Part shown: piece after piece, positions 1-64,000 of the stretch
Layout: each line of letters starts with the position of its first letter
How positions within the stretch are numbered: position 1 is the first letter of the stretch
Assembly (NCBI GenBank): GCA_964543375.1
Contig: CAZIYD010000002.1
Coordinates: 7,354 to 71,353 of the forward strand
Length of the DNA: 64,000 nt
Direction of reading: 5' to 3'
Origin: an uncultured Muribaculaceae bacterium
Lineage (GTDB): Bacteria > Bacillota_I > Bacilli_A > RF39 > UBA660
Program-made: the position numbers and the translations under genes
The notes under the pieces: generated by a model
Databases searched by the model: none
What the model was told of the DNA's origin: nothing
Seen by the model: only the letters and a program-made list of their open reading frames with translations

Positions 1-382
<382 letters not shown>

Positions 383-388
383 AATTAA

Positions 389-416
389 ATTATAACATTT
401 AATGAACATTTGTCAA
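389..416 (-). promoter_or_regulatory. sigma-A type promoter for the metG T-box leader
   Basis: Minus strand reads TTGACA-16nt-TATAAT (complement of 411-416 and 389-394), directly downstream of the mfd stop codon. Confidence 0.6.
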
Positions 417-420
417 CTTT

Positions 421-3400
421 TTATTTATCAACTATATTTAAAAATTCTAATGCATAAAAAAGAAAATGTTTATCTAATTTAAAAGTATCTAAAGTAACTT
501 TTAAACGCTTATATTCGTATGAGAATCTAAATTTTTTGTTTATAAACTGTGCTTCATAATATAAATCGTTTATATTTAATGTTTCTGTTTTTTCTCTAGT
601 AAATAGCAAATCTATGCTGTTTTTATTTTGATTTACTTTTTCTATACCCTTATCTCTAGCGAGTTTTTCAAACCATTCTTGATACATATAAAGTGTTAAA
701 TTATCAGATACTTTACCAAACCTATCTTCAATTTCTTCTTTTATCTCTAATAATTTTTCATAACTATCAATTTCATTTATCTTTTTATGTATTTCTATTT
801 TTATATTTTCATCTAAAACATATGTATCTTCTATGTGTGTGTCTATATTTATAAGTGGGGTTTGATCTTTTTCCAGTTTTTCTTTGTATGTACCTTTTAT
901 TTTTTCTACCTCTTCATTTATCATGCGAGTATATAATTCAATACCTACAGTATCAATAAAGCCGGACTGTTCACTACCCAATATATCTCCAGAACCTCTT
1001 ATTGAAAGATCTCTAATCGCAATGGACAGACCACTTCCAAGTTCCGTAAATTCTTTTATAGTTTTTAATCTTTTTGTTGCCATTTCACTTAATATTTTCT
1101 TTTTATCATACATTAAATAAGCATACGCAATTTTATTTGTTCTACCAACCCTTCCTCTTATTTGATATAACTGAGATAATCCAAATTTATCTGAATCTAT
1201 TATAATAAGGGTATTTACGTTAGGTATATCTATTCCCGTTTCTATTATTGTGGTACACACTAATATATCGTACTTTTTATCTATAAAGTCTATCATTATA
1301 TTTTCTATTTCATTTTTATTCATTTTACCGTGAGCGAATGTAATTTTAGAATCTGGAACTAGTTTTTCTATTTCTTTTACTTTAGATTCTATTTTTTCAA
1401 CATTATTAAAAAGGATATATACTTGTCCACCTCTAGACATCTCTTTATATATTGCCTCTTTTATTATAAGTGGATTTTCTTCGAGAACATAGGTTTGTAC
1501 TGGATATCTATTTATTGGAGGTGTTTCTATTAAAGAAAGGCCCCTTAAACCAACCATGGCCATTTGAAGAGTTCTTGGTATGGGTGTTGCGGATAAAGTT
1601 AAAACATCTATATTTGACTTGTATTCTTTAATTTTCTCTTTGTGAGTGACTCCAAAACGTTGTTCTTCATCTATAATAAGAAGTCCCAAGGATTTAAATT
1701 TAACATCTTTACTTAATAGTCTATGGGTTCCAAAAAGAATATCTATTTTTCCTTTTACTAAATCTTCTAAAATTTTATTTAATTCTTTTTTAGTGGTAAA
1801 TCTATTTAACAACGCAATAGAAACAGGATAATTTTTAAACCTTTCTAATGCGCTATTATATTGTTGTTTTGATAATAGTGTTGTTGGGCAAAGATATGCT
1901 ACTTGTTTATTATTTGATATTGCTTTAAAGATAGCTCTAAAAGCAACTTCTGTTTTTCCATATCCAACATCACCACATAGAATTCTATCCATTGGATATG
2001 GCAACTCCATATCATCTTTTATTTGTTTTGTAGATAATAGTTGATCTTTAGTTTCTTCGTATATAAATTCTTTTTCAAATTCTGTTTGATCTTCCGTATC
2101 TTTTGAAAAAGAGAAACCCTCTTGAAGTTTTCTTTCTGCAGAAACTTTTATTAATTTTTGAGCGATATCGTTTATTTTATTTCTCACTCTTAGTTTTGTT
2201 TTTTGCCAATCTGTTCCACCTAAACTATTTATTTTAGGTTTTGTTCCCTGACTTTCTTGAAATTTAGTTATTAAATCAATCTTTTCAACTGGAATATAAA
2301 GGTTTTCATTATTTTTATATTTAACCAATATATAGTCTTTTAAAACTCCGCCTTTTTCTAACGTAACGATTCCCGAATATATTCCAATCCCATGTGATTC
2401 GTGAACAACATAATCTCCAAAATTGAGTTTATTTATATCGTTTATTTTTGTGCCATATTTAAATTTACTTGCATATTTTGATTTTGTGCTTTTAGCTTTT
2501 AATATGTTTTTCTCACTAAAAACAACATAATTTTCGTAGATAAAACCATCATTTATCTTTTTTTCTAGTAAATTAATTGTATTTTCTTTTATATTTGATT
2601 CGTCTGTGATTATGGATTTATCTTTGATTATGTCTTTGATATTTAATATTTGCTTTTTTGATGAAAGAGCAATTATTACCGTTTTTTCTTGTTTTATATA
2701 CTGACTTATGTCTAAATTTAGTAATTCTATATTTTCTTCATAGTTATATTGATTTTTTACATCAAGAGTTATTGTTAAATCATAGTCTTTTGAACCTATA
2801 TTATCTAAACTACTTATATGAACTTCTTTATTCGCACTTATTTTATAAAGATCGTGTATATAGTTTGCTTCCTCGTTTTCTTTTATTTCTTTTGAATAAT
2901 TAAATATATCTTCTTCTAACTTATTATATGATGTGATTATTTGATTTATGTCTTTGTAAACTAATATAGAATTTTCTAAATAATCTAATATTGATGCTGT
3001 TTTTTCATAATTTTTTAAGTATTTTTGTTGTTTTTTTGCATCTTTGTTTTTTGAAATAAATTCACTCATTGGATATATTGTTATTTCATCTAGTTCTTTG
3101 ATTGATAATTGATTATCTATATCGAATTCTCTAATAGATTCTATTTGATCTCCAAAAAATTCTAATCTTATGGGATTTTCTTCTAAACAAGGGAAAATGT
3201 CGAGTATAAATCCTCTTTTTGCTATATCTCCAGTCTTTTTTACAAAACTATCTACTTCGTATCCTATTTCAAAAAGATGATTTATAAGATCATCTTTGTT
3301 TATATCTTGATTTAACTTTAAATTTAATATGCTATTTTTCCAATTTTCCTTTGTTGGAAGAATTCTTAAAAGCCCTGTTAAACTCGTTATTACTATTTTT

Positions 3401-3696
3401 TTTGAATTTGGTTGTACTATTTTATTTAGTGTTTCTAATCTAGTAACTTTTAATTCTGGACTTGTTGCATATATTTCTTCTGATATAAACTCATCAGTTG
3501 GAAAAAAAAGAACATCATTATTGTAGTTAGATATTGAATCGTAAATTTTGTTTGCTTCATATAAGGTATTTGCAACAACAAGTATATTTTTATCTTTTAA
3601 TGAATTTATATATATACTTAAAAATTCATCACTCTGACAAACTATTAAGGTCTTTTTTTCAATATTTGTGTTTATCTTATCGTATAAAAACTCCAT
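421..3696 (-). CDS. mfd: transcription-repair coupling factor
   Basis: 1091 aa. Superfamily-2 helicase motifs (LLCGDVGYGKTEVA Walker A, IIDEEQRFGV DEEQ box) in the C-terminal half and a UvrB-like N-terminal region. Size and layout fit Mfd rather than RecG. Sits in the pth-mfd neighbourhood. Confidence 0.9.
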   Translation of the reverse strand: MEFLYDKINTNIEKKTLIVCQSDEFLSIYINSLKDKNILVVANTLYEANKIYDSISNYNNDVLFFPTDEFISEEIYATSPELKVTRLETLNKIVQPNSKKIVITSLTGLLRILPTKENWKNSILNLKLNQDINKDDLINHLFEIGYEVDSFVKKTGDIAKRGFILDIFPCLEENPIRLEFFGDQIESIREFDIDNQLSIKELDEITIYPMSEFISKNKDAKKQQKYLKNYEKTASILDYLENSILVYKDINQIITSYNKLEEDIFNYSKEIKENEEANYIHDLYKISANKEVHISSLDNIGSKDYDLTITLDVKNQYNYEENIELLNLDISQYIKQEKTVIIALSSKKQILNIKDIIKDKSIITDESNIKENTINLLEKKINDGFIYENYVVFSEKNILKAKSTKSKYASKFKYGTKINDINKLNFGDYVVHESHGIGIYSGIVTLEKGGVLKDYILVKYKNNENLYIPVEKIDLITKFQESQGTKPKINSLGGTDWQKTKLRVRNKINDIAQKLIKVSAERKLQEGFSFSKDTEDQTEFEKEFIYEETKDQLLSTKQIKDDMELPYPMDRILCGDVGYGKTEVAFRAIFKAISNNKQVAYLCPTTLLSKQQYNSALERFKNYPVSIALLNRFTTKKELNKILEDLVKGKIDILFGTHRLLSKDVKFKSLGLLIIDEEQRFGVTHKEKIKEYKSNIDVLTLSATPIPRTLQMAMVGLRGLSLIETPPINRYPVQTYVLEENPLIIKEAIYKEMSRGGQVYILFNNVEKIESKVKEIEKLVPDSKITFAHGKMNKNEIENIMIDFIDKKYDILVCTTIIETGIDIPNVNTLIIIDSDKFGLSQLYQIRGRVGRTNKIAYAYLMYDKKKILSEMATKRLKTIKEFTELGSGLSIAIRDLSIRGSGDILGSEQSGFIDTVGIELYTRMINEEVEKIKGTYKEKLEKDQTPLINIDTHIEDTYVLDENIKIEIHKKINEIDSYEKLLEIKEEIEDRFGKVSDNLTLYMYQEWFEKLARDKGIEKVNQNKNSIDLLFTREKTETLNINDLYYEAQFINKKFRFSYEYKRLKVTLDTFKLDKHFLFYALEFLNIVDK

Positions 3697-3709
3697 TTTA
3701 GTACCTGTT

Positions 3710-4273
3710 TTATTGTTTTTTGTTATATTTCGTCATTAATTTTTCGAAATCAATAGTTAAAAAATCCATTAATATTTTATTTGTTGTAGAAAAAACATCC
3801 TTTAATATTTGTTTTTCTTCTTTACTAAATTTTCCTAAAACATAGTTCTTTTTATCAATATTATTATCTTTTGATATTCCTATTTTTAATCTTTTATAGT
3901 TTTTTGTATTTAGGTTATTTTCTATGTTTTTAAGTCCGTTGTGTCCAGCAGAGCTTCCAAACAATTTTAGTTTATAATTACCTATTTTTATATCCATATC
4001 ATCATTAATAACAATTATGTTCTCTATGTCTATTTTGTAAAAATTAATAAAGTTTTTTATAACTTCTCCAGATAAATTTATATATTTTAATGGTTTTAAT
4101 ATTATAACCTTTTCATTATTTATATTAAATATCCCATATATAGCATCCATCTTTTTTTCATTTAAATTGAGATTGTTTTTTTTACAAAATTCGTCGATAA
4201 CAGAAAAACCGACATTGTGTCTTGTCGACTTATAAAGTATTCCCGGATTTCCAAGACCTACTATTAACTTCAT
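3710..4273 (-). CDS. pth: peptidyl-tRNA hydrolase
   Basis: 187 aa, N-terminus MKLIVGLGNPGILYKSTRHNVGF is the Pth signature. Adjacent to mfd as in most bacteria. Confidence 0.92.
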   Translation of the reverse strand: MKLIVGLGNPGILYKSTRHNVGFSVIDEFCKKNNLNLNEKKMDAIYGIFNINNEKVIILKPLKYINLSGEVIKNFINFYKIDIENIIVINDDMDIKIGNYKLKLFGSSAGHNGLKNIENNLNTKNYKRLKIGISKDNNIDKKNYVLGKFSKEEKQILKDVFSTTNKILMDFLTIDFEKLMTKYNKKQ

Positions 4274-4289
4274 GTTATCACTCCTTTTA

Positions 4290-5069
4290 TTAAAGTATTG
4301 TTTCTTCTATTTGATCGTTTTCGTTTATTGTTTTATACTTTCTATTTAATATATCTACTGATATTACTCTTTTAATTCCATCTTTTGTCTTTAATTTTTC
4401 GCCAATATTAGGCAATCCTCTTCTAAATTCTTCATATAAGTCATTTTCGTATCCTAAACAACAAAGAAGTCTTCCGCACGCTCCATTTATTTTATTTGGA
4501 TTTAAAGCAAGATTTTGATTTTTTGCCATATTTATTGAAAGGCTATCAAAAGATTTTAAAAAAGTTGAACAACAAAGACATCTTCCACAAGAACCAATTC
4601 CACCGACTTCTTTTGCTTTATCTCTAACACCTATTTGTCTAAGTTCTATTCTTGTTTTATATATGGTTCCAAGTTCTTTTGCTAATTTTCTAAAATCTAC
4701 TCTTTCTTCTGATATGAAGTGAAATAATAATTGTTTTTTATCAAAAGTAAAGTTTGCATTTACTACTGTCATTTTTAAATTGTATTCTTTTATTAATTTT
4801 TCAGCACTTTTTACTGCCTCTTTAGCGATTTTTATGTTTTCTTCGTGCTTTTTTATATCTTCTTCAGTTGCTATTCTTATTACTGGTTTTAGCACGTTTA
4901 CTATTTTTGAACTCTCTAGTCCAGTTATATCGGTCATCGTTTTTCCAAATTGAAAACCTCTTTCTGTTTCCACTATAACAAATTGATTCTTTTTTAAATC
5001 AAGTTTGTTAGAAGAAAAATAATATATTTTATTGTTGTCTTCAAAAGATATGCCTATAACATCTATCAT
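4290..5069 (-). CDS. ricT: PSP1-domain protein (RicT/YaaT-like, Fe-S cluster-binding regulator)
   Basis: 259 aa with Cys clusters GSCGRCLCCSTF and GACGRLLCCLGYE typical of the PSP1 C-terminal domain. Located immediately downstream of holB as yaaT is in Bacillus. Confidence 0.7.
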   Translation of the reverse strand: MIDVIGISFEDNNKIYYFSSNKLDLKKNQFVIVETERGFQFGKTMTDITGLESSKIVNVLKPVIRIATEEDIKKHEENIKIAKEAVKSAEKLIKEYNLKMTVVNANFTFDKKQLLFHFISEERVDFRKLAKELGTIYKTRIELRQIGVRDKAKEVGGIGSCGRCLCCSTFLKSFDSLSINMAKNQNLALNPNKINGACGRLLCCLGYENDLYEEFRRGLPNIGEKLKTKDGIKRVISVDILNRKYKTINENDQIEETIL

Positions 5070-5998
5070 AAATTTACTCCTTCAAATTCAAATATTAATG
5101 AGTCAATAAGTAGATTAACATTTATATTATTTTTTATCAAATCTTTTTTATTTAATAATATATTTATTTTGTCTATTAACGAGTTTTTTGTGTTTTTTTC
5201 ATCAATTTTGATTAAATCAGACTTGAAATTGTTAAAAAACTTAGGTTTATTGCTAATTTTGTAACTAAATGCATCTTTATAAACAAGTATCATTATTTGA
5301 AAACAAGCTTCTACTTCTTCTCTTTTTTTGAATATATTGTGAAAGTATTCTCTACTGAAACAAATCATCTTTTCTTTTTGTTCCTCTAACTTCAGAATAA
5401 AATTAAATGTATTTTTTATAAAATTTATTCCGTAATCTTCTTTTTCATATTCTTCTTTTTCTATTATGTTTTTGAAAACGAAATATAATTGTTCATAAAT
5501 ATTTTTATCGATATTATTGTCTTTTGGAATATTTATAATTTGACACCTAGAAACTATCGTATCTAATACTCCACCTAAATTATTGGTTATAAGTATCGCT
5601 ATTATGTCGTCTTCTGGTTCCTCTAAAAATTTTAAGACACTATTTGATGATGATTGATTAAGTTTATTAGCCTCATGTATTACGTATATCCTTTTTTTTG
5701 CATTTAATGATTTTGTTTTAAAGTCGCTCTTTAGGGAGATCATTTGATCTTTTTTAATCCACATTCCATCTGGTCTTATTTCTTTTAATTCACTAAAGTT
5801 TTTATCATCTATGGCCTTTATTATTTGATTTTTGTTTTCTTTTGTTTCGTCTATAGTAAATATATTCTTTATAAATTTATAAATTATCTTTTCTGAAAGA
5901 GTGTTGTTATTAGTGACAAATAAATATGCATGAGAAAGATGGTTTAAAGCTAAATTTAACTGTTCTTCCAATTGTTCATATTTAATTTGATTTGTCAT
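5066..5998 (-). CDS. holB: DNA polymerase III delta-prime subunit
   Basis: 310 aa. N-terminal clamp-loader-like region with LSHAYLF motif (degenerate Walker A region typical of delta-prime). Conserved position upstream of ricT/yaaT. Confidence 0.75.
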   Translation of the reverse strand: MTNQIKYEQLEEQLNLALNHLSHAYLFVTNNNTLSEKIIYKFIKNIFTIDETKENKNQIIKAIDDKNFSELKEIRPDGMWIKKDQMISLKSDFKTKSLNAKKRIYVIHEANKLNQSSSNSVLKFLEEPEDDIIAILITNNLGGVLDTIVSRCQIINIPKDNNIDKNIYEQLYFVFKNIIEKEEYEKEDYGINFIKNTFNFILKLEEQKEKMICFSREYFHNIFKKREEVEACFQIMILVYKDAFSYKISNKPKFFNNFKSDLIKIDEKNTKNSLIDKINILLNKKDLIKNNINVNLLIDSLIFEFEGVNL

Positions 5999-6006
5999 AT
6001 TAACAC

Positions 6007-6609
6007 CTATTCTGAGATCTTCTTTCTATCAGATATGGCCATTTCCAAAGTTAAAGAATCCAAATACTCCATATCTGTTCCAAGAGGAACACCATGTGCT
6101 ATTTTTGATACTATGGTTTTTGTGTCTTTTAAGGTTTTAAGTATATAAAGGGAGGTAGTTTCTCCTTCTATTGTTGGTTTAACAGCGATAATTACTTCTT
6201 TTATTCCTTCTTTTTTTACTCTCTCTATTAAACTATTGATACTTATATCTTCTGGATTAATCCCATTTAAAGGGGAAATTAAACCTCCTAAAACATGATA
6301 TAAACCTTTATAATTACCTGTTTTTTCGAATAATATTAAATTTTTTGCATCTTCTACAACACAAATAGTTTTTCTATCTCTTTTTAAATCGTTACATATT
6401 GAACATTTATCCGTTTCAGTTAGGTTATTACAAATAACACATTTCTTTATTTTGTTTTTTACGTCCTCTATTGATCTTGAAAATTTAATAACGCTTTCTT
6501 CTTCTAAGTTTAAAACAGAAAACGCTAACCTTTCTGCCGTTTTTTCTCCAATTCCTGGCAAAATTTTAAAAGAATCTATTAAGTTTTTTAAGCTTTCTGG
6601 ATAATTCAT
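6007..6609 (-). CDS. recR: recombination protein RecR
   Basis: 200 aa. MNYPESLKNLIDSFKILPGIGEKTAERLAF (HhH) plus C4 zinc finger CVICNNLTETDKCSIC and Toprim region. Conserved dnaX-ybaB-recR order. Confidence 0.95.
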   Translation of the reverse strand: MNYPESLKNLIDSFKILPGIGEKTAERLAFSVLNLEEESVIKFSRSIEDVKNKIKKCVICNNLTETDKCSICNDLKRDRKTICVVEDAKNLILFEKTGNYKGLYHVLGGLISPLNGINPEDISINSLIERVKKEGIKEVIIAVKPTIEGETTSLYILKTLKDTKTIVSKIAHGVPLGTDMEYLDSLTLEMAISDRKKISE

Positions 6610-6612
6610 TTT

Positions 6613-6906
6613 TTAAAAACCCAAAGAACCTAAATTATATTTTCCTAATTTTGATTCTAACTCTTTATCAACTTGCCCAAAAGCTTCATTTAAAGATACT
6701 AAAATTAAATCTTCTAAGACCTCTATATCTTCTTTTGTTATATTATCATTAGAAATTTTAATTCTTAATACCTCTTTTTTCCCATTTACTGAAACTTCAA
6801 CTAAAGATTTAGAAACAACAAAAGTTTTTGATTCTACTTCCTCTTTCGCTTTTGTTATCTCTCTTTGCATTTTTTGTGCTTGTTGCATCATTGCTTGCAT
6901 ATTCAT
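6613..6906 (-). CDS. ybaB: nucleoid-associated protein YbaB/EbfC
   Basis: 97 aa. MNMQAMMQQAQKMQ N-terminus typical of the YbaB family. Lies between dnaX and recR. Confidence 0.92.
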   Translation of the reverse strand: MNMQAMMQQAQKMQREITKAKEEVESKTFVVSKSLVEVSVNGKKEVLRIKISNDNITKEDIEVLEDLILVSLNEAFGQVDKELESKLGKYNLGSLGF

Positions 6907-6910
6907 AATT

Positions 6911-8593
6911 TTATTCCTCCATTTCGATAATACCTAATCCAAAGTCATTTATAGTTTCCTCTAATTCACTATTTGATGTTTCTATTTTGCAAGAAATAGT
7001 TTCTTCTTCTATTTCTTCCATTAGCTCTATTTTTTTGTTATTCTTCTTTAATTCAATGTATTTTGGTCTTAACTCTTTCCATTTATCTTCACTTATCGCC
7101 ACTATCTTGTATTTTTTATTTAATAGTTCACTTACAATTTTTTCTATTTTATTTTTATTTTGATCGTGTTCATAGACTAAACTGTCATATTTGTAAGTTA
7201 ATAAGAGTCTGTCTTCGCTCGCAGCATTAACATTACAATCCATTAAAATCGTTGCAATCGCTTTATATTTGTTTGTTGCTAAATATTTATTTAATTTCAT
7301 AAATGATTTTTTTACTTCATCTTTACAATCTTTATTAGCTAAAGCAATTGTATTGTTTATTAGTGCTTCCTTTAAAGAATAAGAGTACTCGATATTTATT
7401 TTTTGAATTTTTTCTTCATTCTTTTCATCTTTTTGTTCTTCTTTTAAATCTGTTTTGTTTTCTAATTCAATAACTTGTTTAAATTCGTAATTGGCTTTTT
7501 CCTCTTTTTGCTCTTCTTTGTTTGTTAGTTTAAACAAAGATAACTCAAATAATATGTTGGGATTAGATGATTTTTTCATGTTTTCCAATAAATTATTTAG
7601 TTCTTCTATTATTTCGCTTAATTTATCTTTTGAAACACGTTCATCTAAATTTATTAAATCCTCTTTATAGTGAATTGTTTTTTTATCAAAATATTTTTTA
7701 GCATTTTTATATATAAGCAAATTTATTAAAAAATCTATCAAGGTTTCGGTTATAACTTCAAAGTTTTTTCCTTCATTATATAAATCTTCAGTAATCTCTA
7801 TTAGTGAACTTATATCATTTTCAAAGATTTTTTCTAATATATTTATTATTTTTGAAGTTTCTAAATTGCCCGTTAATTCATACAAGATTTCAACTGTTAT
7901 ATTACCATTTGAAAATGAATTTGCTTGATCCAAAAGTCCTATAGCATCTCTAAGAGAACCATCAGAAATTTTGGCTATTTCAAGTAAACAAGCAGAATCT
8001 ATTTCTATTTTTTCTTTTTTTGCTATGGTTTTCAATCTTTTTTGAATTTCAATAATTGGAATTTTCTTAAAATCAAAGCGTTGGCATCTAGAAATTATTG
8101 TAACTGGAATTTTTTGTGGTTCTGTTGTTGCTAAAATAAACATTGCATGCATTGGTGGTTCTTCCAAAGTTTTTAACAATGCATTAAATGCTCCAATCGA
8201 AAGCATGTGAACTTCATCAATAATATAAACTTTGTATTTGCAAAAAACAGGAACTAATGCCGCTTTATTCTTTATTTCTCTTATTTCATCAACTCCGTTA
8301 TTAGATGCAGCATCTATTTCTATAATGTCAGGATTTTCATCTATGGTTTTTGTTTCACAAACCTTACATTTTTTACAAGGTAAACCATTTTTTAAATCTT
8401 CACAATTTATAGTTTTGGCAAAAATCTTTGCAACTGTGGTTTTTCCGGTTCCTCTTGTTCCAGTAAATAAATATGCATGACCAACTTTATTTTCTTTTAT
8501 TGAGTTAGTTAAAGTTTTTATTATTGGATCTTGTCCAATTACATCTTCAAATTCAATAGGTCTATATTTTCTATATAAAGCTTTGTATTGCAT
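6911..8593 (-). CDS. dnaX: DNA polymerase III subunits gamma/tau
   Basis: 560 aa. N-terminus MQYKALYRKYRPIEFEDVIGQD, Walker A GTRGTGKTT, zinc module CEDLKNGLPCKKCKVC and clamp-loader AAA+ core. Confidence 0.93.
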   Translation of the reverse strand: MQYKALYRKYRPIEFEDVIGQDPIIKTLTNSIKENKVGHAYLFTGTRGTGKTTVAKIFAKTINCEDLKNGLPCKKCKVCETKTIDENPDIIEIDAASNNGVDEIREIKNKAALVPVFCKYKVYIIDEVHMLSIGAFNALLKTLEEPPMHAMFILATTEPQKIPVTIISRCQRFDFKKIPIIEIQKRLKTIAKKEKIEIDSACLLEIAKISDGSLRDAIGLLDQANSFSNGNITVEILYELTGNLETSKIINILEKIFENDISSLIEITEDLYNEGKNFEVITETLIDFLINLLIYKNAKKYFDKKTIHYKEDLINLDERVSKDKLSEIIEELNNLLENMKKSSNPNILFELSLFKLTNKEEQKEEKANYEFKQVIELENKTDLKEEQKDEKNEEKIQKINIEYSYSLKEALINNTIALANKDCKDEVKKSFMKLNKYLATNKYKAIATILMDCNVNAASEDRLLLTYKYDSLVYEHDQNKNKIEKIVSELLNKKYKIVAISEDKWKELRPKYIELKKNNKKIELMEEIEEETISCKIETSNSELEETINDFGLGIIEMEE

Positions 8594-8654
8594 TTTGCCT
8601 CCATATTTACAGTTTAATTATAACATGTTATTGTACTATATTTATAAATAACAA

Positions 8655-9083
8655 CTACTTTTTTCTTTGAATTTCAAAAAATTCTTTTATTATATCTTTA
8701 GACTCGTTTTCCATTAAACCGTATTCTATATCAATGTTATTTTGTTTTATTATTACATCTAAACTCTCTTTATAACGGTTGTTCCTAACAGAAGCATAAA
8801 TCTTCTTTATTCTCGTTTCTGCTATCAACCCCATACACATAATACACGGTTCTAGGTTTACAAATAGTAAACAACCATTTAATCTCCAATCGCCAAGTTT
8901 TTTACAAGCCTTTTTTATAGCAATTATTTCAGCATGATCAAACGGATTGTTATTTGATTCTTTTTTGTTGTGTGCTTTTGAGATTATTTTTCCATCACAA
9001 ACAACTATAGCCGCTACAGGTGTTTCATTGTTTTTGAAAGCTTTTTTTGCTTCTTTAATAACTTCTATCATATAAGATTTCAT
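8655..9083 (-). CDS. tadA: tRNA-specific adenosine deaminase
   Basis: CDA-fold zinc motifs HAEIIAI and PCIMC. Start placed at MKSYMIEV (complement 9081-9083), preceded by GGAGG-7nt. The longer ORF in the track (to 9113) starts inside a palindromic repeat and has no RBS. Confidence 0.85.
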   Translation of the reverse strand: MKSYMIEVIKEAKKAFKNNETPVAAIVVCDGKIISKAHNKKESNNNPFDHAEIIAIKKACKKLGDWRLNGCLLFVNLEPCIMCMGLIAETRIKKIYASVRNNRYKESLDVIIKQNNIDIEYGLMENESKDIIKEFFEIQRKK

Positions 9084-9095
9084 TTTGTTCCTCCA

Positions 9096-9176
9096 ATGTT
9101 CCACGTGGAACATAGTTTTTCTTATTAAAATTATTTCCCGGGAAATAATTTACCCTTAATGTTTCACGTGGAACAT
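9096..9176. repeat. composite palindromic repeat unit, copy 1 (ATGTTCCACGTGGAACAT - 17 bp - ATTTCCCGGGAAAT - 15 bp - ATGTTTCACGTGGAACAT)
   Basis: Read directly. Two near-identical 18-bp CACGTG-centred palindromes flank a 14-bp perfect CCCGGG-centred palindrome. An 82-bp near-identical copy lies at 9325-9405 on the other side of the SRP RNA gene. Confidence 0.75.
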
Positions 9177-9178
9177 TA

Positions 9179-9258
9179 AAAATGACGTACACGAATCGGG
9201 TTTGATTGGCTGCTACCTCTCGGTCCTGACCTGGTTATCAAGTGACTCGTTACGTCTC
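9179..9258 (-). ncRNA. ffs: signal recognition particle RNA (small 4.5S-type)
   Basis: Minus-strand sequence GAUAACCAGGUCAGGACCGAGAGGUAGCAGCCAAUCAAACC matches the universal SRP RNA domain IV (E. coli ACCAGGUCAGGUCCGGAAGGAAGCAGCCAAGG). Flanking GACGUA...UACGUC closing helix and a 3' U-run. Length about 80-100 nt, so the ends are approximate. Confidence 0.75.
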
Positions 9259-9262
9259 TTTA

Positions 9263-9291
9263 ATTATATTTTATAAGTTAAAATTAATCAA
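9263..9291 (-). promoter_or_regulatory. promoter of SRP RNA gene
   Basis: Minus strand TTGATT-17nt-TATAAT, ending about 7 nt upstream of the predicted SRP RNA 5' end. Confidence 0.5.
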
Positions 9292-9324
9292 CATTTATTG
9301 TTTTAATCTTTAGTTGGAGAGTTT

Positions 9325-9405
9325 ATAGTTTCACGTGAAACATAGTTTATTTTATCAAATTATTTCCCGGGAAATAATTTCCTCTTAATGTTTCACGTGG
9401 AACAT
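9325..9405. repeat. composite palindromic repeat unit, copy 2
   Basis: ATAGTTTCACGTGAAACAT...ATTTCCCGGGAAAT...ATGTTTCACGTGGAACAT. Ends 2 nt from the gyrA stop codon and lies just upstream of the ffs promoter. Confidence 0.75.
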
Positions 9406-9406
9406 A

Positions 9407-11836
9407 CTATTCTTTTACATTAAAAACAGCGGTTACTAATTGATCTTCTTTTAAGTTAATTAATCTAACTCCTTGGGTTACTCTTCCCATTGTAGATATT
9501 TGATCTATTGGAATTCTTATTACCATACCGCTATCGGTTATTATAATTAGATCCTCTTCTTCCTCGACTATTTTAAAAGCAACTATCTTTCCAGTTTTTT
9601 CTGTTGTGTTTAAAGTTTTAACACCTTTGCTCCCTCTTTTTGTTGTTCTATACTCATTTATTTCGGTTCTTTTTCCGTAGCCGTTTTCACTAACAACCAG
9701 AATTTTGCTATTTTCATCAACTATATTTGCGTCTATACAAACAGCATCTTTATCTAAATTAATTCCTCTAACTCCAGAAGCTGTTCTACCCATTATCCTT
9801 ACTTCTTCTTCATTAAACCTTACCATCTTGCCCTTTGAAGAAGCCATTACAATTTCAGAGTGTCCGTTTGTTTTTATTACAGAAATTAATTTATCTTCAT
9901 CTTTTAGCTTTATAGCAATCTTTCCAGTTTTTCTTATATTATGGAATTCTTCTACGTGACATCTTTTTACTAATCCGCCTTGTGTTGCAAATAATAAGCA
10001 CTTATTTTCTTCATCTTTTGAAACTTTTAATATTGAGGTTATTTTTTCATCTTTTTCTAAAGGTAATAAGTTTACAATTGGTAAACCTTTTGATTGTCTA
10101 CTGAACTCTGGAACCTCATAACCTTTTATTCTATATATTAAACCTTTATCAGAAAACAACATTAAGTAATCATGTGTATTTAACATTAATAGGTTCTCTG
10201 CAAAATCTTCTTCGTTTGTAGTCATTCCTTTTACGCCAGTTCCTCCACGATTTTGAGTTCTATAAGTATCTAGTGGCAATCTTTTTATATAACCTTTATT
10301 TGTTAAAGTTATTATAATTTCTTCTTGTGGAATTAACTCTTCATCGTCAATGTGTTCTATTGAAGACATATCAATTTTTGTTCTTCTTTCATTGGCATAC
10401 TTTTCTTTTATTTCAAGCATTTCTTTCTTAATTATTTCTAAAACCTTTTGAGTATCCGCTAAAATTTCTTCTAATTCTTTTATTAAGATTAAAAGATTTT
10501 TTAGTTCTTCTTCTATTTTGCCTCTTTCTAAACCTGTTAGACGTCTTAATTTCATTTCAAGTATTGCTTCTGATTGTAATTCACTCAATCCAAAACGATT
10601 TTTTAACTCTTCTTTTGCTTTTTGATCATCTTTTGAAGTTTTAATTATCTTTATTATTTCGTCTATATTATCTAAAGCTATTTTTAATCCTTCTAGTATG
10701 TGTTCTCTAGCCTTTGATTTTTCTAGATCAAATTGTGTTCTTCTAATAATTATTGTCTTTTGATAGTCAACATAATGCATAAAAATATCTCTTAAACCTA
10801 AAGTTTTTGGTTTACCGTCTACTAACATAAGTAAGTTTATACCATAAGATATTTGTAGTGGTGTGTGTTTATATAAGTTATTTAAAACAACATTGGCATT
10901 TGCTTCCTTTTTTAATTCAATATTTAATTTCATTCCTTCTAAAGAAGATTCATCGTGTAAGTCGCTTATGCCATCTAATTGTTTATTTCTTATTAACTCA
11001 CCTATTTTTTTTGTTAAATCATTCGTTTTACTTATTTGATATGGGACTTCTGTTATTAAAATTTTGCTTTTCTTACCTTCTTCTTCTATTATTTCAGCTT
11101 TTCCTCTTAATATAATAGATCCTTTTCCTGTTTCATATGCTTTTTTTATACCACTATTTCCTAATATATATCCATATGTTGGAAAATCTGGACCTTTTAC
11201 ATATTGCATTAATTCTAAAACTGTTATCTCTGGATTATCTATGTATGCTATACATCCATCTATTACTTCTCCAAGATTATGTGGAGGTATATTTGTTGCC
11301 ATACCAACGGCTATTCCCATGTTTCCGTTTACTAATATATTTGGAAATCTAGATGGTAATATATTTGGTTCTCTTCTTTGACCGTCATAGTTATCAGAAA
11401 AATCTACTGTATTTTTATTTATATCTCTTAAAATTTCCATAGAAATTTTTGATAATCTTGCTTCTGTATAACGAGATGCAGCTGGGCTGTCACCATCTCC
11501 AGAACCAAAGTTACCGTGTCCATCTACTAGTACGTGTCTATATGTAAAATCTTGAGCCATTCTAGCCATTGAATCATATATTGCTGAATCTCCATGAGGA
11601 TGATAATGCCCCATTACTGCCCCAACAGCATTAGCACTTTTTTGATGCTTTTTTTCTGGCGTCATTCCTTCTTCAAACATTGTGTAAAGAATTCTTCTAT
11701 GAACTGGTTTTAAACCATCTCTAACGTCGGGTATTGCTCTAGCTACTATTACACTCATAGAGTAATCTAAAAATGAGTTTTTAATTTCAGCGGATAAATT
11801 TATATCTTCTATTCTATCTATTATTTTTTCTTCCAT
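9407..11836 (-). CDS. gyrA: DNA gyrase subunit A
   Basis: 809 aa. N-terminus with AIPDVRDGLKPVHRRILY, active-site region, C-terminal beta-pinwheel repeats. Immediately follows gyrB. Confidence 0.97.
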   Translation of the reverse strand: MEEKIIDRIEDINLSAEIKNSFLDYSMSVIVARAIPDVRDGLKPVHRRILYTMFEEGMTPEKKHQKSANAVGAVMGHYHPHGDSAIYDSMARMAQDFTYRHVLVDGHGNFGSGDGDSPAASRYTEARLSKISMEILRDINKNTVDFSDNYDGQRREPNILPSRFPNILVNGNMGIAVGMATNIPPHNLGEVIDGCIAYIDNPEITVLELMQYVKGPDFPTYGYILGNSGIKKAYETGKGSIILRGKAEIIEEEGKKSKILITEVPYQISKTNDLTKKIGELIRNKQLDGISDLHDESSLEGMKLNIELKKEANANVVLNNLYKHTPLQISYGINLLMLVDGKPKTLGLRDIFMHYVDYQKTIIIRRTQFDLEKSKAREHILEGLKIALDNIDEIIKIIKTSKDDQKAKEELKNRFGLSELQSEAILEMKLRRLTGLERGKIEEELKNLLILIKELEEILADTQKVLEIIKKEMLEIKEKYANERRTKIDMSSIEHIDDEELIPQEEIIITLTNKGYIKRLPLDTYRTQNRGGTGVKGMTTNEEDFAENLLMLNTHDYLMLFSDKGLIYRIKGYEVPEFSRQSKGLPIVNLLPLEKDEKITSILKVSKDEENKCLLFATQGGLVKRCHVEEFHNIRKTGKIAIKLKDEDKLISVIKTNGHSEIVMASSKGKMVRFNEEEVRIMGRTASGVRGINLDKDAVCIDANIVDENSKILVVSENGYGKRTEINEYRTTKRGSKGVKTLNTTEKTGKIVAFKIVEEEEDLIIITDSGMVIRIPIDQISTMGRVTQGVRLINLKEDQLVTAVFNVKE

Positions 11837-11846
11837 ATTATCCTCC

Positions 11847-13787
11847 TTATACGTCTAGGTTTCTTACCTTTAAGGCATTTTCTTCTATGAATTGCCTACG
11901 TGGTTCTACGTTTTCTCCCATTAATATTTGGAAAGTTTCATCTGCAAGTATTGCATCTTCTACGTTTAATCTTATTAAAGTTCTTGTTTCTAAGCTCATT
12001 GTCGTCTCTCTTAGTTCTATTGCATCCATTTCTCCAAGACCCTTCATACGAACTATCTCAACTTTTGTATTTTCTGGTAGTGTTGCAATATAGGCATCTT
12101 TTTCTTTTTCGTTTAATACATATTTTTGAGTTTTTCCATGAGATACTCTAAATAGTGGGGGTTGGGCAGCATAAACGTGACCCTTTTCTACTAAAGGTTT
12201 GAAATATCTATATAAGAAAGTTAGTAAAAGTGTTCTAATATGGGCACCATCTACGTCAGCATCTGTCATTATTATTATTTTGTGATATCTTAATTTGGAA
12301 TAATCAAATTCTTCTCCTATTCCAGTACCAAAAGCGGTAATTAAATTTCTTATTTCTTCATTTCCTAAGATTTTGTCAAGTCTTGCTTTTTCTACGTTTA
12401 TTATTTTTCCTCTTATTGGAATTACAGCTTGAGTTTTTGAATCTCTACCTTGTTTTGCTGGACCTTCTGCACTTCGCCCTTCCACTATAAATATTTCAGA
12501 TTCAGTAGGATCTTTACTTGAACAATCCGTAAGTTTTTCCCACTGATTTGATATATCCAAAAGACCTTTTCTTCTTGTTAATTCTCTTGCTTTTTTTGCT
12601 GCTGCTCTAGCTCTTGCTGCTGTTAACGTTTTATCGATTATTTTTCTTGCTTCATCTGGATTTTCTAATAAATATCTTTCTAGTCCCCTTGCAAAAATGC
12701 TATCGGATATTTTTCTTACTTCTATATTACCTAGTTTTGTCTTGGTTTGGCCTTCAAATTGAGGATTAGGGTGCTTTACTGAAATAATCATTGTTATTCC
12801 TTCTCTAACATCTTCTCCTGTTAATGCTTCATCATTTTGTTTTAGCATATTTGAACTTTTACCATAATTATTTATAACTCTTGTTAAAGCTCTTTTTACA
12901 CCTTCATCATGTGTTCCGCCCTCATATGTATTTATATTATTTACAAATGTATATATGTTTTCTGTGTATGAATCAGTATATTGAAGTGCTATTTCTATTT
13001 TTATATCGTTTTCAATATCTTCAAAATAAACAATGTCTTTATTTACTGGTGTTTTATTCTTGTTTAGTAATTCTATATATTCTTTTATTCCGCCTTCATA
13101 TAAAAATATATCTTTTTTATCGTCTACTCTATTGTCCGTTAAAATAAATCTTAACCCTTTGTTTAGAAATGCTAACTCTCTAGTTCTAGACTTTAAAGCA
13201 TCATAATCGAACTCAGTTGTCTCTTCAAAAATATTTGGATCGGGTTTAAAAGAGACAGTTGTACCTGTTCTATCTAATTCACAATCTCCTATTATTTTTA
13301 ATTTTTCTTCTGCTTTTCCTCCGTTTTTAAAACGTTGAAAATATATTTTTCCATTTTTATAAATAGTAACTTCTAAATAAGAACTCAGTGCATTAACAAC
13401 TGATGCTCCAACTCCGTGTAGTCCTCCTGATACTTTGTATCCTCCGCCCCCAAATTTTCCGCCTGCATGTAATACCGTATAAACGGTTTCAACAGTTGAA
13501 ACACCTGTTTTTGGATGAATGTCTACCGGTATTCCTCTTCCATCATCTTTTATAGTAATTGCATTATTCTTTTCTATAGTTATTTCTATATCATCGCAAT
13601 AACCCGCTAAAGCTTCATCTACTGCGTTATCTACTATTTCCCATACTAGGTGATGTAATCCTTTAGAACCAGTAGTTCCTATATACATCCCTGGACGCTT
13701 TCTAACAGCCTCTAATCCCTCAAGAACTTGAATATCTGTTGAATCATAATGTAAACTTTTATCTTTTTCCATTGTTTCTCCCTTCAA
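11847..13787 (-). CDS. gyrB: DNA gyrase subunit B
   Basis: 646 aa. GHKL ATPase N-terminus ([24 protein letters not shown]), Toprim with EGDSA-like motif (IVEGRSAEG), PLRGKILN motif. Confidence 0.97.
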
Positions 13788-13880
13788 AACAAAAAAACGC
13801 TTTTATTTTGTTTTTAATAAATTACGTGTAGGTTGATACTTACATTATAATTATAGCACAAAAATGAGCGTTTTATACAC

Positions 13881-15005
13881 TTAAATGTCAATTTGGTTGT
13901 TTTCTTTTATTTTTTTACTTTTTATATTGAATGTTTTTGCTCCATTTAATACTTTTTTATCTATATTGTTTAAATCAGTAGTTGTAATAAAGGTTTGAAC
14001 GTCTTTTTTGATATATTTTATTATGTTATTTTTCTTGTTTTCATCTAATTCGCTAAAAATATCATCTAATAAAAGGACTGGATAATCTCCTGTTTCTTCT
14101 TTAAATATTTCTATTTCAGCAAGTTTAAGACAAACTATTATTATTCTTTGTTGACCTTGTGAAGCGTGAAGTCTAACATCCTTTTTATTTATATAAAAAA
14201 TTATATCGTCTCTGTGAGGACCATTTATAGTCATACCTAAAAATAAATCTCTTTTAATATTTGAAGATAGTTTTTTATAAAAATTTTCTTTAATATTTGA
14301 TAAATCTTTAAACTCCTCTATATCTATGTTTGTTTTATATTCTAATATTAATTCTCCTTCTTTAAATATTGTTTTATATATTTTTTGTGCTTTTTTATTC
14401 AGTTTTTGAACAAATAAACTTCTTTTTTGATATATTATTGCTCCTTTTTTTGATATTTGTTCATTTATTATAGATAAATAGTCTAAATCTAAGTCTTCAT
14501 ATTTTTTGTTTTTTATATATTCGTTTCTAGTTTTTACAAGCAAATTGTATTCGTTTAATTCAGACAAGTATTTATTGTCTATTTGCGCTATTTCTATATT
14601 TAAGAATTTTCTTCTATATGATGGATTTCCCTTTATTAGATCTAAATCGCTGGGATTAAACATTATTACATTGAAATTTGAAATATAGTTACTTATTTTT
14701 TTAATTATTATATTATTTATTTTTGCACTTTTTCCTTTTGTGTTTATTAAAATTTCTAATTTTTTTAATTCGTTTTTTTGTTCTACTTTACCCATTATTT
14801 TTGTAGCTTGCAATCCATCTTTTATTAGGTGTTTGTCGATTCCTACTCTATGAGATTTAGTTATAGCTAAAACATATATACTTTCTAATATATTTGTTTT
14901 TCCTTCTGCATTTTCACCATAAAAAATGTTTATGTTTGGTGAAAAAGACAAGTTTAAATTTTCATAATTTCTGAAGTTTTTTAATTCTAATTCTTTTAAT
15001 ATCAT
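13881..15005 (-). CDS. recF: DNA replication and repair protein RecF
   Basis: 374 aa. MILKELELKNFRNYENLNLSFSPNINIFYGENAEGKTNILESIY Walker A (SMC-like ABC ATPase), signature and Walker B (LLLDDIFSELD) in the C-terminus. Confidence 0.93.
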   Translation of the reverse strand: MILKELELKNFRNYENLNLSFSPNINIFYGENAEGKTNILESIYVLAITKSHRVGIDKHLIKDGLQATKIMGKVEQKNELKKLEILINTKGKSAKINNIIIKKISNYISNFNVIMFNPSDLDLIKGNPSYRRKFLNIEIAQIDNKYLSELNEYNLLVKTRNEYIKNKKYEDLDLDYLSIINEQISKKGAIIYQKRSLFVQKLNKKAQKIYKTIFKEGELILEYKTNIDIEEFKDLSNIKENFYKKLSSNIKRDLFLGMTINGPHRDDIIFYINKKDVRLHASQGQQRIIIVCLKLAEIEIFKEETGDYPVLLLDDIFSELDENKKNNIIKYIKKDVQTFITTTDLNNIDKKVLNGAKTFNIKSKKIKENNQIDI

Positions 15006-15006
15006 G

Positions 15007-16362
15007 TTATTTTCCTAAACAAAAGTTATTGAATATTTCATCTACTAGTTCATCTTTATAACTCTTTCCTATTACATCTCCAAGTAATTCCCAAATTTGT
15101 TTTAAATCTATTTCTAGTATATCAACAGGCAAGTCTGCTTTTAAACCTTGTTTTAAATCCTCTATATTATCTATAGTTTGTTTTAATGTGCTTATTTGAC
15201 GTATGTTAAACAAATAATTTGGATCTTTTTTATCTATTTCATTCAAGTTGAATTTTTCTATTATTTTATCTTTAAGCTTTATTATATTGTTATCTATTGC
15301 ACTTATTTCTACAATATCTCCATTGAGATTTTCTTTGTTTATTTTTTGATCTAAATCTATTTTATTTATTACAATTATTCTGTTTTTGTTTTTTGTTTTT
15401 TCTAATAATTCATTATCCTCTTTACTAAGTGGCTCGTTATTATTTAAAACTAATATTATTAAATCTGCTTCTTCTATTAAATTTAAAGATTTGTCTACTC
15501 CAATTTTTTCTATTACATCAGTTGTTTCTCGTATTCCTGCTGTATCGGTTATATTTAAAAGTATCGAATTTATTGTAATTGACCCTTCGACAACATCTCT
15601 AGTAGTTCCTGCTATGTCAGTTACTATAGCCTTATCTTCATCTATTAATCGATTTAACAAACTACTTTTACCTACGTTTGGCTTACCCAATATAACAGTA
15701 TTTATCCCTTCTTTTATTAATTTTCCGTTTTCACTTTCTTTAATTATGTTTTTTATTTCTTTTTCTATTATTATAATTTCTTTTGAAATCATTTCTCTTG
15801 TTATAACTAATATATCTTCGTATTCTGGATAATCTATATTTGCTTCTATATTTGCAAGAATTTTAGATATTTTATTTCTTAATATTTCTATCATTTCTGA
15901 AATATTGCCTTTTATTCCATTAATTGCTAACTTTCTTGCTGATTCTGTTTTAGAATTTATTAAATCCATAATGGCTTCTGCTTCTATTAAATCTATTCTT
16001 CCATTTAAAAATGCTCTTTTTGTAAATTCTCCTGGTTCTGCAAGTCTAGCACCATTTTTTATTAATAATTCTAATATCTTATTAGTAGAGGTTATGCCAC
16101 CATGACAATTTATTTCTACTATATCTTCTTTTGTAAAAGTTTTAGGAGATCTCATTACGCTTACTAAAACTTCATCTATTATTATATCTTCATCTTTTAT
16201 AAAGCCATAATTAATAGTATGAGTGTTTACTTTACTCAAGTCTCTACTAAATAGTTTATTTACTATATCAATTGAATTTTTACCACTTAGTCTTATTATA
16301 GATATTGCTCCTATACCTAAGGCTGTTGATATTCCCGCTATTGTGTCATACATAAAAATCAC
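15007..16362 (-). CDS. mnmE: tRNA modification GTPase MnmE
   Basis: 451 aa. G-domain GKPNVGKSSLLN, DTAG, NKID motifs, C-terminal CLGK tetrapeptide typical of MnmE. Confidence 0.95.
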   Translation of the reverse strand: MIFMYDTIAGISTALGIGAISIIRLSGKNSIDIVNKLFSRDLSKVNTHTINYGFIKDEDIIIDEVLVSVMRSPKTFTKEDIVEINCHGGITSTNKILELLIKNGARLAEPGEFTKRAFLNGRIDLIEAEAIMDLINSKTESARKLAINGIKGNISEMIEILRNKISKILANIEANIDYPEYEDILVITREMISKEIIIIEKEIKNIIKESENGKLIKEGINTVILGKPNVGKSSLLNRLIDEDKAIVTDIAGTTRDVVEGSITINSILLNITDTAGIRETTDVIEKIGVDKSLNLIEEADLIILVLNNNEPLSKEDNELLEKTKNKNRIIVINKIDLDQKINKENLNGDIVEISAIDNNIIKLKDKIIEKFNLNEIDKKDPNYLFNIRQISTLKQTIDNIEDLKQGLKADLPVDILEIDLKQIWELLGDVIGKSYKDELVDEIFNNFCLGK

Positions 16363-16401
16363 CCAAATATATTATATCATTAAAAAAAAGAGTATTAAAC
16401 T

Positions 16402-17013
16402 CTAATCTTTTTTCTTTATAGTTATACATCTATTTGGTTCTTCACCAATAGATTCTGTCGATATTCCTGTTATTTTAGAACAGATACTATGTACTAACCT
16501 TCTTTCATAAGAATTCATAGGATCTAAAGTGGTTGTAACTCCAGTTTTCTTAACATTAAAAGCTATATTTTTTATTGTTCTTTCTAAATTTCTTTGTTGT
16601 TTTTCTCTATAATCTTCGACATCTATAATTATATTAACTTTAAAGCCCGTTAAATTTTGAATTGAACTTCTAACTATAACTTGTATAGAATCTAAAGTTT
16701 GACCATTTCTTCCTATTAAAATAGAATTATTGTCTGAAAATAAAGTGAATTTTAAATAATCATCTCTCTTTTTTGCCTCAACATTAGCATCTAATCCCAT
16801 TTTTGATGTTATATCAATAAGTAATGTTTTTATATATTCTATTAAATCGTCTTTTAATATTGCTACAAGTTTAGCTTTCTTTGTTTTAAAAAGACCTCCA
16901 TATTCTTCTGTTTCTTTATATAATATGTCTTTTTCTGAAACATTTAATTCATAAAACATTTTTTCTTTTGCTAACTCTATATTTTTTTCAATATATTCAT
17001 AATTTTTTATCAT
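16402..17013 (-). CDS. khpB: RNA-binding protein Jag/KhpB (Jag_N, KH and R3H domains)
   Basis: 203 aa. C-terminal R3H-like YERRLVHSICSKITGISTESIGEEPNRCITIKKK. Conserved position between mnmE and yidC. Confidence 0.85.
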   Translation of the reverse strand: MIKNYEYIEKNIELAKEKMFYELNVSEKDILYKETEEYGGLFKTKKAKLVAILKDDLIEYIKTLLIDITSKMGLDANVEAKKRDDYLKFTLFSDNNSILIGRNGQTLDSIQVIVRSSIQNLTGFKVNIIIDVEDYREKQQRNLERTIKNIAFNVKKTGVTTTLDPMNSYERRLVHSICSKITGISTESIGEEPNRCITIKKKD

Positions 17014-17014
17014 A

Positions 17015-18028
17015 CTAACCTCTTTTCTTGACTAATACATTTTGTATTACTGTGAAAATATTTGATGCAATCCAATATAAACTTACTGCAGTTGTCATAG
17101 AAAAGGACATAAATACTATCATCACTATAAATACTGTATTCATTATATTCATTTGTTTTTGATTTTCTAAAGAAGATGAAGCACCTTTATTAAGTTTAAA
17201 TGATAGGTATGTTATTATAGCAAGAACCAGTACTATGATTATATAAAACCAAAGACCTTTTTGAATTGCAATTGTTGGTGTCATACCTAAATTAAACCCT
17301 AAAAATTTGCCTTCAAATATCGCAGGAGTTCTATTTATTGCCTCTATAAATGCAAATAATAATGGTATTTGAATTATTGCAAATAAGCAACTAGACATAG
17401 GATTAATATTATATTTTTTATATAAAAGCATAGTTTCTTGACTTTTTTTCATAACAGATTCTTGATCTGTCTTGCCTTCATATTTTTTTTCTATTTTCTT
17501 TATTTCTGGTTGTGCTTTTTTTATATTTTCAGATTGTAAAGCAGTATTTTTTGTTACAGGCATAAGTACAACTCTAATAAGAATACTTATTATTATTAAA
17601 GATAAACCATAGTTATTTAACCATGCACCAACTTTTAATATTAGCCATGCTAATGGTTTTACAAAGACAGTATCCCATAAACCTTCATATTTAGAATCTG
17701 ATAGTTTGTACTCATTACAAGCAGGTAATTTTTCTATATCTACTTTATATTTTTCATATATTTTTATTACATCTTTATTAGTGGGTTTACAAAGTATATT
17801 TTCTGTTAACATTTGACCTGTTTCGTTTGTCTTAAAAATACTACAATTATCATTGCATTCTTTTTTACAACTTTCTTTCGTGTCTTCGTTTATACATATT
17901 TCATCACATTTTTCACATAAATGAATTGCTTCATATTTTACTGGTTTTTTATCTTTATCTACTAGTGTTTTTGAGCATCCAGTTAAAACAATGACAAGAA
18001 ATAGTATTAATATTATTTTTTTATTCAT
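17015..18028 (-). CDS. yidC: membrane protein insertase YidC/OxaA with Cys-rich extracytoplasmic N-terminal extension
   Basis: 337 aa. Lipoprotein signal MNKKIILILFLVIVLTGCS, about 95-aa Cys-rich segment (10 Cys), then the 5-TM YidC core starting near GLWDTVFVKPLAWLI. Conserved position next to rnpA. Confidence 0.9.
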   Translation of the reverse strand: MNKKIILILFLVIVLTGCSKTLVDKDKKPVKYEAIHLCEKCDEICINEDTKESCKKECNDNCSIFKTNETGQMLTENILCKPTNKDVIKIYEKYKVDIEKLPACNEYKLSDSKYEGLWDTVFVKPLAWLILKVGAWLNNYGLSLIIISILIRVVLMPVTKNTALQSENIKKAQPEIKKIEKKYEGKTDQESVMKKSQETMLLYKKYNINPMSSCLFAIIQIPLLFAFIEAINRTPAIFEGKFLGFNLGMTPTIAIQKGLWFYIIIVLVLAIITYLSFKLNKGASSSLENQKQMNIMNTVFIVMIVFMSFSMTTAVSLYWIASNIFTVIQNVLVKKRG

Positions 18029-18036
18029 ATTTACCT

Positions 18037-18375
18037 CTAAAGATTTTTTAATAAATCAACAAGTTCATTTTCTTTTTCTCTATAATCTAAATTTAAGATT
18101 AAACTTCTTGCTATTATTATGTAATCCAATTTTTTTAATTTTTCTCTGTTATTATCAATTATATTTTTTAATTGACGTTTGATTTTATTTCTAACCACTG
18201 CTATTCCTATTTTTTTGGGAATAGATATACCAACTCTATATTTATCTTTTTTTTTGTCTATATAATATATTACATAGTACTTATTTTTTAATAATTTCCC
18301 GTTTTTTATTATGTTATTAAAATCTTCATTAGATTTAACTATATTTATTTTTTTCATTAATACTCCACATAACAA
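18037..18375 (-). CDS. rnpA: ribonuclease P protein component
   Basis: 112 aa. Basic protein with KYRVGISIPKKIGIAVVRNKIKRQLKN (RNR motif region). Follows rpmH. Confidence 0.92.
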   Translation of the reverse strand: MLCGVLMKKINIVKSNEDFNNIIKNGKLLKNKYYVIYYIDKKKDKYRVGISIPKKIGIAVVRNKIKRQLKNIIDNNREKLKKLDYIIIARSLILNLDYREKENELVDLLKNL

Positions 18376-18378
18376 AAA

Positions 18379-18395
18379 ACCACTAAAGTGGTGTT
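18379..18395 (-). terminator. hairpin plus U-run between rpmH and rnpA (partial terminator/attenuator)
   Basis: Minus strand ACCACTTTAGTGGTTTTTTGTT: 6-bp stem ACCACT/AGTGGT followed by a U-run. A partial terminator at this position is known in Bacillus rpmH-rnpA. Confidence 0.4.
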
Positions 18396-18524
18396 CTATT
18401 TAGTTAATTTTTTTCTTCCTTTTTTTCTTCTAGCTGAAACAACACCAGAATCTGCTTTTTTTCGAGCAAAGAATCCATGTATCTTTTTAGCTTTAGATTT
18501 ATTAGGTTGATATGTTCTTTTCAT
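18396..18524 (-). CDS. rpmH: 50S ribosomal protein L34 (ORF absent from the supplied track)
   Basis: Manual translation [42 protein letters not shown] (42 aa) is a canonical L34. RBS GGAGGAAGT precedes the ATG. Located at oriC upstream of rnpA. Confidence 0.9.
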
Positions 18525-18540
18525 ACTTCCTCCTCTTCTT

Positions 18541-18816
18541 AAAACATTATAATTATAAAGGTTAAGCATTTAAAAGTCAATTAAAAAATTATAAACATAT
18601 TAACATACTTGTTGATTAAAAATAATAGTTGTTAATTACAAAAAATATATGATTTTGTGGATAAGTGTATTCTTTTACTATAAAAACTAATAATTAGTTG
18701 TTATTAACTCTGTGGATAAGTTGTTATTAACTTGTTATTTATTATTTTGTTGTTTAATTTTTGAAGAAAATGATTTACAATATAGTTAAATTGTTTGAAA
18801 GTAGGAGGTAAATTTT
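18541..18816. promoter_or_regulatory. oriC region upstream of dnaA with DnaA boxes
   Basis: Two perfect DnaA boxes (TGTGGATAA, the complement of TTATCCACA) at 18657-18665 and 18711-18719, AT-rich flanks and the dnaA promoter region. Confidence 0.75.
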
Positions 18817-20166
18817 ATGGATGAAATAAAATTATGGGAAAATTTTTTAAATTTAATTAAAGATAAAATATCTCCTATATCATATGATACTTGGTTTAGT
18901 GATACAAAATTACATAAAATAGAAAATAAAAAGATATTTATTATAGTTCCCATGAACATTCACAAAAAAAATATTCAAGAAAATTATTCAGATTTATTAA
19001 AAGAAACTATTAACTCTTTAACAGGAACTAATTTTGAATTTATATTTTTATTAGAAGAAGAAATCAATGTTAAAGATGTAAACAATGTAGAAGAGGGTGT
19101 CCCTTTTAATAATCCTATACAAGCTAATTTAAATCCTAATTATACTTTTGATACTTTTGTTATTGGAGAAACTAATAGAATGTCATTTACTGCTGCTTTT
19201 GCGGTTGCAGAAAGACCGGGAAAAGCATATAATCCACTATTTTTATATGGTAGTAGTGGTCTTGGAAAAACTCATTTAATGCAAGCTATTGGAAATTATA
19301 TAATTGAAAATACTAATAAAAAGGTTTTATATATAACAAGTGATAAATTTAAATCAGATTTTATAGCAATAAATAAGAGAAAACATGATGAAAATAATAT
19401 AGAATATGTTGATTCTTTTAAAGAAAAATACAGAAATATAGATGTATTAATAATAGATGATATACAATTTCTAGCAGGCGCTACCGAAAGTCAAACAGAA
19501 TTTTTTCATACATTTAATGAACTTCATCAAGAAGGAAAACAAATAATAATTTCTTCAGACAGATCTCCAGATGATTTAAAATTACTAGAAGAACGTTTAA
19601 GAACTAGATTTAACTGGGGACTTGCAGTAAATATATTTCCACCTGATTATGAACTTAGAATTGAAATATTAAAGAAGAAGTTATCTGTTCACGATATAGC
19701 TAGACCTATAAAAGAAGATGTTCTTGTATTTATTGCTACCAATTGTGCTTCAGATGTAAGAAAGTTAGAAGGAGCATTAAATAGATTATTTGCTTATACA
19801 GCAATGTTTAATAAAGAAATTATAGATATTGATGTTGCTAAAGAAGCCTTAAATGATTTTTTAAGTAGTACTGAATATATAAAAAATAATATTCAAAAAA
19901 TTCAAAAAATTGTAAGTGATTTTTATCAAATAACCGTTGAAGATTTAAATTCTAAAAAAAGAAATAATAAGGTTGCTTTTCCTAGACAAGTAGCAATGTA
20001 TTTATCTAGACAATTAACAGATGAAAGTTTTCCTAGAATTGGTATAGAATTTGGGGGAAGAGATCATACAACGGTAATACATGCATGTAATAAAATTGAA
20101 CAAGAAATTAAAAATAATAAAGAATTTAAAAATACAATAGAGTTGTTGAAAAAGAAGTTAAAATAA
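18817..20166 (+). CDS. dnaA: chromosomal replication initiator protein DnaA
   Basis: 449 aa. AAA+ Walker A GSSGLGKTHL, sensor motifs, C-terminal DNA-binding helix VAMYLSRQLTDESFPRIGIEFGGRDHTTVIHA. Confidence 0.97.
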   Translation: MDEIKLWENFLNLIKDKISPISYDTWFSDTKLHKIENKKIFIIVPMNIHKKNIQENYSDLLKETINSLTGTNFEFIFLLEEEINVKDVNNVEEGVPFNNPIQANLNPNYTFDTFVIGETNRMSFTAAFAVAERPGKAYNPLFLYGSSGLGKTHLMQAIGNYIIENTNKKVLYITSDKFKSDFIAINKRKHDENNIEYVDSFKEKYRNIDVLIIDDIQFLAGATESQTEFFHTFNELHQEGKQIIISSDRSPDDLKLLEERLRTRFNWGLAVNIFPPDYELRIEILKKKLSVHDIARPIKEDVLVFIATNCASDVRKLEGALNRLFAYTAMFNKEIIDIDVAKEALNDFLSSTEYIKNNIQKIQKIVSDFYQITVEDLNSKKRNNKVAFPRQVAMYLSRQLTDESFPRIGIEFGGRDHTTVIHACNKIEQEIKNNKEFKNTIELLKKKLK

Positions 20167-20271
20167 TGTGTATAATAATAACAAAAATGGATTAAATAAA
20201 AGGAATAAATTGAATTATTCACATTATCCACTATAATAATAAAAATATAATAAAAAAGAAAGGAATATAAA
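20167..20271. promoter_or_regulatory. dnaA-dnaN intergenic AT-rich region with a DnaA box-like site (second oriC half / DUE candidate)
   Basis: TTATCCACT (8/9 match) at 20225-20233 within >85% AT sequence. Confidence 0.45.
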
Positions 20272-21390
20272 ATGAATTTTATAATAAAAAAAGAAATATT
20301 TTTAGAAAACTTAAACAATGTATCGAAAGCCATCTCATCAAAAAACATAATACCTATATTAGGAGGAATTAAATTAGATTTAGATAGTAATGGATTATCA
20401 CTAACTTGTAGTGATAATGAAATAACTATTAGAAGTTTTATAGAAAAAAAATACATAGATAAAATAAATACAAAAGGAAGTATTGTAATATTAGGTAGAT
20501 ATTTTATAGAATTAATTAGAAAAATACCTTGTGATACTATAGAAATAGTTACAGATGGATTAAATTTAACTATAAATACAAAAAATGGAGAATATAATTT
20601 AAATGGTATGAACCCAGAAGAATTTCCAGATAAAACTTTAGAATTAGTAGAAAATCCTATAAAAATAGATAAAAATGTAATAAAAAACATAATAAATCAA
20701 ACATCATTTGCAATATCAAATCAAGAATCTCGTCCAATATTAACGGGTATAAATATCAAAATCAAAGATAATAAAATGGAATGTGTAGCAACAGATTCTT
20801 ATAGACTTGCTAAAAAAATGCTAAAAATTGAAGAAAATATAAAAGAAGAAGTAAATATAGTAATACCTGGAAGAAATTTAATAGAACTATCCAAAATAAT
20901 AAATGATGAACCAGAAAAAGTAGAATTTCATATTTTTTCAAGTAATGTTTTATTTAAATTTGATAATATCTTATTTCAATCTAGATTATTAAATGGAACT
21001 TATCCAGATACTTCAAAATTAATAAAATTAGATTCTTTAGTAAATATAACTGTTAATACAGAAGAATTATATAATTCAATAGATAGAGCTTCTCTTTTAA
21101 CTAATGAAAAAGATAAAAATGTAATAAAAATGGAATTAAAAGAAAAAGAGTTAATAATAAGTTCAACATCTCAAGAAATAGGTAATATAGAAGAAAAGAT
21201 AGAAATAGAAAAAAATAATGATACAAATATAGAAATATCATACTCTTCTAAATATATGATGGAAGCACTTAGAACTATAAAAAGTCAAAAAACGGAAATT
21301 CATATAGGTGGCGAGATAAAACCTATAATATTAAAATCCACAGAAGATGATAATTTAATTCAATTAATAGTTCCAATAAAAACTTTTTAA
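20272..21390 (+). CDS. dnaN: DNA polymerase III beta sliding clamp
   Basis: 372 aa. Three-domain beta-clamp pattern, N-terminus MNFIIKKEIFLENLNNVSKAI. Conserved position after dnaA. Confidence 0.95.
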   Translation: MNFIIKKEIFLENLNNVSKAISSKNIIPILGGIKLDLDSNGLSLTCSDNEITIRSFIEKKYIDKINTKGSIVILGRYFIELIRKIPCDTIEIVTDGLNLTINTKNGEYNLNGMNPEEFPDKTLELVENPIKIDKNVIKNIINQTSFAISNQESRPILTGINIKIKDNKMECVATDSYRLAKKMLKIEENIKEEVNIVIPGRNLIELSKIINDEPEKVEFHIFSSNVLFKFDNILFQSRLLNGTYPDTSKLIKLDSLVNITVNTEELYNSIDRASLLTNEKDKNVIKMELKEKELIISSTSQEIGNIEEKIEIEKNNDTNIEISYSSKYMMEALRTIKSQKTEIHIGGEIKPIILKSTEDDNLIQLIVPIKTF

Positions 21391-21450
21391 TAAATATTGT
21401 TAAATTATAAAAAAAATATTATAATCTAACTTTAGAAATCAGGTGATTTT

Positions 21451-23259
21451 ATGGATTATGATGTAATAATAGTTGGTGGAGGACACGCAGGATGCGAAGC
21501 AGCTTTGGCTACTTCGCGTTTATCACATAAAACCTTACTAATAACTAGTAATTTTAATACTGTAGCACAAATGCCTTGTAATCCATCTATTGGTGGTTCT
21601 GCTAAAGGAATAGTCGTTAGAGAAATAGATGCACTTGGTGGAGAAATGGGTAAATGTGCTGATAAAACATTAATTCAAATGAAAATGTTAAATACTGGAA
21701 AAGGTCCAGCAGTAAGAAGTTTAAGAAGTCAAGCAGATAAAGAAACTTATCCAAAAGAAATGTTAAAAACATTAAAAGAACAAGTAAATCTAGAACTATT
21801 AGAATCTATGGTAGAAGATTTAATAATAGAAAATGGTGTTATTAAAGGGATAGTTTTAGAAAATAATAAAAAAATAACTTCAAAAATAGTAATTTTAACC
21901 ACTGGTACATACTTAAAAAGTGATATATTAGTGGGTTCAACTAGAACAAGAAGTGGTCCAATGAACGAAAAACCATCTTTATTTTTAAGTGATAATTTAA
22001 AAAAGATAGGTTTTGATATATTGAGATTAAAAACAGGAACACCTCAAAGAATAGAAAAAAGTTCTATAGATTTTTCTAAAACAAAAGAAGAATTTGGATC
22101 TGAAATACCATATACATTTAGTTTTGAAAATAAAATATATTATGATGTTAATAATCAAGTATCTTGTCATTTAATTCATACAACAAAAGAAACGAAACAA
22201 ATAATATTAAATAACTTAGAAAAATCCTCAATGTATGGAGCAATAGAGGATATTTTAGGAGTTGGTCCTAGATATTGTCCTTCAATAGAAGATAAAATCG
22301 TAAGATTTCAAGATAAAGAAACTCATCAAATTTTTTTAGAACCTGAAAGTTTATATAGTAATGAAATATATCTTCAAGGTTTTTCAACAAGTATGCCAAA
22401 AGATATACAAGAAAAACTTGTAGCATCACTCCCGGGATTAGAAAATGCTAAAATATTGAAATATGCATATGCAATAGAATATGATGCAATAAATCCAACA
22501 CAGTTGAAAAATAATTTAGAAACAAAATTAATAGAAAATTTATTTACAGCAGGTCAAATAAATGGTACAAGTGGATATGAAGAAGCAGCTTGTCAAGGTC
22601 TTATAGCAGGAATAAATGCCTCAAATAAATTAAATAATAAAGAACCATTAATTTTAAAGAGAAACGAAGCATATATAGGTGTTTTAATAGATGATTTAAT
22701 AACAAAAGGAACATATGAACCATATAGATTACTTACATCAAGGGCAGAATATAGATTATTACTTAGACATGATAATGCAGATTTAAGATTAACTGAATAT
22801 GGATATAATGTTGGTTTAATCAGTCAAGAAAGATATAATAAATTTAAACAAAAACAAAAAAATATAGAGAATTTATTAGAATTATCTAAAACAATTAAAG
22901 TAAAAAATGAATCAATGTATAAATACTTAAAACATCCTGAATCTAGTATATTTGATATAAAAGATTTAGAAAATAAATATACTAAAGAAGAGTTAGAACA
23001 AGTAGAAATTATAATCAAGTATGAAGGATATATTAAAAAAACAGAAAAACAAGCAGAAAATATGTTAAAACTTGAATTTAAAAAAATACCAGAAGATATA
23101 AATTACGATAATATTAAAAATTTAGCTTCTGAAGCAAGACAAAAATTAAATAAAATAAGACCAGAATCTATAGGTCAAGCAAGTAGAATAAGTGGTGTTA
23201 ATTTATCAGATATTGCAATATTATTAGTATATATGAAGAGGTATTTTAAAAATGAATGA
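21451..23259 (+). CDS. mnmG: tRNA uridine 5-carboxymethylaminomethyl modification enzyme MnmG (GidA)
   Basis: 602 aa. FAD-binding N-terminus MDYDVIIVGGGHAGCEAALA and conserved MnmG C-terminal region. Confidence 0.96.
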   Translation: MDYDVIIVGGGHAGCEAALATSRLSHKTLLITSNFNTVAQMPCNPSIGGSAKGIVVREIDALGGEMGKCADKTLIQMKMLNTGKGPAVRSLRSQADKETYPKEMLKTLKEQVNLELLESMVEDLIIENGVIKGIVLENNKKITSKIVILTTGTYLKSDILVGSTRTRSGPMNEKPSLFLSDNLKKIGFDILRLKTGTPQRIEKSSIDFSKTKEEFGSEIPYTFSFENKIYYDVNNQVSCHLIHTTKETKQIILNNLEKSSMYGAIEDILGVGPRYCPSIEDKIVRFQDKETHQIFLEPESLYSNEIYLQGFSTSMPKDIQEKLVASLPGLENAKILKYAYAIEYDAINPTQLKNNLETKLIENLFTAGQINGTSGYEEAACQGLIAGINASNKLNNKEPLILKRNEAYIGVLIDDLITKGTYEPYRLLTSRAEYRLLLRHDNADLRLTEYGYNVGLISQERYNKFKQKQKNIENLLELSKTIKVKNESMYKYLKHPESSIFDIKDLENKYTKEELEQVEIIIKYEGYIKKTEKQAENMLKLEFKKIPEDINYDNIKNLASEARQKLNKIRPESIGQASRISGVNLSDIAILLVYMKRYFKNE

Positions 23260-23947
23260 ATTAGAATTTATAGATCATTTAAAAGATTTAAATATAGAAA
23301 TAACTAAAAAACAACTAGATAATTTAAATAAATATTATAATCATTTAGTAGAATATAATTCTAAAATAAATATAACTTCAATAATAAATAAAGAAGATGT
23401 TTATTTAAAACATTTTTATGATAGTTTAACGTTAACCAAAGCAACAGATTTAACACAAAATATAACGGTTTGTGATTTTGGAACAGGGGCAGGTTTTCCC
23501 GGATTGGTATTAAAAATAATATTTCCAAATATAAAATTAACATTAATAGAGTCTATAACTAAAAAAACAAAATTTTTAAAAGAAATTGTTAATTTATTAA
23601 ACTTAGAAGGAATAGAAATAATAAATGATAGGGTAGAAATTTTTGCTAAAAATAATATTAATAGATTTGATTTAGTAACATGTAGGGCTGTATCAAGTTT
23701 AAGTATAATATCAGAATTATCTCTTCCTATGACAAAAATAAACGGATATTTTATACCAATGAAAGGTGAACTAACAGAAGATATATCATTTTTAGTAAAA
23801 TTAAATAGTAAAGTAGAAAAAACATATGAATTTAATTTACCAATAGAAAATAGTAAAAGAACTTTAATAAAAATAAAGAAATTAGATAAAACAAATAAAA
23901 TTTATCCAAGAGATTATAAAATAATTAAAGAAAAACCATTAAGATGA
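23252..23947 (+). CDS. rsmG: 16S rRNA (guanine527-N7)-methyltransferase RsmG (GidB)
   Basis: 231 aa. SAM-binding motif DFGTGAGFPGLVLKI. Overlaps the mnmG stop as in the conserved mnmG-rsmG operon. Confidence 0.9.
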   Translation: MNELEFIDHLKDLNIEITKKQLDNLNKYYNHLVEYNSKINITSIINKEDVYLKHFYDSLTLTKATDLTQNITVCDFGTGAGFPGLVLKIIFPNIKLTLIESITKKTKFLKEIVNLLNLEGIEIINDRVEIFAKNNINRFDLVTCRAVSSLSIISELSLPMTKINGYFIPMKGELTEDISFLVKLNSKVEKTYEFNLPIENSKRTLIKIKKLDKTNKIYPRDYKIIKEKPLR

Positions 23948-24013
23948 AAATATATTGTGTTTTTATCTTTTTTTTAGTATCATTATATGTATAAGAATAA
24001 AAAGGTGATATAT

Positions 24014-25411
24014 ATGAATGGTAATTTTGATAAAGAGATAAGAGAAATATTTTTAGACGATATAATTCCTAACAGATTTCAACCAAGATTAAATTTTGAT
24101 GAAAAATCTCTTTTAGAATTAGCTGAATCAATAAAGCAACATGGAATAATACAACCATTAGTTTTAAGAAGGCTTGGAGATAAATATGAAATTATTGCTG
24201 GAGAAAGAAGATTCAAAGCATCTCAAATTGCCGGTTTAACCAAAGTTCCTGCTTTAATAGCAGATTTAGATGATAATTCAAGCGCAGAAGTTGCAATAGT
24301 AGAAAACCTACATAGAAAAGAAATGTCATCATTAGAAGAAGCAAAATCTTTCAAGAAACTTTTAGAAAGAGGTATAACACAAGAACAACTTGGTATTCGT
24401 TTAGGAAAAAGTCAATCATATATTGCAAACAAACTTAGATTATTATCTTTGAGTGAAGCCGTGCAAAACGCTTTAGTTCAAGAACAAATATCAGAAAGAC
24501 ATGCAAGAAGTCTTCTATCTGTAAAAGATTCTGTTGAACAACAAAACATCTTAAATGAGATAATTTCAAGAAAATTAACGGTAAAAGAGACAGATGAACT
24601 TATAAAAGAACGATTTGGTGAAGAAGAGGTAGATGAGTTAATTCTACAACCAGAATTATCAAACAATAAAAGTGCAGATATAATGAGTTTTAATCTAGAA
24701 GATTTAAAAAAAGATAAACCTATTCAAGAAAATATATATGAACAAGAAAACATACCTAAACCAACAAATAGTCAAGAAGTTATTAATAATCAACCATTTA
24801 TTCAAACACAACCAGTTTTAAATAATATGGAAAATAACGAAATAAATGTTCCAAAACCATTTGTTTTAATTGATGAAAATTCAAATAAAACAGAAACTAT
24901 TCCAGAACCACATAGAAATACTGAACTTAATCCTCAACTTAATTTAATAAATAAATTAAGTGATCCAAATGAAACCTCAGAATCTATATCTTTTAAAGAA
25001 ACAATTGGAACAATATCAAGCCCTTATGTAATTCCAAAAGCAGATATAGAAACAGATTATTTAAAACCTAGAAACATATTTGATGTAGAAGAAATAAAAA
25101 ATAATGCTCAAAACGTTAATCAAGAAACAAAAACCAGTTTTGATATAAATCAGTTGCTTATTTCTGATTCTAAGCAAGCAGAAATAGAACCTAATAACGT
25201 TCAACCAACTGAAGAAACGGCTCATCAAAATAAATTTATAATGAATTTAAATGAACAACCTAAAACAATATCAGAAAATAAAGATATAAATAATTCAAAA
25301 GAAATGATAAAAACAGTTTTAGACACTATAAAAAATAGCGGAGTTAAAATTGACTATGAAGAATTTGACTTTGAAAGATTATATCAAATAATAATAAAAA
25401 TAGAAAAATAA
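24014..25411 (+). CDS. ParB/Spo0J/Noc-family partition-like protein with long low-complexity C-terminal tail; no parA partner
   Basis: ParB N-domain (IPNRFQPRLNFD, GIIQPLVLRR, GERRFKA) and HTH (ITQEQLGIRLGKSQSYIANKLRLLSL), then about 250 aa of N/E/Q/P-rich sequence. Start placed at MNGNFDK with RBS AAAGGTGA. Flanking DNA encodes no ParA (Walker ATPase). Confidence 0.8.
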   Translation: MNGNFDKEIREIFLDDIIPNRFQPRLNFDEKSLLELAESIKQHGIIQPLVLRRLGDKYEIIAGERRFKASQIAGLTKVPALIADLDDNSSAEVAIVENLHRKEMSSLEEAKSFKKLLERGITQEQLGIRLGKSQSYIANKLRLLSLSEAVQNALVQEQISERHARSLLSVKDSVEQQNILNEIISRKLTVKETDELIKERFGEEEVDELILQPELSNNKSADIMSFNLEDLKKDKPIQENIYEQENIPKPTNSQEVINNQPFIQTQPVLNNMENNEINVPKPFVLIDENSNKTETIPEPHRNTELNPQLNLINKLSDPNETSESISFKETIGTISSPYVIPKADIETDYLKPRNIFDVEEIKNNAQNVNQETKTSFDINQLLISDSKQAEIEPNNVQPTEETAHQNKFIMNLNEQPKTISENKDINNSKEMIKTVLDTIKNSGVKIDYEEFDFERLYQIIIKIEK

Positions 25412-25442
25412 AAATTCACTATTTTTTCTGAAAGGAGTTTTC

Positions 25443-26036
25443 ATGAAAAGAAATGGATTTACTTTAGTTGAATTACTGGCAGTATTAATAATATTGATGT
25501 TATTAATAACTATAACTGTGCCACTAATAAGTAATGTTATGAAAGATTCTAGAAAAAAAGCAACAGAAAAATTAATAAGTAATATAGAAGTATCAGCAAA
25601 AAAATATGTAACAGATAATATTAGAGACATGGAAGAATTAAATAAATTTGGTTTTATTAATGTATCATTAAAAACTTTAGTTGAAAACAAATATATTCAG
25701 TCAAATTTAAAAAATCCAGAAACAAAAGAAAACTTATTTATTGACGATATTATTTATGTAACTCTAGATTACAACAATAAATTAGATGTTAAATATGATA
25801 TAGAGCAAAAATCAAAAGCGAAAATAACTCTAAATGGTTTTTTTAATGATAGAGTAAAAGTAGGAACGACTTATTCTGATCCAGGAGCAATTGGATTTGA
25901 TGGAACAAATATGAATAATAAAGTAATGGGAGTTGGCACTATAGATACATCAAAAAAAGGAGTATATAAAATAACATATTCCTATGGTAATTCTAATAGT
26001 ATATTTAGATATGTAATAGTAACAGATGATATATAG
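25443..26036 (+). CDS. type IV pilin / pseudopilin-like protein with C-terminal Ig-like domain
   Basis: 197 aa. Class III prepilin signal MKRNG/FTLVELLAVLIIL (G-1, F+1, E+5), C-terminal segment TTYSDPGAIGFDGTN resembling DUF5011 Ig-like domains. Confidence 0.7.
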   Translation: MKRNGFTLVELLAVLIILMLLITITVPLISNVMKDSRKKATEKLISNIEVSAKKYVTDNIRDMEELNKFGFINVSLKTLVENKYIQSNLKNPETKENLFIDDIIYVTLDYNNKLDVKYDIEQKSKAKITLNGFFNDRVKVGTTYSDPGAIGFDGTNMNNKVMGVGTIDTSKKGVYKITYSYGNSNSIFRYVIVTDDI

Positions 26037-26044
26037 GAGATTTT

Positions 26045-26896
26045 ATGAAAAAAAATGGATTTACTTTGATAGAAGTCTTAGCAGTAATAATACTACTTGG
26101 AGTAATTGTAACTATAGTAGTATCCATAGTAGATGGTGATATTAATCTTGTTAAAGAATATGCTAAAGAAAATCAAATAAAACTAATAGAAGAATCAGCA
26201 GAAATTTATTATTTAAATTATAAAAATGAAATTCCATCTATAGATACTACAAAAATAGCAACAATAACAATTCAAACTTTATATGACAAGGGTTTTATAA
26301 AAGATAAAGATTTAGTTGTCAACTCAAAAGAAACAATTAAAAAAACAGATAAAGTATTAATTTATTTAGTAGATGGAGAATTGTTTACTTTGTATGATAA
26401 GACACAAACTATAAGTTTAATGATAATATTAAAAGGTCCTAGTGAAATAAAAATAAGAAAAGATGGAGAATATACTGAATATGGGGCAGTAGTAATAAAT
26501 ACATTAACAACAACAATAATTGATATTCCACCTTCAAACATATCTGGTACAGTTAATAAATCAGTAGAAGGAACATATACAATTACTTATAGTTATAGTG
26601 GTGCGAGCCCAAAAAGTAGAAAAGTAATAGTAGCACAAGCACAAACAATATCTGATACTACCAAACCAGTAATAACTTTATTAGGAACATCACCTATGAC
26701 TATAGCGAGAGGTTCTGTTTTTACAGACCCAGGAGCAACCGCTACTGATAACTTAGATGGTAATATAACAGAAAGAATAATAAAAAGCGGAAAAGTAAAT
26801 ACAAACGTTATGGGAACGTACTATATAAACTACGATGTTAATGATTCATCTGGTAATAAAGCAATAACCAAAACAAGGATAATAAATGTAAATTAA
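26045..26896 (+). CDS. type IV pilin / pseudopilin-like protein with C-terminal DUF5011-like Ig domain
   Basis: 283 aa. Prepilin signal MKKNG/FTLIEVLAVIILL, C-terminal SVFTDPGATATDNLDGNITERII matching the DUF5011 (bacterial Ig-like) consensus. Confidence 0.7.
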   Translation: MKKNGFTLIEVLAVIILLGVIVTIVVSIVDGDINLVKEYAKENQIKLIEESAEIYYLNYKNEIPSIDTTKIATITIQTLYDKGFIKDKDLVVNSKETIKKTDKVLIYLVDGELFTLYDKTQTISLMIILKGPSEIKIRKDGEYTEYGAVVINTLTTTIIDIPPSNISGTVNKSVEGTYTITYSYSGASPKSRKVIVAQAQTISDTTKPVITLLGTSPMTIARGSVFTDPGATATDNLDGNITERIIKSGKVNTNVMGTYYINYDVNDSSGNKAITKTRIINVN

Positions 26897-26897
26897 A

Positions 26898-26925
26898 AGT
26901 CTATGAAAATAGATTTTTTAATTAT
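26898..26925 (+). terminator. possible intrinsic terminator after pilin genes
   Basis: AAAAGTCTATgaaaATAGATTTTTT: imperfect 7-bp stem followed by T-run. Confidence 0.35.
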
Positions 26926-26991
26926 CAAAAAACACTTTATTTTATAAAAATATATGTTATAATGTGCTATGTAATTTTTTATAGGAGAGAC

Positions 26992-27369
26992 ATGAAAGAA
27001 ATAAGAATTAAAACAATTGTAGTAAATTCAGAAGGAGAAACTAGCTATTTAGAAACAATTGCTAAATACGATGATAAGAACAAAGTAATAACTTATAACG
27101 AGGAGGATTTAGAAGTCACATTAACAATAAAAGATCAAAAAATAACACTAAATAGAAAAAATGACGATTATGATTTAAATTTAGAATTTAAAGAAAACAC
27201 TTCAATTGAATGTAAGCATAAAATATTATCTATGGAGTTAATATTGGATCTTACTGTAACAACGCTAAAATTAGAAATAGAAAAAGATTATATTTATGTA
27301 AAATATAAATTAGAAAATTTACAAACAGATATGGGAATATTCGAATATAAATTAATGTTTTTAGAATAA
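26992..27369 (+). CDS. DUF1934-like (YwiB-like) small beta-barrel protein
   Basis: 125 aa from MKEIRIK with RBS AGGAGAGAC. Size, beta-rich composition and position immediately upstream of rpoE are consistent with DUF1934. Homology not verifiable here. Confidence 0.45.
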   Translation: MKEIRIKTIVVNSEGETSYLETIAKYDDKNKVITYNEEDLEVTLTIKDQKITLNRKNDDYDLNLEFKENTSIECKHKILSMELILDLTVTTLKLEIEKDYIYVKYKLENLQTDMGIFEYKLMFLE

Positions 27370-27380
27370 TTGGAGGCAAA

Positions 27381-27860
27381 ATGAAAAAAAGAGATATAGA
27401 TATAGAAAAGTTAACATACCAAGACATAGCATACAACATTATTAAAGAAGATAAAGAAGCAAAAACAACTTTAGAATTATTTAAAGAAATATGCCTTTTG
27501 CTTGATTTAGAAGAAGAAAAATATAAACACGTAATAGGAGATTTTTATACCACTTTAAATTTAGATAAAAGATTTTACTTACTAGAAGATGGAAAGTGGG
27601 ATTTAAAGGAAAAATATGCAGTAAAAACAGTTTTAGATGAAGATGAACTAGATGATTTAGAAGGATTGGATATTTTAGATGATTACGAGTTAGAAGAAAA
27701 CGAAGAAGATGAAGATATAAAAGAAGAAGATGAAGAAGTAGAAGAAGATATAATTGAGGAAGACGAAGACATAATGGATGAAGAAGATGAAATAATAAAC
27801 GAATTAGATGAACTTACTGTAGTAAATGAAGAAGACTTAGAATCAGACGATATAATATAA
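27381..27860 (+). CDS. rpoE: DNA-directed RNA polymerase delta subunit
   Basis: 159 aa. N-terminal HARE-HTH-like domain (LTYQDIAYNIIKEDKEAKTTLELFKEI) followed by about 70-aa poly-acidic tail (DEDELDDLEGLDILDDYELEENEEDED), the hallmark of Firmicutes RpoE. Confidence 0.8.
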   Translation: MKKRDIDIEKLTYQDIAYNIIKEDKEAKTTLELFKEICLLLDLEEEKYKHVIGDFYTTLNLDKRFYLLEDGKWDLKEKYAVKTVLDEDELDDLEGLDILDDYELEENEEDEDIKEEDEEVEEDIIEEDEDIMDEEDEIINELDELTVVNEEDLESDDII

Positions 27861-27870
27861 AGGAGCTATT

Positions 27871-28926
27871 ATGATAGATAGACTAGAAGAAATAGAAAAA
27901 AAATATAAATCTTTAGAAGAAGAACTATTAAAACCAGAAGTACTATCTAATATAAATAGTATTAAAACTTTGTCAAAAGAAAAAAGCAGCTTAGAAGATG
28001 TAGTGTTTGAATATAATAACTATAAGAATACATTACAGTCTATAAAAGATGCAGAAGAAATGTTATCTGAAAAAGAACTAGTAGATTTCACAAAAGAAGA
28101 ATTAGATAAATTGAATCAGAAAAAAGAAAATTTAGAAGAAAAACTAGAACTTATGTTAGTTCCAAAAGACCCAGATGATGATAAAAATGTAATATTTGAG
28201 ATAAGAGGTGCTGCCGGTGGAGATGAAGCAAATATTTTTGCTGGTGATCTTTTTGATATGTATTATAGGTATGTAGAAGAAATGGGATGGAAACTAGAAA
28301 TAATAAATGAAGTAAAGGGTTCCTCTGGCGGTTTTTCACAAATAGAGTTCATTATAAAAGGAACAGGAGCATATTCTAAACTTAAATATGAAAGTGGAAC
28401 ACACAGAGTACAAAGAGTCCCAGAAACAGAATCCCAAGGAAGAGTTCACACATCAACTGCAACCGTTATAGTACTTCCTGAGCACGAAGATATAGATATA
28501 GAAATAAAAGAAACAGATATAAAGGTAGATGTATATAGATCTGGTGGTGCTGGAGGTCAATCAGTAAACACAACAGATAGTGCAGTTAGAATAACTCATA
28601 TACCAACAGGAATTGTTGTAACTTGTCAAAACGAAAGAAGTCAAATTCAAAACAAGGCAAAAGCATTACAACTTTTAAAAAGCAAAGTTTATGAAGAAAC
28701 TATAAAACAACAAGAAGAAAAAGAAGATGCAGAAAGAAGAACAAAAATTGGTAGTGGTGATAGATCTGAAAAAATAAGGACATATAATTACCCACAAAAT
28801 AGGGTTACAGATCATAGAATAAATTTAACATTAATGAATTTAGATAGAATAATGTTAGGAAAATTAGATGATTTAATAGAGGAATTAATAAATGAAGATC
28901 AAAAAAGAAAATTACAAGAAAATTGA
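27871..28926 (+). CDS. prfA: peptide chain release factor 1
   Basis: 351 aa. GGQ motif (RSGGAGGQSVNTTDSAVRITHIPTG), RF1-type codon-recognition region (QRVPETESQGRVHTSTATV). Confidence 0.95.
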   Translation: MIDRLEEIEKKYKSLEEELLKPEVLSNINSIKTLSKEKSSLEDVVFEYNNYKNTLQSIKDAEEMLSEKELVDFTKEELDKLNQKKENLEEKLELMLVPKDPDDDKNVIFEIRGAAGGDEANIFAGDLFDMYYRYVEEMGWKLEIINEVKGSSGGFSQIEFIIKGTGAYSKLKYESGTHRVQRVPETESQGRVHTSTATVIVLPEHEDIDIEIKETDIKVDVYRSGGAGGQSVNTTDSAVRITHIPTGIVVTCQNERSQIQNKAKALQLLKSKVYEETIKQQEEKEDAERRTKIGSGDRSEKIRTYNYPQNRVTDHRINLTLMNLDRIMLGKLDDLIEELINEDQKRKLQEN

Positions 28927-29704
28927 TCTTTTTTCTTATATTACAACATTTAATATAAGCGAAAGAGATGCTAAATATTTTATAAATAGTTTAAATTTAC
29001 CAGAGAATTTTAATAAAAATACATATAATAAAACTATTAAAATAATAAATAGATTAAAAAAAGAACCAATTCAATATGTTTTGGGCCACACGAATTTTTA
29101 TGGCTATGAATATAAAGTAAATAAACACACACTAATACCTAGATTTGAAACAGAGGAACTTGTAGAAAATACAATAAAGTTTATAAATACGCACTTAAAA
29201 GATAATATAAATATATTAGATATAGGAACAGGAAGTGGATGTATTGGAATAACTTTAAAAAGAAAACTACCAAATACAAACGTTACTATATCTGATATAA
29301 GTAAAAAAACATTAAAAGTTGCTAAAGAAAATATAAGAAACTTAGATATAAATATAATAAGAGGCAATTTATTAAAACCCTTTATAAATAAAGAAAAATT
29401 TAATGTAATAATAAGTAATCCTCCATATATATCACATAATGAAAAAATTGCTGAAATAGTCTATAATAATGAGCCCCATATTGCTTTATATGCAAAAAAT
29501 AAGGGTTTATATTATTATGAAGAAATCCTAAAAGATATATCGAAAGTATTAGAAAAAGATTTTATAGTTGCTTTTGAAATAGGTATGAATCAAAAAGAAG
29601 ATATTGAAAAACTTATAAATAAATATTTAAAAAATATAGATATTATATTTAAGAAAGATTTACAAGGAAGAGATAGGATGGTTTTTATAAAAAACAGATA
29701 TTGA
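28892..29704 (+). CDS. prmC: release factor glutamine N5-methyltransferase PrmC (HemK)
   Basis: 270 aa. SAM motif ILDIGTGSGCIGI and NPPY motif (IISNPPYI). Overlaps the prfA 3' end as in the conserved prfA-prmC operon. Confidence 0.9.
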   Translation: MKIKKENYKKIDLFSYITTFNISERDAKYFINSLNLPENFNKNTYNKTIKIINRLKKEPIQYVLGHTNFYGYEYKVNKHTLIPRFETEELVENTIKFINTHLKDNINILDIGTGSGCIGITLKRKLPNTNVTISDISKKTLKVAKENIRNLDINIIRGNLLKPFINKEKFNVIISNPPYISHNEKIAEIVYNNEPHIALYAKNKGLYYYEEILKDISKVLEKDFIVAFEIGMNQKEDIEKLINKYLKNIDIIFKKDLQGRDRMVFIKNRY

Positions 29705-29781
29705 CCTAGATGCAACGTCATATATTTTTAATATAGAAATTGCATTTAACTCTTTAAGTAATAAAAACAAGCACAAAAACT

Positions 29782-29809
29782 TGACAATTTTGTAAATATG
29801 TGTATAATA
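29782..29809 (+). promoter_or_regulatory. strong sigma-A type promoter
   Basis: TTGACA-16nt-TGTGTATAAT (extended -10), read directly. Upstream of ORF 29842. Confidence 0.55.
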
Positions 29810-29841
29810 ACGTTGAAATTATTCAAAAAGGGGGAATTTTT

Positions 29842-30897
29842 ATGAATAATAATAAAAACAAATTTAAAGCATTAGTACTTGCTACAATTATGGCGTTGTC
29901 TGGTCCAATAGCATCAAAAGCAACATCTATAGAAGATGGAAGAAAAATGGATTTATCCGCACCCAGCATAACATATCCAACTAGGAACTATGATGAAAGA
30001 GTAGCTAAACTTATGAGTGAGTTTGGAAGACTAAAACAAGTTGAGTTGGACTCTATGCATAAAGATGCAGATGTTCGTTATGATATGAGTAAAATATCAG
30101 AAGATACGGTTTATAATGCAATAAGCATTTTAAACTTTAGGTTTCCATTTGATGGATTAAATCAAGAAGAATTAGAAAGAGCTTCTTTAGACACTTTTAT
30201 GTTTTTATATGATTGGGGATTTCTTGCTGGAAAATATGGAACAGAAGATATTAAGTTTTCAACATATTTAAGTGATCCAAGAGATTATCAAGCAATAACT
30301 AAAGTCGAAACTTTAGTAGAAATATTTAATAACATATCTCCTAGTGAAGAACAAATAAGAAATGGTAACGTTGAAGATTGGAACAACATAATATTCGCAA
30401 CAAGAGAATTCGATAGAAATGCATACATTCCACCAGTAGAACTTATGAGTTTACTAGTATTAAATGGTGCATTATACGCAATACCATCAAATTATATTAT
30501 AACTGATCCACTTAATGATGTTTTAATTCCAATGGAAGGAAGAGCAAGAAACGATATAATGGAAGATGAAACTGAAAACAAAGTAGACTTTTATGCAACA
30601 AATGAAGGAGGAACTTTATTTACACAGTGGTCTGAATATCCTGCTAAATCATCTATAGAAGACTTTTATGGAGGAATATTTACAGAAAAGGAACTATATG
30701 AACTAGAAATACCATCAAACGTAAAAGAGGCAGGAGAATTTTATCGTTATGGAGTTAGAAGCGATGCTGAAGAGATTGTATTTAAAGCATTAAATGCACT
30801 TCAAAGTAGAGTTCTTGCTCAAGCATCAAGTAAAAATTACGATTCTATAATTGATATAACAGCTAATGAAAAGCCAATAGTTAAAAAATTAGTTTAA
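29842..30897 (+). CDS. secreted protein of unknown function
   Basis: Start at MNNNKNKFKALVLATIMALSGPIASKA (Sec signal peptide, RBS AAAGGGGGAA). No recognisable domain. Confidence 0.55.
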   Translation: MNNNKNKFKALVLATIMALSGPIASKATSIEDGRKMDLSAPSITYPTRNYDERVAKLMSEFGRLKQVELDSMHKDADVRYDMSKISEDTVYNAISILNFRFPFDGLNQEELERASLDTFMFLYDWGFLAGKYGTEDIKFSTYLSDPRDYQAITKVETLVEIFNNISPSEEQIRNGNVEDWNNIIFATREFDRNAYIPPVELMSLLVLNGALYAIPSNYIITDPLNDVLIPMEGRARNDIMEDETENKVDFYATNEGGTLFTQWSEYPAKSSIEDFYGGIFTEKELYELEIPSNVKEAGEFYRYGVRSDAEEIVFKALNALQSRVLAQASSKNYDSIIDITANEKPIVKKLV

Positions 30898-30924
30898 TTA
30901 AAATAAATAAGGGGGAAAATAAAA

Positions 30925-32151
30925 ATGGAAAGAGATTTAAATAATGTTTTATATTATGAAACATTTAAAAGTAATCAAGTGCTTAAACTATACGCTCTTG
31001 ATAAAAACAATCCAAGACAATATGAAGTAGAAACAATTAAAGATTATAAAGAAATAGAAAAACTTTTGCAAACAATAGATTCTAAAATGAAAAAAATTAA
31101 GTATGTATCTAAAAAAGATAATAATGACGTGTTAATTTCTTATGAAAATACTGATACATCTAAATTTGATGTAATATTTAGTAATATAAACTATGAAGAT
31201 GCAATTAGAATAAAAGATAAACAACAAAAGTTAGAAATTGAAAATAAAGATATTGATGTTAAAAAAGCAAAAAGAAGATCAAAGGCTGTAATGTTTACAT
31301 CACTTGCTTTAGCTGCATCAATGATCTTAATTTCTCAAATTTCAAACAAAAAAGTTGATATAAAAAAGGATAAATCAAACGGATATACTGTTTTAGATAG
31401 TATTCCAACAATGAAACCAAGTAAAGTTCAACCTACAGAAATTCAAAATTTGATAACACCAGTTCCAACGGTTATACCTACTTTAGTACCAACACAAGCG
31501 CCAACAATAAAACCTACAGAAGTTGTAAATTCAATAGAAGATCAAAGAGAGATAGATTTTGGTTTTGTCGAATCAACACCAATACCGCTTGATGAAATTG
31601 AATTTCAAAGTGTTCAAATTTTAAATAATGCAGCTTATGAAATCGTTAAAATGGATAACATTGGAACAAGACAAATAAATTCAGAAATATTTTTGGATCC
31701 TAATGCTGCAGCTGCTGCATTCAAATTGATAAATCATAATTTCGACTTTAATGAAGCACTTGTTTCAGAAAACAACGCATTTAAAGGTTTAGTATTTATA
31801 CAACAAGCAACATCAGCATTTGCACTTACAGGTTACGATGGAATTAGACTTTCTCCACACATTCTTGATACAGAAAAAAGAGAAGAAGTTAGAAAAGTTG
31901 AAGATATGGTAAAAGACCACATTAATGGTAAGAACAACGAAAAAGCAATGATTGATAAAGCAAAATCTATATCAAAATTAACTTCTTATGACACAAAAGA
32001 AATAGATTATGTTAATACATCATATATAGCATCAGCTTCTGGAAACTTTTATAAAGAAAAAGGAGATGGAGAGTTCTTATCAAAACTTCAAAACGATTTA
32101 ATGACAGAAATAAATGTATACTGTTTTGAATCTCCTAATAAATCTAAATAA
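30925..32151 (+). CDS. membrane-anchored protein of unknown function with Pro/Thr-rich linker
   Basis: 408 aa. Internal TM AVMFTSLALAASMILISQI followed by PT-rich linker ITPVPTVIPTLVPTQAPTIKPTEV and a C-terminal globular region. No recognisable domain. Confidence 0.5.
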   Translation: MERDLNNVLYYETFKSNQVLKLYALDKNNPRQYEVETIKDYKEIEKLLQTIDSKMKKIKYVSKKDNNDVLISYENTDTSKFDVIFSNINYEDAIRIKDKQQKLEIENKDIDVKKAKRRSKAVMFTSLALAASMILISQISNKKVDIKKDKSNGYTVLDSIPTMKPSKVQPTEIQNLITPVPTVIPTLVPTQAPTIKPTEVVNSIEDQREIDFGFVESTPIPLDEIEFQSVQILNNAAYEIVKMDNIGTRQINSEIFLDPNAAAAAFKLINHNFDFNEALVSENNAFKGLVFIQQATSAFALTGYDGIRLSPHILDTEKREEVRKVEDMVKDHINGKNNEKAMIDKAKSISKLTSYDTKEIDYVNTSYIASASGNFYKEKGDGEFLSKLQNDLMTEINVYCFESPNKSK

Positions 32152-32236
32152 TACATAGACATCCAAATGTAAAAGGGTGTCTTTTTTATTTGACAATATC
32201 TTGATTTCAGAATAATATTAAGTTAAGGAGATAGTT

Positions 32237-33085
32237 ATGGTAAATTCTAATGAAATATTATTAAAAGCATTTAATGAAGGGTACGCTATCCCCCAATTTA
32301 ATATAACTAATTTGGAGTGGATTAAATACATTTTAGAAAAATGTAATGAGTTAAGAAGCCCAGTTATATTAGGGGCTAGTGAAGGCGCAATAAAATATAT
32401 GGGTGGCTATAGTGTTGTTTATAATTTAGTTAATTCCTTATATAAAGAATTAAATATAGTTATTCCGGTTGTTCTTCATTTAGATCATGGAACATCTATA
32501 GAATCTTGTAAAAAGGCAATAGACTCTGGATTTACATCTGTAATGATAGATGCATCTAAATATGAACTAAATGAAAATATAAGAATAACAAAAGACGTAG
32601 TAGATTATGCAAAATTAAAAAATGTATCAGTAGAAGCTGAAGTTGGATCTATTGGTGGGATAGAAGATAATATCGCAGCAAATATAAGATATGCAGATGT
32701 AGAAGATTGTTATACCTTTGTAAAATCAACAACAGTAAACTCTTTTGCACCAGCTTTAGGAACAGTTCACGGCTTTTTTAAAGGAGAACTAAACATAGAT
32801 TTTAATAGAATGAAAAAAATCAAAGAAAAAGTAAATATGCCTTTGGTTTTGCATGGAGGAACAGGAGTACCCGAAGAACTTATAAAGATGTCTATATCTA
32901 ACGGAATATCGAAGATAAATATAGATACAGAGTTAAAAAGTGCTTGGAATAAAGCTGTTAGAGAATTTATGATAGATAATGAAAAAGAATATGATCCAAG
33001 AAAGATAATTGGTTCTGGCGAAAAAGCAATAAAAGAAGTAATAGATAAAAAAATTAATTTATTTGGTAGTTTAAATAAAATTTAG
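32237..33085 (+). CDS. fba: fructose-bisphosphate aldolase class II
   Basis: 282 aa. VVLHLDHGTSIESCKKAIDSGFTSVMIDAS and HGGTG motifs of the class II FBA/tagatose-bisphosphate aldolase family. Confidence 0.9.
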   Translation: MVNSNEILLKAFNEGYAIPQFNITNLEWIKYILEKCNELRSPVILGASEGAIKYMGGYSVVYNLVNSLYKELNIVIPVVLHLDHGTSIESCKKAIDSGFTSVMIDASKYELNENIRITKDVVDYAKLKNVSVEAEVGSIGGIEDNIAANIRYADVEDCYTFVKSTTVNSFAPALGTVHGFFKGELNIDFNRMKKIKEKVNMPLVLHGGTGVPEELIKMSISNGISKINIDTELKSAWNKAVREFMIDNEKEYDPRKIIGSGEKAIKEVIDKKINLFGSLNKI

Positions 33086-33093
33086 GAGGTTTT

Positions 33094-34344
33094 ATGTCTA
33101 AAATAATTATAGAAGGAAAGCATAAATTATCTGGAAAAATTGAAATAAGTGGCGCTAAAAATAGTACGGTTGCTTTAATCCCTGCTGCAATACTTGCAGA
33201 TGATGAAGTAACTATTATGAATGTTCCAGAAATATCGGATACTGCAGCAATGGAAGAAATTCTTACTTTTCTTGGTGCAAAAGTAAAAGGAAATAGTGGA
33301 ACTATAAAAATAGACCCTAAAAATATAGTATCAAAAGAAATACCCGAAGAAATATCCAAAAAATTAAGGGCTTCATATTATTTTATGTCTGCATTATTAT
33401 CAAAGTATAAACATGCTTGTATGTATTTTCCTGGAGGTTGTTCTATAGGATCTCGTCCAATAGATCAAACATTAAAAGGATATAGAGCACTTGGTGCAAC
33501 TGTAATAGAAGAGGGAAATAAATATACAGTTTTTGCTGATAAATTAATTGGTGCTGAAGTTTATTTAGATATGCCTAGTGTTGGTGCAACTGTTAACACT
33601 ATGTTAGTTGCAGTTAAAGCAGAAGGAATTACAACAATAAATAACGCTGCAAAAGAACCAGAAATAGTTAATATAGCAACTTTCCTAAACAATATGGGTG
33701 CAAAAATAAAAGGGGCTGGAACATCTGAAATAAAAATCGAAGGAGTAAAAAATTTAAATAAAGCAACTATAGAGGTAATACCAGATAGAATAGAGGCTGG
33801 AACATATATGATTCTTGCTGCTTTAACTGGCGATAATTTAATAATAGAAAATATAATTCCAGAACATTTAGAATCCTTAATATTAAAACTAAAAGAAGCG
33901 GGTGCTGATATAAAAGTAAAGGAAGATTACTGTATTATAAATAAGGTCGATTATTTAAAAGCAATAAAAATTAAAACTCTAGGTTTCCCAGGTTTTCCAA
34001 CAGACTTACAACAACCATTAGCAACACTTTTAACACAATGTAATGGGGTAAGTGTAATAGAAGAAACTTTGTATGAAAATAGATTTAAGAATTTAGAACA
34101 ACTAGAAAAGATGGGTTCAAAGTATAAGGTAGATGGTAAAAAAGCATATATAACAGGAAAAACACCCCTTTTAGGAAGTGAGGTTGAATCAACAGATTTA
34201 AGAGGTGGAGCGTGTTTAGTAATCGCAGGACTAATAGCAGAAGGTAAAACAGTGGTAAACGAGGCTGAACATATATTAAGGGGTTATTCTTATATAGTTG
34301 AAAAACTAAATAATGTTGGAGCAAAAATAAAAATAGAAGAATAA
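33094..34344 (+). CDS. murA: UDP-N-acetylglucosamine 1-carboxyvinyltransferase
   Basis: 416 aa. MSKIIIEGKHKLSGKIEISGAKNSTVALIPAAILA N-terminus and active-site Cys region (CSIGSRPIDQ) typical of MurA. Confidence 0.95.
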   Translation: MSKIIIEGKHKLSGKIEISGAKNSTVALIPAAILADDEVTIMNVPEISDTAAMEEILTFLGAKVKGNSGTIKIDPKNIVSKEIPEEISKKLRASYYFMSALLSKYKHACMYFPGGCSIGSRPIDQTLKGYRALGATVIEEGNKYTVFADKLIGAEVYLDMPSVGATVNTMLVAVKAEGITTINNAAKEPEIVNIATFLNNMGAKIKGAGTSEIKIEGVKNLNKATIEVIPDRIEAGTYMILAALTGDNLIIENIIPEHLESLILKLKEAGADIKVKEDYCIINKVDYLKAIKIKTLGFPGFPTDLQQPLATLLTQCNGVSVIEETLYENRFKNLEQLEKMGSKYKVDGKKAYITGKTPLLGSEVESTDLRGGACLVIAGLIAEGKTVVNEAEHILRGYSYIVEKLNNVGAKIKIEE

Positions 34345-34410
34345 ATTTGCTTGATAAATCTAATTCCTAGTGATATACTATATAAAGTTTATTTATCAAG
34401 GAGGTATAGT

Positions 34411-34608
34411 ATGAAGAAAAAAGGAAGTATATATAAAGATACAAAAGTAACATGTGCATGTGGAGCATCATTTGACACAAAATCTACTAATGATGAAATT
34501 CGTGTAGAAGTATGTTCTGAATGTCATCCTTTTTATACTGGTAAACAAGTAAGAACTTCAAAAACTGGTCGTGTAGAAAGATTTAATCAAAAACATGGTT
34601 TAGAATAA
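34411..34608 (+). CDS. rpmE: 50S ribosomal protein L31
   Basis: 65 aa from [13 protein letters not shown] with RBS AAGGAGG. CxxC...[12 protein letters not shown] zinc-ribbon signature of L31 type A. The longer ORF in the track lacks an RBS. Confidence 0.92.
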
Positions 34609-34634
34609 AAGATAATGTAAATTATCTTTTTTTA
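34609..34634 (+). terminator. intrinsic terminator after rpmE
   Basis: AAGATAAT-gtaa-ATTATCTT perfect 8-bp stem followed by TTTTTT. Confidence 0.7.
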
Positions 34635-34658
34635 TTGTATAATGTTCTTGGAGGAAGT

Positions 34659-35099
34659 ATGAAAATAGGTATAACTTCTGATCATGGTGGATATAATTTA
34701 AAAACAAAGTTGATAAAATATTTAAAAAATAAATATGAAGTGGTGGATTATGGAACTTATGGTTTAGAGTCTGTTGATTATCCAGATTTTGCTTTTAAAT
34801 TAGGAGAAGCAATCGTAAATGAGGATATTTCTTTTGGTATTGCAATTTGTAAAACTGGAATAGGGATGTCAATAGCTTTAAACAAAGTAAAAGGAATTAG
34901 ATGTGCAAAACTGGATAATATTAAGGATGTGGGATGTTCAAGAAAACACAATAATGCGAATGCTATATCTATATCTGGAAATATGAATTTTTATAAAGCA
35001 AAAATGATTATAAATAGATTTTTAAATACAGAATTTTCTAATGATGAAAGACACGTTAGAAGAATAAACAAAATAAAGGAATATGAAAATGAACATTAA
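34659..35099 (+). CDS. rpiB: ribose-5-phosphate isomerase B (RpiB/LacAB family)
   Basis: 146 aa from MKIGITSDHGGYNLKTKL (RBS GGAGGAAG). Family signature around GIAICKTGIGMSIALNKVKGIRCA. Confidence 0.88.
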   Translation: MKIGITSDHGGYNLKTKLIKYLKNKYEVVDYGTYGLESVDYPDFAFKLGEAIVNEDISFGIAICKTGIGMSIALNKVKGIRCAKLDNIKDVGCSRKHNNANAISISGNMNFYKAKMIINRFLNTEFSNDERHVRRINKIKEYENEH

Positions 35100-35283
35100 A
35101 ATATTAATTTATTTATTTGTATTACCAATTACTATGTGGAGTATAAGTTATATAAACATAGAAAAGATATTTAAAAAAAATAGTTTAAATCAAATAAGAG
35201 TTTTCTATGTATTAATTTCTTTAGCGCTATCTTATTTGGTTTCAAATTTTATATTAGATTTTTATACAATAACATCTATATAA
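35083..35283 (+). CDS. possible small two-TM membrane protein (doubtful)
   Basis: 66-aa ORF with two hydrophobic segments in the rpiB-tagO gap. No RBS of note. Kept only because the gap is otherwise unexplained. Confidence 0.2.
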   Translation: MKMNIKILIYLFVLPITMWSISYINIEKIFKKNSLNQIRVFYVLISLALSYLVSNFILDFYTITSI

Positions 35284-35296
35284 GAAAGGATACAAT

Positions 35297-36352
35297 ATGA
35301 GTTTAGATACAACTGAAATAATATTAATTTTAATATCTACATTTTTATTTTCTTTAATAATTACACCAATAGTAAAAAAAATAGCAATACATATAGGTTC
35401 TGTTGATAAACCCAACAAAAGAAGAATAAATAAAGTTCCAATGCCAACGCTTGGAGGACTAACTATATTCTTATCTTTCATATTTGGGTACGTGTTGTTT
35501 TCTAGCAAAATTACAGATATGATTCCAATTATTCTTGGAGGAATTATAATATTAATAACTGGAATTATAGATGATATAAATCCAATAAAAGCTAGATACA
35601 AACTTATTGGTCAAATAATAGCATCTTTAATAGTTGTTATTTATGGAGGTTTTTCAATAAACTCAGTAGATTTCTTTGGCATAAATTTAGAATTTGGTAT
35701 ATTTAAAGAAGTAATAACTATAATTTTTATAGTAGGTATGATAAATGCTGTTAATTTAATAGATGGTTTAGATGGTCTTGCAGCAGGTTTATCTGAAATA
35801 TTTTTTATAACAATTGCGGTAATAGCCTTAATTCAACAAAAATATAGCGGTCTTGATATATATTTAACTTTAATAATGATCGGTTCAACTATGGGGCTTT
35901 TAATTTATAATTTTTATCCTGCAAAAATATATTTAGGAGATAGTGGAGCAATGTTTTTGGGATACATTATCTCTGTAATCGCGATATTAGGATTTAAAAT
36001 TGTAACAATTACATCTTTTGTTATACCAGTATTTTTAATGGCTATTCCTGTATTTGATACATTACTTGCAATATTAAGGAGAATAAAGAAGAAAAAATCA
36101 TTATCAGAACCAGACAAAGAACACTTACATCATAAATTATTATCACTTGGTTTAAGTCATAGAAATACAGTTCTTGTTTTATATTTTATAAATTTAATAT
36201 TTGCGATAGCATCTGTAATATATGCACTTGTAGAACAAAAAACAGGTATAATAATATACGTTATTATTTTAGTAATTATTATATACTTAGCAATAAGAAT
36301 TAAACAAAATAAAACCAAATTAAAGAAGAAAAGGGTAAAAAAACTATCTTAA
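35297..36352 (+). CDS. tagO: undecaprenyl-phosphate N-acetylglucosaminyl-1-phosphate transferase (TagO/WecA, glycosyltransferase family 4)
   Basis: 351 aa polytopic membrane protein with NAVNLIDGLDGLAAG and GDSGAMFLG motifs of the MraY/WecA family. It lies outside any dcw cluster, so TagO/WecA rather than MraY. Confidence 0.85.
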   Translation: MSLDTTEIILILISTFLFSLIITPIVKKIAIHIGSVDKPNKRRINKVPMPTLGGLTIFLSFIFGYVLFSSKITDMIPIILGGIIILITGIIDDINPIKARYKLIGQIIASLIVVIYGGFSINSVDFFGINLEFGIFKEVITIIFIVGMINAVNLIDGLDGLAAGLSEIFFITIAVIALIQQKYSGLDIYLTLIMIGSTMGLLIYNFYPAKIYLGDSGAMFLGYIISVIAILGFKIVTITSFVIPVFLMAIPVFDTLLAILRRIKKKKSLSEPDKEHLHHKLLSLGLSHRNTVLVLYFINLIFAIASVIYALVEQKTGIIIYVIILVIIIYLAIRIKQNKTKLKKKRVKKLS

Positions 36353-36403
36353 ATATAGTTTTTTTTATTAATTTGTGCTAATATTTTGTTAAGGAGGACA
36401 ATA

Positions 36404-36928
36404 ATGAAAAGTATAATTAGAAGTAAAGATATAGAGGTTACTAAATCAATAAAAGAATACATTGAAGAAAAACTTAGTAAAGTAGATAAATATTTTAGAA
36501 ATCCAGAAGAAATAACTGCAAACATATTACTTAGAGTAAGGAATCATGAGCAAACAATAGAAGTTACAATACCAACAAAGAACTTGCTTATAAGAAACGA
36601 GGTAGAAGATAAAGATCTTTATGCAGCAATAGATCTTGTTATGGATAAGATAGAAAGACAAATTAGAAAAAATAAAGAAAAGATTAGCAAGGTAGACAAA
36701 GAAAAAGTGTTAGACTTTGAAATGATAGAAGAGGACATAAAAGAAAAAGTAAGTAAAGTATCTAAAAGAAAAAGCATCGATACAAAACCAATGAGTGAGG
36801 AAGAAGCAATATTACAAATGGAAATGTTAGGGCATGACTTTTATATATTTAAAGATGGTTTTGATGATAAGATTAAAGTTATCTATTTAAGAAAAGATAA
36901 TGATTATGGAATAATAGAAGTGGAATAA
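36404..36928 (+). CDS. hpf: ribosome hibernation promoting factor (long HPF/YvyD)
   Basis: 174 aa from MKSIIRSKDIEVTKSIKEYIEEKL (RBS AAGGAGG). N-terminal S30AE domain plus C-terminal dimerisation domain. Confidence 0.9.
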   Translation: MKSIIRSKDIEVTKSIKEYIEEKLSKVDKYFRNPEEITANILLRVRNHEQTIEVTIPTKNLLIRNEVEDKDLYAAIDLVMDKIERQIRKNKEKISKVDKEKVLDFEMIEEDIKEKVSKVSKRKSIDTKPMSEEEAILQMEMLGHDFYIFKDGFDDKIKVIYLRKDNDYGIIEVE

Positions 36929-36946
36929 TTGAATTCCACTTTTTTT
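36920..36946 (+). terminator. intrinsic terminator after hpf
   Basis: GTGGAAT-aattga-ATTCCAC stem followed by TTTTTTT, overlapping the hpf stop codon. Confidence 0.65.
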
Positions 36947-36977
36947 ATTTATATAGTATAATGATTATGGTGATTGT

Positions 36978-37940
36978 ATGAAAATAGATTCTAAAAGAGT
37001 AGAAAGTATAGTAAAAAATTCATCTAATATCGTTATAACTTCTCACAAAGATATAGATTTAGATTCTTTAGGATCTATGCTTGGTTTTTATTACTTGTCC
37101 TTAAAATATGATAAAGATACTTGTATTTTAATAGAAGATAAAGTATTTGAATTTGGTGTAGAAACAGCATTTTTAAACATTAAGAAAAATAGTTTGAATA
37201 TATCTATTAAAAAGTTATCAGAAATAAGTATAAATAAAGATACATTACTTGTAATAGTAGATACCAATAAAAAAGAAAGAATTCAAAATGAAAAAGCATT
37301 TAATAAAATTAAAAACAGAATTGTTATAGATCATCATATAAAAGGAAAAACAAATGAATCAGATTACTTATACTATTATGTAGATGATACAGAATCCAGT
37401 GGATCTGAAATTATAACAGACATAATAACAGATTTAAACATATATATACCAGCTTACGCAGCATCTATAATGTTATCTGGAATAATGGTTGATACTAACA
37501 GATTCTATTTAAAAACTACTAAAAATACTTTTGATGTTGCTAGTAAATTAAAAAAACTTGGAGCAACAACAAATGATATACAGTATTTATTTAAGCAAGA
37601 TTTTAATAATTATAAAAAAATTCAAGATATAATAAAAGAATCCACTTTTATTACAGAAAACATATTAATCTCTATTGCAAATGAAGTTTGTGATAATGAG
37701 GAACTTGCTAAAGCAGCAGATACTATGTTAACATTTAACTATGTAGAAGCATCTTTTGTAATAGGACACCTATCTAAAGAAGAAATAGGAATAAGTGCAA
37801 GATCTTTAGGAAAAATAGATGTTCAAAAGTTAATGAAAGAGTTAAATGGTGGAGGACATAAGACCGATGCTGCGACTCAAATAAAAGGAAAAAATCTATC
37901 ACAAGTAAAAGATATGCTTATTGATATAATAATGAAGTAA
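36978..37940 (+). CDS. stand-alone DHH/DHHA1 phosphoesterase (NrnA/Pde2-like; occupies the GdpP position upstream of rplI)
   Basis: 320 aa. DHH motifs (ITSHKDIDLDSLGS, VIDHH) and DHHA1 GGGH motif. No TM, PAS or degenerate GGDEF region. Gene order DHH-rplI-dnaB mirrors gdpP-rplI-dnaC of Bacillus. Confidence 0.75.
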   Translation: MKIDSKRVESIVKNSSNIVITSHKDIDLDSLGSMLGFYYLSLKYDKDTCILIEDKVFEFGVETAFLNIKKNSLNISIKKLSEISINKDTLLVIVDTNKKERIQNEKAFNKIKNRIVIDHHIKGKTNESDYLYYYVDDTESSGSEIITDIITDLNIYIPAYAASIMLSGIMVDTNRFYLKTTKNTFDVASKLKKLGATTNDIQYLFKQDFNNYKKIQDIIKESTFITENILISIANEVCDNEELAKAADTMLTFNYVEASFVIGHLSKEEIGISARSLGKIDVQKLMKELNGGGHKTDAATQIKGKNLSQVKDMLIDIIMK

Positions 37941-38004
37941 CTTTGGTTACTTTTTATTTTCTAAATGTAGTATAATAATTATACAAACAAATCTGGAGGT
38001 TTAA

Positions 38005-38445
38005 ATGAAAGTAATATTCTTAAAAGATTTAAAAGGGCAAGGAAAAAAAGATGAGATTAAGGAAGTAAAAGATGGATATGCGAATAACTTCTTAATTAAA
38101 AATGGTTATGCAGTTAAATATACAGATTTTAGTAAAGAAAAGTTAGATAATCAAATCAAACAAAGAAAAATAGATAAAGCAGAAGAAATAAAAAAATGTA
38201 ATAAAATAAAGAAAGAATTAGAAAATAAAATAATAAAATTTAAAGTTAAAACGGGTGTAGAAGATAAAGTTTTTGGAAGTATTTCATCAAAACAAATATC
38301 AGAAGAGTTAAAAAAACTTAATTATGATATAGATAAGAAAAAAATAATTATTGATGAAATAGCAACACTTGGGTTTCACAATGTAAAAATTATATTGCAT
38401 AAAGAAGTAGAACTTAATTTAAGAGTACAATTGATTAAAGAATAG
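38005..38445 (+). CDS. rplI: 50S ribosomal protein L9
   Basis: 146 aa. [38 protein letters not shown]-domain signature. Confidence 0.92.
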
Positions 38446-38453
38446 AGGTTATT

Positions 38454-39788
38454 ATGAACGAAAGAAAGTTACCACACAATTTAGATGCAGAACAATCTGT
38501 ATTGGGATCTAGTTTTATATCTAAAGAAGCTTTGCAAAAAGTAACAGAAGAATTAGAAAAAGAATCTTTTTATTCTAGTGATAATTCCAAAGTATATGAG
38601 GTTTTAAAGGAATTATATTTAGAAGATATAGCGGTAGATGTTACTACAGTATCAGATAGGTTAAAGAAAAAAAAGTATGTTTCTTCTTCTTTGAATGCCG
38701 AATATATATTGGATTTAGTAAACTCTGTTCCAACAGCCGCTAATATAGACTATTATATAAATATTGTAAAAGAAAAATCACTACTTAGAAAATTAATAGA
38801 TACAGCAACTAATATAGTAACTAGTGCTTATTCTGAAGGCGAAGAGATTGGAGAAATGTTAGATGATGCTGAAAGAAAAATCCTTAATGTAGTAAAAAAT
38901 AGACGTTCTACAGAGTTTAAGAATATTCAAGAAGTATTATTTAGAGCACAAGAAAACTTAGAAAGACTGTCGGAAGCAGGAAGCGATATAACGGGTGTAG
39001 CAAGTGGTTTTCATGATATAGATAGAATAACAACTGGTTTCCATGAAAATGAACTTATAATAGTTGCTTCTCGTCCAGGTATGGGTAAAACCGCGTTTGT
39101 ATTAAATGTTGCAACCAATGTTGCATCATATACAAAAAAAGCAGTAGCAGTATTCAATTTAGAGATGAATGCAGAACAACTTGCAATGCGTATGATAAGT
39201 TCAGTAGGACAAATAGATGGCTATAAAATAAGAACAGGAAAATTAGAAAATAACGATTGGAAGAGAGTTAATGAAGCAATAAGTCAATTAGCAAACACCA
39301 ATTTGAAAATAGACGATACTCCAGGAATTACAATTGGAGAAATAAGAGCTAAATGTAGAAGATTAGCATCGTCAGATGAAGGATTAGAGTTAATAATAAT
39401 AGACTACCTTCAATTAGTAAGTGTGGGTAGAAATACCGATAATAGACAACAAGAAGTAGCAGAAATTTCTAGATCGTTAAAAGAACTATCTTTAGAGCTT
39501 AACGTTCCAATAATAGCGTGTGCTCAGCTATCTAGAGCAGTAGATTCTAGAGAAGATAAAAGACCACTTATGAGCGATTTAAGAGAGTCTGGTTCTATAG
39601 AGCAAGATGCCGATATAGTAGCATTTTTATATAGAGATGATTATTATAATAAAGAAGCAAGAATGGATAACAGTAATAGTGTAGTAGAGTTTATAATTGG
39701 TAAAAATAGAAGTGGTATTGTAGCAACAATTAATCTACTCTTTAAAAAGAATACCTCTACATTTATAGGATATGTAGAAGAAGAATGA
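38454..39788 (+). CDS. dnaB: replicative DNA helicase (DnaB family; DnaC in Bacillus nomenclature)
   Basis: 444 aa. N-terminal domain LPHNLDAEQSVLGS, RecA-like core with Walker A ASRPGMGKTAF and Walker B IIIDYLQL. Confidence 0.95.
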   Translation: MNERKLPHNLDAEQSVLGSSFISKEALQKVTEELEKESFYSSDNSKVYEVLKELYLEDIAVDVTTVSDRLKKKKYVSSSLNAEYILDLVNSVPTAANIDYYINIVKEKSLLRKLIDTATNIVTSAYSEGEEIGEMLDDAERKILNVVKNRRSTEFKNIQEVLFRAQENLERLSEAGSDITGVASGFHDIDRITTGFHENELIIVASRPGMGKTAFVLNVATNVASYTKKAVAVFNLEMNAEQLAMRMISSVGQIDGYKIRTGKLENNDWKRVNEAISQLANTNLKIDDTPGITIGEIRAKCRRLASSDEGLELIIIDYLQLVSVGRNTDNRQQEVAEISRSLKELSLELNVPIIACAQLSRAVDSREDKRPLMSDLRESGSIEQDADIVAFLYRDDYYNKEARMDNSNSVVEFIIGKNRSGIVATINLLFKKNTSTFIGYVEEE

Positions 39789-40528
39789 AAATAGTAGTTC
39801 TTGCAAGTGGTTCAAAAGGAAATTCAACATATATAGAATCTGGCAATACAAAGATTTTGATAGACCTAGGGGTCTCTTCAACATATGTTGAAGATGAACT
39901 TAAAAAAATAAATGTAGATCCAAAAGATATAAATTTAATACTAATTACTCATACGCATTCTGATCACATATTGGGTTTAAAAAGTTTCTTAAAAAAATAT
40001 GAAACATCTTTGCTTATAAGTCCTAATATGGAAGAACATATAAAAAAAGTGATAAAAAAACCAAATATAATTCATTTTAGAAAAGAAATGGATTTAGGGG
40101 ATATTTCTATAAAGATAATAAAAAATTCACACGATACTGAATCGTATGGTTTTATAATAGATGAAAAAATAGTATATATAACAGACACAGGTTATATAAA
40201 CTCTAAACACTTTAATCTAATATCAAACAAAGAGTTATATATAATAGAAAGTAATCACGATGTGGAGATGCTTATGAATGGTAATTATCCACATTATTTA
40301 AAGCAAAGAATATTAAGTGATAAAGGTCATTTATCAAATGAAGCATGTAGTTATTATTTATCTAAGATTATTGGAGAAAAAACCAAATATATTGTTCTTT
40401 CTCATTTGAGCGAAGAAAACAATACAGAAGAAAAGGCTCTAGAAGAACTAAATAACAAGGTAATAAATGATAATATAATAAAGTTAGTTGCAAAACAAAA
40501 CAAAGCATTAGAGGTAATAGAGATATGA
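39785..40528 (+). CDS. MBL-fold metallo-hydrolase (YycJ/WalJ-like)
   Basis: 247 aa. HxHxDH motif ILITHTHSDH and downstream His/Asp ligands of the metallo-beta-lactamase fold. Confidence 0.7.
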   Translation: MKIVVLASGSKGNSTYIESGNTKILIDLGVSSTYVEDELKKINVDPKDINLILITHTHSDHILGLKSFLKKYETSLLISPNMEEHIKKVIKKPNIIHFRKEMDLGDISIKIIKNSHDTESYGFIIDEKIVYITDTGYINSKHFNLISNKELYIIESNHDVEMLMNGNYPHYLKQRILSDKGHLSNEACSYYLSKIIGEKTKYIVLSHLSEENNTEEKALEELNNKVINDNIIKLVAKQNKALEVIEI

Positions 40529-40977
40529 TCAAGATTATATGTGTTGGAAACATAAAAGAGAAATATCTAAAAGATGCAATAAAAGAATATGAAAAAAGGT
40601 TAACGAAATATACAAAACTAGAAATAATAGAAGTAAAATCTTTAGAAACAGATGATATAAACAAAAACTTAAAAGATGAAGCGAATAATATTTTAAAACA
40701 CATAAAAGAAAAAGATTATATTATAAGTTTAGATAGATTTGGAAAAGTTTTTGATTCTGTAGAACTATCAAATCAACTAGAAAAAATTTTAATTCAAAAA
40801 GATATAACTTTTATAATAGGGGGTTCTAATGGACTTGATAAAAGTATCAAAAACGTGTCAAATGACTTATTGTCATTTTCTAATTTGACATTCCCTCATC
40901 AAATCTTTAGAATTCTTTTGTTAGAACAAATATATAGAAGTTTTAAAATATTAAACAATGAACAATATCATAAGTAG
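40525..40977 (+). CDS. rlmH: 23S rRNA (pseudouridine1915-N3)-methyltransferase RlmH (SPOUT)
   Basis: 150 aa. MIKIICVGNIKEKYLKDAIKEYEKRL and C-terminal SPOUT knot region (FPHQIFRILLLEQIYR). Confidence 0.9.
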   Translation: MIKIICVGNIKEKYLKDAIKEYEKRLTKYTKLEIIEVKSLETDDINKNLKDEANNILKHIKEKDYIISLDRFGKVFDSVELSNQLEKILIQKDITFIIGGSNGLDKSIKNVSNDLLSFSNLTFPHQIFRILLLEQIYRSFKILNNEQYHK

Positions 40978-40984
40978 GTATAAA

Positions 40985-41626
40985 ATGATTGGAAATAATT
41001 GGGATAAAATTTTAAGTGAAGAAAAAGAAAAAGATTATTTTAAAAAATTGATATTTTTTTTTAATAATGAAAATAAAACTAAAACTATATATCCAAAAAA
41101 AGAAGATTTATTCAAAGCTTTAAAGTATACAGATTATGAAGATGTTAAAGTTGTAATATTAGGACAGGATCCATATCATGGAGAAGGTGAAGCAAATGGA
41201 CTTTGTTTTTCTGTTAATAACGGAATAAGGATTCCGCCTTCTTTAAGAAATATTTTTAAAGAATTAAAAGAAGATTTAAATGTTGATAGAACTAATACAG
41301 ATTTAATAGATTGGGCTAAGCAAGGAGTTCTATTGTTAAATACAGTTCTAACGGTAGAAAAAGACAAACCGTTTTCACACAGAAATAAAGGATGGGAAAT
41401 TTTTACGGATTCAATAATATCAAAATTAAACGAAAGAGAAGAAATGATAATATTTGTTCTTTGGGGAAGCGCAGCAAGAGAAAAGAAAAGACTAATTACT
41501 AATAAAATTCATAAAATTGTAGAATCCACTCATCCATCTCCTTTTTCATATGATAAGGGCTTTAAAGGTAGTAAACCTTTTACTAAAATAAATAATTACC
41601 TAAATAAAGATAAAATTATTTGGTAA
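40985..41626 (+). CDS. ung: uracil-DNA glycosylase (family 1)
   Basis: Motifs VVILGQDPYHGEGEANGLCFSV (water-activating loop) and HPSPFS (catalytic His; the canonical form is HPSPLS). Start placed at MIGNNWD, after the rlmH stop. Confidence 0.9.
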   Translation: MIGNNWDKILSEEKEKDYFKKLIFFFNNENKTKTIYPKKEDLFKALKYTDYEDVKVVILGQDPYHGEGEANGLCFSVNNGIRIPPSLRNIFKELKEDLNVDRTNTDLIDWAKQGVLLLNTVLTVEKDKPFSHRNKGWEIFTDSIISKLNEREEMIIFVLWGSAAREKKRLITNKIHKIVESTHPSPFSYDKGFKGSKPFTKINNYLNKDKIIW

Positions 41627-41751
41627 TGCTTGTTTTTTTAAAATAAGTGTGCTATTATTATCGATAGATTTTAAATTTGATCCGAACCTCCTCTATATTT
41701 GATTGGAAAGTAAGATAATTAAGATCCAATATTTTAAGAAGGAGGATCCAT

Positions 41752-41934
41752 ATGGAAAAGAAAGAATTTCAAGATAAGAACATGACTTGTAAAGACTGTG
41801 GTAAAGAATTCGTTTTTACTGCTGGTGAACAAGAATTCTACGCAGAAAAAGGTTTTCAAAATGAACCAAGTAGATGCAAACCTTGTAGAGATGCAAACAA
41901 AGCAAGAAGAAATAATCACAGAGAAGGCAGATAA
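41752..41934 (+). CDS. small zinc-ribbon protein (CxxC...CxxC)
   Basis: 60 aa. CKDCGKEFVFTAGEQEFYAEKGFQNEPSRCKPCRD, strong RBS AAGGAGG. Confidence 0.5.
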   Translation: MEKKEFQDKNMTCKDCGKEFVFTAGEQEFYAEKGFQNEPSRCKPCRDANKARRNNHREGR

Positions 41935-41988
41935 TTATATTGTCTTTAATAAGTAACAATGTTATAATAACTTTGTTACTTTTTATAT

Positions 41989-42065
41989 GGCGGCATTGGT
42001 GAAGTGGTTAACACGCTAGATTGTGGCTCTAGTATACGTGGGTTCGATTCCCACATGTCGCCCCA
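41989..42065 (+). tRNA. tRNA-His (anticodon GTG)
   Basis: Cloverleaf read manually. Extra 5' G-1 pairing with discriminator C73 (His hallmark), acceptor GCGGCAT/ATGTCGC, anticodon loop TTGTGGC giving GTG, T-arm GGTTCGATTCC, encoded CCA. Confidence 0.9.
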
Positions 42066-42073
42066 TATGATTA

Positions 42074-42104
42074 TAAAACCTTATTTTATAAGGTTTTTTT
42101 GTTT
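42074..42104 (+). terminator. intrinsic terminator after tRNA-His
   Basis: AAAACCTTAT-ttt-ATAAGGTTTT stem followed by T-run. Confidence 0.6.
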
Positions 42105-42175
42105 TAAAAATTCAATACCACTCAATAACCTCTTAACTTTTCATTTTATAATCTGTATTTTCCACATTAAAAAAT

Positions 42176-42199
42176 AAAAACGAGATTATCTCGTTTTTT
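42176..42199. terminator. bidirectional terminator hairpin
   Basis: AAAAACGAGATAATCTCGTTTTTT: palindromic stem flanked by A-run and T-run. Serves the minus-strand gene 42198-43283. Confidence 0.5.
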
Positions 42200-43283
42200 A
42201 TTTTACTGAATTATAAGTATTACCTATTTTATAATTATCTTGATATATACTCACTTCACCTAAAGTCATTGATTTAGATCTATATTGTTGTGCATATAAT
42301 ATATTTGATGTTTTTCCATCCCAATTTCTTCCAGAGTCTAATGTCCTAAAATAATATATTTGTTTTCCATTAAATAGAGTCTGTTTATTTCCGTTATACC
42401 AAAGTTCAGCAAATCCAACATTGGGATCGGTAGACATCTTCAAGTGAACAATAATGTTTTCCCATCTTAAACCCCTGGATAGTTCTGGCCCGCTCCATAC
42501 CGTTGTGTGAATTGTTCTCGTTCCGGATGTTTGAGCTGAATTAAAAACTATTCTATCATTTGAAACTCCAAATCCAATAGTAGGACTACCGCCCCAAGGG
42601 GGACCATAAACTTGCGCTACACCAAACCAATCCGTTAATTTAGGAAAATTCTCCGGAAAAAATATAGAAAAACTTATATAGTATTCTCCATTTTCCTCTA
42701 AAAGATTTCTACTTAATGTTTGTGCTCTTGGATCACTTGTTGGAGAACCACTACAAAATTCTTTTGTATCATTATCCAAAACAGTGTACATTCCTACTTT
42801 GTTATTTGGATTTAATGGATCATTTACAACACTTATTCTATTTGGACAAGATTGTTTGTGATACCACTGTGATAAATCTCCTGTTTCAAAATCAGCATTA
42901 AATAATAATTTATCAGTTATGACAGGAACTTCTACTGGCTTAACAGGTTCTTCTGGAACCATTTCTGGTTCTTGGTCTTTTGGTTTTTCTTCAATTATTG
43001 TTGGAGTAACTGGAGTTACAACATCCTCTTTAGGGGAGGTAACCGATTCTTCTTTATTGGGTATAACTGACTCCTCTTTAGTGGAATCAATTATTGTTTC
43101 TTTTTCATCTTCGGAAACAGCCTCTTTAATATTTTCGTTTTTCTCTTCTCTAATATTAGTGGATTTATTTTTATTTATATTAGAGTTCTTTTTTGATATA
43201 AGTAAAAGATTAACAGATAATATAATCAATAACATTACTGTTATTCCAACCAATATTATAATTATTTTCTTTTTATCATACAT
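42198..43283 (-). CDS. membrane-anchored secreted protein with Pro/Glu-rich linker and concanavalin-like (putative polysaccharide lyase) domain
   Basis: 361 aa. N-terminal TM IIIILVGITVMLLIILSV, PEV-rich linker, C-terminal beta-rich domain (WFGVAQVYGPPWGGSPTIGFGV, LWYNGNKQ) reminiscent of heparin-lyase-I-like/PL-type lectin folds. Family not verifiable here. Confidence 0.45.
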   Translation of the reverse strand: MYDKKKIIIILVGITVMLLIILSVNLLLISKKNSNINKNKSTNIREEKNENIKEAVSEDEKETIIDSTKEESVIPNKEESVTSPKEDVVTPVTPTIIEEKPKDQEPEMVPEEPVKPVEVPVITDKLLFNADFETGDLSQWYHKQSCPNRISVVNDPLNPNNKVGMYTVLDNDTKEFCSGSPTSDPRAQTLSRNLLEENGEYYISFSIFFPENFPKLTDWFGVAQVYGPPWGGSPTIGFGVSNDRIVFNSAQTSGTRTIHTTVWSGPELSRGLRWENIIVHLKMSTDPNVGFAELWYNGNKQTLFNGKQIYYFRTLDSGRNWDGKTSNILYAQQYRSKSMTLGEVSIYQDNYKIGNTYNSVK

Positions 43284-43339
43284 ATAAACCTCTACTATGC
43301 AATTATAACATTTTTATTTTTAAAGTGTATAATATATAA

Positions 43340-43720
43340 ATGGAGGATAGTATTGATAATTTTAAAGATTATTTAAATAGCATAGAAAATATGGAAAAAA
43401 GGAATAAATTAGAAAGCCTTTTCAAAAACATTTTAAGAGATTTTCCTAATCTGGAGACTAGAATTGCGTGGAATCAACCTATGTTTATTGATCACGGAAC
43501 ATATATTATATCTTTTAGTATTGCTAAAAATCACTTTTCTGTTGGAACAGAAAAAGAAGCATATAATAAGTTCCATAAAGACATATCTAAACAATATAGT
43601 ATCGGGAAAATGTTATTTAGAATAGGGTGGGATGAAAAAATAGATTATGAAATGTTAAAAAACATAATAAAATTTACTATAGAAGTAAAAAAGGATTGTA
43701 AAACTTTTTGGAGTAAATAG
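43340..43720 (+). CDS. DUF1801 (YdhG/YdeI-like) domain protein
   Basis: 126 aa. Pattern IAWNQPMF...HFSVG typical of the DUF1801 family. Confidence 0.45.
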   Translation: MEDSIDNFKDYLNSIENMEKRNKLESLFKNILRDFPNLETRIAWNQPMFIDHGTYIISFSIAKNHFSVGTEKEAYNKFHKDISKQYSIGKMLFRIGWDEKIDYEMLKNIIKFTIEVKKDCKTFWSK

Positions 43721-43817
43721 TTGACGAATTGTATTTTGTATAATATACTATTTTCGTAGTATTTCAATTAGTCCATTCGCGTTTTACTACCAGATAAACT
43801 AAATGTTTAAAGGAATA

Positions 43818-43856
43818 ATGAAGAGTCTTAAGAATCTCCTCATGAATGGCAAATAA
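43818..43856 (+). other. candidate 12-codon leader peptide ORF (MKSLKNLLMNGK)
   Basis: ATG preceded by AAAGGAATA. Overlaps the 5' arm of a terminator-like hairpin in the methyltransferase leader. Confidence 0.25.
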
Positions 43857-43912
43857 TCATACACAAGCTTTGTGATTGGTTTTTGCTGTATGTTCATGAA
43901 AGGAGGTTTTTT
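43836..43912 (+). terminator. leader terminator/attenuator upstream of methyltransferase gene
   Basis: CTCCTCATGAA (43836-43846) pairs with TTCATGAAAGGAG (43892-43904) and is followed by GTTTTTTT. The methyltransferase RBS lies downstream. Confidence 0.4.
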
Positions 43913-43945
43913 TAAATCACAATAATAAAAAATAAAGGAGAATAT

Positions 43946-44680
43946 ATGTTAGAAAAATTATATGAAGAAGGAAATTGGGATTTTAGTAATTTCAATATAA
44001 AAAGCGAACCGTTAACAACTTGGGATATGTACCAAGAAATAAAGAATCATGGAGATAATTTAGTATGTTTAGATTTGGGATGCGCAGCTGGAGAGCGAAT
44101 ATTAAAAAATTATCCTGATGTAAAAGAGTTATTAGCAACCGATTTAATAGACTTGATGATAGAACACGCTAATGAAAACAAAAAGAAAAGGCTAGATTTA
44201 AATGTAACTTTCAAAGTTATGGATAATTTAGATATGAAAGTTAATGATAATTACTTTGATGTTGTCTCGGCAAGACATACTGTAACTGATGCAAAACAAG
44301 TTTATAAAAGTTTAAAAGAGGGCGGGTTATTTGTAGTAAGAGGCATAGATAAAGCTGACTGTTATGATTTAAAAGCATTGTTTGGATATGGGCAAGGATA
44401 TAAAGATTTATTACCTATGAGTATTCAAGATTATAATCAAATAAAAGAAGCAAATTTCAAAGAAATAAAACTATATGCACTACCATCTATAGAATATTTT
44501 AAAGATGAGGATACATTTGTAAAGTTTTTACTTAGTGTTCCAATACTTTGGGATTCAAAGGAAGATATCAAAAAAGATAAAGATGCAAATGAAAAACTAA
44601 AATTGTATGTAAGTTCTCACACTACAGATAAAGGAATATTTTTAATGAGAATGTTGTATGGAATAACTGCGATAAAATAG
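43946..44680 (+). CDS. class I SAM-dependent methyltransferase
   Basis: 244 aa. Motif I LDLGCAAGE and downstream acidic residue (ATDLID). Rossmann-fold MTase pattern. Confidence 0.75.
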   Translation: MLEKLYEEGNWDFSNFNIKSEPLTTWDMYQEIKNHGDNLVCLDLGCAAGERILKNYPDVKELLATDLIDLMIEHANENKKKRLDLNVTFKVMDNLDMKVNDNYFDVVSARHTVTDAKQVYKSLKEGGLFVVRGIDKADCYDLKALFGYGQGYKDLLPMSIQDYNQIKEANFKEIKLYALPSIEYFKDEDTFVKFLLSVPILWDSKEDIKKDKDANEKLKLYVSSHTTDKGIFLMRMLYGITAIK

Positions 44681-44716
44681 TGACAATATGTGCAAATTGA
44701 AATTATTATAAAAATA

Positions 44717-44730
44717 TGATAATATTATCA
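44717..44730. promoter_or_regulatory. perfect 14-bp palindrome TGATAATATTATCA (Fur/PerR-family-like 7-0-7 operator candidate)
   Basis: Read directly, 14 nt upstream of the RBS of the GlsB-like gene. Compare the Bacillus Fur 7-1-7 box TGATAATnATTATCA. Confidence 0.35.
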
Positions 44731-44743
44731 CATAGGAGGTAAT

Positions 44744-44992
44744 ATGGGATTATTATATTGGCTTATTCTTGGAGCTTTAGCTGGATGGCTTGCAAGTATT
44801 TTTATGAAAAAAAATGCAAGCATGGGTTTAATAGCTAACATAATCGTTGGTATAGTGGGTGCATTCTTAGGCGGATTCATAATGAAACTACTTGGTCAAG
44901 ATGGTGTTACTGGATTTAATCTATACAGCATATTAGTAGCGTTCCTTGGTTCTGTTGTATTACTTTGGATTGCAAATAAAATTAAAAGATAA
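44744..44992 (+). CDS. GlsB/YeaQ/YmgE-family transglycosylase-associated membrane protein
   Basis: 82 aa. MGLLYWLILGALAGWLASIFM and GIVGAFLGGFI repeats characteristic of the family. Confidence 0.8.
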   Translation: MGLLYWLILGALAGWLASIFMKKNASMGLIANIIVGIVGAFLGGFIMKLLGQDGVTGFNLYSILVAFLGSVVLLWIANKIKR

Positions 44993-44998
44993 TAAATA

Positions 44999-45022
44999 AA
45001 AAGAGAGAAATCTCTTTTTATT
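44999..45022 (+). terminator. intrinsic terminator
   Basis: AAAGAGAgaaaTCTCTTT followed by T-run. Confidence 0.5.
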
Positions 45023-45240
45023 TATATAATATGGATAATTTATTTTAATGTGTTTATATATAGTCAAAAACAATATGTATACAATAAGATATGAAGATTG
45101 ATTGAATCTTTTTTTTGGTTTATATTATTATAATAAATTTTAAAACTAACCATTTTACACAAAATATACAAAAATCAAAACAAATATTTACTTTTAAAAA
45201 AAAATATAGTATCATTAATTTAATGATAAGGAGGTAAGTA

Positions 45241-45810
45241 ATGGAAAGAGGAAAAAATTCGCAAGTTATAATCATTGGAATATTGGCGGTTGCCTTGTTG
45301 GTTATGTCAGTAGGTTATGCTGCAGCATTTAACACAACTTTAAACATTAATGGTACAGCTACTGCTAAAGCTGCAAAGTGGGATGTTAGTTTTGATACTG
45401 CAAGTTATGCAGAATCAACTGGAAGCGTACAAGCTACAAATCATAATGTTACTGGAACAACTGCATCTTATACGATTACATTGACAAAACCCGGCGATTT
45501 TTATGAGTTTTCTGTAAACGCTGTTAATGGTGGTACTTTTGATGCTAATCTTACAAAGGTTACTTTAAGTGCTCTTAGCGCTGCTCAAGCTGAATATATT
45601 GAATATTCATTAAATTATGCAGGAACAGAGTATACAGCAACAACTGATAGTCTATCTGTTTTATTGGCTGCAAAAAATGATGGTGACACCGATACTGCTA
45701 CAGTAAAAGTTAGAGTTGAATATGTTCAACCTGCTGATGCTGCAAATTTGCCAACATCTGATCAAACAATAACTTTGACAGCTGCATTGGATTACACACA
45801 AGCACAATAA
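45241..45810 (+). CDS. secreted protein with SipW-cognate (TasA/camelysin-class) signal peptide; Ala/Thr-rich candidate fibre subunit
   Basis: 189 aa. N-terminal h-region then VGYAAAF (cf. TasA GGGTWAAFND, CalY GGGTFAFFSD). Strong RBS TAAGGAGGTAAG. Composition differs from neighbours (GC-richer, Ala/Thr/Gly-rich). Confidence 0.6.
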   Translation: MERGKNSQVIIIGILAVALLVMSVGYAAAFNTTLNINGTATAKAAKWDVSFDTASYAESTGSVQATNHNVTGTTASYTITLTKPGDFYEFSVNAVNGGTFDANLTKVTLSALSAAQAEYIEYSLNYAGTEYTATTDSLSVLLAAKNDGDTDTATVKVRVEYVQPADAANLPTSDQTITLTAALDYTQAQ

Positions 45811-45841
45811 ATACATAATATATAAGTGAAAGGCAAAGATT

Positions 45842-46981
45842 ATGAAAAAGAACGAAACAACTATATACTTTGTTTTGGGATTATTAATAATCTTTGCCTT
45901 TATATATTATTTTTTAGTGCAAAATAATTATAATAGTTTTATTGCAGAAACAATATATTTGATTTTTAATGGAGCAATTGCTATATTTTTATATTTTAAG
46001 TTTAATTTAAAACAAAAAAATAAAAAGTTAAATAAAGTAACTACTAGAACTATTATAATAGTTTTTATGAGCACTTTATTGGCAATATATTTAAGTGGAT
46101 TATTTTTGGGTTTTTCTAGGAGTGTATTTTTATTAAAACCATATAATATATTTCTTAACACTTATCCAGTAATACTTTCTGCTTTATTTTTAGAAGTAAT
46201 AAGATATGAGGTTGCTCAAAACTCAAGAAACAAGAACACTCTATTAATATTATTAACAATATATTTTATAGTTTTTAGTTTGGTTTTAAGTGCAAAAACA
46301 TATAGTTTTCATAACAATGAACAAATATTTAGATTTTTTTGTATATATTTTTGTCCGATTTTTGCAAAAGAAATGTTATACAGTTATTTATCATATCATG
46401 TTGGAATCAAATCAACATTTGTCTCAAGAATCATATTTGATTTATACCCGTATGTGTTTCCAATATATCCAAATTTAGGAGAATATTTGAATTGCATAAT
46501 GTTTTTGGTGATCCCTTATATTATATATGCTAAAACTAGTAATTATGTTAAATATGTTGAACAAAATAAAGAGTATAATAGTATTAATAGATGGGTAATG
46601 TTTGTACCATTATTTTTGTTTTTTTTAATAATATTTATTTTATCGTTTGGAATCACTAAATATAAGTTAATTGCTATAGCTACTGGTTCAATGAAGCCGG
46701 TATATGATAGAGGCGATACAATAATATATGAAAAAATGGGAGCAAATAATATATATGTTGGGGAAGTGTTGGCTTTCAAATATAATGGTGTTACTATTAC
46801 TCATAGAGTAGTAAGTAAGTATAAAAATGGAGAAAAGTATATTTTTAAAACAAAAGGTGATGCTAATAAAGATATTGATTTCTTTGAAGTAACAGAAAAC
46901 GAAGTTTTGGGGAAAGTAGAATTTGTTATTCCTTATATTGGGTTCCCATCAATTTTAATTAAAGATTTACTTGGTAAATAG
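45842..46981 (+). CDS. SipW-type (archaeal/ER-type, S26B) signal peptidase I fused to an N-terminal polytopic membrane domain
   Basis: 379 aa. C-terminal about 110 aa contain IAIATGSMKPVYDRGD (catalytic Ser in the SM motif) and VTITHRVV (catalytic His), as in SipW. N-terminal about 260 aa comprise 7-8 predicted TM helices. Confidence 0.7.
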   Translation: MKKNETTIYFVLGLLIIFAFIYYFLVQNNYNSFIAETIYLIFNGAIAIFLYFKFNLKQKNKKLNKVTTRTIIIVFMSTLLAIYLSGLFLGFSRSVFLLKPYNIFLNTYPVILSALFLEVIRYEVAQNSRNKNTLLILLTIYFIVFSLVLSAKTYSFHNNEQIFRFFCIYFCPIFAKEMLYSYLSYHVGIKSTFVSRIIFDLYPYVFPIYPNLGEYLNCIMFLVIPYIIYAKTSNYVKYVEQNKEYNSINRWVMFVPLFLFFLIIFILSFGITKYKLIAIATGSMKPVYDRGDTIIYEKMGANNIYVGEVLAFKYNGVTITHRVVSKYKNGEKYIFKTKGDANKDIDFFEVTENEVLGKVEFVIPYIGFPSILIKDLLGK

Positions 46982-46992
46982 GGTGATAAAAC

Positions 46993-48081
46993 ATGTCAAA
47001 AAATAAATTATTTTTAAAATATTTTTGTTTGTGTATAATAATAGTAATATTAATGCTTTTTAGTTTTTTTATGTTTAAAAAAGGTTTTAGCAATAAAGAA
47101 CAATATGTATTGTCTTACAATAAAACTTCATTAATTGATTACAAAGTGTATTTAAAAGATAATGATTTTTTTGATGTTTCGTTTTTAACTAAAGAAGAAT
47201 TAATAAGAAATAATAGATCAATAATTACAAATTTGATAGATTATTTAGAAATTAATTATAAATATGATATGAAATATTCTGATGTAGTAAAAGGAGAATA
47301 TACATATTATGTTGAATTAATATTAAAAGCTAATAAAATGAATAGTGAAGATAAAAACTATTGGGATAAAACATATCAAATAACAGAACCTAAGAAATTA
47401 ATAATTAATAATGAAAAAAATTTTGGTATTATTCAAAATGTTAAAATAGATTATGAAAAATATAATAATATTTTAGATGATTTTAAGAAGCAACAGGGTT
47501 TGGCGACAAATGGGAATTTAGAAGTAGCTCTCGTTGTTGAGTCTAATGTTAAAAACGAAAAAATAACAAAAAAAATAAATTTAAATAATAGAGAAAGTTT
47601 TAATATACCTCTTTCACAAATGGCGGTAGATGCATCTATAACTTTAGATGAAAAAGGGGAAAAAATAGGTAGTGTTAATGAAACGATTAAATCAAATGAT
47701 TTTAAATTTACAAAATATAAAATAATTGCCCTACTATCAAGTTCTTTGTCGATTACTTTTTTAATAGTATTGATAATTTTAATTAGGTACGATAGAACCT
47801 TGCGCGAGTATAGTATTAAATTAAAAAAAATATTAAGTGGTTATGATGATATTGTCGTAAATGTAAATGTACTTCCCGATGTGAGTAAATTAAACATTAT
47901 ACATGTTGAATCTTTTGCTGAGTTGTTAAATGCTCATGGTGAAGTTAGAATGCCCATTAATTGCTATATAAGTAAAAGAAAAAATAAAGCAACTTTTATA
48001 CTCATAAATGAACCTATTGCGTGGGTATATATATTAAAAGATAAAAATTTGAAAAAGAGTGATATAGATGAAAAATATTAA
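46993..48081 (+). CDS. two-TM membrane protein of unknown function (candidate assembly/anchoring factor)
   Basis: 362 aa. N-terminal TM CLCIIIVILMLFSFFMF, large middle domain, second TM IIALLSSSLSITFLIVLIILI, cytoplasmic tail. Overlaps the next gene by 14 bp. Confidence 0.5.
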   Translation: MSKNKLFLKYFCLCIIIVILMLFSFFMFKKGFSNKEQYVLSYNKTSLIDYKVYLKDNDFFDVSFLTKEELIRNNRSIITNLIDYLEINYKYDMKYSDVVKGEYTYYVELILKANKMNSEDKNYWDKTYQITEPKKLIINNEKNFGIIQNVKIDYEKYNNILDDFKKQQGLATNGNLEVALVVESNVKNEKITKKINLNNRESFNIPLSQMAVDASITLDEKGEKIGSVNETIKSNDFKFTKYKIIALLSSSLSITFLIVLIILIRYDRTLREYSIKLKKILSGYDDIVVNVNVLPDVSKLNIIHVESFAELLNAHGEVRMPINCYISKRKNKATFILINEPIAWVYILKDKNLKKSDIDEKY

Positions 48082-50398
48082 AAAAACATTTTTGTTATTA
48101 CTTTTTTTAGTTCTTTTATCATTTATTACTGTTGGATATGCATATTATACTAAATTATTGAATATTTCTGGTGTTGTTACGATTCCGAATTATGGAAAAG
48201 TATTAATTACCCAAATTAATATGATAGACAGTATGAGTGTAACCGAAAATACACCCACTGTTGTAAATGGCTTAAATTTTGATTTTAATTTAACTATTTC
48301 AGGAAACACATCACAACATTATATTACATATGCTGTTACTCTATCAAATAATTCTGTAGAGGATGTTGTTTATATAGATGCAAATATTAATTGTAACATT
48401 GTACCAAATAGTGGTGATGATACGGCAACATATAATATAGAATTAACGGGTATAAATAGTGGTGATATTATACCGGCAGGAGAGAGTGTAGTAATTCAAT
48501 CTAAAATTATATTTGAAGTAAGTAATCCAAATAATATATATGTAGCAACTGGTAGTATATCTAATGATACCAGTACTGATCAAAGTGGAACATTATTGGG
48601 TAGTATAACTGGTTCAAATACAGGGGACTTAACTGGCAGTAATACGATAACTGATTTTAATTTAAATGTTATAAATTCTTATTCTGTTAATAAAAACTTT
48701 AAAATATTTGTTACTAATTCTAGTAATTTTGAAATATGTGATGAAAACGGAACAGCAAATATTAGTTTTGATATAAATGCTAATTCTCAAGAAAATTATA
48801 CATTCTATATTAAGAAAAAAGATGGAGCGTTATTTCCGAATAATACGGAAAGTTTAAATTTAACATTAAAATCTATTGGTGTACCTAATTGTTCTTTAGG
48901 AACTATAACCATTAGTGTTGACCCATCGCCTGTAGCAGACGCTGAAGCCCCGATTATAAGTAGTGTTACAGCAAACCAAGATACAACTGTTGGGAATGTT
49001 ACTGTTGCTTGGAATGCACAAGATGACTCAACTATTACAAGTTTTACAGTAAATGTTTATAATAGTAGTGGAGTCTTACAAAAAACTGTTAATACATCTG
49101 GAGAAACAACAACTGTTATTAATAATTTAGCTGATGGCACATATTATTTTACTGTTTTTGGCACAGATACACTTGGTAATACTGCAACAGTGCAAGAAAT
49201 TGGCAATGCAACCACTTCTTCTGGGCACGCATCAAGGTCTAGTAATTTGATTTGTAAATGGACTTATACTGTTAATACATCCGGACTAAAAAATATGTCT
49301 TCTAACGGAACTTCAACGGCCAAAAAGGGAACTACATATACAGCAACTTTAACTGCTGCAAGTAACTATACTTTGCCAAACACTATAACTGTAGTAATGA
49401 ATGGTGTAACATTAACTTCTGGAAGCGGTTATTCATATGTTCAGAATACCGGAAAGTTAGACATATACAACGTTAATGGCGATATAAGTATATCTGGTAC
49501 AGCGACATCAAACACTTGTTTAGCAAAAGGAACTTTAATAAAAACATATAATGGATATAAAAAAATAGAAGATATATATTATGATGATTTATTAGAGGTG
49601 TATGATCATATAAGAGGAGTTTTTACCTATAGTTATCCAATATGGATAGAAGAAGCAAAAGAAACAGATAATTATATTTTAGTAACTTTTTCAGATAATA
49701 GTAATTTAAAAGTAGTGTCTTCACATTCGGTATTTGATGTTGATAAAAAAAGATATGTAGAAGTAAATGGTGAATTAAAAGTAAATGATCGAGTATACAA
49801 ATATAATAATGGAAAATTAGATATAGTAACAGTAAAAGGAATTAAAAAAGTTTTTGAAAACACCAAATATTATAATGTTGTAAGTTCCTATTATTATAAC
49901 ATTATAGCAAATAATCTTTTAACTACAGATTCAACATCGAGCATTTCTAACATATATGGTTTTAAAGATAATGCGATATATGATGATAATTTCTACAACA
50001 TTTCTAATGGACCCAAATTAGAATATAAAGATGTTAAAATGATCCCATATTATTTATATAAAGGACTTAATTTACAAAACGCTTTACCTTTAGTTAACAA
50101 TGGATTTAATTATGATTTCTTAACAACATTTTTAAAATTAAAAACTAAAAATCCCATTCAAATTAATAATGTTAACCATTGGATATTTAATGTTAATGGG
50201 GAAAAAATGTTAGTATCTGAAGGTAGTGTTCAAAAAGTGCCATTTACGCTTGATAAATATTATACTAAAGATAATGCTAAAAAATCATTGTTTGGATTGA
50301 GAAAACAAAAATATTATGATACTAGTAGTAATACATATTATTATTCTGGAGATAAAATAAAAATAAATCATAGTGTGTATTTAGAAAAAATAGATTGA
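48068..50398 (+). CDS. large secreted protein: SipW-cognate signal peptide, Ig/FN3-like modules, Hint (bacterial intein-like) domain and unknown about 240-aa C-terminal module
   Basis: 776 aa. Signal region with VGYAYYTK. FN3-like segment (AEAPIISSVTANQDTTVGNVTVAWNAQDDSTITSFTVNVYN...GTYYFTVFGTD). Hint block A CLAKGTLIKTYNGYKKIEDI, block B-like VVSSHSVFDV and block G-like YNIIANN. C-terminal region with no recognisable motif. Confidence 0.6.
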   Translation: MKNIKKTFLLLLFLVLLSFITVGYAYYTKLLNISGVVTIPNYGKVLITQINMIDSMSVTENTPTVVNGLNFDFNLTISGNTSQHYITYAVTLSNNSVEDVVYIDANINCNIVPNSGDDTATYNIELTGINSGDIIPAGESVVIQSKIIFEVSNPNNIYVATGSISNDTSTDQSGTLLGSITGSNTGDLTGSNTITDFNLNVINSYSVNKNFKIFVTNSSNFEICDENGTANISFDINANSQENYTFYIKKKDGALFPNNTESLNLTLKSIGVPNCSLGTITISVDPSPVADAEAPIISSVTANQDTTVGNVTVAWNAQDDSTITSFTVNVYNSSGVLQKTVNTSGETTTVINNLADGTYYFTVFGTDTLGNTATVQEIGNATTSSGHASRSSNLICKWTYTVNTSGLKNMSSNGTSTAKKGTTYTATLTAASNYTLPNTITVVMNGVTLTSGSGYSYVQNTGKLDIYNVNGDISISGTATSNTCLAKGTLIKTYNGYKKIEDIYYDDLLEVYDHIRGVFTYSYPIWIEEAKETDNYILVTFSDNSNLKVVSSHSVFDVDKKRYVEVNGELKVNDRVYKYNNGKLDIVTVKGIKKVFENTKYYNVVSSYYYNIIANNLLTTDSTSSISNIYGFKDNAIYDDNFYNISNGPKLEYKDVKMIPYYLYKGLNLQNALPLVNNGFNYDFLTTFLKLKTKNPIQINNVNHWIFNVNGEKMLVSEGSVQKVPFTLDKYYTKDNAKKSLFGLRKQKYYDTSSNTYYYSGDKIKINHSVYLEKID

Positions 50399-50436
50399 TA
50401 CTTCAATCTATTTTTTATTAATATTAAATATAACTC

Positions 50437-50467
50437 ATTGTTAAAAAGGGTTTTCTATGTTATAATT
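50437..50467 (+). promoter_or_regulatory. candidate promoter upstream of ORF 50482
   Basis: TTGTTA-17nt-TATAAT read directly in the 83-bp gap after the Hint-domain gene. Confidence 0.4.
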
Positions 50468-50481
50468 TTTATGGTGAAAAT

Positions 50482-50979
50482 ATGAATAAAATAGTAGGTA
50501 GGGTATTAGTGTGCGTGTATTTATCTTTTGTGGTTATCTTATCACTATATTTATTTATGTATAGTCGTTTTGGAACATCTTCCATTGGAAAATACGTTGT
50601 TTTTAATGCTGAAAATATTAAATCATTTAGCAATGGCTCTTTAGTTGTGTCAAAGCACGAAGAAAAAGAACTAAATATAGATGATTCTATATTGTTTTAT
50701 AATGTTTATTCAACTAAAAAAGGAGTTTTAGAACAAAAAATAGTTTCTAAAGAAAAACTAAATGAAAAAGAAATAACATACGGTTTAGATAATAATAAGT
50801 TTGTTTCGAGTTCTTATGTTATAGGAAGTGTATCAAAATCTAATGCTATACCACTTCTTGGGCACATATTTAAAGTGTTGTCATCTTCTTTGGGCTATTT
50901 AATTTTTGCGCTGATTCCTACATTGTTTATGTTTGTTCTACAAGTTAGACAACTAACTAAAAAGTATAACATTAGGTGA
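50482..50979 (+). CDS. SipW-like membrane protein lacking catalytic Ser and His (predicted inactive pseudo-peptidase)
   Basis: 165 aa with N-TM and C-TM like SipW. Aligns with the canonical SipW at 55526: VVFNAENIKSF vs IFTVATGSMEP (Ser replaced), GVLEQKIVSKE vs GKVITHRVIEI (His replaced by Lys). C-terminal TM LGYLIFALIPTLFMF vs IGFYLLIVIPVAILI. Confidence 0.45.
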   Translation: MNKIVGRVLVCVYLSFVVILSLYLFMYSRFGTSSIGKYVVFNAENIKSFSNGSLVVSKHEEKELNIDDSILFYNVYSTKKGVLEQKIVSKEKLNEKEITYGLDNNKFVSSSYVIGSVSKSNAIPLLGHIFKVLSSSLGYLIFALIPTLFMFVLQVRQLTKKYNIR

Positions 50980-50982
50980 TTT

Positions 50983-51897
50983 ATGTTTGAAAAGTTAAAG
51001 AACAATAAATTAATCCTTCTAATAATTATAGTTGCTTCTCTTGGATTTTTAACTACTTTTGGAAGGTTTGTATACAATGAAATAAAGAAGAATTATTTCT
51101 TAACCCAAAATTTTTATTTTGAAAGCGACAAACTAAAAGAAAAACAAGTTTTATATAAAATAAATAACTATAATGGTGTAGATAGTTATGATATAGTTAT
51201 AAATATGAATAGTATAAAGAACAACAAAATAATAGCGAGCGAAGATATATCTTATGACATATCATATAATTGCTCTAGTAACGCAAATTGCAGTATAACA
51301 AAAACAAATGGTGTTATATATAAAGAAACAGGAACAGACTACTTTGTAATATCTATAAGTCCAAACACTACTCTTACTGATGGGAATGAAATGCTTTTGG
51401 AATTAATAGCAAGTTCTACTTCTCCATACGAAAAAACATTAAGCGCAAAGTTTCAGTTAGTAGTAGGAAACTATGGACTATCTTATGAGATAAATGATTC
51501 TGTAAATAGTCCTTATTTAGAATTAAAAGTAACAAACACTTTGGACTATTATAAAGTAAAGACAGCGTTTGGAACTTACGCCATAGATGACAAAATAGAT
51601 ATAGAAACCTATCTTACTCTAAGTGATAATGATAAAGCTAAGTGTGCATCTGCAATAATAAACTTAAGTTTTGATCCGAGTGTTGTAATATTTGATAATG
51701 CAACAGGAGTAGATGGAGAGGTTACTAATCAAACAACAACAAACATCGGAGGACATAACTATATAAATGGTATATCATTTAAAGTAGATGCAATATCATC
51801 AAGTGTAGTTAGATTTTATAAGAAAAACTCAAATAATAATTACACATATCCAATAACCAATCCAACATCTATAATCGGTGTAACATATACTTTGTAG
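50983..51897 (+). CDS. secreted/anchored beta-rich protein of unknown function
   Basis: 304 aa. N-terminal TM/signal LILLIIIVASLGFLTTFGRFVYNE (weak SipW-cognate-like TTFGRF), Ser/Thr/Asn-rich beta-type sequence. Confidence 0.5.
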   Translation: MFEKLKNNKLILLIIIVASLGFLTTFGRFVYNEIKKNYFLTQNFYFESDKLKEKQVLYKINNYNGVDSYDIVINMNSIKNNKIIASEDISYDISYNCSSNANCSITKTNGVIYKETGTDYFVISISPNTTLTDGNEMLLELIASSTSPYEKTLSAKFQLVVGNYGLSYEINDSVNSPYLELKVTNTLDYYKVKTAFGTYAIDDKIDIETYLTLSDNDKAKCASAIINLSFDPSVVIFDNATGVDGEVTNQTTTNIGGHNYINGISFKVDAISSSVVRFYKKNSNNNYTYPITNPTSIIGVTYTL

Positions 51898-51907
51898 GAG
51901 GTAAATA

Positions 51908-52876
51908 ATGAAATACAATATAGTAACAGAATATATTAATTTTGCGAAGTCTTGTGTAAACAAATATCTTAAAAAGATATTAGGTAAGTATTACAATCAA
52001 GAATATGCGAGCAGACTATTAAATGTATATATGAATTCTAGATATTTTGATATTTATTTATCTTCACAATCAAATTTAGAAGTAGATATTAGAGAAAATT
52101 TAAAGAGTTCTGCGGGTAGAATAAAGAATGAAGAAAACAAAACAGAACTAGAAAACTTGATTAAAGTTTTTGAATATATATTTTATTTTGATAACGTAGT
52201 AGAGTGCCCGTCTATAAATGAAAAAATTGATGAAATAGAAGCGTTTAGGAAAGACTCCCTAGGTATAAATAAGAACAAAAAATTTAATCAAGATCTTTTT
52301 GATACTATAAGAGATGATTTAATAAAGAAAAAAGAATACTTAGATACTGTGGAAAGTAAAAAGTTTGATTTTGATTGTACTTTAACTAATATTAAAAACT
52401 TATATGATGTGACTTTGACTCATAATTTAAAATTTCCTGTAGTATATAACTCTACAGTAATAGATAAGGTTTTTAACTCAAAAGAATTATCACAAAGAAA
52501 GGCAGTAGTAGAGTTTTCTTATGCTGCACTTAAAGTTTTAAAGGATACTATAAAGGGAAATTTTGAATACAAATATTTAGTTCAATATCCATCTGGAATA
52601 AGTAAAAAGAAAACATTAAGTAAAAAGATGTTTAGTATATTAGATAATGATATACTTAAAGATAAGATATTTATAAAGATAAATTATGATGACTTTGATA
52701 AAGAAAAAGATGAAATATATAGTTACATGAGAGAGGGATATAAGTTTGTAGTAATTTTAGAAAAGAATATAAATGTTGAAAAGATAGAATTATTATCTAT
52801 ATTTAAATATATAATGATGGATAAAAACAAAAGGATAGAAGGGTTAAATAAATTTAAAAACTTAATATTTATTTAA
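51908..52876 (+). CDS. cytoplasmic protein of unknown function, first gene of the McrB-like operon
   Basis: 322 aa, no TM or signal. 10 bp upstream of the McrB-like GTPase gene. RBS GGAGGTAAATA. Confidence 0.5.
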   Translation: MKYNIVTEYINFAKSCVNKYLKKILGKYYNQEYASRLLNVYMNSRYFDIYLSSQSNLEVDIRENLKSSAGRIKNEENKTELENLIKVFEYIFYFDNVVECPSINEKIDEIEAFRKDSLGINKNKKFNQDLFDTIRDDLIKKKEYLDTVESKKFDFDCTLTNIKNLYDVTLTHNLKFPVVYNSTVIDKVFNSKELSQRKAVVEFSYAALKVLKDTIKGNFEYKYLVQYPSGISKKKTLSKKMFSILDNDILKDKIFIKINYDDFDKEKDEIYSYMREGYKFVVILEKNINVEKIELLSIFKYIMMDKNKRIEGLNKFKNLIFI

Positions 52877-52885
52877 GGGGTATTT

Positions 52886-54406
52886 ATGGAAACATTTTTA
52901 AGATTTTTATATGAGATGCTTGCTAACTTCTTTGGAGGTTTAATTCATATATTTAAAGCAATATATGAGTCTTTTAGCATGACTTTTAATATAAAAAGTT
53001 ATATTTCCATAATAAATCACTATAAAGGAGATTTTTCTACTCCCGAATGGTTGTTAGTTGGCCTTGTAATAATAATAATGTTAGCTATAATAGTTGGAAT
53101 AATAGTATTAATAATTGTACTAGTTAGAAAGTATATGAGAATAAGAAAAACTTTGGTAGAACAAGAAACACTGCTTGAAGAAGTGGGAAATTTAAATAAA
53201 AAAGTTTTAAGTTTATCTAAAGAGAAAGATGAAATACTCGCTATGAAAGTATCTCAACTAGGATTAAAACCAGGAGAATCGCCTACCGAAGAATTACCTG
53301 AGGGAGAAGAAGTATTATCTGATGAAAACATAAGATTCTCTAAATTGCATCAAATTGATAAAGATTATATAAATTATAAAGTTCAAAATTATGGGAATAC
53401 ATTTACTTTGCCAGAACTTGTAGATATGTTTAGAAACTTTGCTGCAGCTCAACTTGGTTTATTCTACAAAGAAGAGATGATAAGATTATTTATATCTGCT
53501 CTAGCCTCTACAAAGTTAATAATACTTCAAGGTATATCTGGAACAGGTAAAACATCTTTGGCGTATGCTTGGGGAAAGTTTTTAGATAATGACTCTTGTG
53601 TTGCATCAGTTCAACCATCTTGGAGAGATAGAACAGAATTATTTGGTTACTTTAATGAGTTTACTAAAAAGTTTAATGAAACAGATGTGCTTAAAGAAAT
53701 ATATACAGCGGGTTATACCGATGATATATATACAGTAATACTAGATGAGATGAACATATCTAGAGTTGAGTACTATTTCGCAGAAATGTTATCTATATTA
53801 GAAATGCCGAATAAAGATGAGTGGATAGTTGAACTAGTATCTAGCCCATGGGATAGCGACCCTAAATATGTTAAAGGTGGTAAATTAAAAATAGTACCTA
53901 ATGTTTGGTATATAGGTACTATAAATAATGATGACTCTACATTTATGGTAACGGATAAGGTATACGATAGAGCGATGCCTATTGATATAAATGAAAAGGG
54001 TCAAGAATTTGATGCTAAAGACATTCCGGCACAACACATAAATTATACTTATTTAGATAATTTATTTGAAACTGCTATGAATACATATAGCATATCTGAT
54101 GAAACATTAAAGAAAATAGAAGAAATGGACGATTATGTAATACAACACTTTAGAATAGCATTCGGTAATCGTATTGTAAGTCATATGAAAAAATTTGTTC
54201 CAGTATATATGGCCTGTGGTGGTGATGAAATAGATGGGGTTGATTACTTCGTTGCTAGAAAAATACTTAGAAAATTTGAACAATTAAATATATCTTACAT
54301 AAGAGATGAAGTTGATGGATATGTAGATTTTCTTAATAAGACATTTGGAAAAGACAAGATGAAAGAATCTATAGAATATCTAATTAGACTTAAGAAAAAT
54401 ACATAG
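52886..54406 (+). CDS. membrane-anchored McrB-family (AAA_5) GTPase
   Basis: 506 aa. Walker A ILQGISGTGKTSLA, Walker B TVILDEMN followed by the McrB signature ISRVEYYFAEMLSILE (cf. DEINRANISKIFGELITLLE) and PNVWYIGTINNDDSTF (cf. McrB NFYIIGTMNTADRS). N-terminus has TM helix LLVGLVIIIMLAIIVGIIVLIIVLV, positive-inside RKYMRIRK, and a coiled-coil instead of a DNA-binding domain. Confidence 0.7.
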   Translation: METFLRFLYEMLANFFGGLIHIFKAIYESFSMTFNIKSYISIINHYKGDFSTPEWLLVGLVIIIMLAIIVGIIVLIIVLVRKYMRIRKTLVEQETLLEEVGNLNKKVLSLSKEKDEILAMKVSQLGLKPGESPTEELPEGEEVLSDENIRFSKLHQIDKDYINYKVQNYGNTFTLPELVDMFRNFAAAQLGLFYKEEMIRLFISALASTKLIILQGISGTGKTSLAYAWGKFLDNDSCVASVQPSWRDRTELFGYFNEFTKKFNETDVLKEIYTAGYTDDIYTVILDEMNISRVEYYFAEMLSILEMPNKDEWIVELVSSPWDSDPKYVKGGKLKIVPNVWYIGTINNDDSTFMVTDKVYDRAMPIDINEKGQEFDAKDIPAQHINYTYLDNLFETAMNTYSISDETLKKIEEMDDYVIQHFRIAFGNRIVSHMKKFVPVYMACGGDEIDGVDYFVARKILRKFEQLNISYIRDEVDGYVDFLNKTFGKDKMKESIEYLIRLKKNT

Positions 54407-54414
54407 GTGTTCTT

Positions 54415-55557
54415 ATGGATGATTTGAAGTTATTTGATTTATACAATAGATCTAACGAAAAAAAGAAGGGGGATTTTTGGAAGAATGTAGATGCTTCACT
54501 TCAAGTAGAACACAATTTTGAAAAAAATATAATAGATGATAAATGGTTACTTATGATGGAGGAGACTGTAAGATATTTAGATAATATCTTAAGAAACCCC
54601 AATAGATTTATAATAAATGAAGAAGAAATAGTAAAGATAGAACTTGCAAGAAGAATAACTGTAGACAGTATAAAACATTTATCTAAGAATACCAATTTTA
54701 TACAAGATATAGACGAAGAAAGTGGAGATGTAAAGCCATCTAAAATTTTAAATATAAATAAGGAAGAAAGCTTTAATACGTATGAAAATAGATTTATATA
54801 TAGTTTGATAAAAAACATGAGAATCTATATAGATATGAAAAAAAGAGATATGGATCTTGGTGCTAATGATAAAAGCGATAAGATAATGAATTATGAGGGA
54901 AGAACTAAGGTTGGAAAAGAAAATGTAAATATAAATGTATCTCTTAGATCAACACTGAATAAGGCAGATGATGAGAATTCTTTAGAAAAAAGAATAGAGA
55001 GATTGGAACTTAGAATAAGTGATTTAATGAATACTGATGTTTATAGGACTATAGATAAGCTTAGAATAAGTTTAGTTAACTCTCCAATAAAGAAAACAAA
55101 CTTAATATTAAAAAACACAAACTTTCAGTATGCTGTTAAACTTTGGAACTTTATCCAAGAAAATTTAAAAGATGAAACAAAAGTAGAAGCAGGGAACGAA
55201 ATTTTAAAAGATGATGAAACATTGAAAGATTTCATGGATGAGATATTTATGCTTAACTACTTCGTTGTTAATACGCTTGAAAAAGATGAACCAGAAGAAG
55301 AAAAACAAAAAAAAGTTTCCGAAGTATTAATACAAAACTTAATACAAAAGTTAATATTAACTAACAAGAACATGACAAAGGGTGATTTGAGCAAGGCTGT
55401 ATCAGAACAATATAAATTAATAAAAGATCAGACTCTTGCAACCGAAAAAGAAATCCAAGAAATATTTAAATTAGCAATAAACGAGTATAATAAATCTATA
55501 AGTAATCTAAAACTAAGGAGTACAAATGCAAAAAATAAAAGAAAACCAAATTCTTAA
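54415..55557 (+). CDS. McrC N-terminal-domain-like (DUF2357-like) partner protein, no recognisable nuclease motif
   Basis: 380 aa. Helix NTYENRFIYSLIKNM aligns with the conserved McrC N-domain segment LANRIIKSTLAIL. No hD.K / PD-(D/E)xK motif found in the C-terminal half. 8 bp downstream of the GTPase gene. Confidence 0.45.
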   Translation: MDDLKLFDLYNRSNEKKKGDFWKNVDASLQVEHNFEKNIIDDKWLLMMEETVRYLDNILRNPNRFIINEEEIVKIELARRITVDSIKHLSKNTNFIQDIDEESGDVKPSKILNINKEESFNTYENRFIYSLIKNMRIYIDMKKRDMDLGANDKSDKIMNYEGRTKVGKENVNINVSLRSTLNKADDENSLEKRIERLELRISDLMNTDVYRTIDKLRISLVNSPIKKTNLILKNTNFQYAVKLWNFIQENLKDETKVEAGNEILKDDETLKDFMDEIFMLNYFVVNTLEKDEPEEEKQKKVSEVLIQNLIQKLILTNKNMTKGDLSKAVSEQYKLIKDQTLATEKEIQEIFKLAINEYNKSISNLKLRSTNAKNKRKPNS

Positions 55558-56107
55558 ATATTTGTGGAAAACAATAAAAATAATTGTGACATTATTTATT
55601 TTAATTATTATAGGTATAATAATAACTCAAAGAATATTTAATAATAATGTTTCTGTTTTGGGCTACAGGATATTCACGGTTGCAACTGGAAGTATGGAAC
55701 CTGAATATAAGGTTATGGATATACTATTTGTAAAAGAATCAAAAGAATCTCAAATAAAAGTAGGAGATGATGTAGTATATTTAGGAAAAGGTGGAACTTT
55801 TGATGGAAAAGTAATAACGCACAGAGTAATAGAGATAGAAAAAGAAAATGATATAGTGTCATTTCATACAAAGGGTATTGCAAATGATATAGAGGATCCA
55901 ATTGTCTACTATGATCAAATATACGGTAAAGTAATATACAAAGGAGTAGTACTTAGTTTTGTTAATAAAATAATAAACAACCCAATAGGCTTTTATTTAC
56001 TTATAGTAATACCCGTTGCAATCTTAATAACGCTCGAAATAATAGATAGAAAAAAAGAAAAAGATGAAAAAATAATAGAAGAGGAAATATTAGATTTAGA
56101 TGAATAA
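55526..56107 (+). CDS. sipW: signal peptidase I, SipW type (S26B)
   Basis: 193 aa. N-TM, RIFTVATGSMEPEYKVMD (Ser-Met), KVITHRVIEI (His), C-terminal TM IGFYLLIVIPVAILITL plus basic tail: canonical SipW architecture. RBS CTAAGGAG. Confidence 0.8.
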   Translation: MQKIKENQILKYLWKTIKIIVTLFILIIIGIIITQRIFNNNVSVLGYRIFTVATGSMEPEYKVMDILFVKESKESQIKVGDDVVYLGKGGTFDGKVITHRVIEIEKENDIVSFHTKGIANDIEDPIVYYDQIYGKVIYKGVVLSFVNKIINNPIGFYLLIVIPVAILITLEIIDRKKEKDEKIIEEEILDLDE

Positions 56108-56702
56108 AAAAAATGATGCAGTTATAAAAACTTTAAAGAAAAGTATGCGTCTGAAAGTTTTACTTTTATTAGCAATAATATTGACTTTCAATACTTTTGC
56201 GTGGTTTATATATTCATCTGCTGTATCTAATAGCATAACTACATCAGTTAGAGCTTGGAAGATAGAATTTGAAAATGATAGCCAAACAACGCAATATATA
56301 GAGTTTGATATAGATGATTTATATCCGGGAATGCCAGAATATAATAACTATATAAACGTAGTTAATTATGGTGAAACAGCGGCAACACTAACTTATGAAA
56401 TTATGAGCTTCAAGGTTTTGGGAACCGAATATACTAATCCGCCAGAAACAACTGGTGATCTTGAAAATATTATTGAAAATAATTACCCATTTAAAATAAA
56501 TCTAAATCTTACTAATTCAGACTTAACTCCAGAAAGTGGATCTTCAGAGTTTACAATAAATGTGAAATGGCCATTTGAAAGTGGGGATGATGAAGAAGAT
56601 ACCCTATGGGGACATAGAGCATATACTTATAAGCAAGAAAATCCAACTTTAAAGCAAATATCTATTAATATAAAACTTACTGCAAATCAAGTTAATCCGT
56701 GA
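56100..56702 (+). CDS. secreted protein with SipW-cognate signal peptide (paralog of 45241 and 56692 genes)
   Basis: 200 aa. Signal LLLLAIILTFNTFAWFIYSS, then RAWKIEFEND matching AKWDVSFDTAS (45241 gene) and ARWQISIND (56692 gene). Confidence 0.6.
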   Translation: MNKKNDAVIKTLKKSMRLKVLLLLAIILTFNTFAWFIYSSAVSNSITTSVRAWKIEFENDSQTTQYIEFDIDDLYPGMPEYNNYINVVNYGETAATLTYEIMSFKVLGTEYTNPPETTGDLENIIENNYPFKINLNLTNSDLTPESGSSEFTINVKWPFESGDDEEDTLWGHRAYTYKQENPTLKQISINIKLTANQVNP

Positions 56703-57282
56703 TTTGTTTGAACTTTATAGCAACATTTAAAATTGCTTTCCCTTGATTTATCGCAGCTGTAGTATCTGCGCTGTTGTTCATGTTCTCCTCATCGAAATCT
56801 TCCCATGTTATATAAACTCTTATACTGTTAGTCCTGTTTGTATTTGTTATTAGTATGTCTTTATCTATATTGGTCATGTTACCATTTACTGGAATAATTG
56901 CACCCCCATTTTCAGAATAACCAGTAACCTTTAAATCAGAAACTTCACTACTTGTCGATATACTTGTTGTTATTCCATAATTGAATGATACATCGACGTT
57001 TGTATAGTTTAAAATTAAATCAAAATAACCTAAAGATTGTGGAGCAATTACACCGTCCTTTACATTTGGATTATTCAATAAAGTTGGAGTTATTACATTA
57101 GTAATATATGAATCTGTAATTATATCTTGATCATTTATTGATATTTGCCATCTAGCAATGTTTACACTTGCTTGTCCTTCTGCCTCCGTGTTATATTTAG
57201 CATATGTTTCCTGCACAAAAGATATTAAAACGAAAAGAGATAAGAATGCAACTACTAATTTTAAATTTTTAAAGTTAAACAT
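56692..57282 (-). CDS. secreted protein with TasA-class signal (paralog of 45241 and 56100 genes), convergent and overlapping with 56100 gene
   Basis: 196 aa. MFNFKNLKLVVAFLSLFVLISFVQETYAKYNTEAEGQASVNIARWQISIND, beta-rich C-terminus. 3' ends overlap by 11 bp with the plus-strand gene. Confidence 0.5.
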   Translation of the reverse strand: MFNFKNLKLVVAFLSLFVLISFVQETYAKYNTEAEGQASVNIARWQISINDQDIITDSYITNVITPTLLNNPNVKDGVIAPQSLGYFDLILNYTNVDVSFNYGITTSISTSSEVSDLKVTGYSENGGAIIPVNGNMTNIDKDILITNTNRTNSIRVYITWEDFDEENMNNSADTTAAINQGKAILNVAIKFKQITD

Positions 57283-57377
57283 AACATACTCCTTCCTTTA
57301 CTATATGTTAACACCAGCTATTGTAAATATCAATTAATAAAATGTAAAATATACAGTGTGTTTACAAAAATTTATAA

Positions 57378-64000: not shown

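Follow-up and report, generated by a model that had tools for sequence, protein, structure and literature searches.

Background

Dimers of ParB (Spo0J) load onto DNA at the centromere-like parS sites, while its relative Noc loads at the Noc-binding site, NBS. The pair is the standard textbook case of how, after duplication, a DNA-binding protein acquires another target site and takes on a different task. Model organisms keep the ParB and Noc systems apart in space and function. The parS sites of Bacillus subtilis are dispersed singletons, mostly located within genes, and in Firmicutes the parAB genes are usually adjacent to noc. Tandem, locally duplicated loading sites within a short origin-proximal or partition region are also known. 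Examples are sopC of plasmid F and the parS clusters of Caulobacter, Corynebacterium and Streptomyces.

The published parS and NBS sequences differ only at positions 1 and 6 of the half-site (PMC7383237). Specificity for NBS depends on the residues Q173, K179, K184 and R201, one permissive lysine being sufficient for NBS binding (PMC7383237). Deep mutational scanning showed R173 in all strict parS binders, mostly T or S at position 201 in variants of dual specificity, and the combination of Q173 and R201 with K179 in variants that prefer NBS (PMC7383237). Canonical Noc further depends on an N-terminal membrane-targeting helix (together with helix alpha2 about 26 residues before the NTD), which is needed for liposome binding and nucleoid occlusion (PMC8429893).

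The sites around ffs

The window, i.e. the whole 64-kb stretch of DNA analysed here, contains the gene of the small SRP RNA, ffs, between gyrA and tadA. All genes around this locus are on the minus strand. Its features are:

8655-9083, minus strand: tadA, likely start ATG at 9083, after GGAGGA
9096-9113, core 9097-9112: parS site 1, 18-bp palindrome ATGTTCCACGTGGAACAT, exact match to TGTTNCACGTGNAACA
9128-9151, core TATTTCCCGGGAAATA at 9132-9147: NBS 1, 24-bp perfect palindrome AAATTATTTCCCGGGAAATAATTT, equal to the published 16-bp Noc-binding site
9159-9176: parS site 2, ATGTTTCACGTGGAACAT, immediately beyond the terminal helix and U-tract of ffs
9178-9257, minus strand: ffs, small SRP RNA (Rfam RF00169, 46.4 bits, reported span 9170-9266)
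9291-9263, minus strand: ffs promoter TTGATT-17-TATAAT, 10 of 12 consensus matches
9326-9343: parS site 3, TAGTTTCACGTGAAACAT, degenerate, one mismatch in the 16-bp core
9357-9380, core 9361-9376: NBS 2, AAATTATTTCCCGGGAAATAATTT, the same 24-bp palindrome as NBS 1
9388-9405: parS site 4, ATGTTTCACGTGGAACAT, separated by 1 nt from the stop codon of gyrA
9407-11836, minus strand: gyrA (NCBIfam NF004043, 1174 bits), stop codon 9407-9409
18376-18816: oriC, the rnpA-dnaA spacer, assigned by GC-skew sign change, gene identities and DnaA boxes

In the gyrA-tadA interval, ffs is thus flanked by four palindromes centred on CACGTG and two identical ones centred on CCCGGG. Judged by sequence match, the former are parS and the latter NBS motifs; this identification rests on three exact 16-bp matches to the parS motif TGTTNCACGTGNAACA, a fourth that deviates at one position, and two NBS without any deviation. 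If up to two mismatches are allowed, 5 parS-like sites are found in the 64-kb window versus 0.11 expected by chance, 4 of them at the ffs locus. The remaining one, at 6076, deviates at 2 positions and is probably a chance match. The 14-mer ATTTCCCGGGAAAT occurs in 2 exact copies in the window, where 0.18 are expected.

The sites form two parS-NBS-parS units of 81 bp (9096-9176) and 80 bp (9326-9405), which are direct repeats some 230 bp apart and 88% identical over their inner 60 nt. Read on the plus strand, the spacers within the units measure 19/12 and 18/12 bp. The original prediction had all palindromes right, while its unit length of 82 bp and its spacers of 17/15 bp have to be corrected. 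Its 18-bp consensus does not quite fit the degenerate copy at 9326-9343. It also rightly placed the gyrA stop codon next to a palindrome, the distance being 1-2 nt, and the start of the annotated tadA reading frame inside one, since the ATG of the longest frame is at 9113. The start at 9083 is backed by the GGAGGA ribosome-binding site, which adjoins parS site 1, and by the TadA family alignment. The true core of ffs extends from about 9256 to 9183 and is followed by the U-tract. That the elements are non-random, conserved and possibly bound by protein was well foreseen. It did not recognise the palindromes as operators of a known regulator; they do match known sites, parS and NBS.

The array lies about 9.3 kb from oriC, the spacer of which contains a perfect DnaA box at 18656 and another at 18711. 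It shares with the Firmicutes parS/ParB system (consensus TGTTNCACGTGAAACA) the 16-bp palindrome, the proximity to the origin and the presence of more than one copy, and by this likeness would be expected to load CTP-dependent ParB clamps. Unlike Firmicutes parS, it packs 2-9 sites into a few hundred bp of a single spacer, where they alternate with NBS, and no cognate ParB or ParA gene is seen near noc or oriC of the clade. The NBS core is the same 16-bp sequence as in Bacillus subtilis and Staphylococcus aureus. Canonical NBS, however, are scattered, whereas those of the clade pair up with parS at a single locus, apart from some isolated ones. Arrays of the sopC or Caulobacter type are made of one type of site for one ParB; the gyrA-tadA array interleaves the sites of two paralogues, and does so in apparent helical phase.

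Conservation in related genomes

The exact parS-NBS-parS pattern was found at 39 loci among 185,579 species genomes, all of them between gyrA and tadA. A looser NBS-parS pattern retrieved the same gyrA-ffs-tadA context in 116 of 120 metagenome contigs. The array-bearing loci span at least 20 deeply diverged lineages (75% DNA identity), and 1.13 Mb of related loci contain 545 parS and 362 NBS versus less than 0.01 expected. Sequence conservation ends at the edges of the palindromes; the spacers differ in length and sequence from genome to genome, and arrays grow to up to 9 parS or 7 NBS sites. In a clade of gut Bacilli, which are uncultured and AT-rich, the array is conserved and close to the origin. 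Its ancestral layout was probably gyrA - [parS-NBS-parS] - ffs promoter - ffs - tadA, from which lineages have enlarged the array through local duplication; the lineage of the window gained its second unit downstream of ffs.

The distance between parS and NBS is not arbitrary. Preferred values are about 26, 36, 46 and 56 bp. In a first set of loci the periodicity amounts to R = 0.32-0.40 with p around 0.001, an optimistic value because related genomes are not independent. A second, independent set yielded R = 0.23 (n = 240) with p around 2e-6, again made optimistic by kinship. This preference suggests helical phasing of the two kinds of site.

The Noc-like protein

The window encodes one ParB-family protein:

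24014-25411, plus strand: Noc-like ParB-family gene, predicted NBS-binding protein (Pfam ParB_N and HTH_ParB)

The reading frame could begin at 23987 (474 aa); homologues start at the Met encoded at 24014 (Met10). The gene is 15 kb away from the array and directly follows rsmG, as noc does. Against the noc model TIGR04285 the protein scores 273.4 bits, which is below the cut-off of 315 bits and still above the score of the generic ParB model. Its best solved relatives in a PDB search are Noc (193 bits) versus Spo0J (164 bits). With Noc it shares Q173, K179 and R201, the CTP motifs GERRxxA and ENLxR, and a C-terminal domain. From its specificity residues Q-K-S-R (GKSQSYIANKLRLLSL...SERHAR) it is predicted to bind NBS. 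The Q-type is general among its relatives, i.e. in 120 of the 120 closest homologues and in the best 150 cluster representatives.

It also differs from Noc. Position 184 is occupied by N, S or G in the Noc-like proteins, in contrast to the near-invariant K of Noc; the variants QKSR, QKNR and QKGR are not listed explicitly in the supplementary tables of Jalal et al. The amphipathic membrane-targeting helix of 10 N-terminal residues and helix alpha2 are absent, with 5-12 in-frame codons upstream. In the window protein, about 6 residues precede the conserved NTD, and in 144 of 150 representatives a PNRFQPR motif is found 14-21 residues from the N-terminus. Finally, the Noc-like proteins carry a low-complexity linker of 100-600 aa. 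A search of this linker for a conserved motif that might replace the membrane helix revealed weak islands only, in a region where the alignment is unreliable.

Two stretches matching the Noc model had suggested a tandem ParB-Noc fusion, which was discarded, as Pfam recognizes a single ParB_N plus HTH. The second stretch comprises the C-terminal 35 aa, which align to positions 221-255 of the 255 of the model (E = 2.5e-4); it is the small C-terminal dimerisation domain of the Noc type, located behind the long low-complexity linker.

Search for ParB and ParA

To find a second ParB or a ParA in the 64-kb window, all six frames were scanned for motifs and a fragment of B. subtilis Spo0J was used as a phmmer query; the Noc-like gene alone was returned. 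Neither an R-type ParB nor a ParA was found in the 21-kb oriC/noc regions of the relatives, in 158 related gyrA-tadA loci, or in the roughly 9 kb that follow the window on its right side (roughly 4 kb in L166), where the proteins gave no family hits. Exact protein look-ups at the left end, and with the window protein itself, which gene callers start at Met10, had no match. The neighbourhoods of three Noc-like homologues likewise contained no parAB, and the slot next to noc is taken by unrelated genes.

A metagenome contig of about 49% GC from an unrelated Firmicute (L137) provided a positive control. It displays the order noc (Q-type) - 4 parS and 1 NBS - parA - parB (R-type). As in the array, one spacer contains both parS and NBS, no more than 50 bp apart. 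This spacer differs, however, in being located between noc and parAB, in having a single NBS, and in that the R-type ParB and ParA are encoded alongside.

Discussion

The array is most readily explained as a compact platform close to the origin onto which ParB and a Noc-like CTP clamp are loaded, a reading to which we assign a probability of about 75%. The Noc-like protein would nucleate on the NBS sites, and a canonical ParB of the R173 kind, absent from the DNA examined, would do so on the parS sites. Both may then close as CTP-dependent clamps and spread across the gyrA-dnaX region. They would thereby form a single nucleoprotein complex of mixed composition, by which the origin region is marked and organised for segregation and, probably, for SMC loading. 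Because the membrane-targeting helix is missing, the Noc-like protein is probably a second centromere-associated clamp here, and unlikely to be a membrane-tethering factor of nucleoid occlusion. We counted against this explanation that the DNA examined yielded neither an R-type ParB nor a ParA, that the Noc score is below the cut-off, and that position 184 is N, S or G.

One may speculate further on how such a protein came about. It has the DNA specificity of Noc as predicted from its residues, no membrane anchor and one of the two permissive lysines, and for these reasons could be an intermediate on, or a reversion along, the path of neofunctionalisation from ParB to Noc. It would co-assemble with ParB on the phased, interleaved array as a second centromere-binding CTP clamp and not serve nucleoid occlusion; in the extreme version it would be the sole ParB-family protein left in reduced genomes. 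We offer this extension tentatively and consider it rather doubtful.

A different view is that one protein serves both sites: the canonical ParB would have been lost, leaving the Noc-like protein, be it uniform or heterogeneous as a population, to bind NBS and parS as the sole centromere-binding protein. The Noc-like gene is indeed the only ParB-family gene in all DNA of the clade examined, parAB is missing from its usual site beside noc, the K at position 184 is replaced, and parS and NBS always occur side by side and in phase. On the other hand, Q173 and R201 with K179 put the protein into the NBS-preferring class, and in the mutational scan R173 marks the strict parS binders, T or S at 201 most of the dual-specificity variants. 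Moreover, the DNA examined is a small part of each genome, and the L137 control encodes both proteins. We regard this view as unlikely. Slightly less probable still is that the sites are mainly transcriptional operators of ffs and/or tadA and that chromosome organisation is secondary. In several lineages the last parS abuts the -35 hexamer of ffs (AACA directly followed by TTGATT-17-TATAAT), and a parS precedes the tadA start codon by 20-30 nt in the window as well as in L008, L011, L016, L022 and L028. Yet the promoter-proximal parS of the window is the degenerate copy and about 40 nt away from the -35 hexamer, the arrays of L024 and L032 come after tadA, the numbers of sites per array exceed what an operator needs, and the motifs are the canonical, chromosome-wide ones.

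The original prediction had considered hairpins at the RNA level, and as a wider class, RNA or DNA hairpins acting as terminators, processing signals or cruciforms are very improbable. The palindromes do fold strongly: the downstream unit as RNA reaches -32.4 kcal/mol (z = -5.6), and one terminator-like hit was obtained, albeit on the antisense strand. Uncompensated substitutions, however, outnumber compensatory ones by 52 to 4 in parS and by 66 to 0 in NBS (118 to 4 in total). Position 5/12 of parS varies without pairing being kept (C/A in 26 of 160 sites), and the exact sequence is retained in at least 20 lineages, where a hairpin would preserve pairing alone. The upstream unit even lies outside the ffs transcript, upstream of its promoter, and Rfam recognized no family at the locus but SRP. 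Practically negligible, finally, is the idea that a mobile element of the MITE or REP type brought ffs to an unusual place. It could be invoked for the two direct copies that flank ffs with inner spacers 88% identical, but there is no further copy in the 64 kb, the sites are always at one locus, which is the same in 155 related loci, and terminal repeats or target-site duplications are not seen outside the palindromes. Measured between centres, the spacers range over 23-45 bp, and their sequences are unrelated between genomes. Nor has ffs been transposed: gyrA-ffs-tadA is the ancestral gene order, ffs being located between gyrA and tadA in 35 of 38 related loci scanned, with the other 3 at contig ends.

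The motifs themselves are known. Of their conserved interleaved architecture, or of natural parS-NBS composites in general, we found no description in the literature. The clade combines phased sites side by side, a Noc-like protein without an anchor and the lack of parAB at the usual place. As a natural system it lends itself to the questions of how Noc functioned before membrane tethering, or functions in its absence, and of whether cooperation between ParB and Noc clamps on shared DNA is possible. On the practical side, the identity of the sites corrects a likely annotation as "unknown repeat", and the array provides a simple sequence marker of the origin region in these MAGs.

The window has just the two arrayed NBS in 64 kb, and no NBS were found in the 21-kb oriC regions of the relatives. 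Isolated NBS do occur in relatives, e.g. inside dnaX; the 1.13 Mb of related loci contain 50 of them outside arrays.

The Palindromes and Their Identity

Four palindromes centred on CACGTG lie in the region 9084-9409 of the window (9096-9113, 9159-9176, 9326-9343 and 9388-9405), together with a 24-bp perfect palindrome, AAATTATTTCCCGGGAAATAATTT, in two identical copies (9128-9151 and 9357-9380). Searching the 64 kb for TGTTNCACGTGNAACA with up to two mismatches gave 5 matches versus 0.11 expected; 4 of them fall in this region, 3 exact and 1 with a single mismatch. Both exact copies of ATTTCCCGGGAAAT in the 64 kb (0.18 expected) are found there too. The palindromes make up two units, repeated in direct orientation at a distance of about 230 bp. 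The original prediction was right about the palindromes, not about their dimensions: the units measure 81 and 80 bp instead of 82 bp, with spacers of 19/12 and 18/12 bp, respectively, instead of 17/15 bp. All local genes from gyrA to dnaX are on the minus strand, in this order:

9407-11836, minus: gyrA, first in the local gene order
between gyrA and the ffs promoter: upstream unit
9291-9263, minus: ffs promoter, TTGATT-17-TATAAT
~9256-9183 (core) plus U-tract, minus: ffs
between ffs and the tadA ribosome-binding site: downstream unit
start 9083, minus: tadA, preceded by the ribosome-binding site GGAGGA
after tadA, minus: dnaX

Nor are these palindromes unknown, as had been thought. To judge from sequence, the palindrome centred on CACGTG is parS, the chromosomal site for ParB/Spo0J, and the one centred on CCCGGG is NBS, the site for Noc; the two motifs are well established, as are the two protein families. 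The sites in the window match the two consensus sequences exactly, except for one parS copy with a single mismatch. parS and NBS differ solely at half-site positions 1 and 6, with G/A in parS and A/C in NBS (Jalal et al. 2020, PMC7383237). On the plus, i.e., antisense, strand, the first parS followed by AGTTTTTCTT (9096-9122) scores as a terminator-like hairpin; no plus-strand gene upstream of it is obvious.

The array of these sites is placed about 9.3 kb from oriC, because the latter is located by a switch of GC-skew sign at ~18.4-18.8 kb, by the divergence of rnpA and dnaA at this switch and by two perfect DnaA boxes in the rnpA-dnaA spacer. An origin-proximal position is the classic location for parS. 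The gene order near oriC (13881-23947) is rearranged relative to the related loci L005, L012, L014, L032, L036 and L087. In the window, L042 and L097, the run recF-gyrB-gyrA-array-tadA-dnaX comes after mnmE, on oriC's rnpA side, and dnaN is succeeded by mnmG-rsmG-noc; the classical order dnaA-dnaN-recF-gyrB-gyrA is retained in most relatives. The array-oriC distance is ~8-9 kb in both layouts.

Conservation of the Array

A search of 185,579 species-representative genomes located the exact pattern parS-N(8-30)-NBS-N(8-30)-parS at just 39 loci, each of them from an uncultured gut MAG with the label Bacilli, Mollicutes, Mycoplasma, Erysipelotrichaceae, Clostridium or, in some evidently mislabelled cases, Muribaculaceae. 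The neighbourhood gyrB-gyrA-array-tadA-dnaX is present in 39/39; the array almost always lies within the spacer between gyrA and tadA, and after tadA in L024 and L032. Identity to the window's proteins is only 59-70% for GyrA and 36-53% for TadA, and, grouped at 75% DNA identity together with the window, the loci fall into 20 or more lineages. A looser scan of metagenome contigs, for one NBS adjoining one parS, yielded at least 120 loci; 116 of the 120 listed share the gyrA-tadA context; the others comprise 3 short AT-rich fragments and 1 contig (L137) from a different organism. Related loci totalling 1.13 Mb contain 545 parS and 362 NBS (<0.01 expected); the main arrays account for all but 20 of the parS and 50 of the NBS. 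We found no report in the literature of interleaved parS/NBS arrays that occur naturally and are conserved. Such an array is relevant to bacterial chromosome segregation and to the divergence of Noc from ParB.

Common to the lineages is a core of gyrA, 60-100 bp, parS-NBS-parS, ~90 bp, ffs and tadA. Lineage-specific expansions include extra parS runs (up to 9), parS/NBS alternation (e.g., L004, L007, L010, L034), a second cluster 3' of ffs (in the window, L008, L011, L016, L022 and L028) and the arrays located after tadA (L024, L032). In logos of 160 parS and 84 NBS, conservation is limited to the 18-bp ATGTTNCACGTGNAACAT and the ~22-24-bp AAtTATTTCCCGGGAAATAaTT, the flanks being at background level. 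Since substitutions in degenerate copies are uncompensated, selection acts on sequence and not on hairpin pairing.

These data contradict the earlier suggestion that the palindromes could be RNA hairpins. Equally, a MITE is incompatible with a pattern tied to one gene neighbourhood and with conservation confined to the palindromes. The idea that ffs had been moved to an unusual position fails as well: of the 38 loci scanned, 35 have ffs between gyrA and tadA, and the remaining 3 are truncated by contig ends.

Adjacent parS and NBS centres are preferentially ~26 and ~36-37 bp apart in the genome set, distances of 30-31 and 41-42 bp being under-represented; the independent metagenome set peaks near 26, 36, 46-47 and 55-56 bp. 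The Rayleigh R at 10.5 bp is 0.23 (metagenome set, n = 240; the loci are related, which inflates significance), and the phase of ~4-5 bp modulo 10.5 corresponds to an offset of about half a helical turn between the two dyads. Because of this relatedness, we take the periodicity as suggestive only of a physical relationship between two bound proteins.

Decayed NBS in the arrays of L001-L165 mostly show CCCAGG or CCTGGG in place of CCCGGG (37 of the 65 listed); cytosine methylation and deamination could account for such C-to-T changes at the central CpG. An isolated exact NBS occurs in the dnaX coding sequence, ~1.7-1.8 kb from the array, in L001, L002, L013, L030 and L033; the window's dnaX contains none. 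Several "uncultured Muribaculaceae" MAG loci (L002, L008, L013, L014, L019, L029, L032-L034, L038) have an AT-rich, Firmicutes-type gyrA-ffs-tadA-dnaX region, and their labels or bins are probably wrong.

The Noc-like Protein

The sole ParB-family gene of the window directly follows mnmG-rsmG:

23987/24014-25411, plus: Noc-like ParB-family gene

Among solved structures it is closest to Noc (193 bits), followed by Spo0J (164 bits). Specificity is set by four residues, R173/T179/A184/G201 in ParB and Q173/K179/K184/R201 in Noc, and a single permissive lysine, at 179 or 184, suffices (Jalal et al. 2020, PMC7383237). The recognition region, GKSQSYIANKLRLLSL...SERHAR, reads Q-K-S-R, and the protein is therefore predicted to be NBS-specific. 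Its CTP-binding boxes are intact, and its last 35 residues align with the very C-terminal end of the curated model for Noc.

It is, however, not a canonical Noc. It scores 273 bits against a cut-off of 315 bits in the curated model, lacks K184, contains a ~230-aa low-complexity linker and begins only ~6 residues ahead of the conserved N-terminal domain. The 26-aa segment with the membrane-targeting helix does not fit there, as only 5-12 in-frame codons precede this start, both in the window and in relatives. Loss of this helix from Noc abolishes liposome binding and impairs nucleoid occlusion (PMC8429893).

The 120 nearest homologues and the 150 top-listed representatives of 50%-identity clusters are without exception Q-type, i.e., have Q at position 173. 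Nearly all those inspected have both K179 and R201, position 184 being N, S, T, A or G. A PNRFQPR motif is found 14-21 residues from the N-terminus, and lengths range from 227 to 834 aa, the linker accounting for the spread. By sequence criteria, these helix-less proteins form a large, coherent subfamily of at least 150 clusters at 50% identity. We found no literature report of an anchor-less Noc subfamily accompanying a parS/NBS array. PGAP-style models would label the gene merely "ParB/RepB/Spo0J family".

Proposed Function

On the best-supported reading, the array serves as a compact loading platform close to the origin. The Noc-like protein would nucleate on NBS and a separate ParB on parS, and both would spread as CTP clamps across the gyrA-dnaX region; everything from binding on is inferred. 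The separate ParB is predicted because a Q173/R201 protein should not bind parS: strict parS binders invariably have R173 (PMC7383237). For the same reason it is improbable that the Noc-like protein serves both sites by itself. The weakness of the two-protein reading is that no R-type ParB (R173) and no ParA were found in the 64-kb window, the relatives' oriC/noc regions, the related gyrA-tadA loci or the DNA beyond the window's right end. L137 (741-4110), an unrelated contig of ~49% GC, is a positive control for the logic of a Q-type protein plus a separate ParB: it carries noc (Q-K-Q-R), a 950-bp spacer with 4 parS and 1 NBS, parA and an R-type parB. Co-clustering of parS and NBS thus exists beyond the AT-rich clade too, at another locus.

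A rival reading, a mainly transcriptional role of the sites, is suggested by L001, L002, L003, L009, L013, L018 and L030, where the last parS directly adjoins the -35 hexamer of ffs (…AACA/TTGATT-17-TATAAT), so that a ParB dimer sitting there would contact the promoter; this reading leaves the array expansions unexplained, however. The window's promoter-proximal parS is the degenerate copy, ~40 nt from the -35 hexamer.

Two prepilin-type genes with a ComGC/GspG-like N-terminal methylation motif follow the Noc-like gene (25443-26896, plus). They occupy the spot of soj-spo0J in Bacillus, and the same pair follows the Noc-like gene in the related DNA L042 and L043. Farther on, an ORF run almost without Pfam matches (DUF2357 only) occupies ~48000-59162 of the window (compare L166/L167, which extend past its right end); just past the window's end it is followed, in L167, by a giant ORF of 2438 aa.

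Follow-up and report, generated by a model that had tools for sequence, protein, structure and literature searches.

Interleaved parS-type and Noc-binding sites around ffs form a candidate composite centromere-like region near the replication origin in a group of uncultured Bacilli

The window, that is, the whole 64-kb stretch of DNA analysed here, is centred on oriC. The oriC region (18376-18816) is recognized by a strand switch, a flip of the GC skew and perfect DnaA boxes at 18656 and 18711; it is followed by dnaA (18817-20166), the first gene of a dnaA, dnaN run that begins at 18817, with additional DnaA boxes in the dnaA-dnaN spacer (20167-20232). The skew changes sign at 18.0-20.0 kb of the window, all long ORFs to the left of about 18.4 kb lie on the minus strand, and nearly all of those to the right lie on the plus strand. 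Because the skew flip, dnaA and the DnaA boxes all fall near 18-20 kb, the cluster of palindromes considered here (9096-9405) is placed approximately 9.3 kb from oriC, in agreement with the initial annotation, which had proposed an origin-proximal parS cluster.

The cluster occupies the intergenic DNA between gyrA (9407-11836, minus strand), its conserved left boundary, and a tadA-like deaminase gene (8655-9085, minus strand), which together with dnaX (6911-8593) forms the conserved right boundary. It consists of two units of 81 bp (9096-9176) and 79 bp (9327-9405), each composed of a CACGTG-centred, parS-like palindrome, a CCCGGG-centred palindrome that matches the Noc-binding site (NBS), and another parS-like palindrome. 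The two parS-NBS-parS units are about 87-90% identical to each other, spacers counted. Measured from centre to centre, the NBS of the first unit is 35 and 28 bp from the two adjacent parS, and that of the second unit 34 and 28 bp. Together they flank and enclose ffs, the gene for the small SRP RNA (9170-9266, minus strand; Rfam, 46.4 bits). A promoter-like site for ffs, TTGATT-17-TATAAT (9263-9291, minus strand), assigned by consensus match only, lies between the third parS-like palindrome and the gene. The true start of tadA is probably the ATG at 9085 rather than the ATG within the first palindrome, given that a GGAGG motif precedes the former.

The four CACGTG palindromes read ATGTTCCACGTGGAACAT at 9096-9113 (site A), ATGTTTCACGTGGAACAT at 9159-9176 and again at 9388-9405 (sites B and D), and AGTTTCACGTGAAACAT at 9327-9343 (site C). 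A scan of the entire window with TGTTNCACGTGNAACA, allowing up to two mismatches, yielded 5 matches compared to 0.11 expected, and four of these are sites A-D. Site A (TGTTCCACGTGGAACA, 9097-9112) is a perfect palindrome without mismatches to TGTTNCACGTGNAACA and abuts the upstream side of the tadA ribosome-binding site; site B (9160-9175), which shares 6 nt with the 3' end of the Rfam ffs match, and site D (9389-9404), 2 nt away from the gyrA stop codon at 9407, likewise show no mismatches; site C (AGTTTCACGTGAAACA, 9327-9342) has a single mismatch, at position 1. The fifth match (6076-6091) is intragenic and carries 2 mismatches, and apart from this weak match, sites A-D are the sole parS-like sites in the window. 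Sites B and D share the sequence TGTTTCACGTGGAACA, which on the opposite strand reads exactly as the B. subtilis-type parS TGTTCCACGTGAAACA. The sites match the 16-bp parS palindrome, TGTTNCACGTGAAACA, for which Jalal et al. 2020 give the consensus TGTTTCACGTGAAACA, in that three of them have no mismatches and one has a single mismatch to TGTTNCACGTGNAACA. The reading of these sites as chance occurrences was rejected. The resemblance of the CACGTG palindromes to parS, pointed out in the initial annotation, is borne out, with positions and letters as described there and three perfect fits, and supports their identification as canonical-type parS sites in an origin-proximal cluster that are predicted to be bound by ParB.

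The interleaved CCCGGG palindromes had been left unexplained. Both match, at 16 of 16 positions, the consensus Noc-binding site TATTTCCCGGGAAATA (Jalal et al. 2020): NBS 1 (9132-9147) is the core of a perfect 24-bp palindrome at 9128-9151, and NBS 2 (9361-9376) is the core of a 24-bp palindrome at 9357-9380. The 14-mer ATTTCCCGGGAAAT is present in exactly two copies in the window, in the gap between sites A and B (9133-9146) and in the gap between sites C and D (9362-9375), and these two clustered copies are the only NBS in the 64 kb. In the literature, among the matches listed, this 14-mer appears in ParB/Noc studies and in one study of SlmA nucleoid occlusion.

Given their intergenic position near the ends of ffs and the stop codon of gyrA, the sites could alternatively act on gyrA or ffs as RNA hairpins or terminators, or else be operators of an unrelated transcription factor, and palindrome A with its T-run indeed scores as terminator-like on the plus strand. 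However, that is the single terminator-like match found, the hairpins are not followed by a T-run on the minus strand, which carries the genes, and the sequences are exact ParB and Noc consensus sites. In addition, the listed relatives described below carry anywhere from 2 to 25 such sites, in freely varying order and on either side of ffs. We consider this explanation very unlikely.

To place the cluster in a comparative context, genomes were scanned, one per species, for an NBS followed by a parS core within 4-34 bp, and at least 120 loci were matched, originating from about 118 assemblies as judged by accession prefix. The loci were picked for the presence of at least one NBS-parS pair, so that co-occurrence of the two site types is inflated in this set; synteny, the absence of hybrid sites and the pattern of conservation are unaffected by this choice. 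Almost all of the loci come from metagenome-assembled genomes of uncultured gut, rumen and digester bacteria labelled Bacilli, Tenericutes, Mollicutes or "Clostridium sp. CAG". In the loci listed, 500 sites are parS-like and 351 are NBS-like, and the clusters comprise 2-25 sites. In 116 of the 120 loci listed, the main cluster is located within 1.5 kb of gyrA and/or dnaX, that is, in the gyrA-ffs-tadA-dnaX interval, and ffs was found within the same interval in all 18 related loci tested. The usual place of the sites in the relatives is the gap between gyrA and ffs; sometimes they lie to either side of ffs, like those of the window. The closest of the listed loci by similarity of gyrA/gyrB or of the flanks, L109 and L119, differ from the window in the order and number of the sites.

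In some of the relatives, the sites form tandem arrays, with an 80-bp unit present in 12.8 copies in locus L084 and an 82-bp unit present in 8.1 copies in locus L013. Every unit in these arrays carries a single NBS together with a single parS, and the spacers of one array are unrelated to those of the other. The same holds for the clusters in general: conservation between species is limited to the palindromes, which extend to aATGTTyCACGTGrAACATt and AAATTATTTCCCGGGAAATAATTT, respectively, and whereas these 18-bp and 24-bp palindromes are nearly invariant across species, the spacers are unrelated.

These comparisons bear on the possibility that the cluster is a MITE-like or otherwise selfish 82-bp repeat, with only an incidental resemblance to parS and NBS, as the similarity of the two copies, including the spacers, and the inverted repeats within them might suggest. 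A mobile repeat of this kind is difficult to reconcile with the occurrence of the sites in the same intergenic interval in 116 of the 120 related loci listed, with spacers that are unrelated between species next to nearly invariant palindromes, or with exact matches to two independently defined protein-binding consensus sequences. The dispersal of the unit, which the initial annotation had named as the mark of a MITE, is not seen either: within the 64-kb window, there are no copies beyond the two. The MITE reading, to which we give hardly any credence, was rejected on the grounds that the only two copies in the window are adjacent, the locus is syntenic and the spacers are not conserved; the earlier preference for parS as the more parsimonious explanation is upheld by the fixed synteny and the conservation of the palindromes alone.

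The distribution of the sites in the listed loci further shows that the two types are kept apart in sequence and alternate in position. Of the 579 pairs of neighbouring sites, 395 are heterotypic, compared to 281.6 +/- 9.9 upon shuffling of the labels (1000 shuffles, with a maximum of 320 heterotypic pairs). Among the 742 sites of the shared form TxTTyCzC|GzGyAAxA, the pure types account for 416 (parS) and 318 (NBS), and parS/NBS chimeras are absent. Solitary sites are 1 of the 500 parS and 42 of the 351 NBS, a distribution of clustered parS and partly solitary NBS that matches the known habits of both systems. Interleaved sites in the relatives are spaced by 18-50 bp; for parS and NBS that are neighbours, the most frequent centre-to-centre distances are 26, 35-36 and 49 bp, although tandem copies inflate these peaks, and no clear helical phasing was detected in these distances in the loci listed. 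The alternation, the lack of hybrids, the conserved palindromes and the different frequencies of solitary sites jointly argue for two separate recognition specificities, one for parS and one for NBS. In control loci from metagenomes, which came from other phyla and from Firmicutes with a classical QKKR Noc, parS is found beside parAB, and in none of these loci is it interleaved with NBS. Within the low-GC lineage, the regions around the noc and parAB genes are themselves free of parS and contain essentially no NBS.

A candidate for the NBS-binding protein is encoded 15 kb away from the cluster, directly downstream of rsmG (gidB) in the ORI gene cluster. The gene (24014-25411, plus strand) codes for a 465-aa ParB-family CTPase with the ParB_N and HTH_ParB domains in aa 1-200 and a Noc-type C-terminal domain. 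The second ATG, preceded by an AAGGTGAT ribosome-binding site, was taken as the start; homologues begin at the equivalent point, and a 100% identical database protein begins at this later start, 24014. Among solved structures, the best matches are to Noc (7NG0, 193 bits) and B. subtilis Noc (7OL9, 178 bits), ahead of the Spo0J structure 6SDK (164.5 bits). The best NCBIfam model is nucleoid_noc (Noc, TIGR04285), with 273.8 bits, compared to 159 bits for generic ParB; this score is below the model cut-off of 315 bits, and relatives score 285-298 bits. The last 53 residues align to the C-terminal end of the Noc model (positions 203-255), and the CTP motifs GERRxK and ENLHR are intact. Between the DNA-binding and C-terminal domains, there is a low-complexity linker of approximately 215 aa that is rich in N, E, I, P and Q.

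In the alignment with the structure matches, the window protein reads GKSQSYIANKLRLLSL...SERHAR, compared to GKGQSTIANKLRLLKL...TERHAR in Noc and GKSRPHIANHLRLLTL...SMGHGR in Spo0J, which gives the recognition residues Q173, K179, S184 and R201; Noc has a near-invariant Lys at position 184. According to Jalal et al., Q173, K179, K184 and R201 define Noc specificity, with A1 of the NBS read by Q173 and C6 by R201, and a Lys at just one of the positions 179 and 184 suffices; in their deep mutational scanning, R173 was invariable among the parS-specific variants. The variants QKNR, QKSR and QKGR do not appear in the available part of the Jalal 2020 supplement. With ParB_N and HTH_ParB, Noc-type recognition residues and a Noc C-terminal domain, the protein is of the Noc type, and should bind the CCCGGG sites rather than parS, a prediction that follows from Q173, K179 and R201 together with the 16/16 match of the sites to the NBS consensus. 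The initial annotation had linked the parS-like sites functionally to this protein, taken as an orphan ParB. That assignment is most likely wrong, considering the Noc residues and the higher scores against Noc than against Spo0J, and the protein would instead account for the other palindrome.

The window protein belongs to a large, distinct family that in databases is labelled merely "ParB/RepB/Spo0J". Among the 120 closest homologues, Q173 is present in all 120, and K179 and R201 in 119 each, whereas residue 184 is mostly N, G or S; one homologue, of the QKNS type, lacks R201. In the best 150 representatives at 50% identity, those that could be scored by pattern give the same picture, with Q173 and R201 in all but one QKSK, and with one further protein of the QTNR type; 77 of the 150 fall outside the residue pattern, and in these GxSQ...SERHAR was seen by eye. 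These 150 representatives are Noc-type proteins only. The family members range from 227 to 834 aa in length, with a linker that varies from about 100 to 300 aa or more.

The N-termini, in contrast to that of Noc, are short throughout the family, with the PNRFQPR motif starting from about residue 16 in the 150 representatives. The window protein has no N-terminal amphipathic membrane-targeting helix: in the alignment, just 6 residues precede the equivalent of B. subtilis Noc residue 28. In Noc, the 10-aa amphipathic membrane-targeting helix is required for function. Therefore, the paralogue is not expected to bring about classical nucleoid occlusion, with its membrane tethering, in the same manner.

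The protein that would bind parS is not encoded in the window, which contains no parA, no canonical parB and no second ParB-family protein. A tblastn search with Spo0J and Soj as queries against the window and the 120 listed site-cluster loci matched only the Noc-like gene, and parAB does not follow rsmG and the noc-like gene in seven loci (L121-L127) representing five close homologues. A metagenome profile scan, however, identified loci in which a helix-less noc-like gene is followed by parA and canonical parB (L135, L137, L138, L140, L147/148 and L154); the L135-L154 group consists of more distant low-GC relatives. The canonical ParB proteins of this group have R173, G or S at position 201 and the N-terminal peptide RALGKGLEELF, and that of L209 has R173/S201 (by eye). 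Where the contigs reach far enough, parAB is followed by DUF951, ychF and rpsF-ssb-rpsR. The order noc-parA-parB downstream of rsmG is the ancestral order of the Firmicutes ORI cluster.

Both kinds of protein also occur together with the interleaved sites. Two canonical ParB homologues (P0339 and P0293) were placed on the contigs of site-cluster loci L078 and L092. On JAGALD010000065.1, the parS/NBS cluster (L078) occupies about 97.3-97.7 kb, dnaA lies near 106 kb, and the noc-like gene, parA and parB are found at about 113.7-116.8 kb; CANQDV010000002.1 (L092/L211) has a similar layout, with the cluster and noc-like-parA-canonical parB. The lineage thus includes genomes that combine parS/NBS clusters with both paralogues, which supports a model with two proteins.

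The parA-parB-DUF951-ychF-rpsF-ssb-rpsR block that follows noc in the relatives is absent from the 64-kb window. Because ssb, rpsF and rpsR are presumably indispensable, the block is expected to reside in another part of the source genome, to which parAB may have been relocated as well. A canonical parS-binding partner in the source genome is accordingly an assumption of the two-protein model.

The arrangement in the window could also be explained with one protein: the product of the gene at 24014 would be the only ParB/Noc protein of the genome and bind both CACGTG and CCCGGG sites, canonical ParB and ParA having been lost from the clade. The window and its closest relatives indeed encode the Noc-like protein with no parA or parB adjoining, residue 184 is atypical for Noc, and variants of dual specificity on the ParB scaffold exist (82 of 362 strong NBS binders). 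Nevertheless, the protein and all its close homologues have Q173, where R173 is invariable in parS-specific variants; the orthologues tested, 17 ParB and 4 Noc, were all specific binders; and in the listed loci, the sites fall into discrete classes, with the NBS also dispersed and parS only clustered. Furthermore, a separate canonical ParB is present in two of the relatives that carry parS/NBS clusters, and relocation of parAB is at least as plausible as loss, since the missing block holds presumably indispensable genes. A single protein of dual specificity appears unlikely on balance.

We consider it probable, although far from certain, that the cluster is a composite, origin-proximal centromere-like region, with parS for canonical ParB and NBS for the Noc-like paralogue, on which the two proteins are co-loaded side by side. 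The region 9096-9405 would then consist of two parS-NBS-parS copies on either side of ffs. The four parS would serve as nucleation and loading sites for the CTP clamp of a canonical ParB/Spo0J encoded outside the window, and the two NBS would be loading sites for the paralogue encoded at 24014-25411. As the two types of sites are just 28-35 bp apart, centre to centre, the clamps would be loaded next to each other and spread into the same flanking DNA, producing a mixed nucleoprotein complex about 9 kb from oriC. That the interleaved arrangement is kept at the same spot in more than 100 related genomes suggests that ParB and the Noc-like protein probably assemble jointly at the cluster. Candidate purposes of such co-loading include organization of the origin, segregation, and marking of the origin for the control of division. 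In B. subtilis, Spo0J and Noc have been reported to jointly keep Z rings off the nucleoid, so that, by analogy, a joint origin-marking role for ParB and the Noc-like protein is conceivable.

The tight interleaving, with spacings of 18-50 bp, is also compatible with a roadblock or insulator, in which the NBS-bound paralogue would chiefly restrict how far ParB sliding and SMC loading reach into ffs, gyrA and tadA; a comparable role, interference of the bound protein with ParB sliding, has been proposed for RicO in S. aureus. Such a function seems improbable to us: the 1:1 tandem amplification to about 13 units would be superfluous for a roadblock, and the paralogue retains the sliding-clamp CTP motifs, so that it should depart from the site once loaded.

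The composite region could be taken one step further. DNA-encircling clamps cannot pass each other, and the alternating arrays might thus constitute a bipartite centromere, in which ParB and the helix-less Noc-derived clamps, loaded side by side at a ratio of approximately 1:1, form an interdigitated hetero-complex and interact directly. Where parAB has left the ORI cluster, as in the clade of the window, the Noc-derived protein, with its long linker, may have assumed the centromere function in part or entirely. We put forward this extension only tentatively, as a possibility.

ParB and Noc are a textbook case of a duplicated DNA-binding protein, the copies of which diverged in specificity and function, one serving the centromere and the other nucleoid occlusion, and parS and NBS are conventionally viewed as separate systems. 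Among the uncultured Bacilli of gut, rumen and digesters, a large group (at least about 118 species-level assemblies) has both types of sites very close together, frequently as 1:1 tandem arrays, at one conserved origin-proximal locus. If the proposed mechanism is correct, these bacteria provide a natural system for asking whether two ParB-family clamps share DNA, cooperate or interfere; they would also show what Noc does without membrane binding and how the centromere is organized in Firmicutes with reduced genomes. At the level of annotation, the proteins labelled as generic ParB and the unannotated sites can be corrected. The searchable literature, the coverage of which is incomplete, yielded no account of clusters with interleaved parS and NBS or of Noc paralogues that lack the helix and have a long linker. 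The components, namely, parS, NBS and a ParB/Noc-family protein, are of known kinds, whereas the arrangement and the altered paralogue appear to be new.

The cluster can be compared with four known systems. It resembles the B. subtilis-type parS/Spo0J (ParB) centromeres in the 16-bp palindrome, in the presence of several origin-proximal copies and in the expected role, nucleation of the ParB-CTP clamp and, in Bacillus, SMC loading. The parS sites of B. subtilis are single sites scattered over hundreds of kb. Unlike these, the 4 sites of the window, and up to about 12 in the relatives, are packed within 0.3-1 kb at a fixed gyrA-ffs locus, are located away from the parAB genes and alternate with the sites of a second protein.

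With the Noc-NBS system of B. subtilis and S. aureus, the window shares the identical NBS consensus, a paralogue that has Q173, K179 and R201 and Noc-like N-terminal, DNA-binding and C-terminal domains, the position of the gene directly downstream of rsmG and, in the relatives, isolated NBS. It differs in that the paralogue lacks the N-terminal extension of about 26 residues that includes the 10-aa membrane-targeting helix, has a long linker of variable length and does not have Lys as residue 184, and in that the NBS are concentrated among parS sites instead of being merely scattered.

The combination of RicO-ricS and ParB-parS in S. aureus is similar in having two origin-proximal families of sites and two proteins that jointly organize the origin, with no ParA. 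There, however, the ricS-parS gap is 5-12 kb and RicO is not a ParB paralogue, whereas here the sites are spaced by 18-50 bp and each of the two proteins is expected to be a CTP clamp of the ParB family. Finally, dense parS clusters near parAB in other phyla (L161, L174, L201 and L203) likewise place several parS within a few kb of the origin, but these clusters, unlike that in the window, adjoin parAB and contain no NBS.

In the window, the genes of the origin cluster are split between two arms: rnpA-yidC-jag-mnmE lie together with recF-gyrB-gyrA in the left arm, and dnaA-dnaN-mnmG-rsmG-noc are found in the right arm. The order is rearranged compared with the related locus L209 (13881-18375 in the window against 1-10000 in L209), where rpmH-rnpA-yidC-jag-mnmE-mnmG-rsmG-noc-parA-parB form a single run and dnaA is on the opposite strand. 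The cluster may have been split by an inversion around oriC.

The parA-parB slot of the more distant relatives is occupied in the window by two pilin-like genes (25443-26896), located directly 3' of the noc-like gene and encoding proteins with an N-terminal methylation motif and a bacterial surface Ig-like domain. Two such genes also follow the noc-like gene in two relatives (L121, 5014-6467; L122, 5860-7269), and L122 carries a similar one between dnaN and mnmG. An upstream in-frame ATG (23987-24013) would extend the Noc-like protein by MYKNKKVIY, but the homologues and the ribosome-binding site AAGGTGAT favour 24014 over 23987 as the actual start. Further along, the sole long minus-strand gene of the window's right replichore (42198-43283) adjoins the single tRNA (41990-42062), and the GC skew falls locally to about 0 around this gene.

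The mechanically predicted ORF at 8655-9113 begins at an ATG within parS palindrome A. In the stretch 9083-9113, the ATG at 9085, which follows a GGAGG motif, is the likelier tadA start, which makes this parS site intergenic. A parS-like 16-mer inside the recR-like gene (6076-6091, TGTTCCAAGAGGAACA), with two mismatches and the CACGTG core lost, is probably a chance match.

The Bacilli-type gyrA-ffs-dnaX locus with clusters of parS and Noc-binding sites was also present in records whose titles name Muribaculaceae, Bacteroides helcogenes or Candidatus Scybalousia, the last assigned to Bacteroidales in the NCBI taxonomy; the labels or binning of these records (L009, L010, L017, L035, L042, L047, L052, L063, L064, L071, L101, L104) look wrong. 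Relatives with the helix-less Noc-like gene (L122-L127, L209) encode the sporulation proteins SpoIID, SpoIIR, SpoVG and YabP near the origin, and therefore at least part of the reduced-genome lineage may sporulate.

Three near-perfect DnaA boxes are located in the dnaA-dnaN spacer (20167-20232), and two perfect ones lie upstream of dnaA. Together, these boxes suggest that oriC in the window is bipartite, with a layout similar to that of the bipartite oriC of B. subtilis.

Follow-up and report, generated by a model that had tools for sequence, protein, structure and literature searches.

In the window, which is the whole stretch of 64,000 nucleotides that was analysed, the open reading frame at 45842..46981 (+ strand) encodes, in one unbroken reading frame, a 379-aa protein in which an eight-helix membrane domain of CPBP/Rce1-like fold is joined through a transmembrane (TM) anchor to an ER/archaeal-type signal peptidase I domain. 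The fusion is obligate in its family and is not an assembly artefact. The protein appears to be a dedicated fibre-subunit peptidase that carries a CAAX-like scaffold or gating domain in its own chain, a reading to which a probability of about 0.55 is given.

Layout and membrane topology

Three parts may be distinguished in the protein. The N-terminal domain (residues 1-246; 45842..46579, + strand) is followed by a further helix, TM9 (residues ~250-271; 46589..46654, + strand), and by the catalytic domain (residues 272-379; 46655..46978, + strand). In the AlphaFold2 model (pLDDT 88.9, pTM 0.85), eight long helices lie within residues 3-240, and next comes the anchor helix of the peptidase (250-269), which is modelled as two helices, 250-253 and 255-269. 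The strongest hydropathy peak of the whole protein (253-271) corresponds to TM9, and the TM total is nine, that is, the eight helices of the N-domain plus the peptidase anchor. The 7-8 hydrophobic helices in about 260 aa of the original prediction were therefore essentially correct. TM9 is the predicted signal-anchor helix of the peptidase itself and the counterpart of the N-terminal TM in free-standing SipW. Hydropathy shows no hydrophobic segment after residue 271, in agreement with the C-terminal TM having been described as absent, and the final 12 residues form a short helix in the model. The whole-chain pTM suggests that the two domains are held in a defined mutual arrangement.

The signal peptidase domain

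The NCBIfam model TIGR02228 (archaeal/ER-type signal peptidase I) scores 80.7 bits over residues 259-372, where its cut-off is 51.85, and the profile of the fused-peptidase family matches human SEC11A with an E value of 3.7e-23. In the residue-level alignment with SEC11C, GSMKP corresponds to GSMEP, THRV to VHRV, and TKGDAN to TKGDNN. The catalytic boxes contain S283 (GSMKP), H321-R322 (THRV), K338-G339-D340-x-N342, and D346. Among these positions, S283-M284, H321-R322, G339-D340-x-N342, and D346 show no variation in an alignment of 48 sequences, and their conservation is 99-100% across 256 homologues. The general base is a His (H321), which replaces the Lys of bacterial enzymes, and the domain is accordingly of the Ser-His type. 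Judged by its sequence, the C-terminal domain is a genuine predicted ER/archaeal-type (S26B) signal peptidase I with intact catalytic residues, and the TIGR02228 score and the SEC11C alignment confirm the intact SipW-like module (GSMKP, THRV) that had been recognised before. The protein nevertheless falls outside the SipW equivalog NF046067, for which it scores 57.7 bits against 190, with its 379 aa, nine TM helices, and no C-terminal TM.

Conservation of the fusion

The identical ORF was found on independent contigs in four samples, and hundreds of diverged bacterial and archaeal homologues have kept a single frame and length. Sixty-two homologues, with identities of 23-100%, are equal in length to the fused protein. 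Homologues come from Chloroflexota, Clostridia, and an archaeon of the Desulfurococcaceae, and the top identity to the fused protein among the 80 best GTDB loci is 39%.

The peptidase domain is present in all 85 N-domain ORFs of the fetched loci; these loci were found with a full-length alignment and are biased toward those containing a peptidase, which is offset by a profile search with the N-domain only. The latter search returned 1,744 clusters, and the family is put at 1,400 clusters or more at the 50% identity level. Of the 148 top N-domain representatives that were examined, 129 have both domains and a length of at least 350 aa, while the remainder resemble fragments, and no consistent class of stand-alone N-domains exists among these 148. 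By all three counts (85 of 85 ORFs, 129 of 148 representatives, and the 62 homologues of equal length), the fusion is conserved in relatives, a point that the original prediction had raised.

The same prediction had named, as what would overturn it, a frameshift or an internal start. In the first case a membrane-protein gene and a sipW gene would have been run together by a frameshift or a faulty assembly; in the second the peptidase would be made separately from within the frame. A Met codon (M253) does lie just 5' of TM9, with a weak purine-rich stretch ahead of it. The four-sample identity, the frame and length conserved across the homologues, and the lack of a consistent stand-alone N-domain class, however, effectively refute this explanation, and its probability is negligible.

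The N-terminal membrane domain

The N-domain was recognised by its fold. A structure search with the N-domain model gave SpdC and Rce1 as the only strong neighbours, both of which have the CPBP/CAAX-protease fold; the full-length model returned the same pair, and in Foldseek the top four ranks are taken by Rce1 chains. The domain has the eight-helix, Rce1-like membrane fold of the CPBP (type II CAAX) proteases. Its conserved residues are G86, G90, E118, R121, P172, P207, and P210; the GF-K-SPY loop (residues 90-96) is likewise conserved, and a PIxPNLG loop spans residues 207-213. E118 and R121 are located in TM4, in the motif L-E118-V-I-R121 (codons E118-V-I-R121 at 46193..46204, + strand), the putative sole remnant of CPBP motif 1, which has a single Glu and ExxR spacing versus EExxxR. 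E118 is found in 100% of 256 homologues and is invariant in another alignment and nearly invariant in the 48-sequence alignment, while R121 is found in 99% of the 256 homologues and is invariant in the 48-sequence alignment and in one other.

CPBP proteases have two further motifs, FxxxH (motif 2) and HxxxN/D (motif 3), which supply the catalytic His and Asn; both are missing here. In the 256 homologues His does not exceed 20% in any N-domain column, and the alignments of 48 and 256 sequences contain no conserved Cys or His in this domain. With hhalign, E118/R121 are set on EExxxR with a one-residue gap when the family is compared with PF02517 proteins fished out with a self-composed, consensus-like CPBP bait sequence, but the comparison is non-significant (probability 0.6%, E 0.096). 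The positions facing motifs 2 and 3 are Leu, plus the non-conserved Arg196 and Asp200. Because this profile-profile comparison is non-significant, CPBP homology is not claimable from sequence.

Other searches gave similar results. Pfam and NCBIfam scans of the N-domain returned no match, a Pfam scan of 32 family members up to E 10 gave scattered single chance matches and none to PF02517, and the N-domain profile gave one chance match (E 0.3) to PDB sequences. A regex search of the fetched loci found no canonical CPBP proteins. The earlier description of an unknown family without sequence similarity thus holds at the sequence level (Pfam, NCBIfam, PDB), but not for the fold, which is recognisable as CPBP/Rce1-like. 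A common ancestry of the N-domain and CPBP proteins may be proposed on the basis of the modelled fold and one short motif. As modelled, the domain is an eight-helix CAAX-protease-like module that has lost most of the catalytic residues of that enzyme, and, with motifs 2 and 3 missing, it is more likely a non-catalytic partner, for which SpdC, LnsB, and above all SpbR set the precedent.

The operon and its neighbours

The genes around the fused peptidase form what is, from their sequences and their order, a conserved operon for an extracellular protein fibre of the AbpX/TasA type. The gene at 45241..45810 (+ strand) encodes the 189-aa precursor of an AbpX-like (TasA-superfamily) fibre subunit, a putative substrate of the fused peptidase. 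Its start codon is preceded by a strong RBS (AAGGAGG), and the N-terminus of the product consists of a signal-anchor and then VGYAAAFNTTLNINGTA. In 83 of the 85 loci the fused peptidase is immediately preceded by a gene of the subunit family. The N-terminal pattern of this family is [IV]-G-[YF]-A-A-[FLYW]-[ST]-x-x-L-x-I-x-G-x-A, and its profile (A4) matches AbpX (PDB 9sj2_C) with an E value of 4.3e-11 in an alignment that begins at AbpX residue 2.

Downstream, at 46993..48081 (+ strand), a 362-aa protein is encoded that matches PF17231 (DUF5305) with 41.1 bits (cut-off 29). It has a predicted N-terminal TM, an extracellular domain, a second TM, and a cytoplasmic tail, and is a putative accessory subunit of the peptidase. 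In 77 of the 85 loci the DUF5305 gene adjoins the fused peptidase, mostly 0-30 nt downstream. In the window it overlaps by 14 nt with the next gene (48068..50398, + strand), the product of which is a subunit-like protein of 776 aa that may be a minor component, a tip, or an anchor, and a second substrate. This large protein carries the same signal motif as the small subunit (TVGYAYYTKLLNISG) and matches the small-subunit HMM with E 5e-07. Its N-terminal domain resembles AbpX, its middle part is fn3/Ig-like, and its C-terminal region is weakly similar to Hint domains; the fn3 and Big_13 matches are weak, and the E values of Hint_2 and intein are 0.038 and 0.034, respectively. Equivalent large proteins occupy the same position in other loci.

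A scan for promoters and terminators found 78 sites versus 69.9 expected and is uninformative in this AT-rich DNA, and the 248-nt leader that precedes the operon contains no riboswitch or other Rfam family. The operon context, with the AbpX/TasA-type subunit upstream and DUF5305 downstream, was absent from the original prediction.

Comparison with known systems

An SPase I linked to AbpX, with ten TM helices, is mentioned in one sentence of a recent preprint, in which DUF5305 is proposed as an SPase I accessory subunit and likened to the signal peptidase complex (SPC) (bioRxiv 10.64898/2026.01.04.697558). The terms CPBP, CAAX, and Rce1 are absent from that preprint, and the extra helices are given no fold there. 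The AbpX-locus peptidases, a family of Bacillota, Chloroflexota, and Thermoproteota, resemble the window protein in their AbpX-like subunit and DUF5305 neighbours and in a TIGR02228-type domain that follows many TM helices. By locus and description, the window protein may be likened to the preprint peptidases A0A1M6GRN4, A0A2R7Y7S8, and WP_338249487.1. The AbpX-linked peptidases are described there as having ten helices, whereas the window protein has nine because its C-terminal TM is missing. The archaeal homologue from Desulfurococcaceae (locus L058, 5791-7020) has ten hydrophobic helices, the tenth included.

By analogy, the closest mechanistic precedent is the SpbR-SpsB pair of S. aureus. 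SpbR is a degenerate CAAX-like protein, with HELYMR, FIYLD, and QIVAI in its motifs, which inhibits cleavage by SpsB; the two form a 1:1 complex through the TM helix of SpsB and a surface loop, and mutating the residues equivalent to the Glu and Arg gave no phenotype (PMC12260438). The likeness lies in a degenerate CAAX-like protein with an E...R remnant of motif 1 that is partnered with a type I signal peptidase. As in SpbR, degenerate CPBP motifs go together with association with a peptidase, which in the window family is covalent in the locus ORFs and representatives counted above. SpbR and SpsB, in contrast, are separate proteins, while the window protein unites modules of both kinds in a single chain. 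SpsB also belongs to the Ser-Lys (P-type) peptidases, while the peptidase of the window is of the Ser-His (ER/archaeal) type. SpbR is an inhibitor of SpsB, and the window N-domain is likened to it by motif degeneracy and peptidase association.

The two structural neighbours, SpdC (LyrA) and Rce1, belong to the CPBP/Abi family (PF02517), from which the N-domain differs in the lack of a PF02517 match and of motifs 2 and 3. SpdC has a glucosaminidase as its partner, and Rce1 is a catalytically active prenyl-protein protease. The myxosortase MrtX is an active member of the CPBP fold and a sorting protease (PMC11980579). The original prediction had called the fusion sortase-like in concept, which has a partial parallel in MrtX, although motifs 2 and 3 are missing here.

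Among enzymes that serve fibres, SipW of B. subtilis, with TasA and TapA, is similar in being an ER-type Ser-His peptidase encoded beside its fibre subunit. TasA is cut at A|AFND, with an aromatic P2' as predicted for the substrate family of the window (PMC10269814). SipW, however, measures about 190 aa and has a single TM at each end, while the window protein has eight more helices and no C-terminal TM, and the partner of SipW is TapA, while that of the window peptidase is DUF5305. In the Tat-fimbriae of haloarchaea, TafD and TafG likewise pair a dedicated fibre-subunit peptidase with a DUF5305 protein. TafD, from a locus that includes a DUF5305 gene, is needed to process the fibre subunit TafA, and DUF5305 was proposed to have a function complementary to the peptidase (PMC11821415). 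The eukaryotic SPC is similar in its SEC11-homologous catalytic domain and in that a catalytic subunit works together with accessory modules in the membrane.

Proposed role and alternative explanations

The operon context, in the gene order subunit, fused peptidase, DUF5305 accessory protein, and large tip- or anchor-like subunit, would account for the job of the fused enzyme. In the proposed mechanism, the Ser-His peptidase domain sits at the outer face of the membrane. The pre-subunits would probably be cut at the conserved G-[YF]-A | A-[FYW] at the end of the signal-anchor, and cleavage would free an N-terminal strand for donor-strand polymerisation. The N-domain would act in cis as a scaffold or gate, packing on the anchor helix of the peptidase and the base of the catalytic domain and controlling which signal-anchors reach the active site. 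Substrates may be admitted laterally, or entry may be blocked until DUF5305 or a substrate engages.

We infer the gating role from SpbR, which acts on SpsB in trans, and from SpdC, which acts likewise on SagB. The invariance of the Glu and Arg points to a specific function, since a purely passive scaffold would have no obvious need of them. A permanently fused inhibitor of the SpbR kind would make little sense unless its inhibition were relieved by substrate or DUF5305. A broader extension of this scheme is speculative, and we would bet against it: degenerate CPBP-fold domains may be ancient general partners of type I signal peptidases, the fusion being a 'Rosetta stone', and with DUF5305 may form a prokaryotic multi-part complex, a counterpart of the SPC, which would pick out signal-anchored fibre subunits within the membrane and tie their cleavage to donor-strand polymerisation without a chaperone, with Glu118/Arg121 in a cytoplasm-facing cavity docking the charged n-region of the signal peptide.

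The N-domain and DUF5305 might alternatively hold the signal-anchor of the basal subunit, so that cleavage of each incoming subunit is coupled to donor-strand insertion and the protein is in essence a polymerisation machine. This is possible, though doubtful, since recombinant mature AbpX polymerises in vitro without machinery (bioRxiv 10.64898/2026.01.04.697558), and the SipA match reflects the shared S26 fold only. Such an assembly platform overlaps with the scaffold or gate and differs from it in the primary role. A fusion of two proteases is improbable. Here the N-domain would be an active intramembrane glutamic protease for signal-peptide clearance or for a second cut of the subunit, as its CPBP fold, the strictly conserved TM4 Glu and Arg at the presumed position of motif 1, and the processing of secreted or sorted proteins by active CPBP enzymes such as MrtX (PMC11980579) would allow. 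Of the two glutamates of motif 1, however, the domain has just one, motifs 2 and 3 are missing together with any conserved His in the N-domain, and the degenerate CPBP-like proteins SpdC, LnsB, and SpbR are non-catalytic (PMC12260438).

Coupling of cleavage to a transporter, or an analogy in concept to exosortases or archaeosortases, had been suggested originally. A polytopic N-domain joined to a secretion-related enzyme could be read as a transporter, an exporter, or an exosortase-like transpeptidase, but this is very unlikely. The N-domain model resembles no transporter, its strong structural neighbours being SpdC and Rce1 only, and the NCBIfam scan returned no exosortase model for a domain without conserved Cys or His. 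Structures of exosortases or archaeosortases were not among the PDB matches of the full-length and N-domain models, which may reflect the contents of the searched set.

Significance for fibre biogenesis

Fibres of the TasA and AbpX type are major components of the biofilm matrix in bacteria and archaea and assemble by donor-strand complementation, with no chaperone-usher system involved. The fused peptidase is a further member of a barely described kind, with many members in MAGs of gut Bacilli and Clostridia. The family ties together two recent and separate observations, the ten-TM peptidases of AbpX loci and the control of a signal peptidase by SpbR, and the fused protein may serve as a natural single-chain model for the control of single-pass membrane enzymes by CPBP-fold scaffolds. 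For annotation in uncultured gut bacteria, the succession of an AbpX-like subunit, a fused peptidase, and DUF5305, in some loci with a large subunit-like gene, may be taken to mark a fibre operon.

The peptidase-only ORFs of the same data set mostly have neither subunit nor DUF5305 neighbours. The window also contains a canonical SipW locus (55526..56107), the neighbours of which are unrelated small proteins.

Architecture and reality of the fused signal peptidase

The ORF at 45842..46981 (+) consists of 379 codons in a single open frame. Residues 259-372 of its product, the fused peptidase, match the NCBIfam model TIGR02228 at 80.7 bits (cut-off 51.85), and the NCBIfam SipW equivalog model gives 57.7 bits, which is under the required 190. 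A profile of 48 homologues matches human SEC11A at E 3.7e-23, and in an alignment made with the window sequence alone GSMKP, THRV and TKGDAN correspond to GSMEP, VHRV and TKGDNN of SEC11C. S283, M284, H321, R322, G339, D340, N342 and D346 are invariant in the 48-homologue alignment and 99-100% conserved among 256 full-length family members. The C-terminal third of the protein is predicted from sequence to be a signal peptidase I of the ER/archaeal type.

Hydropathy and an AlphaFold2 model (pLDDT 88.9, pTM 0.85) place eight long helices in residues 3-240, followed in the model by an anchor helix (250-269, TM9), a beta-rich catalytic domain and a short terminal helix (368-378); neither approach finds a C-terminal TM. 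With the single frame and the TIGR02228 match, these results bear out the original prediction of a signal peptidase joined to a region of 7-8 helices and lacking the C-terminal TM. Loop 52-67, for example, contains eight Lys/Arg residues and loop 231-250 five, which, by the positive-inside rule, fits a topology with the N terminus inside and the catalytic domain outside.

That the fusion is an artefact, arising from a frameshift between two genes or from an overlooked internal start of the peptidase, is effectively refuted. The identical protein occurs with the same neighbours on contigs of four independent samples, and no convincing ribosome-binding site was found at the internal ATG (M253). 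A word-indexed search yields 62 homologues with 23-100% identity, nearly all of 370-407 aa, and a scan of GTDB species genomes provides the 80 best loci with homologues. In 90 loci and the window, all 85 ORFs with the N-domain (residues 1-246) also carry the peptidase domain, and 14 more ORFs are peptidase-only. Because this sample was ascertained via peptidase motifs, a profile of the N-domain alone was also run against 1.84 billion cluster representatives, giving 1,744 matches at E <= 1e-3 and 1,433 at E <= 1e-10. Both domains and a length of at least 350 aa are present in 129 of the 148 best matches. The other 19 are shorter, with variable ends, frame-shifted-looking tails, or a break within TM9 or the SGSM box, and look like fragments rather than a stand-alone class.

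One cluster representative (P0174, 812 aa) has Metallophos and 5'-nucleotidase C-terminal domains after the N-domain and the beginning of the peptidase domain; it is probably a chimera produced by gene calling or assembly, but may be a genuine alternative fusion.

Fold and motifs of the N-domain

Scans of the N-domain against Pfam and NCBIfam give no family match, no consistent weak Pfam match is found across 32 members scanned at E up to 10, and no sequence match to the N-domain was found in the PDB. The top Foldseek ranks are four Rce1 chains (probability 0.97-1.00, TM-score 0.53-0.58), at E values of 0.08-0.25 that are not significant alone; the full-length model returns the same two fold matches as the N-domain model, SpdC and Rce1. 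The profile search called for in the original prediction thus reveals no sequence family, but the fold is recognisable as CPBP/Rce1-like, CPBP being the CAAX-protease-like fold family (PF02517).

Among 256 homologues, TM4 keeps Glu118 (100%) and Arg121 (99%) as L-E-V-I-R, and His does not exceed 20% in any N-domain column. For comparison, 40 real PF02517 proteins, retrieved with a self-composed consensus-like bait sequence, were aligned; E182, E183, R187, F211, H215, H248 and N252 are invariant among them. The hhalign comparison of the N-domain with this set is colinear but not significant (probability 0.6%, E 0.096). This non-significant pairing sets E118/R121 against EExxxR, one residue being gapped, F..L against FxxxH, and R196..D200, which is not conserved, against HxxxN. 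By sequence and by catalytic residues the N-domain lies outside the PF02517 family. With its modelled CPBP fold and what is left of motif 1, it is best regarded as a CPBP-like pseudo-protease domain by fold, with no significant link to CPBP at the sequence level.

The absence of the His motifs speaks against a glutamic protease that is still active. The suggestion that the N-domain couples cleavage to a transporter or an exosortase-like function finds no support; the earlier interpretation is partly borne out, in that the fusion is real and conserved.

The putative fibre operon

Four genes (45241..45810, 45842..46981, 46993..48081 and 48068..50398, all +) form a predicted operon with gaps of 31, 11 and -14 nt, and ahead of the first lie a leader of 248 nt and a strong ribosome-binding site, AAGGAGG. 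The first gene encodes an AbpX-like subunit precursor of 189 aa. The 362-aa protein downstream of the peptidase (46993..48081) is a DUF5305 protein (PF17231, 41.1 bits; cut-off 29).

This arrangement is general. With iterated HMMs applied to all loci, an AbpX-like gene adjoins 83 of the 85 fused peptidase genes, with usually 10-100 nt between its end and the start of the peptidase gene, and a DUF5305-family ORF adjoins 77, usually 0-30 nt downstream; in several of the loci without DUF5305 the peptidase gene lies near a contig end. The peptidase-only ORFs mostly have neither neighbour.

The 776-aa product of the last gene (48068..50398) carries a signal motif (TVGYAYYTKLLNISG) as in the subunits and is recovered by the small-subunit HMM at E 5e-07. 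In other loci this position is taken by equivalent large proteins, of about 600-900 aa, and the protein is probably a minor, tip or anchor subunit. Its C-terminal 290 aa (residues about 484-776; 49517..50398) open with CLAKGT and weakly match Pfam Hint_2 (E 0.038), TIGR01445 (E 0.069) and the RadA intein in the PDB (E 0.034); about 130 aa without family assignment follow this Hint/intein-type stretch. The region may serve for autoprocessing of a protein at the fibre tip or anchor.

Two of the GTDB loci each contain two paralogues of the fused peptidase. In L017 (2246..3388 and 5845..6987), each has an upstream AbpX-like gene and an adjacent DUF5305 gene. In L016 (5995..7155 and 11482..12609), both have an upstream subunit gene, and the sole DUF5305 ORF found (342 aa) adjoins the first. 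In both loci much of the fibre module seems to have been duplicated in tandem. In a Clostridia/Eubacteriales subgroup, the DUF5305-family protein encoded directly after the fused peptidase has 480-1150 aa, compared with about 350 usually (loci L043, L048, L053, L054, L056, L057, L062, L065, L069, L074, L078, L079, L081 and L085), which suggests extra domains fused to the accessory protein.

Subunit family and predicted cleavage site

A 63-sequence profile of the 189-aa protein's family matches the AbpX structures 9sj2_C (E 4.3e-11) and 9rhp_A (E 4e-8), and TasA (5of1, 8aur) marginally (E about 0.05); five members weakly match Pfam Peptidase_M73/camelysin. The profile alignment begins at AbpX residue 2 (WSETLSL), on the conserved F-S-x-T-L-x-I motif of the family.

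The N-terminal pattern of 82 members is [IV]-G(83%)-[YF](91%)-A(83%)-A-[FLYW]-[ST]-x-x-L(83%)-x-I(77%)-x-G(70%)-x-A; in the precursors the median position of the aromatic residue is 29. It resembles TasA/SipW in having a small residue before the cut and an aromatic at P2', and agrees with AbpX homologues, in which mature position 2 is aromatic and position 4 is usually an acid (bioRxiv 10.64898/2026.01.04.697558). Since the 189-aa protein reads G25-Y-A-A-A-F30-N-T-T-L-N-I-N-G at this site and G25-Y-A-A-A-F30 fits the TasA/SipW pattern, it is likely to be cut after A27 or A28.

Relation to described systems and proposed mechanism

The AbpX structures have been solved, AbpX placed in the TasA superfamily and its loci described in a preprint of January 2026 (bioRxiv 10.64898/2026.01.04.697558), from which the words CPBP, CAAX and Rce1 are absent. 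In haloarchaea, the TafD signal peptidase, from a DUF5305-containing locus, is needed for processing of the TafA fibre subunit, and peptidase-DUF5305 fusions have been noted (PMC11821415). In the literature searched, no published link of SipW or TasA to CPBP or CAAX as joined here was found.

The nearest relatives in GTDB are uncultured gut Bacilli and Tenericutes MAGs (identity up to 39%). The best 80 GTDB loci range over MAGs of gut Bacilli, 'Tenericutes' and Clostridia, and over Desulfovirgula, Anaerolineae, Chloroflexia, a Desulfurococcaceae archaeon and Methanosuratincola, in agreement with the preprint. Nine helices are present in the protein of the window and in the other bacterial members inspected; an archaeal homologue (L058 5791-7020, 409 aa) has ten, through an additional hydrophobic helix at its C terminus. 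From this distribution and these helix counts, the fused peptidase is a 9-TM member of a family noticed but not analysed in the literature, the preprint's peptidases being compared by description only. New here are the assignment of the N-domain to the CPBP fold, the observation that its catalytic His motifs are lost while the Glu/Arg pair is kept, the size of the family and its obligate fusion, the strict synteny of three genes and the resemblance to SpbR-SpsB.

Among precedents, SpbR-SpsB is the most informative. SpbR of S. aureus is a degenerate CAAX-protease-like protein (motifs HELYMR, FIYLD and QIVAI) that inhibits the cleavage of substrates including LtaS; the TM helix of the signal peptidase SpsB packs against TM5 and TM7 of SpbR and its catalytic domain is in contact with a surface loop, as verified by cysteine cross-links, and SpdC and LnsB are other non-catalytic, degenerate CAAX-like partners of other membrane enzymes (PMC12260438, PNAS 2025). 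Judged by these motifs, an E...R remnant is common to SpbR and the N-domain family. The fused peptidase holds in one chain the kinds of module that are separate in SpbR-SpsB, with TM9 directly after the CPBP-like domain, and the whole-chain pTM of 0.85 suggests a fixed arrangement of the two domains. Besides E118/R121, conservation in the N-domain is highest in two loops, G86-x-F-x-G90-F-x-K-S-P-Y following TM3 and P207-I-x-P210-N-L-G following TM7. Both loops (86-96 and 207-213) lie on the predicted outer face, each has a short beta bridge in the AlphaFold2 model, and they are candidate contacts to the catalytic domain or to the extended c-region of the substrate.

It is therefore proposed that the fused peptidase would be the dedicated processing enzyme of AbpX-like subunits. 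The CPBP-like domain would act in cis as a scaffold or gate selecting the signal-anchors that reach the active site, probably joined in this by DUF5305, and cleavage would release the donor strand for polymerisation. A direct role of the fused peptidase as the fibre assembly platform is compatible with much of the evidence.

Other features of the window

The GC content of the window is 23-33%. A bacterial small SRP RNA (9170..9266, -, 46.4 bits) and a tRNA (41990..42062, +, 63.6 bits) indicate an ordinary chromosomal context rather than a plasmid or phage. Between about 16000 and 20000, the GC and AT skews both switch sign, the GC skew being about -0.20 before 18 kb and about +0.20 after 20 kb, and the cumulative GC skew is lowest in the 16-18 kb bin. 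Such a pattern fits a change of coding or replication strand and may mark a replication origin or terminus.

A secreted protein of 361 aa is encoded two genes upstream of the fibre operon (42198..43283, -); locus L002 has an identical protein, annotated as PF14099 (polysaccharide lyase). Directly downstream of the operon, 50482..52876 contains ORFs of 165, 304 and 322 aa that have no Pfam match and are conserved only in the same-species contig L001; the 165-aa protein has hydrophobic segments at both termini. At 52886..55557, the gene of a P-loop protein of 506 aa (GISGTGKTS motif) precedes that of a 380-aa protein whose counterpart in L001 is annotated PF09823 (DUF2357). These two genes, lying between two peptidase loci, may be an NTPase-containing restriction or defence pair.

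The second signal peptidase (55526..56107, 193 aa) is SipW-like and of canonical size, with ATGSMEPEY...ITHRV and N- and C-terminal TM helices, and is followed by small secreted proteins (56100..56702, +; 56692..57282, -; 57484..58191, +). None of the small proteins of this locus (55526..58191) matches the profile of the AbpX-like subunits (E > 0.4). The 64 kb therefore contain two separate loci of a peptidase with small secreted proteins, with different peptidase architectures, and possibly two fibre systems.

What the first reader, a model, noticed from the sequence alone, without database searches (positions are those of the whole stretch)
48068..50398. Secreted protein combining a TasA-class signal, an FN3-like module and a Hint/bacterial-intein-like domain followed by an unknown C-terminal module (polymorphic-toxin-like architecture)
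The segment CLAKGTLIKTYNGYKKIEDI...VVSSHSVFDV...YYNIIANN has the block A/B/G organisation of Hint (Hedgehog/intein) domains. Bacterial intein-like domains of this kind occur in secreted proteins immediately upstream of C-terminal modules that they release autoproteolytically, notably in polymorphic toxin systems.

Here the about 240-aa module after the Hint domain has no motif I recognise, so it is a candidate novel released effector or toxin. The small membrane proteins encoded immediately downstream are then candidate immunity or processing factors. Alternatively the Hint domain could mediate covalent attachment of this subunit within a fibre.
Basis: partly seen in the sequence, partly recalled or inferred. 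Interest (0 to 1): 0.6.

Follow-up and report, generated by a model that had tools for sequence, protein, structure and literature searches.

The report
Self-cleaving Hint tail on fibre subunit
The gene encodes the large subunit of a four-gene bacterial surface-fibre operon whose last 293 residues are a Hedgehog-like self-cleaving (Hint) module with a conserved extension, not a toxin, and this undescribed module recurs on fibre, pilus, adhesin and phage-tail-fibre proteins of uncultured gut bacteria.

Summary
The ORF (48068-50398, +, 776 aa) is real and the Hint domain is real. The family profile hits inteins and BILs in the PDB. An AF2 model (pLDDT 86) matches the C. thermocellum BIL, inteins and Hedgehog HhC. 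Cys484 and His553 are invariant and Glu528 nearly so (76 of 77 homologs). The intein C-terminal His-Asn and the +1 nucleophile are absent, so only cleavage at the N-terminal junction (Thr483|Cys484) is expected, not splicing.

The module after the Hint is 155 aa, not about 240: a helical part plus a small beta part. It matches no toxin. It is better conserved than the N-terminal domains, and no conserved gene follows it in 80 loci. The polymorphic-toxin and immunity reading is therefore rejected.

The gene is the last of a conserved operon: a 189-aa subunit, a SipW-type signal peptidase, DUF5305, then this protein. Its first 157 aa are homologous to the small subunit. Related Hint modules also end type IV pilins, LRR adhesins and phage-tail-fibre-like proteins. 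Hint-less orthologs end at the Cys position, and each is followed by a divergent Lgt-like gene (4 of 4 loci, against 0 of 84).

Best reading: a Hog-like C-terminal autoprocessing module. The fate of the thioester is unresolved: transfer to an envelope acceptor (about 0.4) or hydrolysis (about 0.35).

The parts
45241..45810 (+). Small (189 aa) putative major fibre subunit, first gene of the operon. It has a hydrophobic N-terminus with the motif SVGYA|AAFNTTLNINGT.
   Evidence: ORF. Present upstream of the Hint protein in 53 of 80 related loci. Its family is homologous to aa 1-157 of the target (hhalign probability 98.4, E 5.5e-15). No TasA, PDB or NCBIfam match.
45842..46981 (+). SipW/archaeal-type signal peptidase I (379 aa). 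The N-terminal part is a multi-pass membrane domain; the catalytic part is aa ~258-372 (GSMKP..., THRV).
   Evidence: TIGR02228 sigpep_I_arch E 1e-22, 80.7 bits against a cut-off of 51.85. Weak Peptidase_S26/S24 hits. Collinear in 55 of 80 loci.
46993..48081 (+). DUF5305 protein (362 aa), the proposed accessory partner of the signal peptidase. It overlaps the target's start codon by 14 nt.
   Evidence: PF17231 E 1.8e-10, 41.1 bits against a cut-off of 29. Described as a signal-peptidase-associated accessory in tafi and AbpX fibre loci (PMC11821415; bioRxiv 10.64898/2026.01.04.697558).
48068..48142 (+). N-terminal signal/hydrophobic segment of the target (aa 1-25, MKNIKKTFLLLLFLVLLSFITVGYA). 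The presumed SipW-type cleavage site is near GYA|YY.
   Evidence: Read from the sequence. The motif is shared with the small subunit and aligned. The cleavage site is inferred, not tested.
48143..48538 (+). Subunit-like domain D1 (aa 26-157), homologous to the 189-aa small subunit.
   Evidence: hhalign of the small-subunit family against the target's N-terminal family: probability 98.4, E 5.5e-15, small 3-169 aligned to target 1-157.
48539..48937 (+). Second beta-rich domain (aa 158-290) of unknown family.
   Evidence: Conserved block in alignment A1. No family hit. Boundaries are approximate.
48938..49222 (+). FN3-like domain (aa 291-385).
   Evidence: fn3 E 0.0034 and Big_13 E 0.0034 in this protein. 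fn3 in 16 of 28 relatives, best 1.4e-7.
49223..49516 (+). Last Ig-like domain plus a short linker (aa 386-483). It ends at Thr483, the residue whose carbonyl is predicted to be attacked.
   Evidence: Conserved W398, Y457 and G471 in A1. The Hint-less orthologs P0027-P0032 stop here.
49517..49930 (+). Hint domain (aa 484-621). Cys484 and His553 are invariant and Glu528 is nearly so (76 Glu, 1 Asp). The domain ends ...IANNLLTTD, with no His-Asn.
   Evidence: fold. (77-sequence conservation).
49931..50155 (+). Helical, aromatic-rich extension (aa 622-696) that always accompanies this Hint family (SNxYGFxxNxxW ... PxYxYxGLR).
   Evidence: Helices at aa 622-692 in the model. N628, Y630, F632, W/Y638, P660 and G666 are conserved. 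The extension is retained even in truncated variants and in phage-tail-fibre-like relatives. No family or fold match.
50156..50395 (+). C-terminal beta subdomain (aa 697-776), weakly beta-grasp / InlB-B-repeat-like. It is optional in the family. This protein carries a private 16-aa insertion of low model confidence.
50385..50416 (+). Terminator-like hairpin: a 14-bp perfect stem that contains the TGA stop codon, followed by a U-run.
   Evidence: dG -14.1 kcal/mol, z -6.8, and 0 of 200 shuffles fold as well. Sequence.

Best explanation
The 776-aa protein is the large subunit of a SipW-type, TasA/Abp/tafi-like surface-fibre operon: small subunit, signal peptidase I, DUF5305, then this large subunit.

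Proposed mechanism:
1. The protein is exported by Sec, and its N-terminal signal is removed by the operon's peptidase.
2. Its first domain, a homolog of the small subunit, joins the fibre.
3. Its last 293 residues form a Hedgehog-like ('Hog-like') autoprocessing module: a Hint domain plus a conserved, tightly associated extension.
4. Cys484 attacks the Thr483 carbonyl in an N-to-S acyl shift, assisted by His553.
5. The resulting thioester is resolved. Residues ~26-483 are separated from Hint+extension, which is a by-product rather than a cargo.

No cleavage at the C-terminal junction of the Hint and no splicing take place.

My preferred fate for the acyl group is transfer to a nucleophile positioned by the extension, with Glu528 as the base, as Asp46 serves in Hedgehog. 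The most likely acceptor is a membrane lipid or a cell-wall amine. This would fix the C-terminus of the subunit to the envelope without sortase.

Shown here: the ORF, the operon, the Hint fold, the catalytic residues, the absence of splicing residues, and the conservation and distribution of the module. Inferred: cleavage itself, the fibre, the acceptor and the anchoring role.

Confidence that it is an N-junction self-processing module is about 0.75. Confidence in the full statement, including transfer and anchoring, is about 0.4.
For: - Hint fold and catalytic residues: profile hits in the PDB; AF2 model with pLDDT 86 and pTM 0.83; Foldseek matches to BIL, inteins and Hedgehog HhC. Cys484, Leu485, Gly488, Thr489 and His553 are invariant and Glu528 is 76 of 77.
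- No His-Asn, no +1 Cys/Ser/Thr and no block-F Asp, so only N-junction chemistry is left.
- The extension is conserved and modelled as one unit with the Hint (pTM 0.83 for all 302 residues). The helical part is retained in every variant, as SRR/ARR is in Hog proteins (PMC2362128).
- An hhalign of the family against a Drosophila HhC sequence that I recalled from memory puts Glu528 opposite Asp46 and His553 opposite His72. This is a lead only.
- Operon context: the small subunit, SPase and DUF5305 are collinear with the Hint protein in 55 of 80 loci from representative genomes. D1 is homologous to the small subunit. DUF5305 plus SPase I marks tafi and AbpX fibre loci.
- C-terminus at the envelope: Hint-less orthologs stop at the junction. 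Three of them end ...GGCG(G), keeping the Cys. In 4 of 4 such loci a divergent Lgt-family (diacylglyceryl-transferase-like) gene abuts the 3' end. It is found in 0 of 84 Hint-bearing loci and not in the window.
- P0022 and P0023 replace the beta subdomain with a linker, a TM helix and an acidic tail.
- The module sits at the extreme C-terminus of large LRR_5/Flg_new/DUF285 surface proteins.
Against: - No cleavage, adduct or fibre has been observed. All relatives come from uncultured organisms.
- Block-B Thr and block-F Asp, which assist thioester formation in inteins, are not conserved.
- Related modules also end proteins that already have an N-terminal anchor or would not need a C-terminal one. 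These are lipoprotein-signal adhesins, type IV pilin-like proteins (N_methyl) and Mtd_N phage-tail-fibre-like proteins. That favours a generic self-removing pro-domain over an anchor.
- The Lgt-like link is genomic association only, and P0031 and P0032 lack the terminal Cys.
- The small subunit has no detectable homology to TasA, so the fibre is inferred from context.
- No bacterial Hint is known to transfer its substrate to a lipid or to the wall.
Confidence: 0.4

Rival explanations
1. Self-removing C-terminal pro-domain. The chemistry at Thr483|Cys484 is the same, but the thioester is simply hydrolysed. Hint+extension acts as an intramolecular chaperone, an assembly brake or a temporary tether, and is discarded once the subunit is folded or incorporated. 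Nothing is attached to the product.
For: - All the catalytic evidence listed for the best explanation applies.
- BIL domains characterised in vitro mainly give cleavage products, and type B BILs only cleave (PMC4031507).
- Relatives of the module end Mtd_N phage-tail-fibre-like proteins, type IV pilin-like proteins and lipoprotein-anchored adhesins, where anchoring is unnecessary.
- Self-cleaving C-terminal chaperone domains are established for phage tail spikes and fibres (my own knowledge, not tested here).
- The TM-tailed variants P0022 and P0023 fit a 'tether, then release' scheme.
Against: - It does not explain why Hint-less orthologs keep a Cys at the junction and always have an Lgt-like neighbour.
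- It does not explain the near-invariant Glu528 at the position that serves the transfer step in Hedgehog.
- It does not explain why a 75-aa aromatic-rich extension is conserved as strongly as the Hint itself.
Confidence: 0.35
2. Reactive-thioester cross-linker. The junction thioester is attacked by an amine of another fibre subunit, or of a target surface such as a host glycoprotein or a partner bacterium. This gives covalent polymerisation or covalent adhesion at the distal end. It is the first reader's fallback idea.
For: - Type A BILs show that an amine can resolve a Hint thioester (PMC4031507).
- The module is found on tip-type proteins: pilins, tail-fibre-like proteins and LRR adhesins.
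- Variants occur in MAGs labelled as epibiotic Saccharibacteria.
Against: - Each molecule can react only once, and only at its C-terminus, so the reaction cannot polymerise a fibre.
- The Lgt-like replacement points to the membrane, not to a distal target.
- No acceptor motif was identified in the small subunit.
Confidence: 0.1
3. Polymorphic toxin. The Hint releases the C-terminal module as an effector, and the downstream small membrane proteins give immunity.
For: - The architecture resembles PT-HINT pro-toxins superficially: secreted repeats, then a Hint, then a C-terminal domain (PMC3113570).
- One of 28 relatives hits PT-HINT at E 0.0018.
Against: - The C-terminal module is conserved, not polymorphic. 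Hint and helical identity equal or exceed N-terminal identity in most of the 21 relatives compared, including all the closest ones. There are 503 representatives at E<=1e-10.
- No toxin, PADLOC, Pfam or PDB match.
- The beta part is at most beta-grasp-like.
- There is no C-terminal His-Asn for cargo release.
- No gene is conserved downstream in 80 loci; the largest cluster covers 6 loci and is a second SPase.
- The window's downstream genes lie beyond a terminator and are absent from the related loci.
- The next gene looks like a degenerate SipW homolog (E 0.007).
Confidence: 0.03
4. Catalytically dead Hint used only as a structural or binding module at the end of the stalk.
For: Block-B Thr, block-F Asp and the C-terminal His-Asn are all missing. 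No cleavage has been shown.
Against: Cys484, His553 and the CLxxGT motif are invariant in 77 sequences whose other regions have diverged to 20-35% identity. Dead Hint domains would be expected to lose these residues.
Confidence: 0.07

Closest known systems
Hedgehog / Hog autoprocessing domains (Hint + SRR/ARR) of eukaryotes
   Same: - The order is the same: a secreted N-terminal 'product', then Cys, then Hint, then a conserved non-Hint extension.
- Only the N-terminal junction is reactive. There is no His-Asn and no splicing.
- The block-B His is invariant, and an acidic residue (Glu528) sits about 45 residues after the Cys.
- The fold matches 1AT0 and 6TYY (Foldseek E about 7e-6).
- Several relatives hit Pfam Hint PF01079 weakly.
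   Different: - It is bacterial.
- The extension (a 75-aa helical part plus an optional 80-aa beta part) has no detectable similarity to SRR.
- The TxxH Thr is not conserved.
- All PF01079 scores are below the gathering threshold.
- The acceptor, if there is one, is unknown. Sterols are unlikely in these organisms.
Bacterial intein-like (BIL) domains, types A and B (Amitai et al. 2003; reviewed in PMC4031507)
   Same: - A Hint domain in a secreted bacterial protein that is not inserted in a conserved host gene.
- It lacks a +1 nucleophile.
- The best structural match is the C. thermocellum type A BIL 2LWY (target-normalised TM 0.83).
- Like type B, it lacks intein block G and is expected only to cleave.
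   Different: - There is no His-Asn, so it is not type A.
- Only 2 of 28 relatives touch Hint_2 weakly, so type B membership is not shown.
- It has a fixed C-terminal position, a dedicated conserved extension and a fixed operon context (SipW peptidase/DUF5305). None of these has been described for BILs in the papers searched.
PT-HINT of polymorphic toxins (Zhang/Aravind; PMC3113570)
   Same: A Hint domain in the C-terminal part of a large secreted multi-domain protein, proposed to act as an autoproteolytic releasing peptidase.
   Different: There is no variable toxin tip, no immunity gene and no pre-toxin domains. The part after the Hint is conserved family-wide.
TasA-TapA-SipW (Bacillus), archaeal bundling pili/AbpX and haloarchaeal tafi loci
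   Same: - A dedicated SipW/archaeal-type signal peptidase I with a DUF5305 partner.
- A small major subunit plus larger accessory subunits that share its N-terminal domain.
- Bacterial AbpX loci often encode an anchor protein.
   Different: - The subunits here have no detectable sequence homology to TasA, camelysin or solved Abp structures.
- No Hint domain is mentioned in the one paper searched for it (0 occurrences of 'Hint' or 'intein').
Sortase/LPXTG anchoring, and C-terminal self-cleaving chaperone domains of phage tail spikes (functional analogies from general knowledge)
   Same: - A C-terminal module that is removed while the product is either fixed to the envelope (sortase) or released in mature form (phage chaperone domains).
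- The TM-plus-charged-tail variants resemble a sorting signal.
- Mtd_N tail-fibre-like relatives exist.
   Different: The chemistry here is self-catalysed by a Hint fold. There is no LPXTG motif and no Peptidase_S74 similarity.

Membership tests
HINT (Hedgehog/intein) superfamily | Hint beta-fold | tested here: met
   AF2 model pLDDT 86.3. Foldseek probability 1.00 to BIL, inteins and HhC, with target-normalised TM 0.72-0.87. Profile hits to PDB inteins and BIL at E 5e-4.
HINT (Hedgehog/intein) superfamily | Block A nucleophile (Cys/Ser as the first residue) and block B His | tested here: met
   Cys484 and His553 are invariant in 77 of 77 sequences.
Canonical (class 1) intein | C-terminal His-Asn and a +1 Cys/Ser/Thr on the C-extein | tested here: not met
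   The domain ends T-T-D: the penultimate residue is Thr/Ser, the last is Asp/Glu, and +1 is Gly/Ile/Ala/Asp/Arg.
Canonical (class 1) intein | Insertion in a conserved host protein whose flanks are ligated; intein-free alleles are continuous | tested here: not met
   Hint-less orthologs simply end at the junction and lack the downstream 155 aa as well. There is no homing endonuclease.
BIL type A | Intein-like block G with His-Asn | tested here: not met
   The definition is from PMC4031507.
BIL type B | Hint lacking block G similarity, cleavage only; sequence membership (Pfam Hint_2, to my knowledge) | tested here: inconclusive
   The lack of block G is consistent. However, only 2 of 28 relatives hit PF13403 (best E 0.0013, below the cut-off).
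PT-HINT / polymorphic toxin system | Variable C-terminal toxin domain after the Hint | tested here: not met
   The post-Hint module is conserved, widespread and has no toxin match.
PT-HINT / polymorphic toxin system | Cognate immunity gene immediately downstream | tested here: not met
   No downstream family is shared by more than 6 of 80 loci. A terminator follows the gene.
Hog domain (Hedgehog-type autoprocessing) | Hint followed by a conserved adduct-recognition region, with N-junction cleavage only | tested here: met
   The architecture is met: a conserved 75-155-aa extension modelled together with the Hint. This is a resemblance in organisation only. There is no sequence similarity to SRR/ARR.
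Hog domain (Hedgehog-type autoprocessing) | Transfer of the N-terminal product to a small-molecule nucleophile (cholesterol) | not testable with these tools
   This needs biochemistry. The indirect leads are Glu528 opposite HhC Asp46 in an alignment to a recalled sequence, and the Lgt-like replacement.
SipW-dependent TasA-like fibre locus | Dedicated SipW/archaeal-type signal peptidase I in the operon | tested here: met
   TIGR02228 at 80.7 bits, above the cut-off of 51.85. Conserved synteny.
SipW-dependent TasA-like fibre locus | Subunit homologous to TasA/camelysin (Peptidase_M73) or to solved Abp pilins | tested here: not met
   The small-subunit profile finds nothing in the PDB, and the best NCBIfam hits are chance-level. 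No Pfam M73 hit.
SipW-dependent TasA-like fibre locus | Donor-strand-complemented filament | not tested
A multimer prediction of the small subunit with D1 was not possible.

The most novel reading that the evidence does not exclude
Bacteria have a Hedgehog-style autoprocessing system. A Hint domain with a dedicated acceptor-binding extension would covalently transfer the C-terminus of fibre subunits, pilins and large adhesins onto a membrane lipid or a cell-wall nucleophile. This would be self-catalysed, sortase-independent surface anchoring. In some lineages it would be interchangeable with a C-terminal Cys modified by a dedicated Lgt-like lipid transferase, which would itself be an undescribed C-terminal lipidation route.
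Probability: 0.3. Interest if true: 0.85.

Novelty: new variant of a known kind. Interest (0 to 1): 0.6.

Why it matters
Hint domains are known from inteins, Hedgehog, BILs and toxin release. Their natural roles in ordinary bacterial surface proteins are essentially untested.

This analysis defines a large, coherent family: about 1,300 cluster representatives, spread across uncultured gut and rumen Bacillota and MAGs labelled Saccharibacteria. It has a fixed architecture (Cys, Hint, helical extension), a fixed place at the C-terminus of fibre, pilus, adhesin and tail-fibre proteins, and a fixed operon partner set.

If it only self-cleaves, it is a new maturation step for TasA-like fibres. It would also be a compact natural self-cleaving tag. 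If it transfers its substrate, it would be the first bacterial counterpart of Hedgehog lipidation and a new way of anchoring surface proteins, and it would bear on where the Hog domain came from.

The mutually exclusive Lgt-like neighbour gives a concrete, testable handle on the question.

Tried and rejected
- Single-sequence Pfam, NCBIfam and PDB searches of the target gave only sub-threshold Hint signals. Family profiles and a structure model were needed.
- TasA homology of the small subunit: there was no hit, so 'TasA-like' rests on context only.
- BLASTP of the 189-aa and 304-aa neighbours against the target was uninformative. The profile-profile comparison was needed.
- The promoter and terminator consensus scan was uninformative in this DNA of about 26% G+C. 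The terminator was found by eye and confirmed by folding.
- The AlphaFold-DB fold library was unavailable.
- Genetic code 4 read-through of the TGA stop was considered and rejected. TGA ends 11 of 55 long ORFs, and homologs end at the same position.
- My first literature query was badly chosen, because 'BIL' matched 'bile'. Later queries found no paper linking Hint domains to pilins or SipW loci.
- The alignment to Hedgehog HhC used a sequence recalled from memory and has poor statistics. I treat it as a lead only.

Full report
**1. What is at the coordinates**

Window 48068-50398 (+) is a single ATG-to-TGA ORF of 776 aa. The DNA has about 26% G+C. The same protein, residue for residue, is encoded on several independently assembled metagenome contigs with the same neighbours. 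The TGA is a true stop: 11 of 55 long ORFs in the window end in TGA, and all full-length homologs end at the same place. The stop codon lies inside a 14-bp perfect hairpin followed by a U-run (50385-50416). The hairpin has dG -14.1 kcal/mol and z -6.8, and none of 200 shuffles folds as well.

**2. The Hint domain is real**

On its own the sequence gives only sub-threshold signals: intein_Nterm at E 0.069 and the Pho RadA intein at E 0.16. The database search returned 32 relatives, and alignments A1 and A2 were built from them.

- Of 28 aligned members, 8 hit Hom_end_hint, 3 hit Hint (PF01079), 2 hit Hint_2, 1 hits Intein_splicing and 1 hits PT-HINT.
- A profile of aa 475-776 from 18 members hits PDB intein and BIL chains at E 5e-4 to 2e-3, over essentially the whole Hint (profile positions 12-154).
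- An AlphaFold2 model of aa 475-776 has mean pLDDT 86.3 and pTM 0.83.
- Foldseek against the PDB returns 57 hits at E<=1e-3. The 50 hits listed are all inteins, BILs or Hedgehog autoprocessing domains. They are led by the C. thermocellum bacterial intein-like domain 2LWY (target-normalised TM 0.83). They include the Tetrahymena BUBL BIL2, many mini-inteins, and Hedgehog HhC 1AT0 and 6TYY.

**3. Which chemistry is possible**

I cut the Hint-plus-tail region from 76 further homologs found in GTDB representative genomes and examined it column by column.

- Invariant in 77 of 77: Cys484, Leu485, Gly488, Thr489 (block A, CLxxGT), Lys498, Ile500, Glu501, Ile503, Tyr505, Asp507, Gly517 and His553 (block B His).
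- Nearly invariant: Trp526, Glu528 (76 Glu, 1 Asp) and Asp543.
- Not conserved: the block-B Thr (three residues before the His it is Val/Phe/Ile) and the block-F Asp (His/Phe/Asn).
- The domain ends ...Y-Y-N-I-I-A-N-[DN]-x-L-T-T-[DE]. Inteins and type A BILs have His-Asn at this point. The next residue is Gly/Ile/Ala/Asp/Arg, never a conserved Cys/Ser/Thr.

By the definitions summarised in PMC4031507, this excludes a canonical intein and a type A BIL. What remains is the first step only: an N-to-S acyl shift at Thr483|Cys484, followed by resolution of the thioester. That is the Hedgehog / type B BIL style of reaction, in which the N-terminal part is the product. This chemistry is inferred. No tool here can show cleavage.

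**4. The module after the Hint**

It is 155 aa (aa 622-776), not about 240. The model shows a helical, aromatic-rich part (aa 622-696) and a small beta part (aa 697-776). A separate model of this module alone gave pLDDT 76.8, with about 90 in the beta part.

- Sixteen such modules have no Pfam family in common. The best single hits are chance-level, apart from one Flg_new hit at E 0.019.
- The profile finds nothing credible in the PDB.
- Foldseek finds nothing significant.
- A profile-profile test against Flg_new repeats was inconclusive (probability 14%).
- No toxin-like family or fold appears anywhere, and PADLOC is silent.

**5. The polymorphic-toxin test fails**

- Per-region identity to 21 relatives shows that the Hint and the helical part are the best conserved regions, while the first domain is the most variable. 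For P0003 the values are 85% and 81% against 58%. There is no drop after the Hint.
- An exhaustive HMMER search with aa 480-776 found 1,295 cluster representatives at E<=1e-3 and 503 at E<=1e-10. Most cover the whole module.
- Clustering all ORFs within 3.5 kb downstream of the gene in 80 loci gave no family shared by more than 6 loci. That family is a second signal peptidase.
- The window's own downstream genes (165, 304, 322 and 506 aa) have no counterparts downstream of the gene in the related loci, and they lie beyond the terminator.
- The 165-aa protein looks like a degenerate SipW homolog (E 0.007).
- The 506-aa and 380-aa pair is McrB-like AAA plus DUF2357, a defence module.

**6. The real context is a fibre-type operon**

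Upstream and co-directional lie three genes. One intergenic gap is 31 nt, one is 11 nt, and the last gene overlaps the target by 14 nt.

- A 189-aa secreted protein (45241-45810).
- A 379-aa SipW/archaeal-type signal peptidase I (45842-46981; TIGR02228, 80.7 bits against a cut-off of 51.85).
- A DUF5305 protein (46993-48081; PF17231, 41.1 bits against a cut-off of 29).

In 80 loci fetched from representative genomes with the Hint module as bait, 61 contain peptidase, DUF5305 and the Hint protein. In 55 of them the three genes are collinear and adjacent, and 53 also have the small subunit. The cassette moves as a unit between different chromosomal neighbourhoods.

The small-subunit family is homologous to aa 1-157 of the target, shared N-terminal motif included (hhalign probability 98.4, E 5.5e-15).

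Recent work describes DUF5305 as a signal-peptidase-associated accessory in haloarchaeal tafi and in archaeal and bacterial AbpX/TasA-like donor-strand fibres. Those loci contain a major subunit, minor or tip subunits and, in bacteria, often an anchor protein (PMC11821415 and bioRxiv 10.64898/2026.01.04.697558).

One caveat applies. The small subunit has no detectable homology to TasA or to any solved structure. The fibre is therefore inferred from context, not shown.

**7. Where else the module occurs**

Homologs of the Hint plus helical extension occur at the extreme C-terminus of several other protein types:
- other SipW-type subunits, with AYFSD-like signals and a peptidase next door;
- type IV pilin-like proteins (N_methyl above threshold in L011 and P0098);
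- very large DUF285, Flg_new and LRR_5 surface proteins, some with lipoprotein signals;
- Mtd_N phage-tail-fibre-like proteins (P0156 and P0177, above threshold).

Versions in MAGs labelled Saccharibacteria lack the beta part. P0022 and P0023 replace it with a linker, a TM helix and an acidic tail. The conserved core is therefore Cys-Hint plus the helical extension, attached to the C-terminal end of fibrous extracellular proteins. All source genomes are uncultured gut or rumen MAGs.

**8. A natural experiment**

A clade of orthologs (P0027-P0032, about 520 aa, 55-60% identical to each other) sits in the same operon but lacks Hint+extension. These proteins stop at the junction, and three of them end ...GGCG(G), keeping the Cys.

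In all four loci I could fetch (L006, L087, L088 and L089), the gene is abutted by a convergent gene for a divergent Lgt-family membrane protein. It is 222-229 aa where complete (the L089 copy is cut by the contig end) and carries PF01790. NCBIfam lgt models score 22-55 bits against cut-offs of 119 and 334, so it is not the housekeeping Lgt. An iterated search with it finds no copy in the 84 Hint-bearing loci or in the 64-kb window.

Lgt enzymes attach diacylglycerol to a Cys thiol at the outer face of the membrane (general knowledge). The mutually exclusive pattern suggests two things. First, the C-terminus of this subunit is dealt with at the membrane. Second, Hint+extension and 'terminal Cys plus Lgt-like enzyme' are alternative solutions to the same task.

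**9. Mechanism**

I am fairly confident (about 0.75) of the following. The module is a self-processing unit that cuts at Thr483|Cys484. The mature product is the large subunit (aa ~26-483). Hint+extension is a by-product, not a cargo.

How the thioester is resolved is open. I favour transfer to an acceptor bound by the extension, giving lipid or wall anchoring in the Hedgehog style (about 0.4). Four observations support this:
- the Lgt-like replacement;
- the tight, conserved extension;
- the TM-tailed variants;
- the near-invariant Glu528, which aligns with Hedgehog Asp46 when the family is aligned to an HhC sequence recalled from memory (poor statistics, a lead only).

Plain hydrolysis, that is a self-removing pro-domain or chaperone, is nearly as likely (about 0.35). 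It fits better with the occurrence on pilins, on adhesins that are already lipid-anchored, and on tail-fibre-like proteins. Covalent cross-linking to a target or to another subunit (about 0.1), a dead Hint (about 0.07) and a toxin (about 0.03) follow.

**10. Comparison and novelty**

The domain is a member of the HINT superfamily: the fold and the catalytic Cys and His were tested and met. It is not an intein and not a type A BIL, because both fail defining tests. Type B BIL membership is unproven. It fails the tests for PT-HINT systems. It works most like a Hog domain in organisation, without being a sequence member of that family.

Full-text searches found no paper connecting Hint domains with pilins, SipW or DUF5305 loci. 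Aravind and colleagues noted only in general terms that HINT domains occur in 'several bacterial surface proteins' (PMC3113570).

I rate it a new variant of a known kind, with interest 0.6.

Noticed in passing
L006:970-3206, L087:6001-8304, L088:3630-5850, L089:3407-5601: Hint-less orthologs of the target end at the junction, and three of them end ...GGCG(G). In 4 of 4 loci each is followed by an abutting, convergent gene for a divergent Lgt-family protein (PF01790, 222-229 aa where complete, far below the lgt equivalog cut-offs). That gene is absent from all 84 Hint-bearing loci and from the window. This may be a dedicated C-terminal Cys lipidation system.
   Followed up: partly
L011:6245-7915, L015:6542-7897, L020:2145-3803; proteins P0098, P0156, P0177, P0042, P0119, P0148, P0166: The same Hint plus helical extension ends several other protein types: type IV pilin-like proteins (N_methyl motif), Mtd_N phage-tail-fibre-like proteins, and giant DUF285, Flg_new and LRR_5 adhesins, some with lipoprotein signal peptides. 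It is a general C-terminal module of fibrous extracellular proteins.
   Followed up: partly
L069, L073, L078, L083; proteins P0021-P0023: Variants in MAGs labelled Saccharibacteria or Nanosyncoccus keep the Hint and the helical extension but lack the terminal beta subdomain. P0022 and P0023 carry a long linker, a TM helix and an acidic tail instead, which resembles a sorting signal.
   Followed up: partly
window 50385-50416: A perfect 14-bp hairpin containing the target's TGA stop codon, followed by a U-run (dG -14.1, z -6.8). It is a terminator that the consensus scan missed because the stem is AT-rich. It separates the fibre operon from the downstream genes.
   Followed up: yes
window 50482-51897: The 165-aa protein has TM segments at both ends and a weak SipW match (E 0.007), but no obvious SGSMxP catalytic motif. 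The 304-aa protein after it has a hydrophobic N-terminus and a beta-rich body. Together they may be a second, degenerate peptidase and subunit pair. They are not conserved with the cassette; a homolog of the 165-aa protein appears upstream in L019 and L037 only.
   Followed up: partly
window 52886-55557: A 506-aa McrB-like AAA protein (NCBIfam McrB E 7e-6; PADLOC PDC-M26A E 3e-35) is followed by a 380-aa DUF2357 protein. I take DUF2357 to be McrC-like, from memory. This looks like a restriction or defence module unrelated to the fibre operon. The next ORF (55526-56107) hits KwaA weakly.
   Followed up: partly
window ~17000-21000: GC skew and AT skew both change sign near 18-20 kb, and gene orientation diverges from that point (minus-strand genes before, plus-strand genes after). 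This looks like a chromosomal replication origin. The flanking ORFs were not identified.
   Followed up: no
window ~50255-50302 (aa ~730-745): The window's protein has a private 16-aa insertion (YTKDNAKKSLFGLRKQ) in the terminal beta subdomain. It is absent from all homologs, including the 78%-identical P0002, is modelled with low confidence, and is flanked by a repeated KYY. It may be a small duplication or slippage event.
   Followed up: no
L007:6672-8955 and five other loci: Several genomes carry a second signal peptidase/DUF5305 pair immediately downstream of the Hint gene. Some MAGs hold two Hint-bearing loci of different subunit type (for example L022 and L049, L058 and L066, L039 and L074, L055 and L086). 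One organism can therefore have multiple fibre systems.
   Followed up: no
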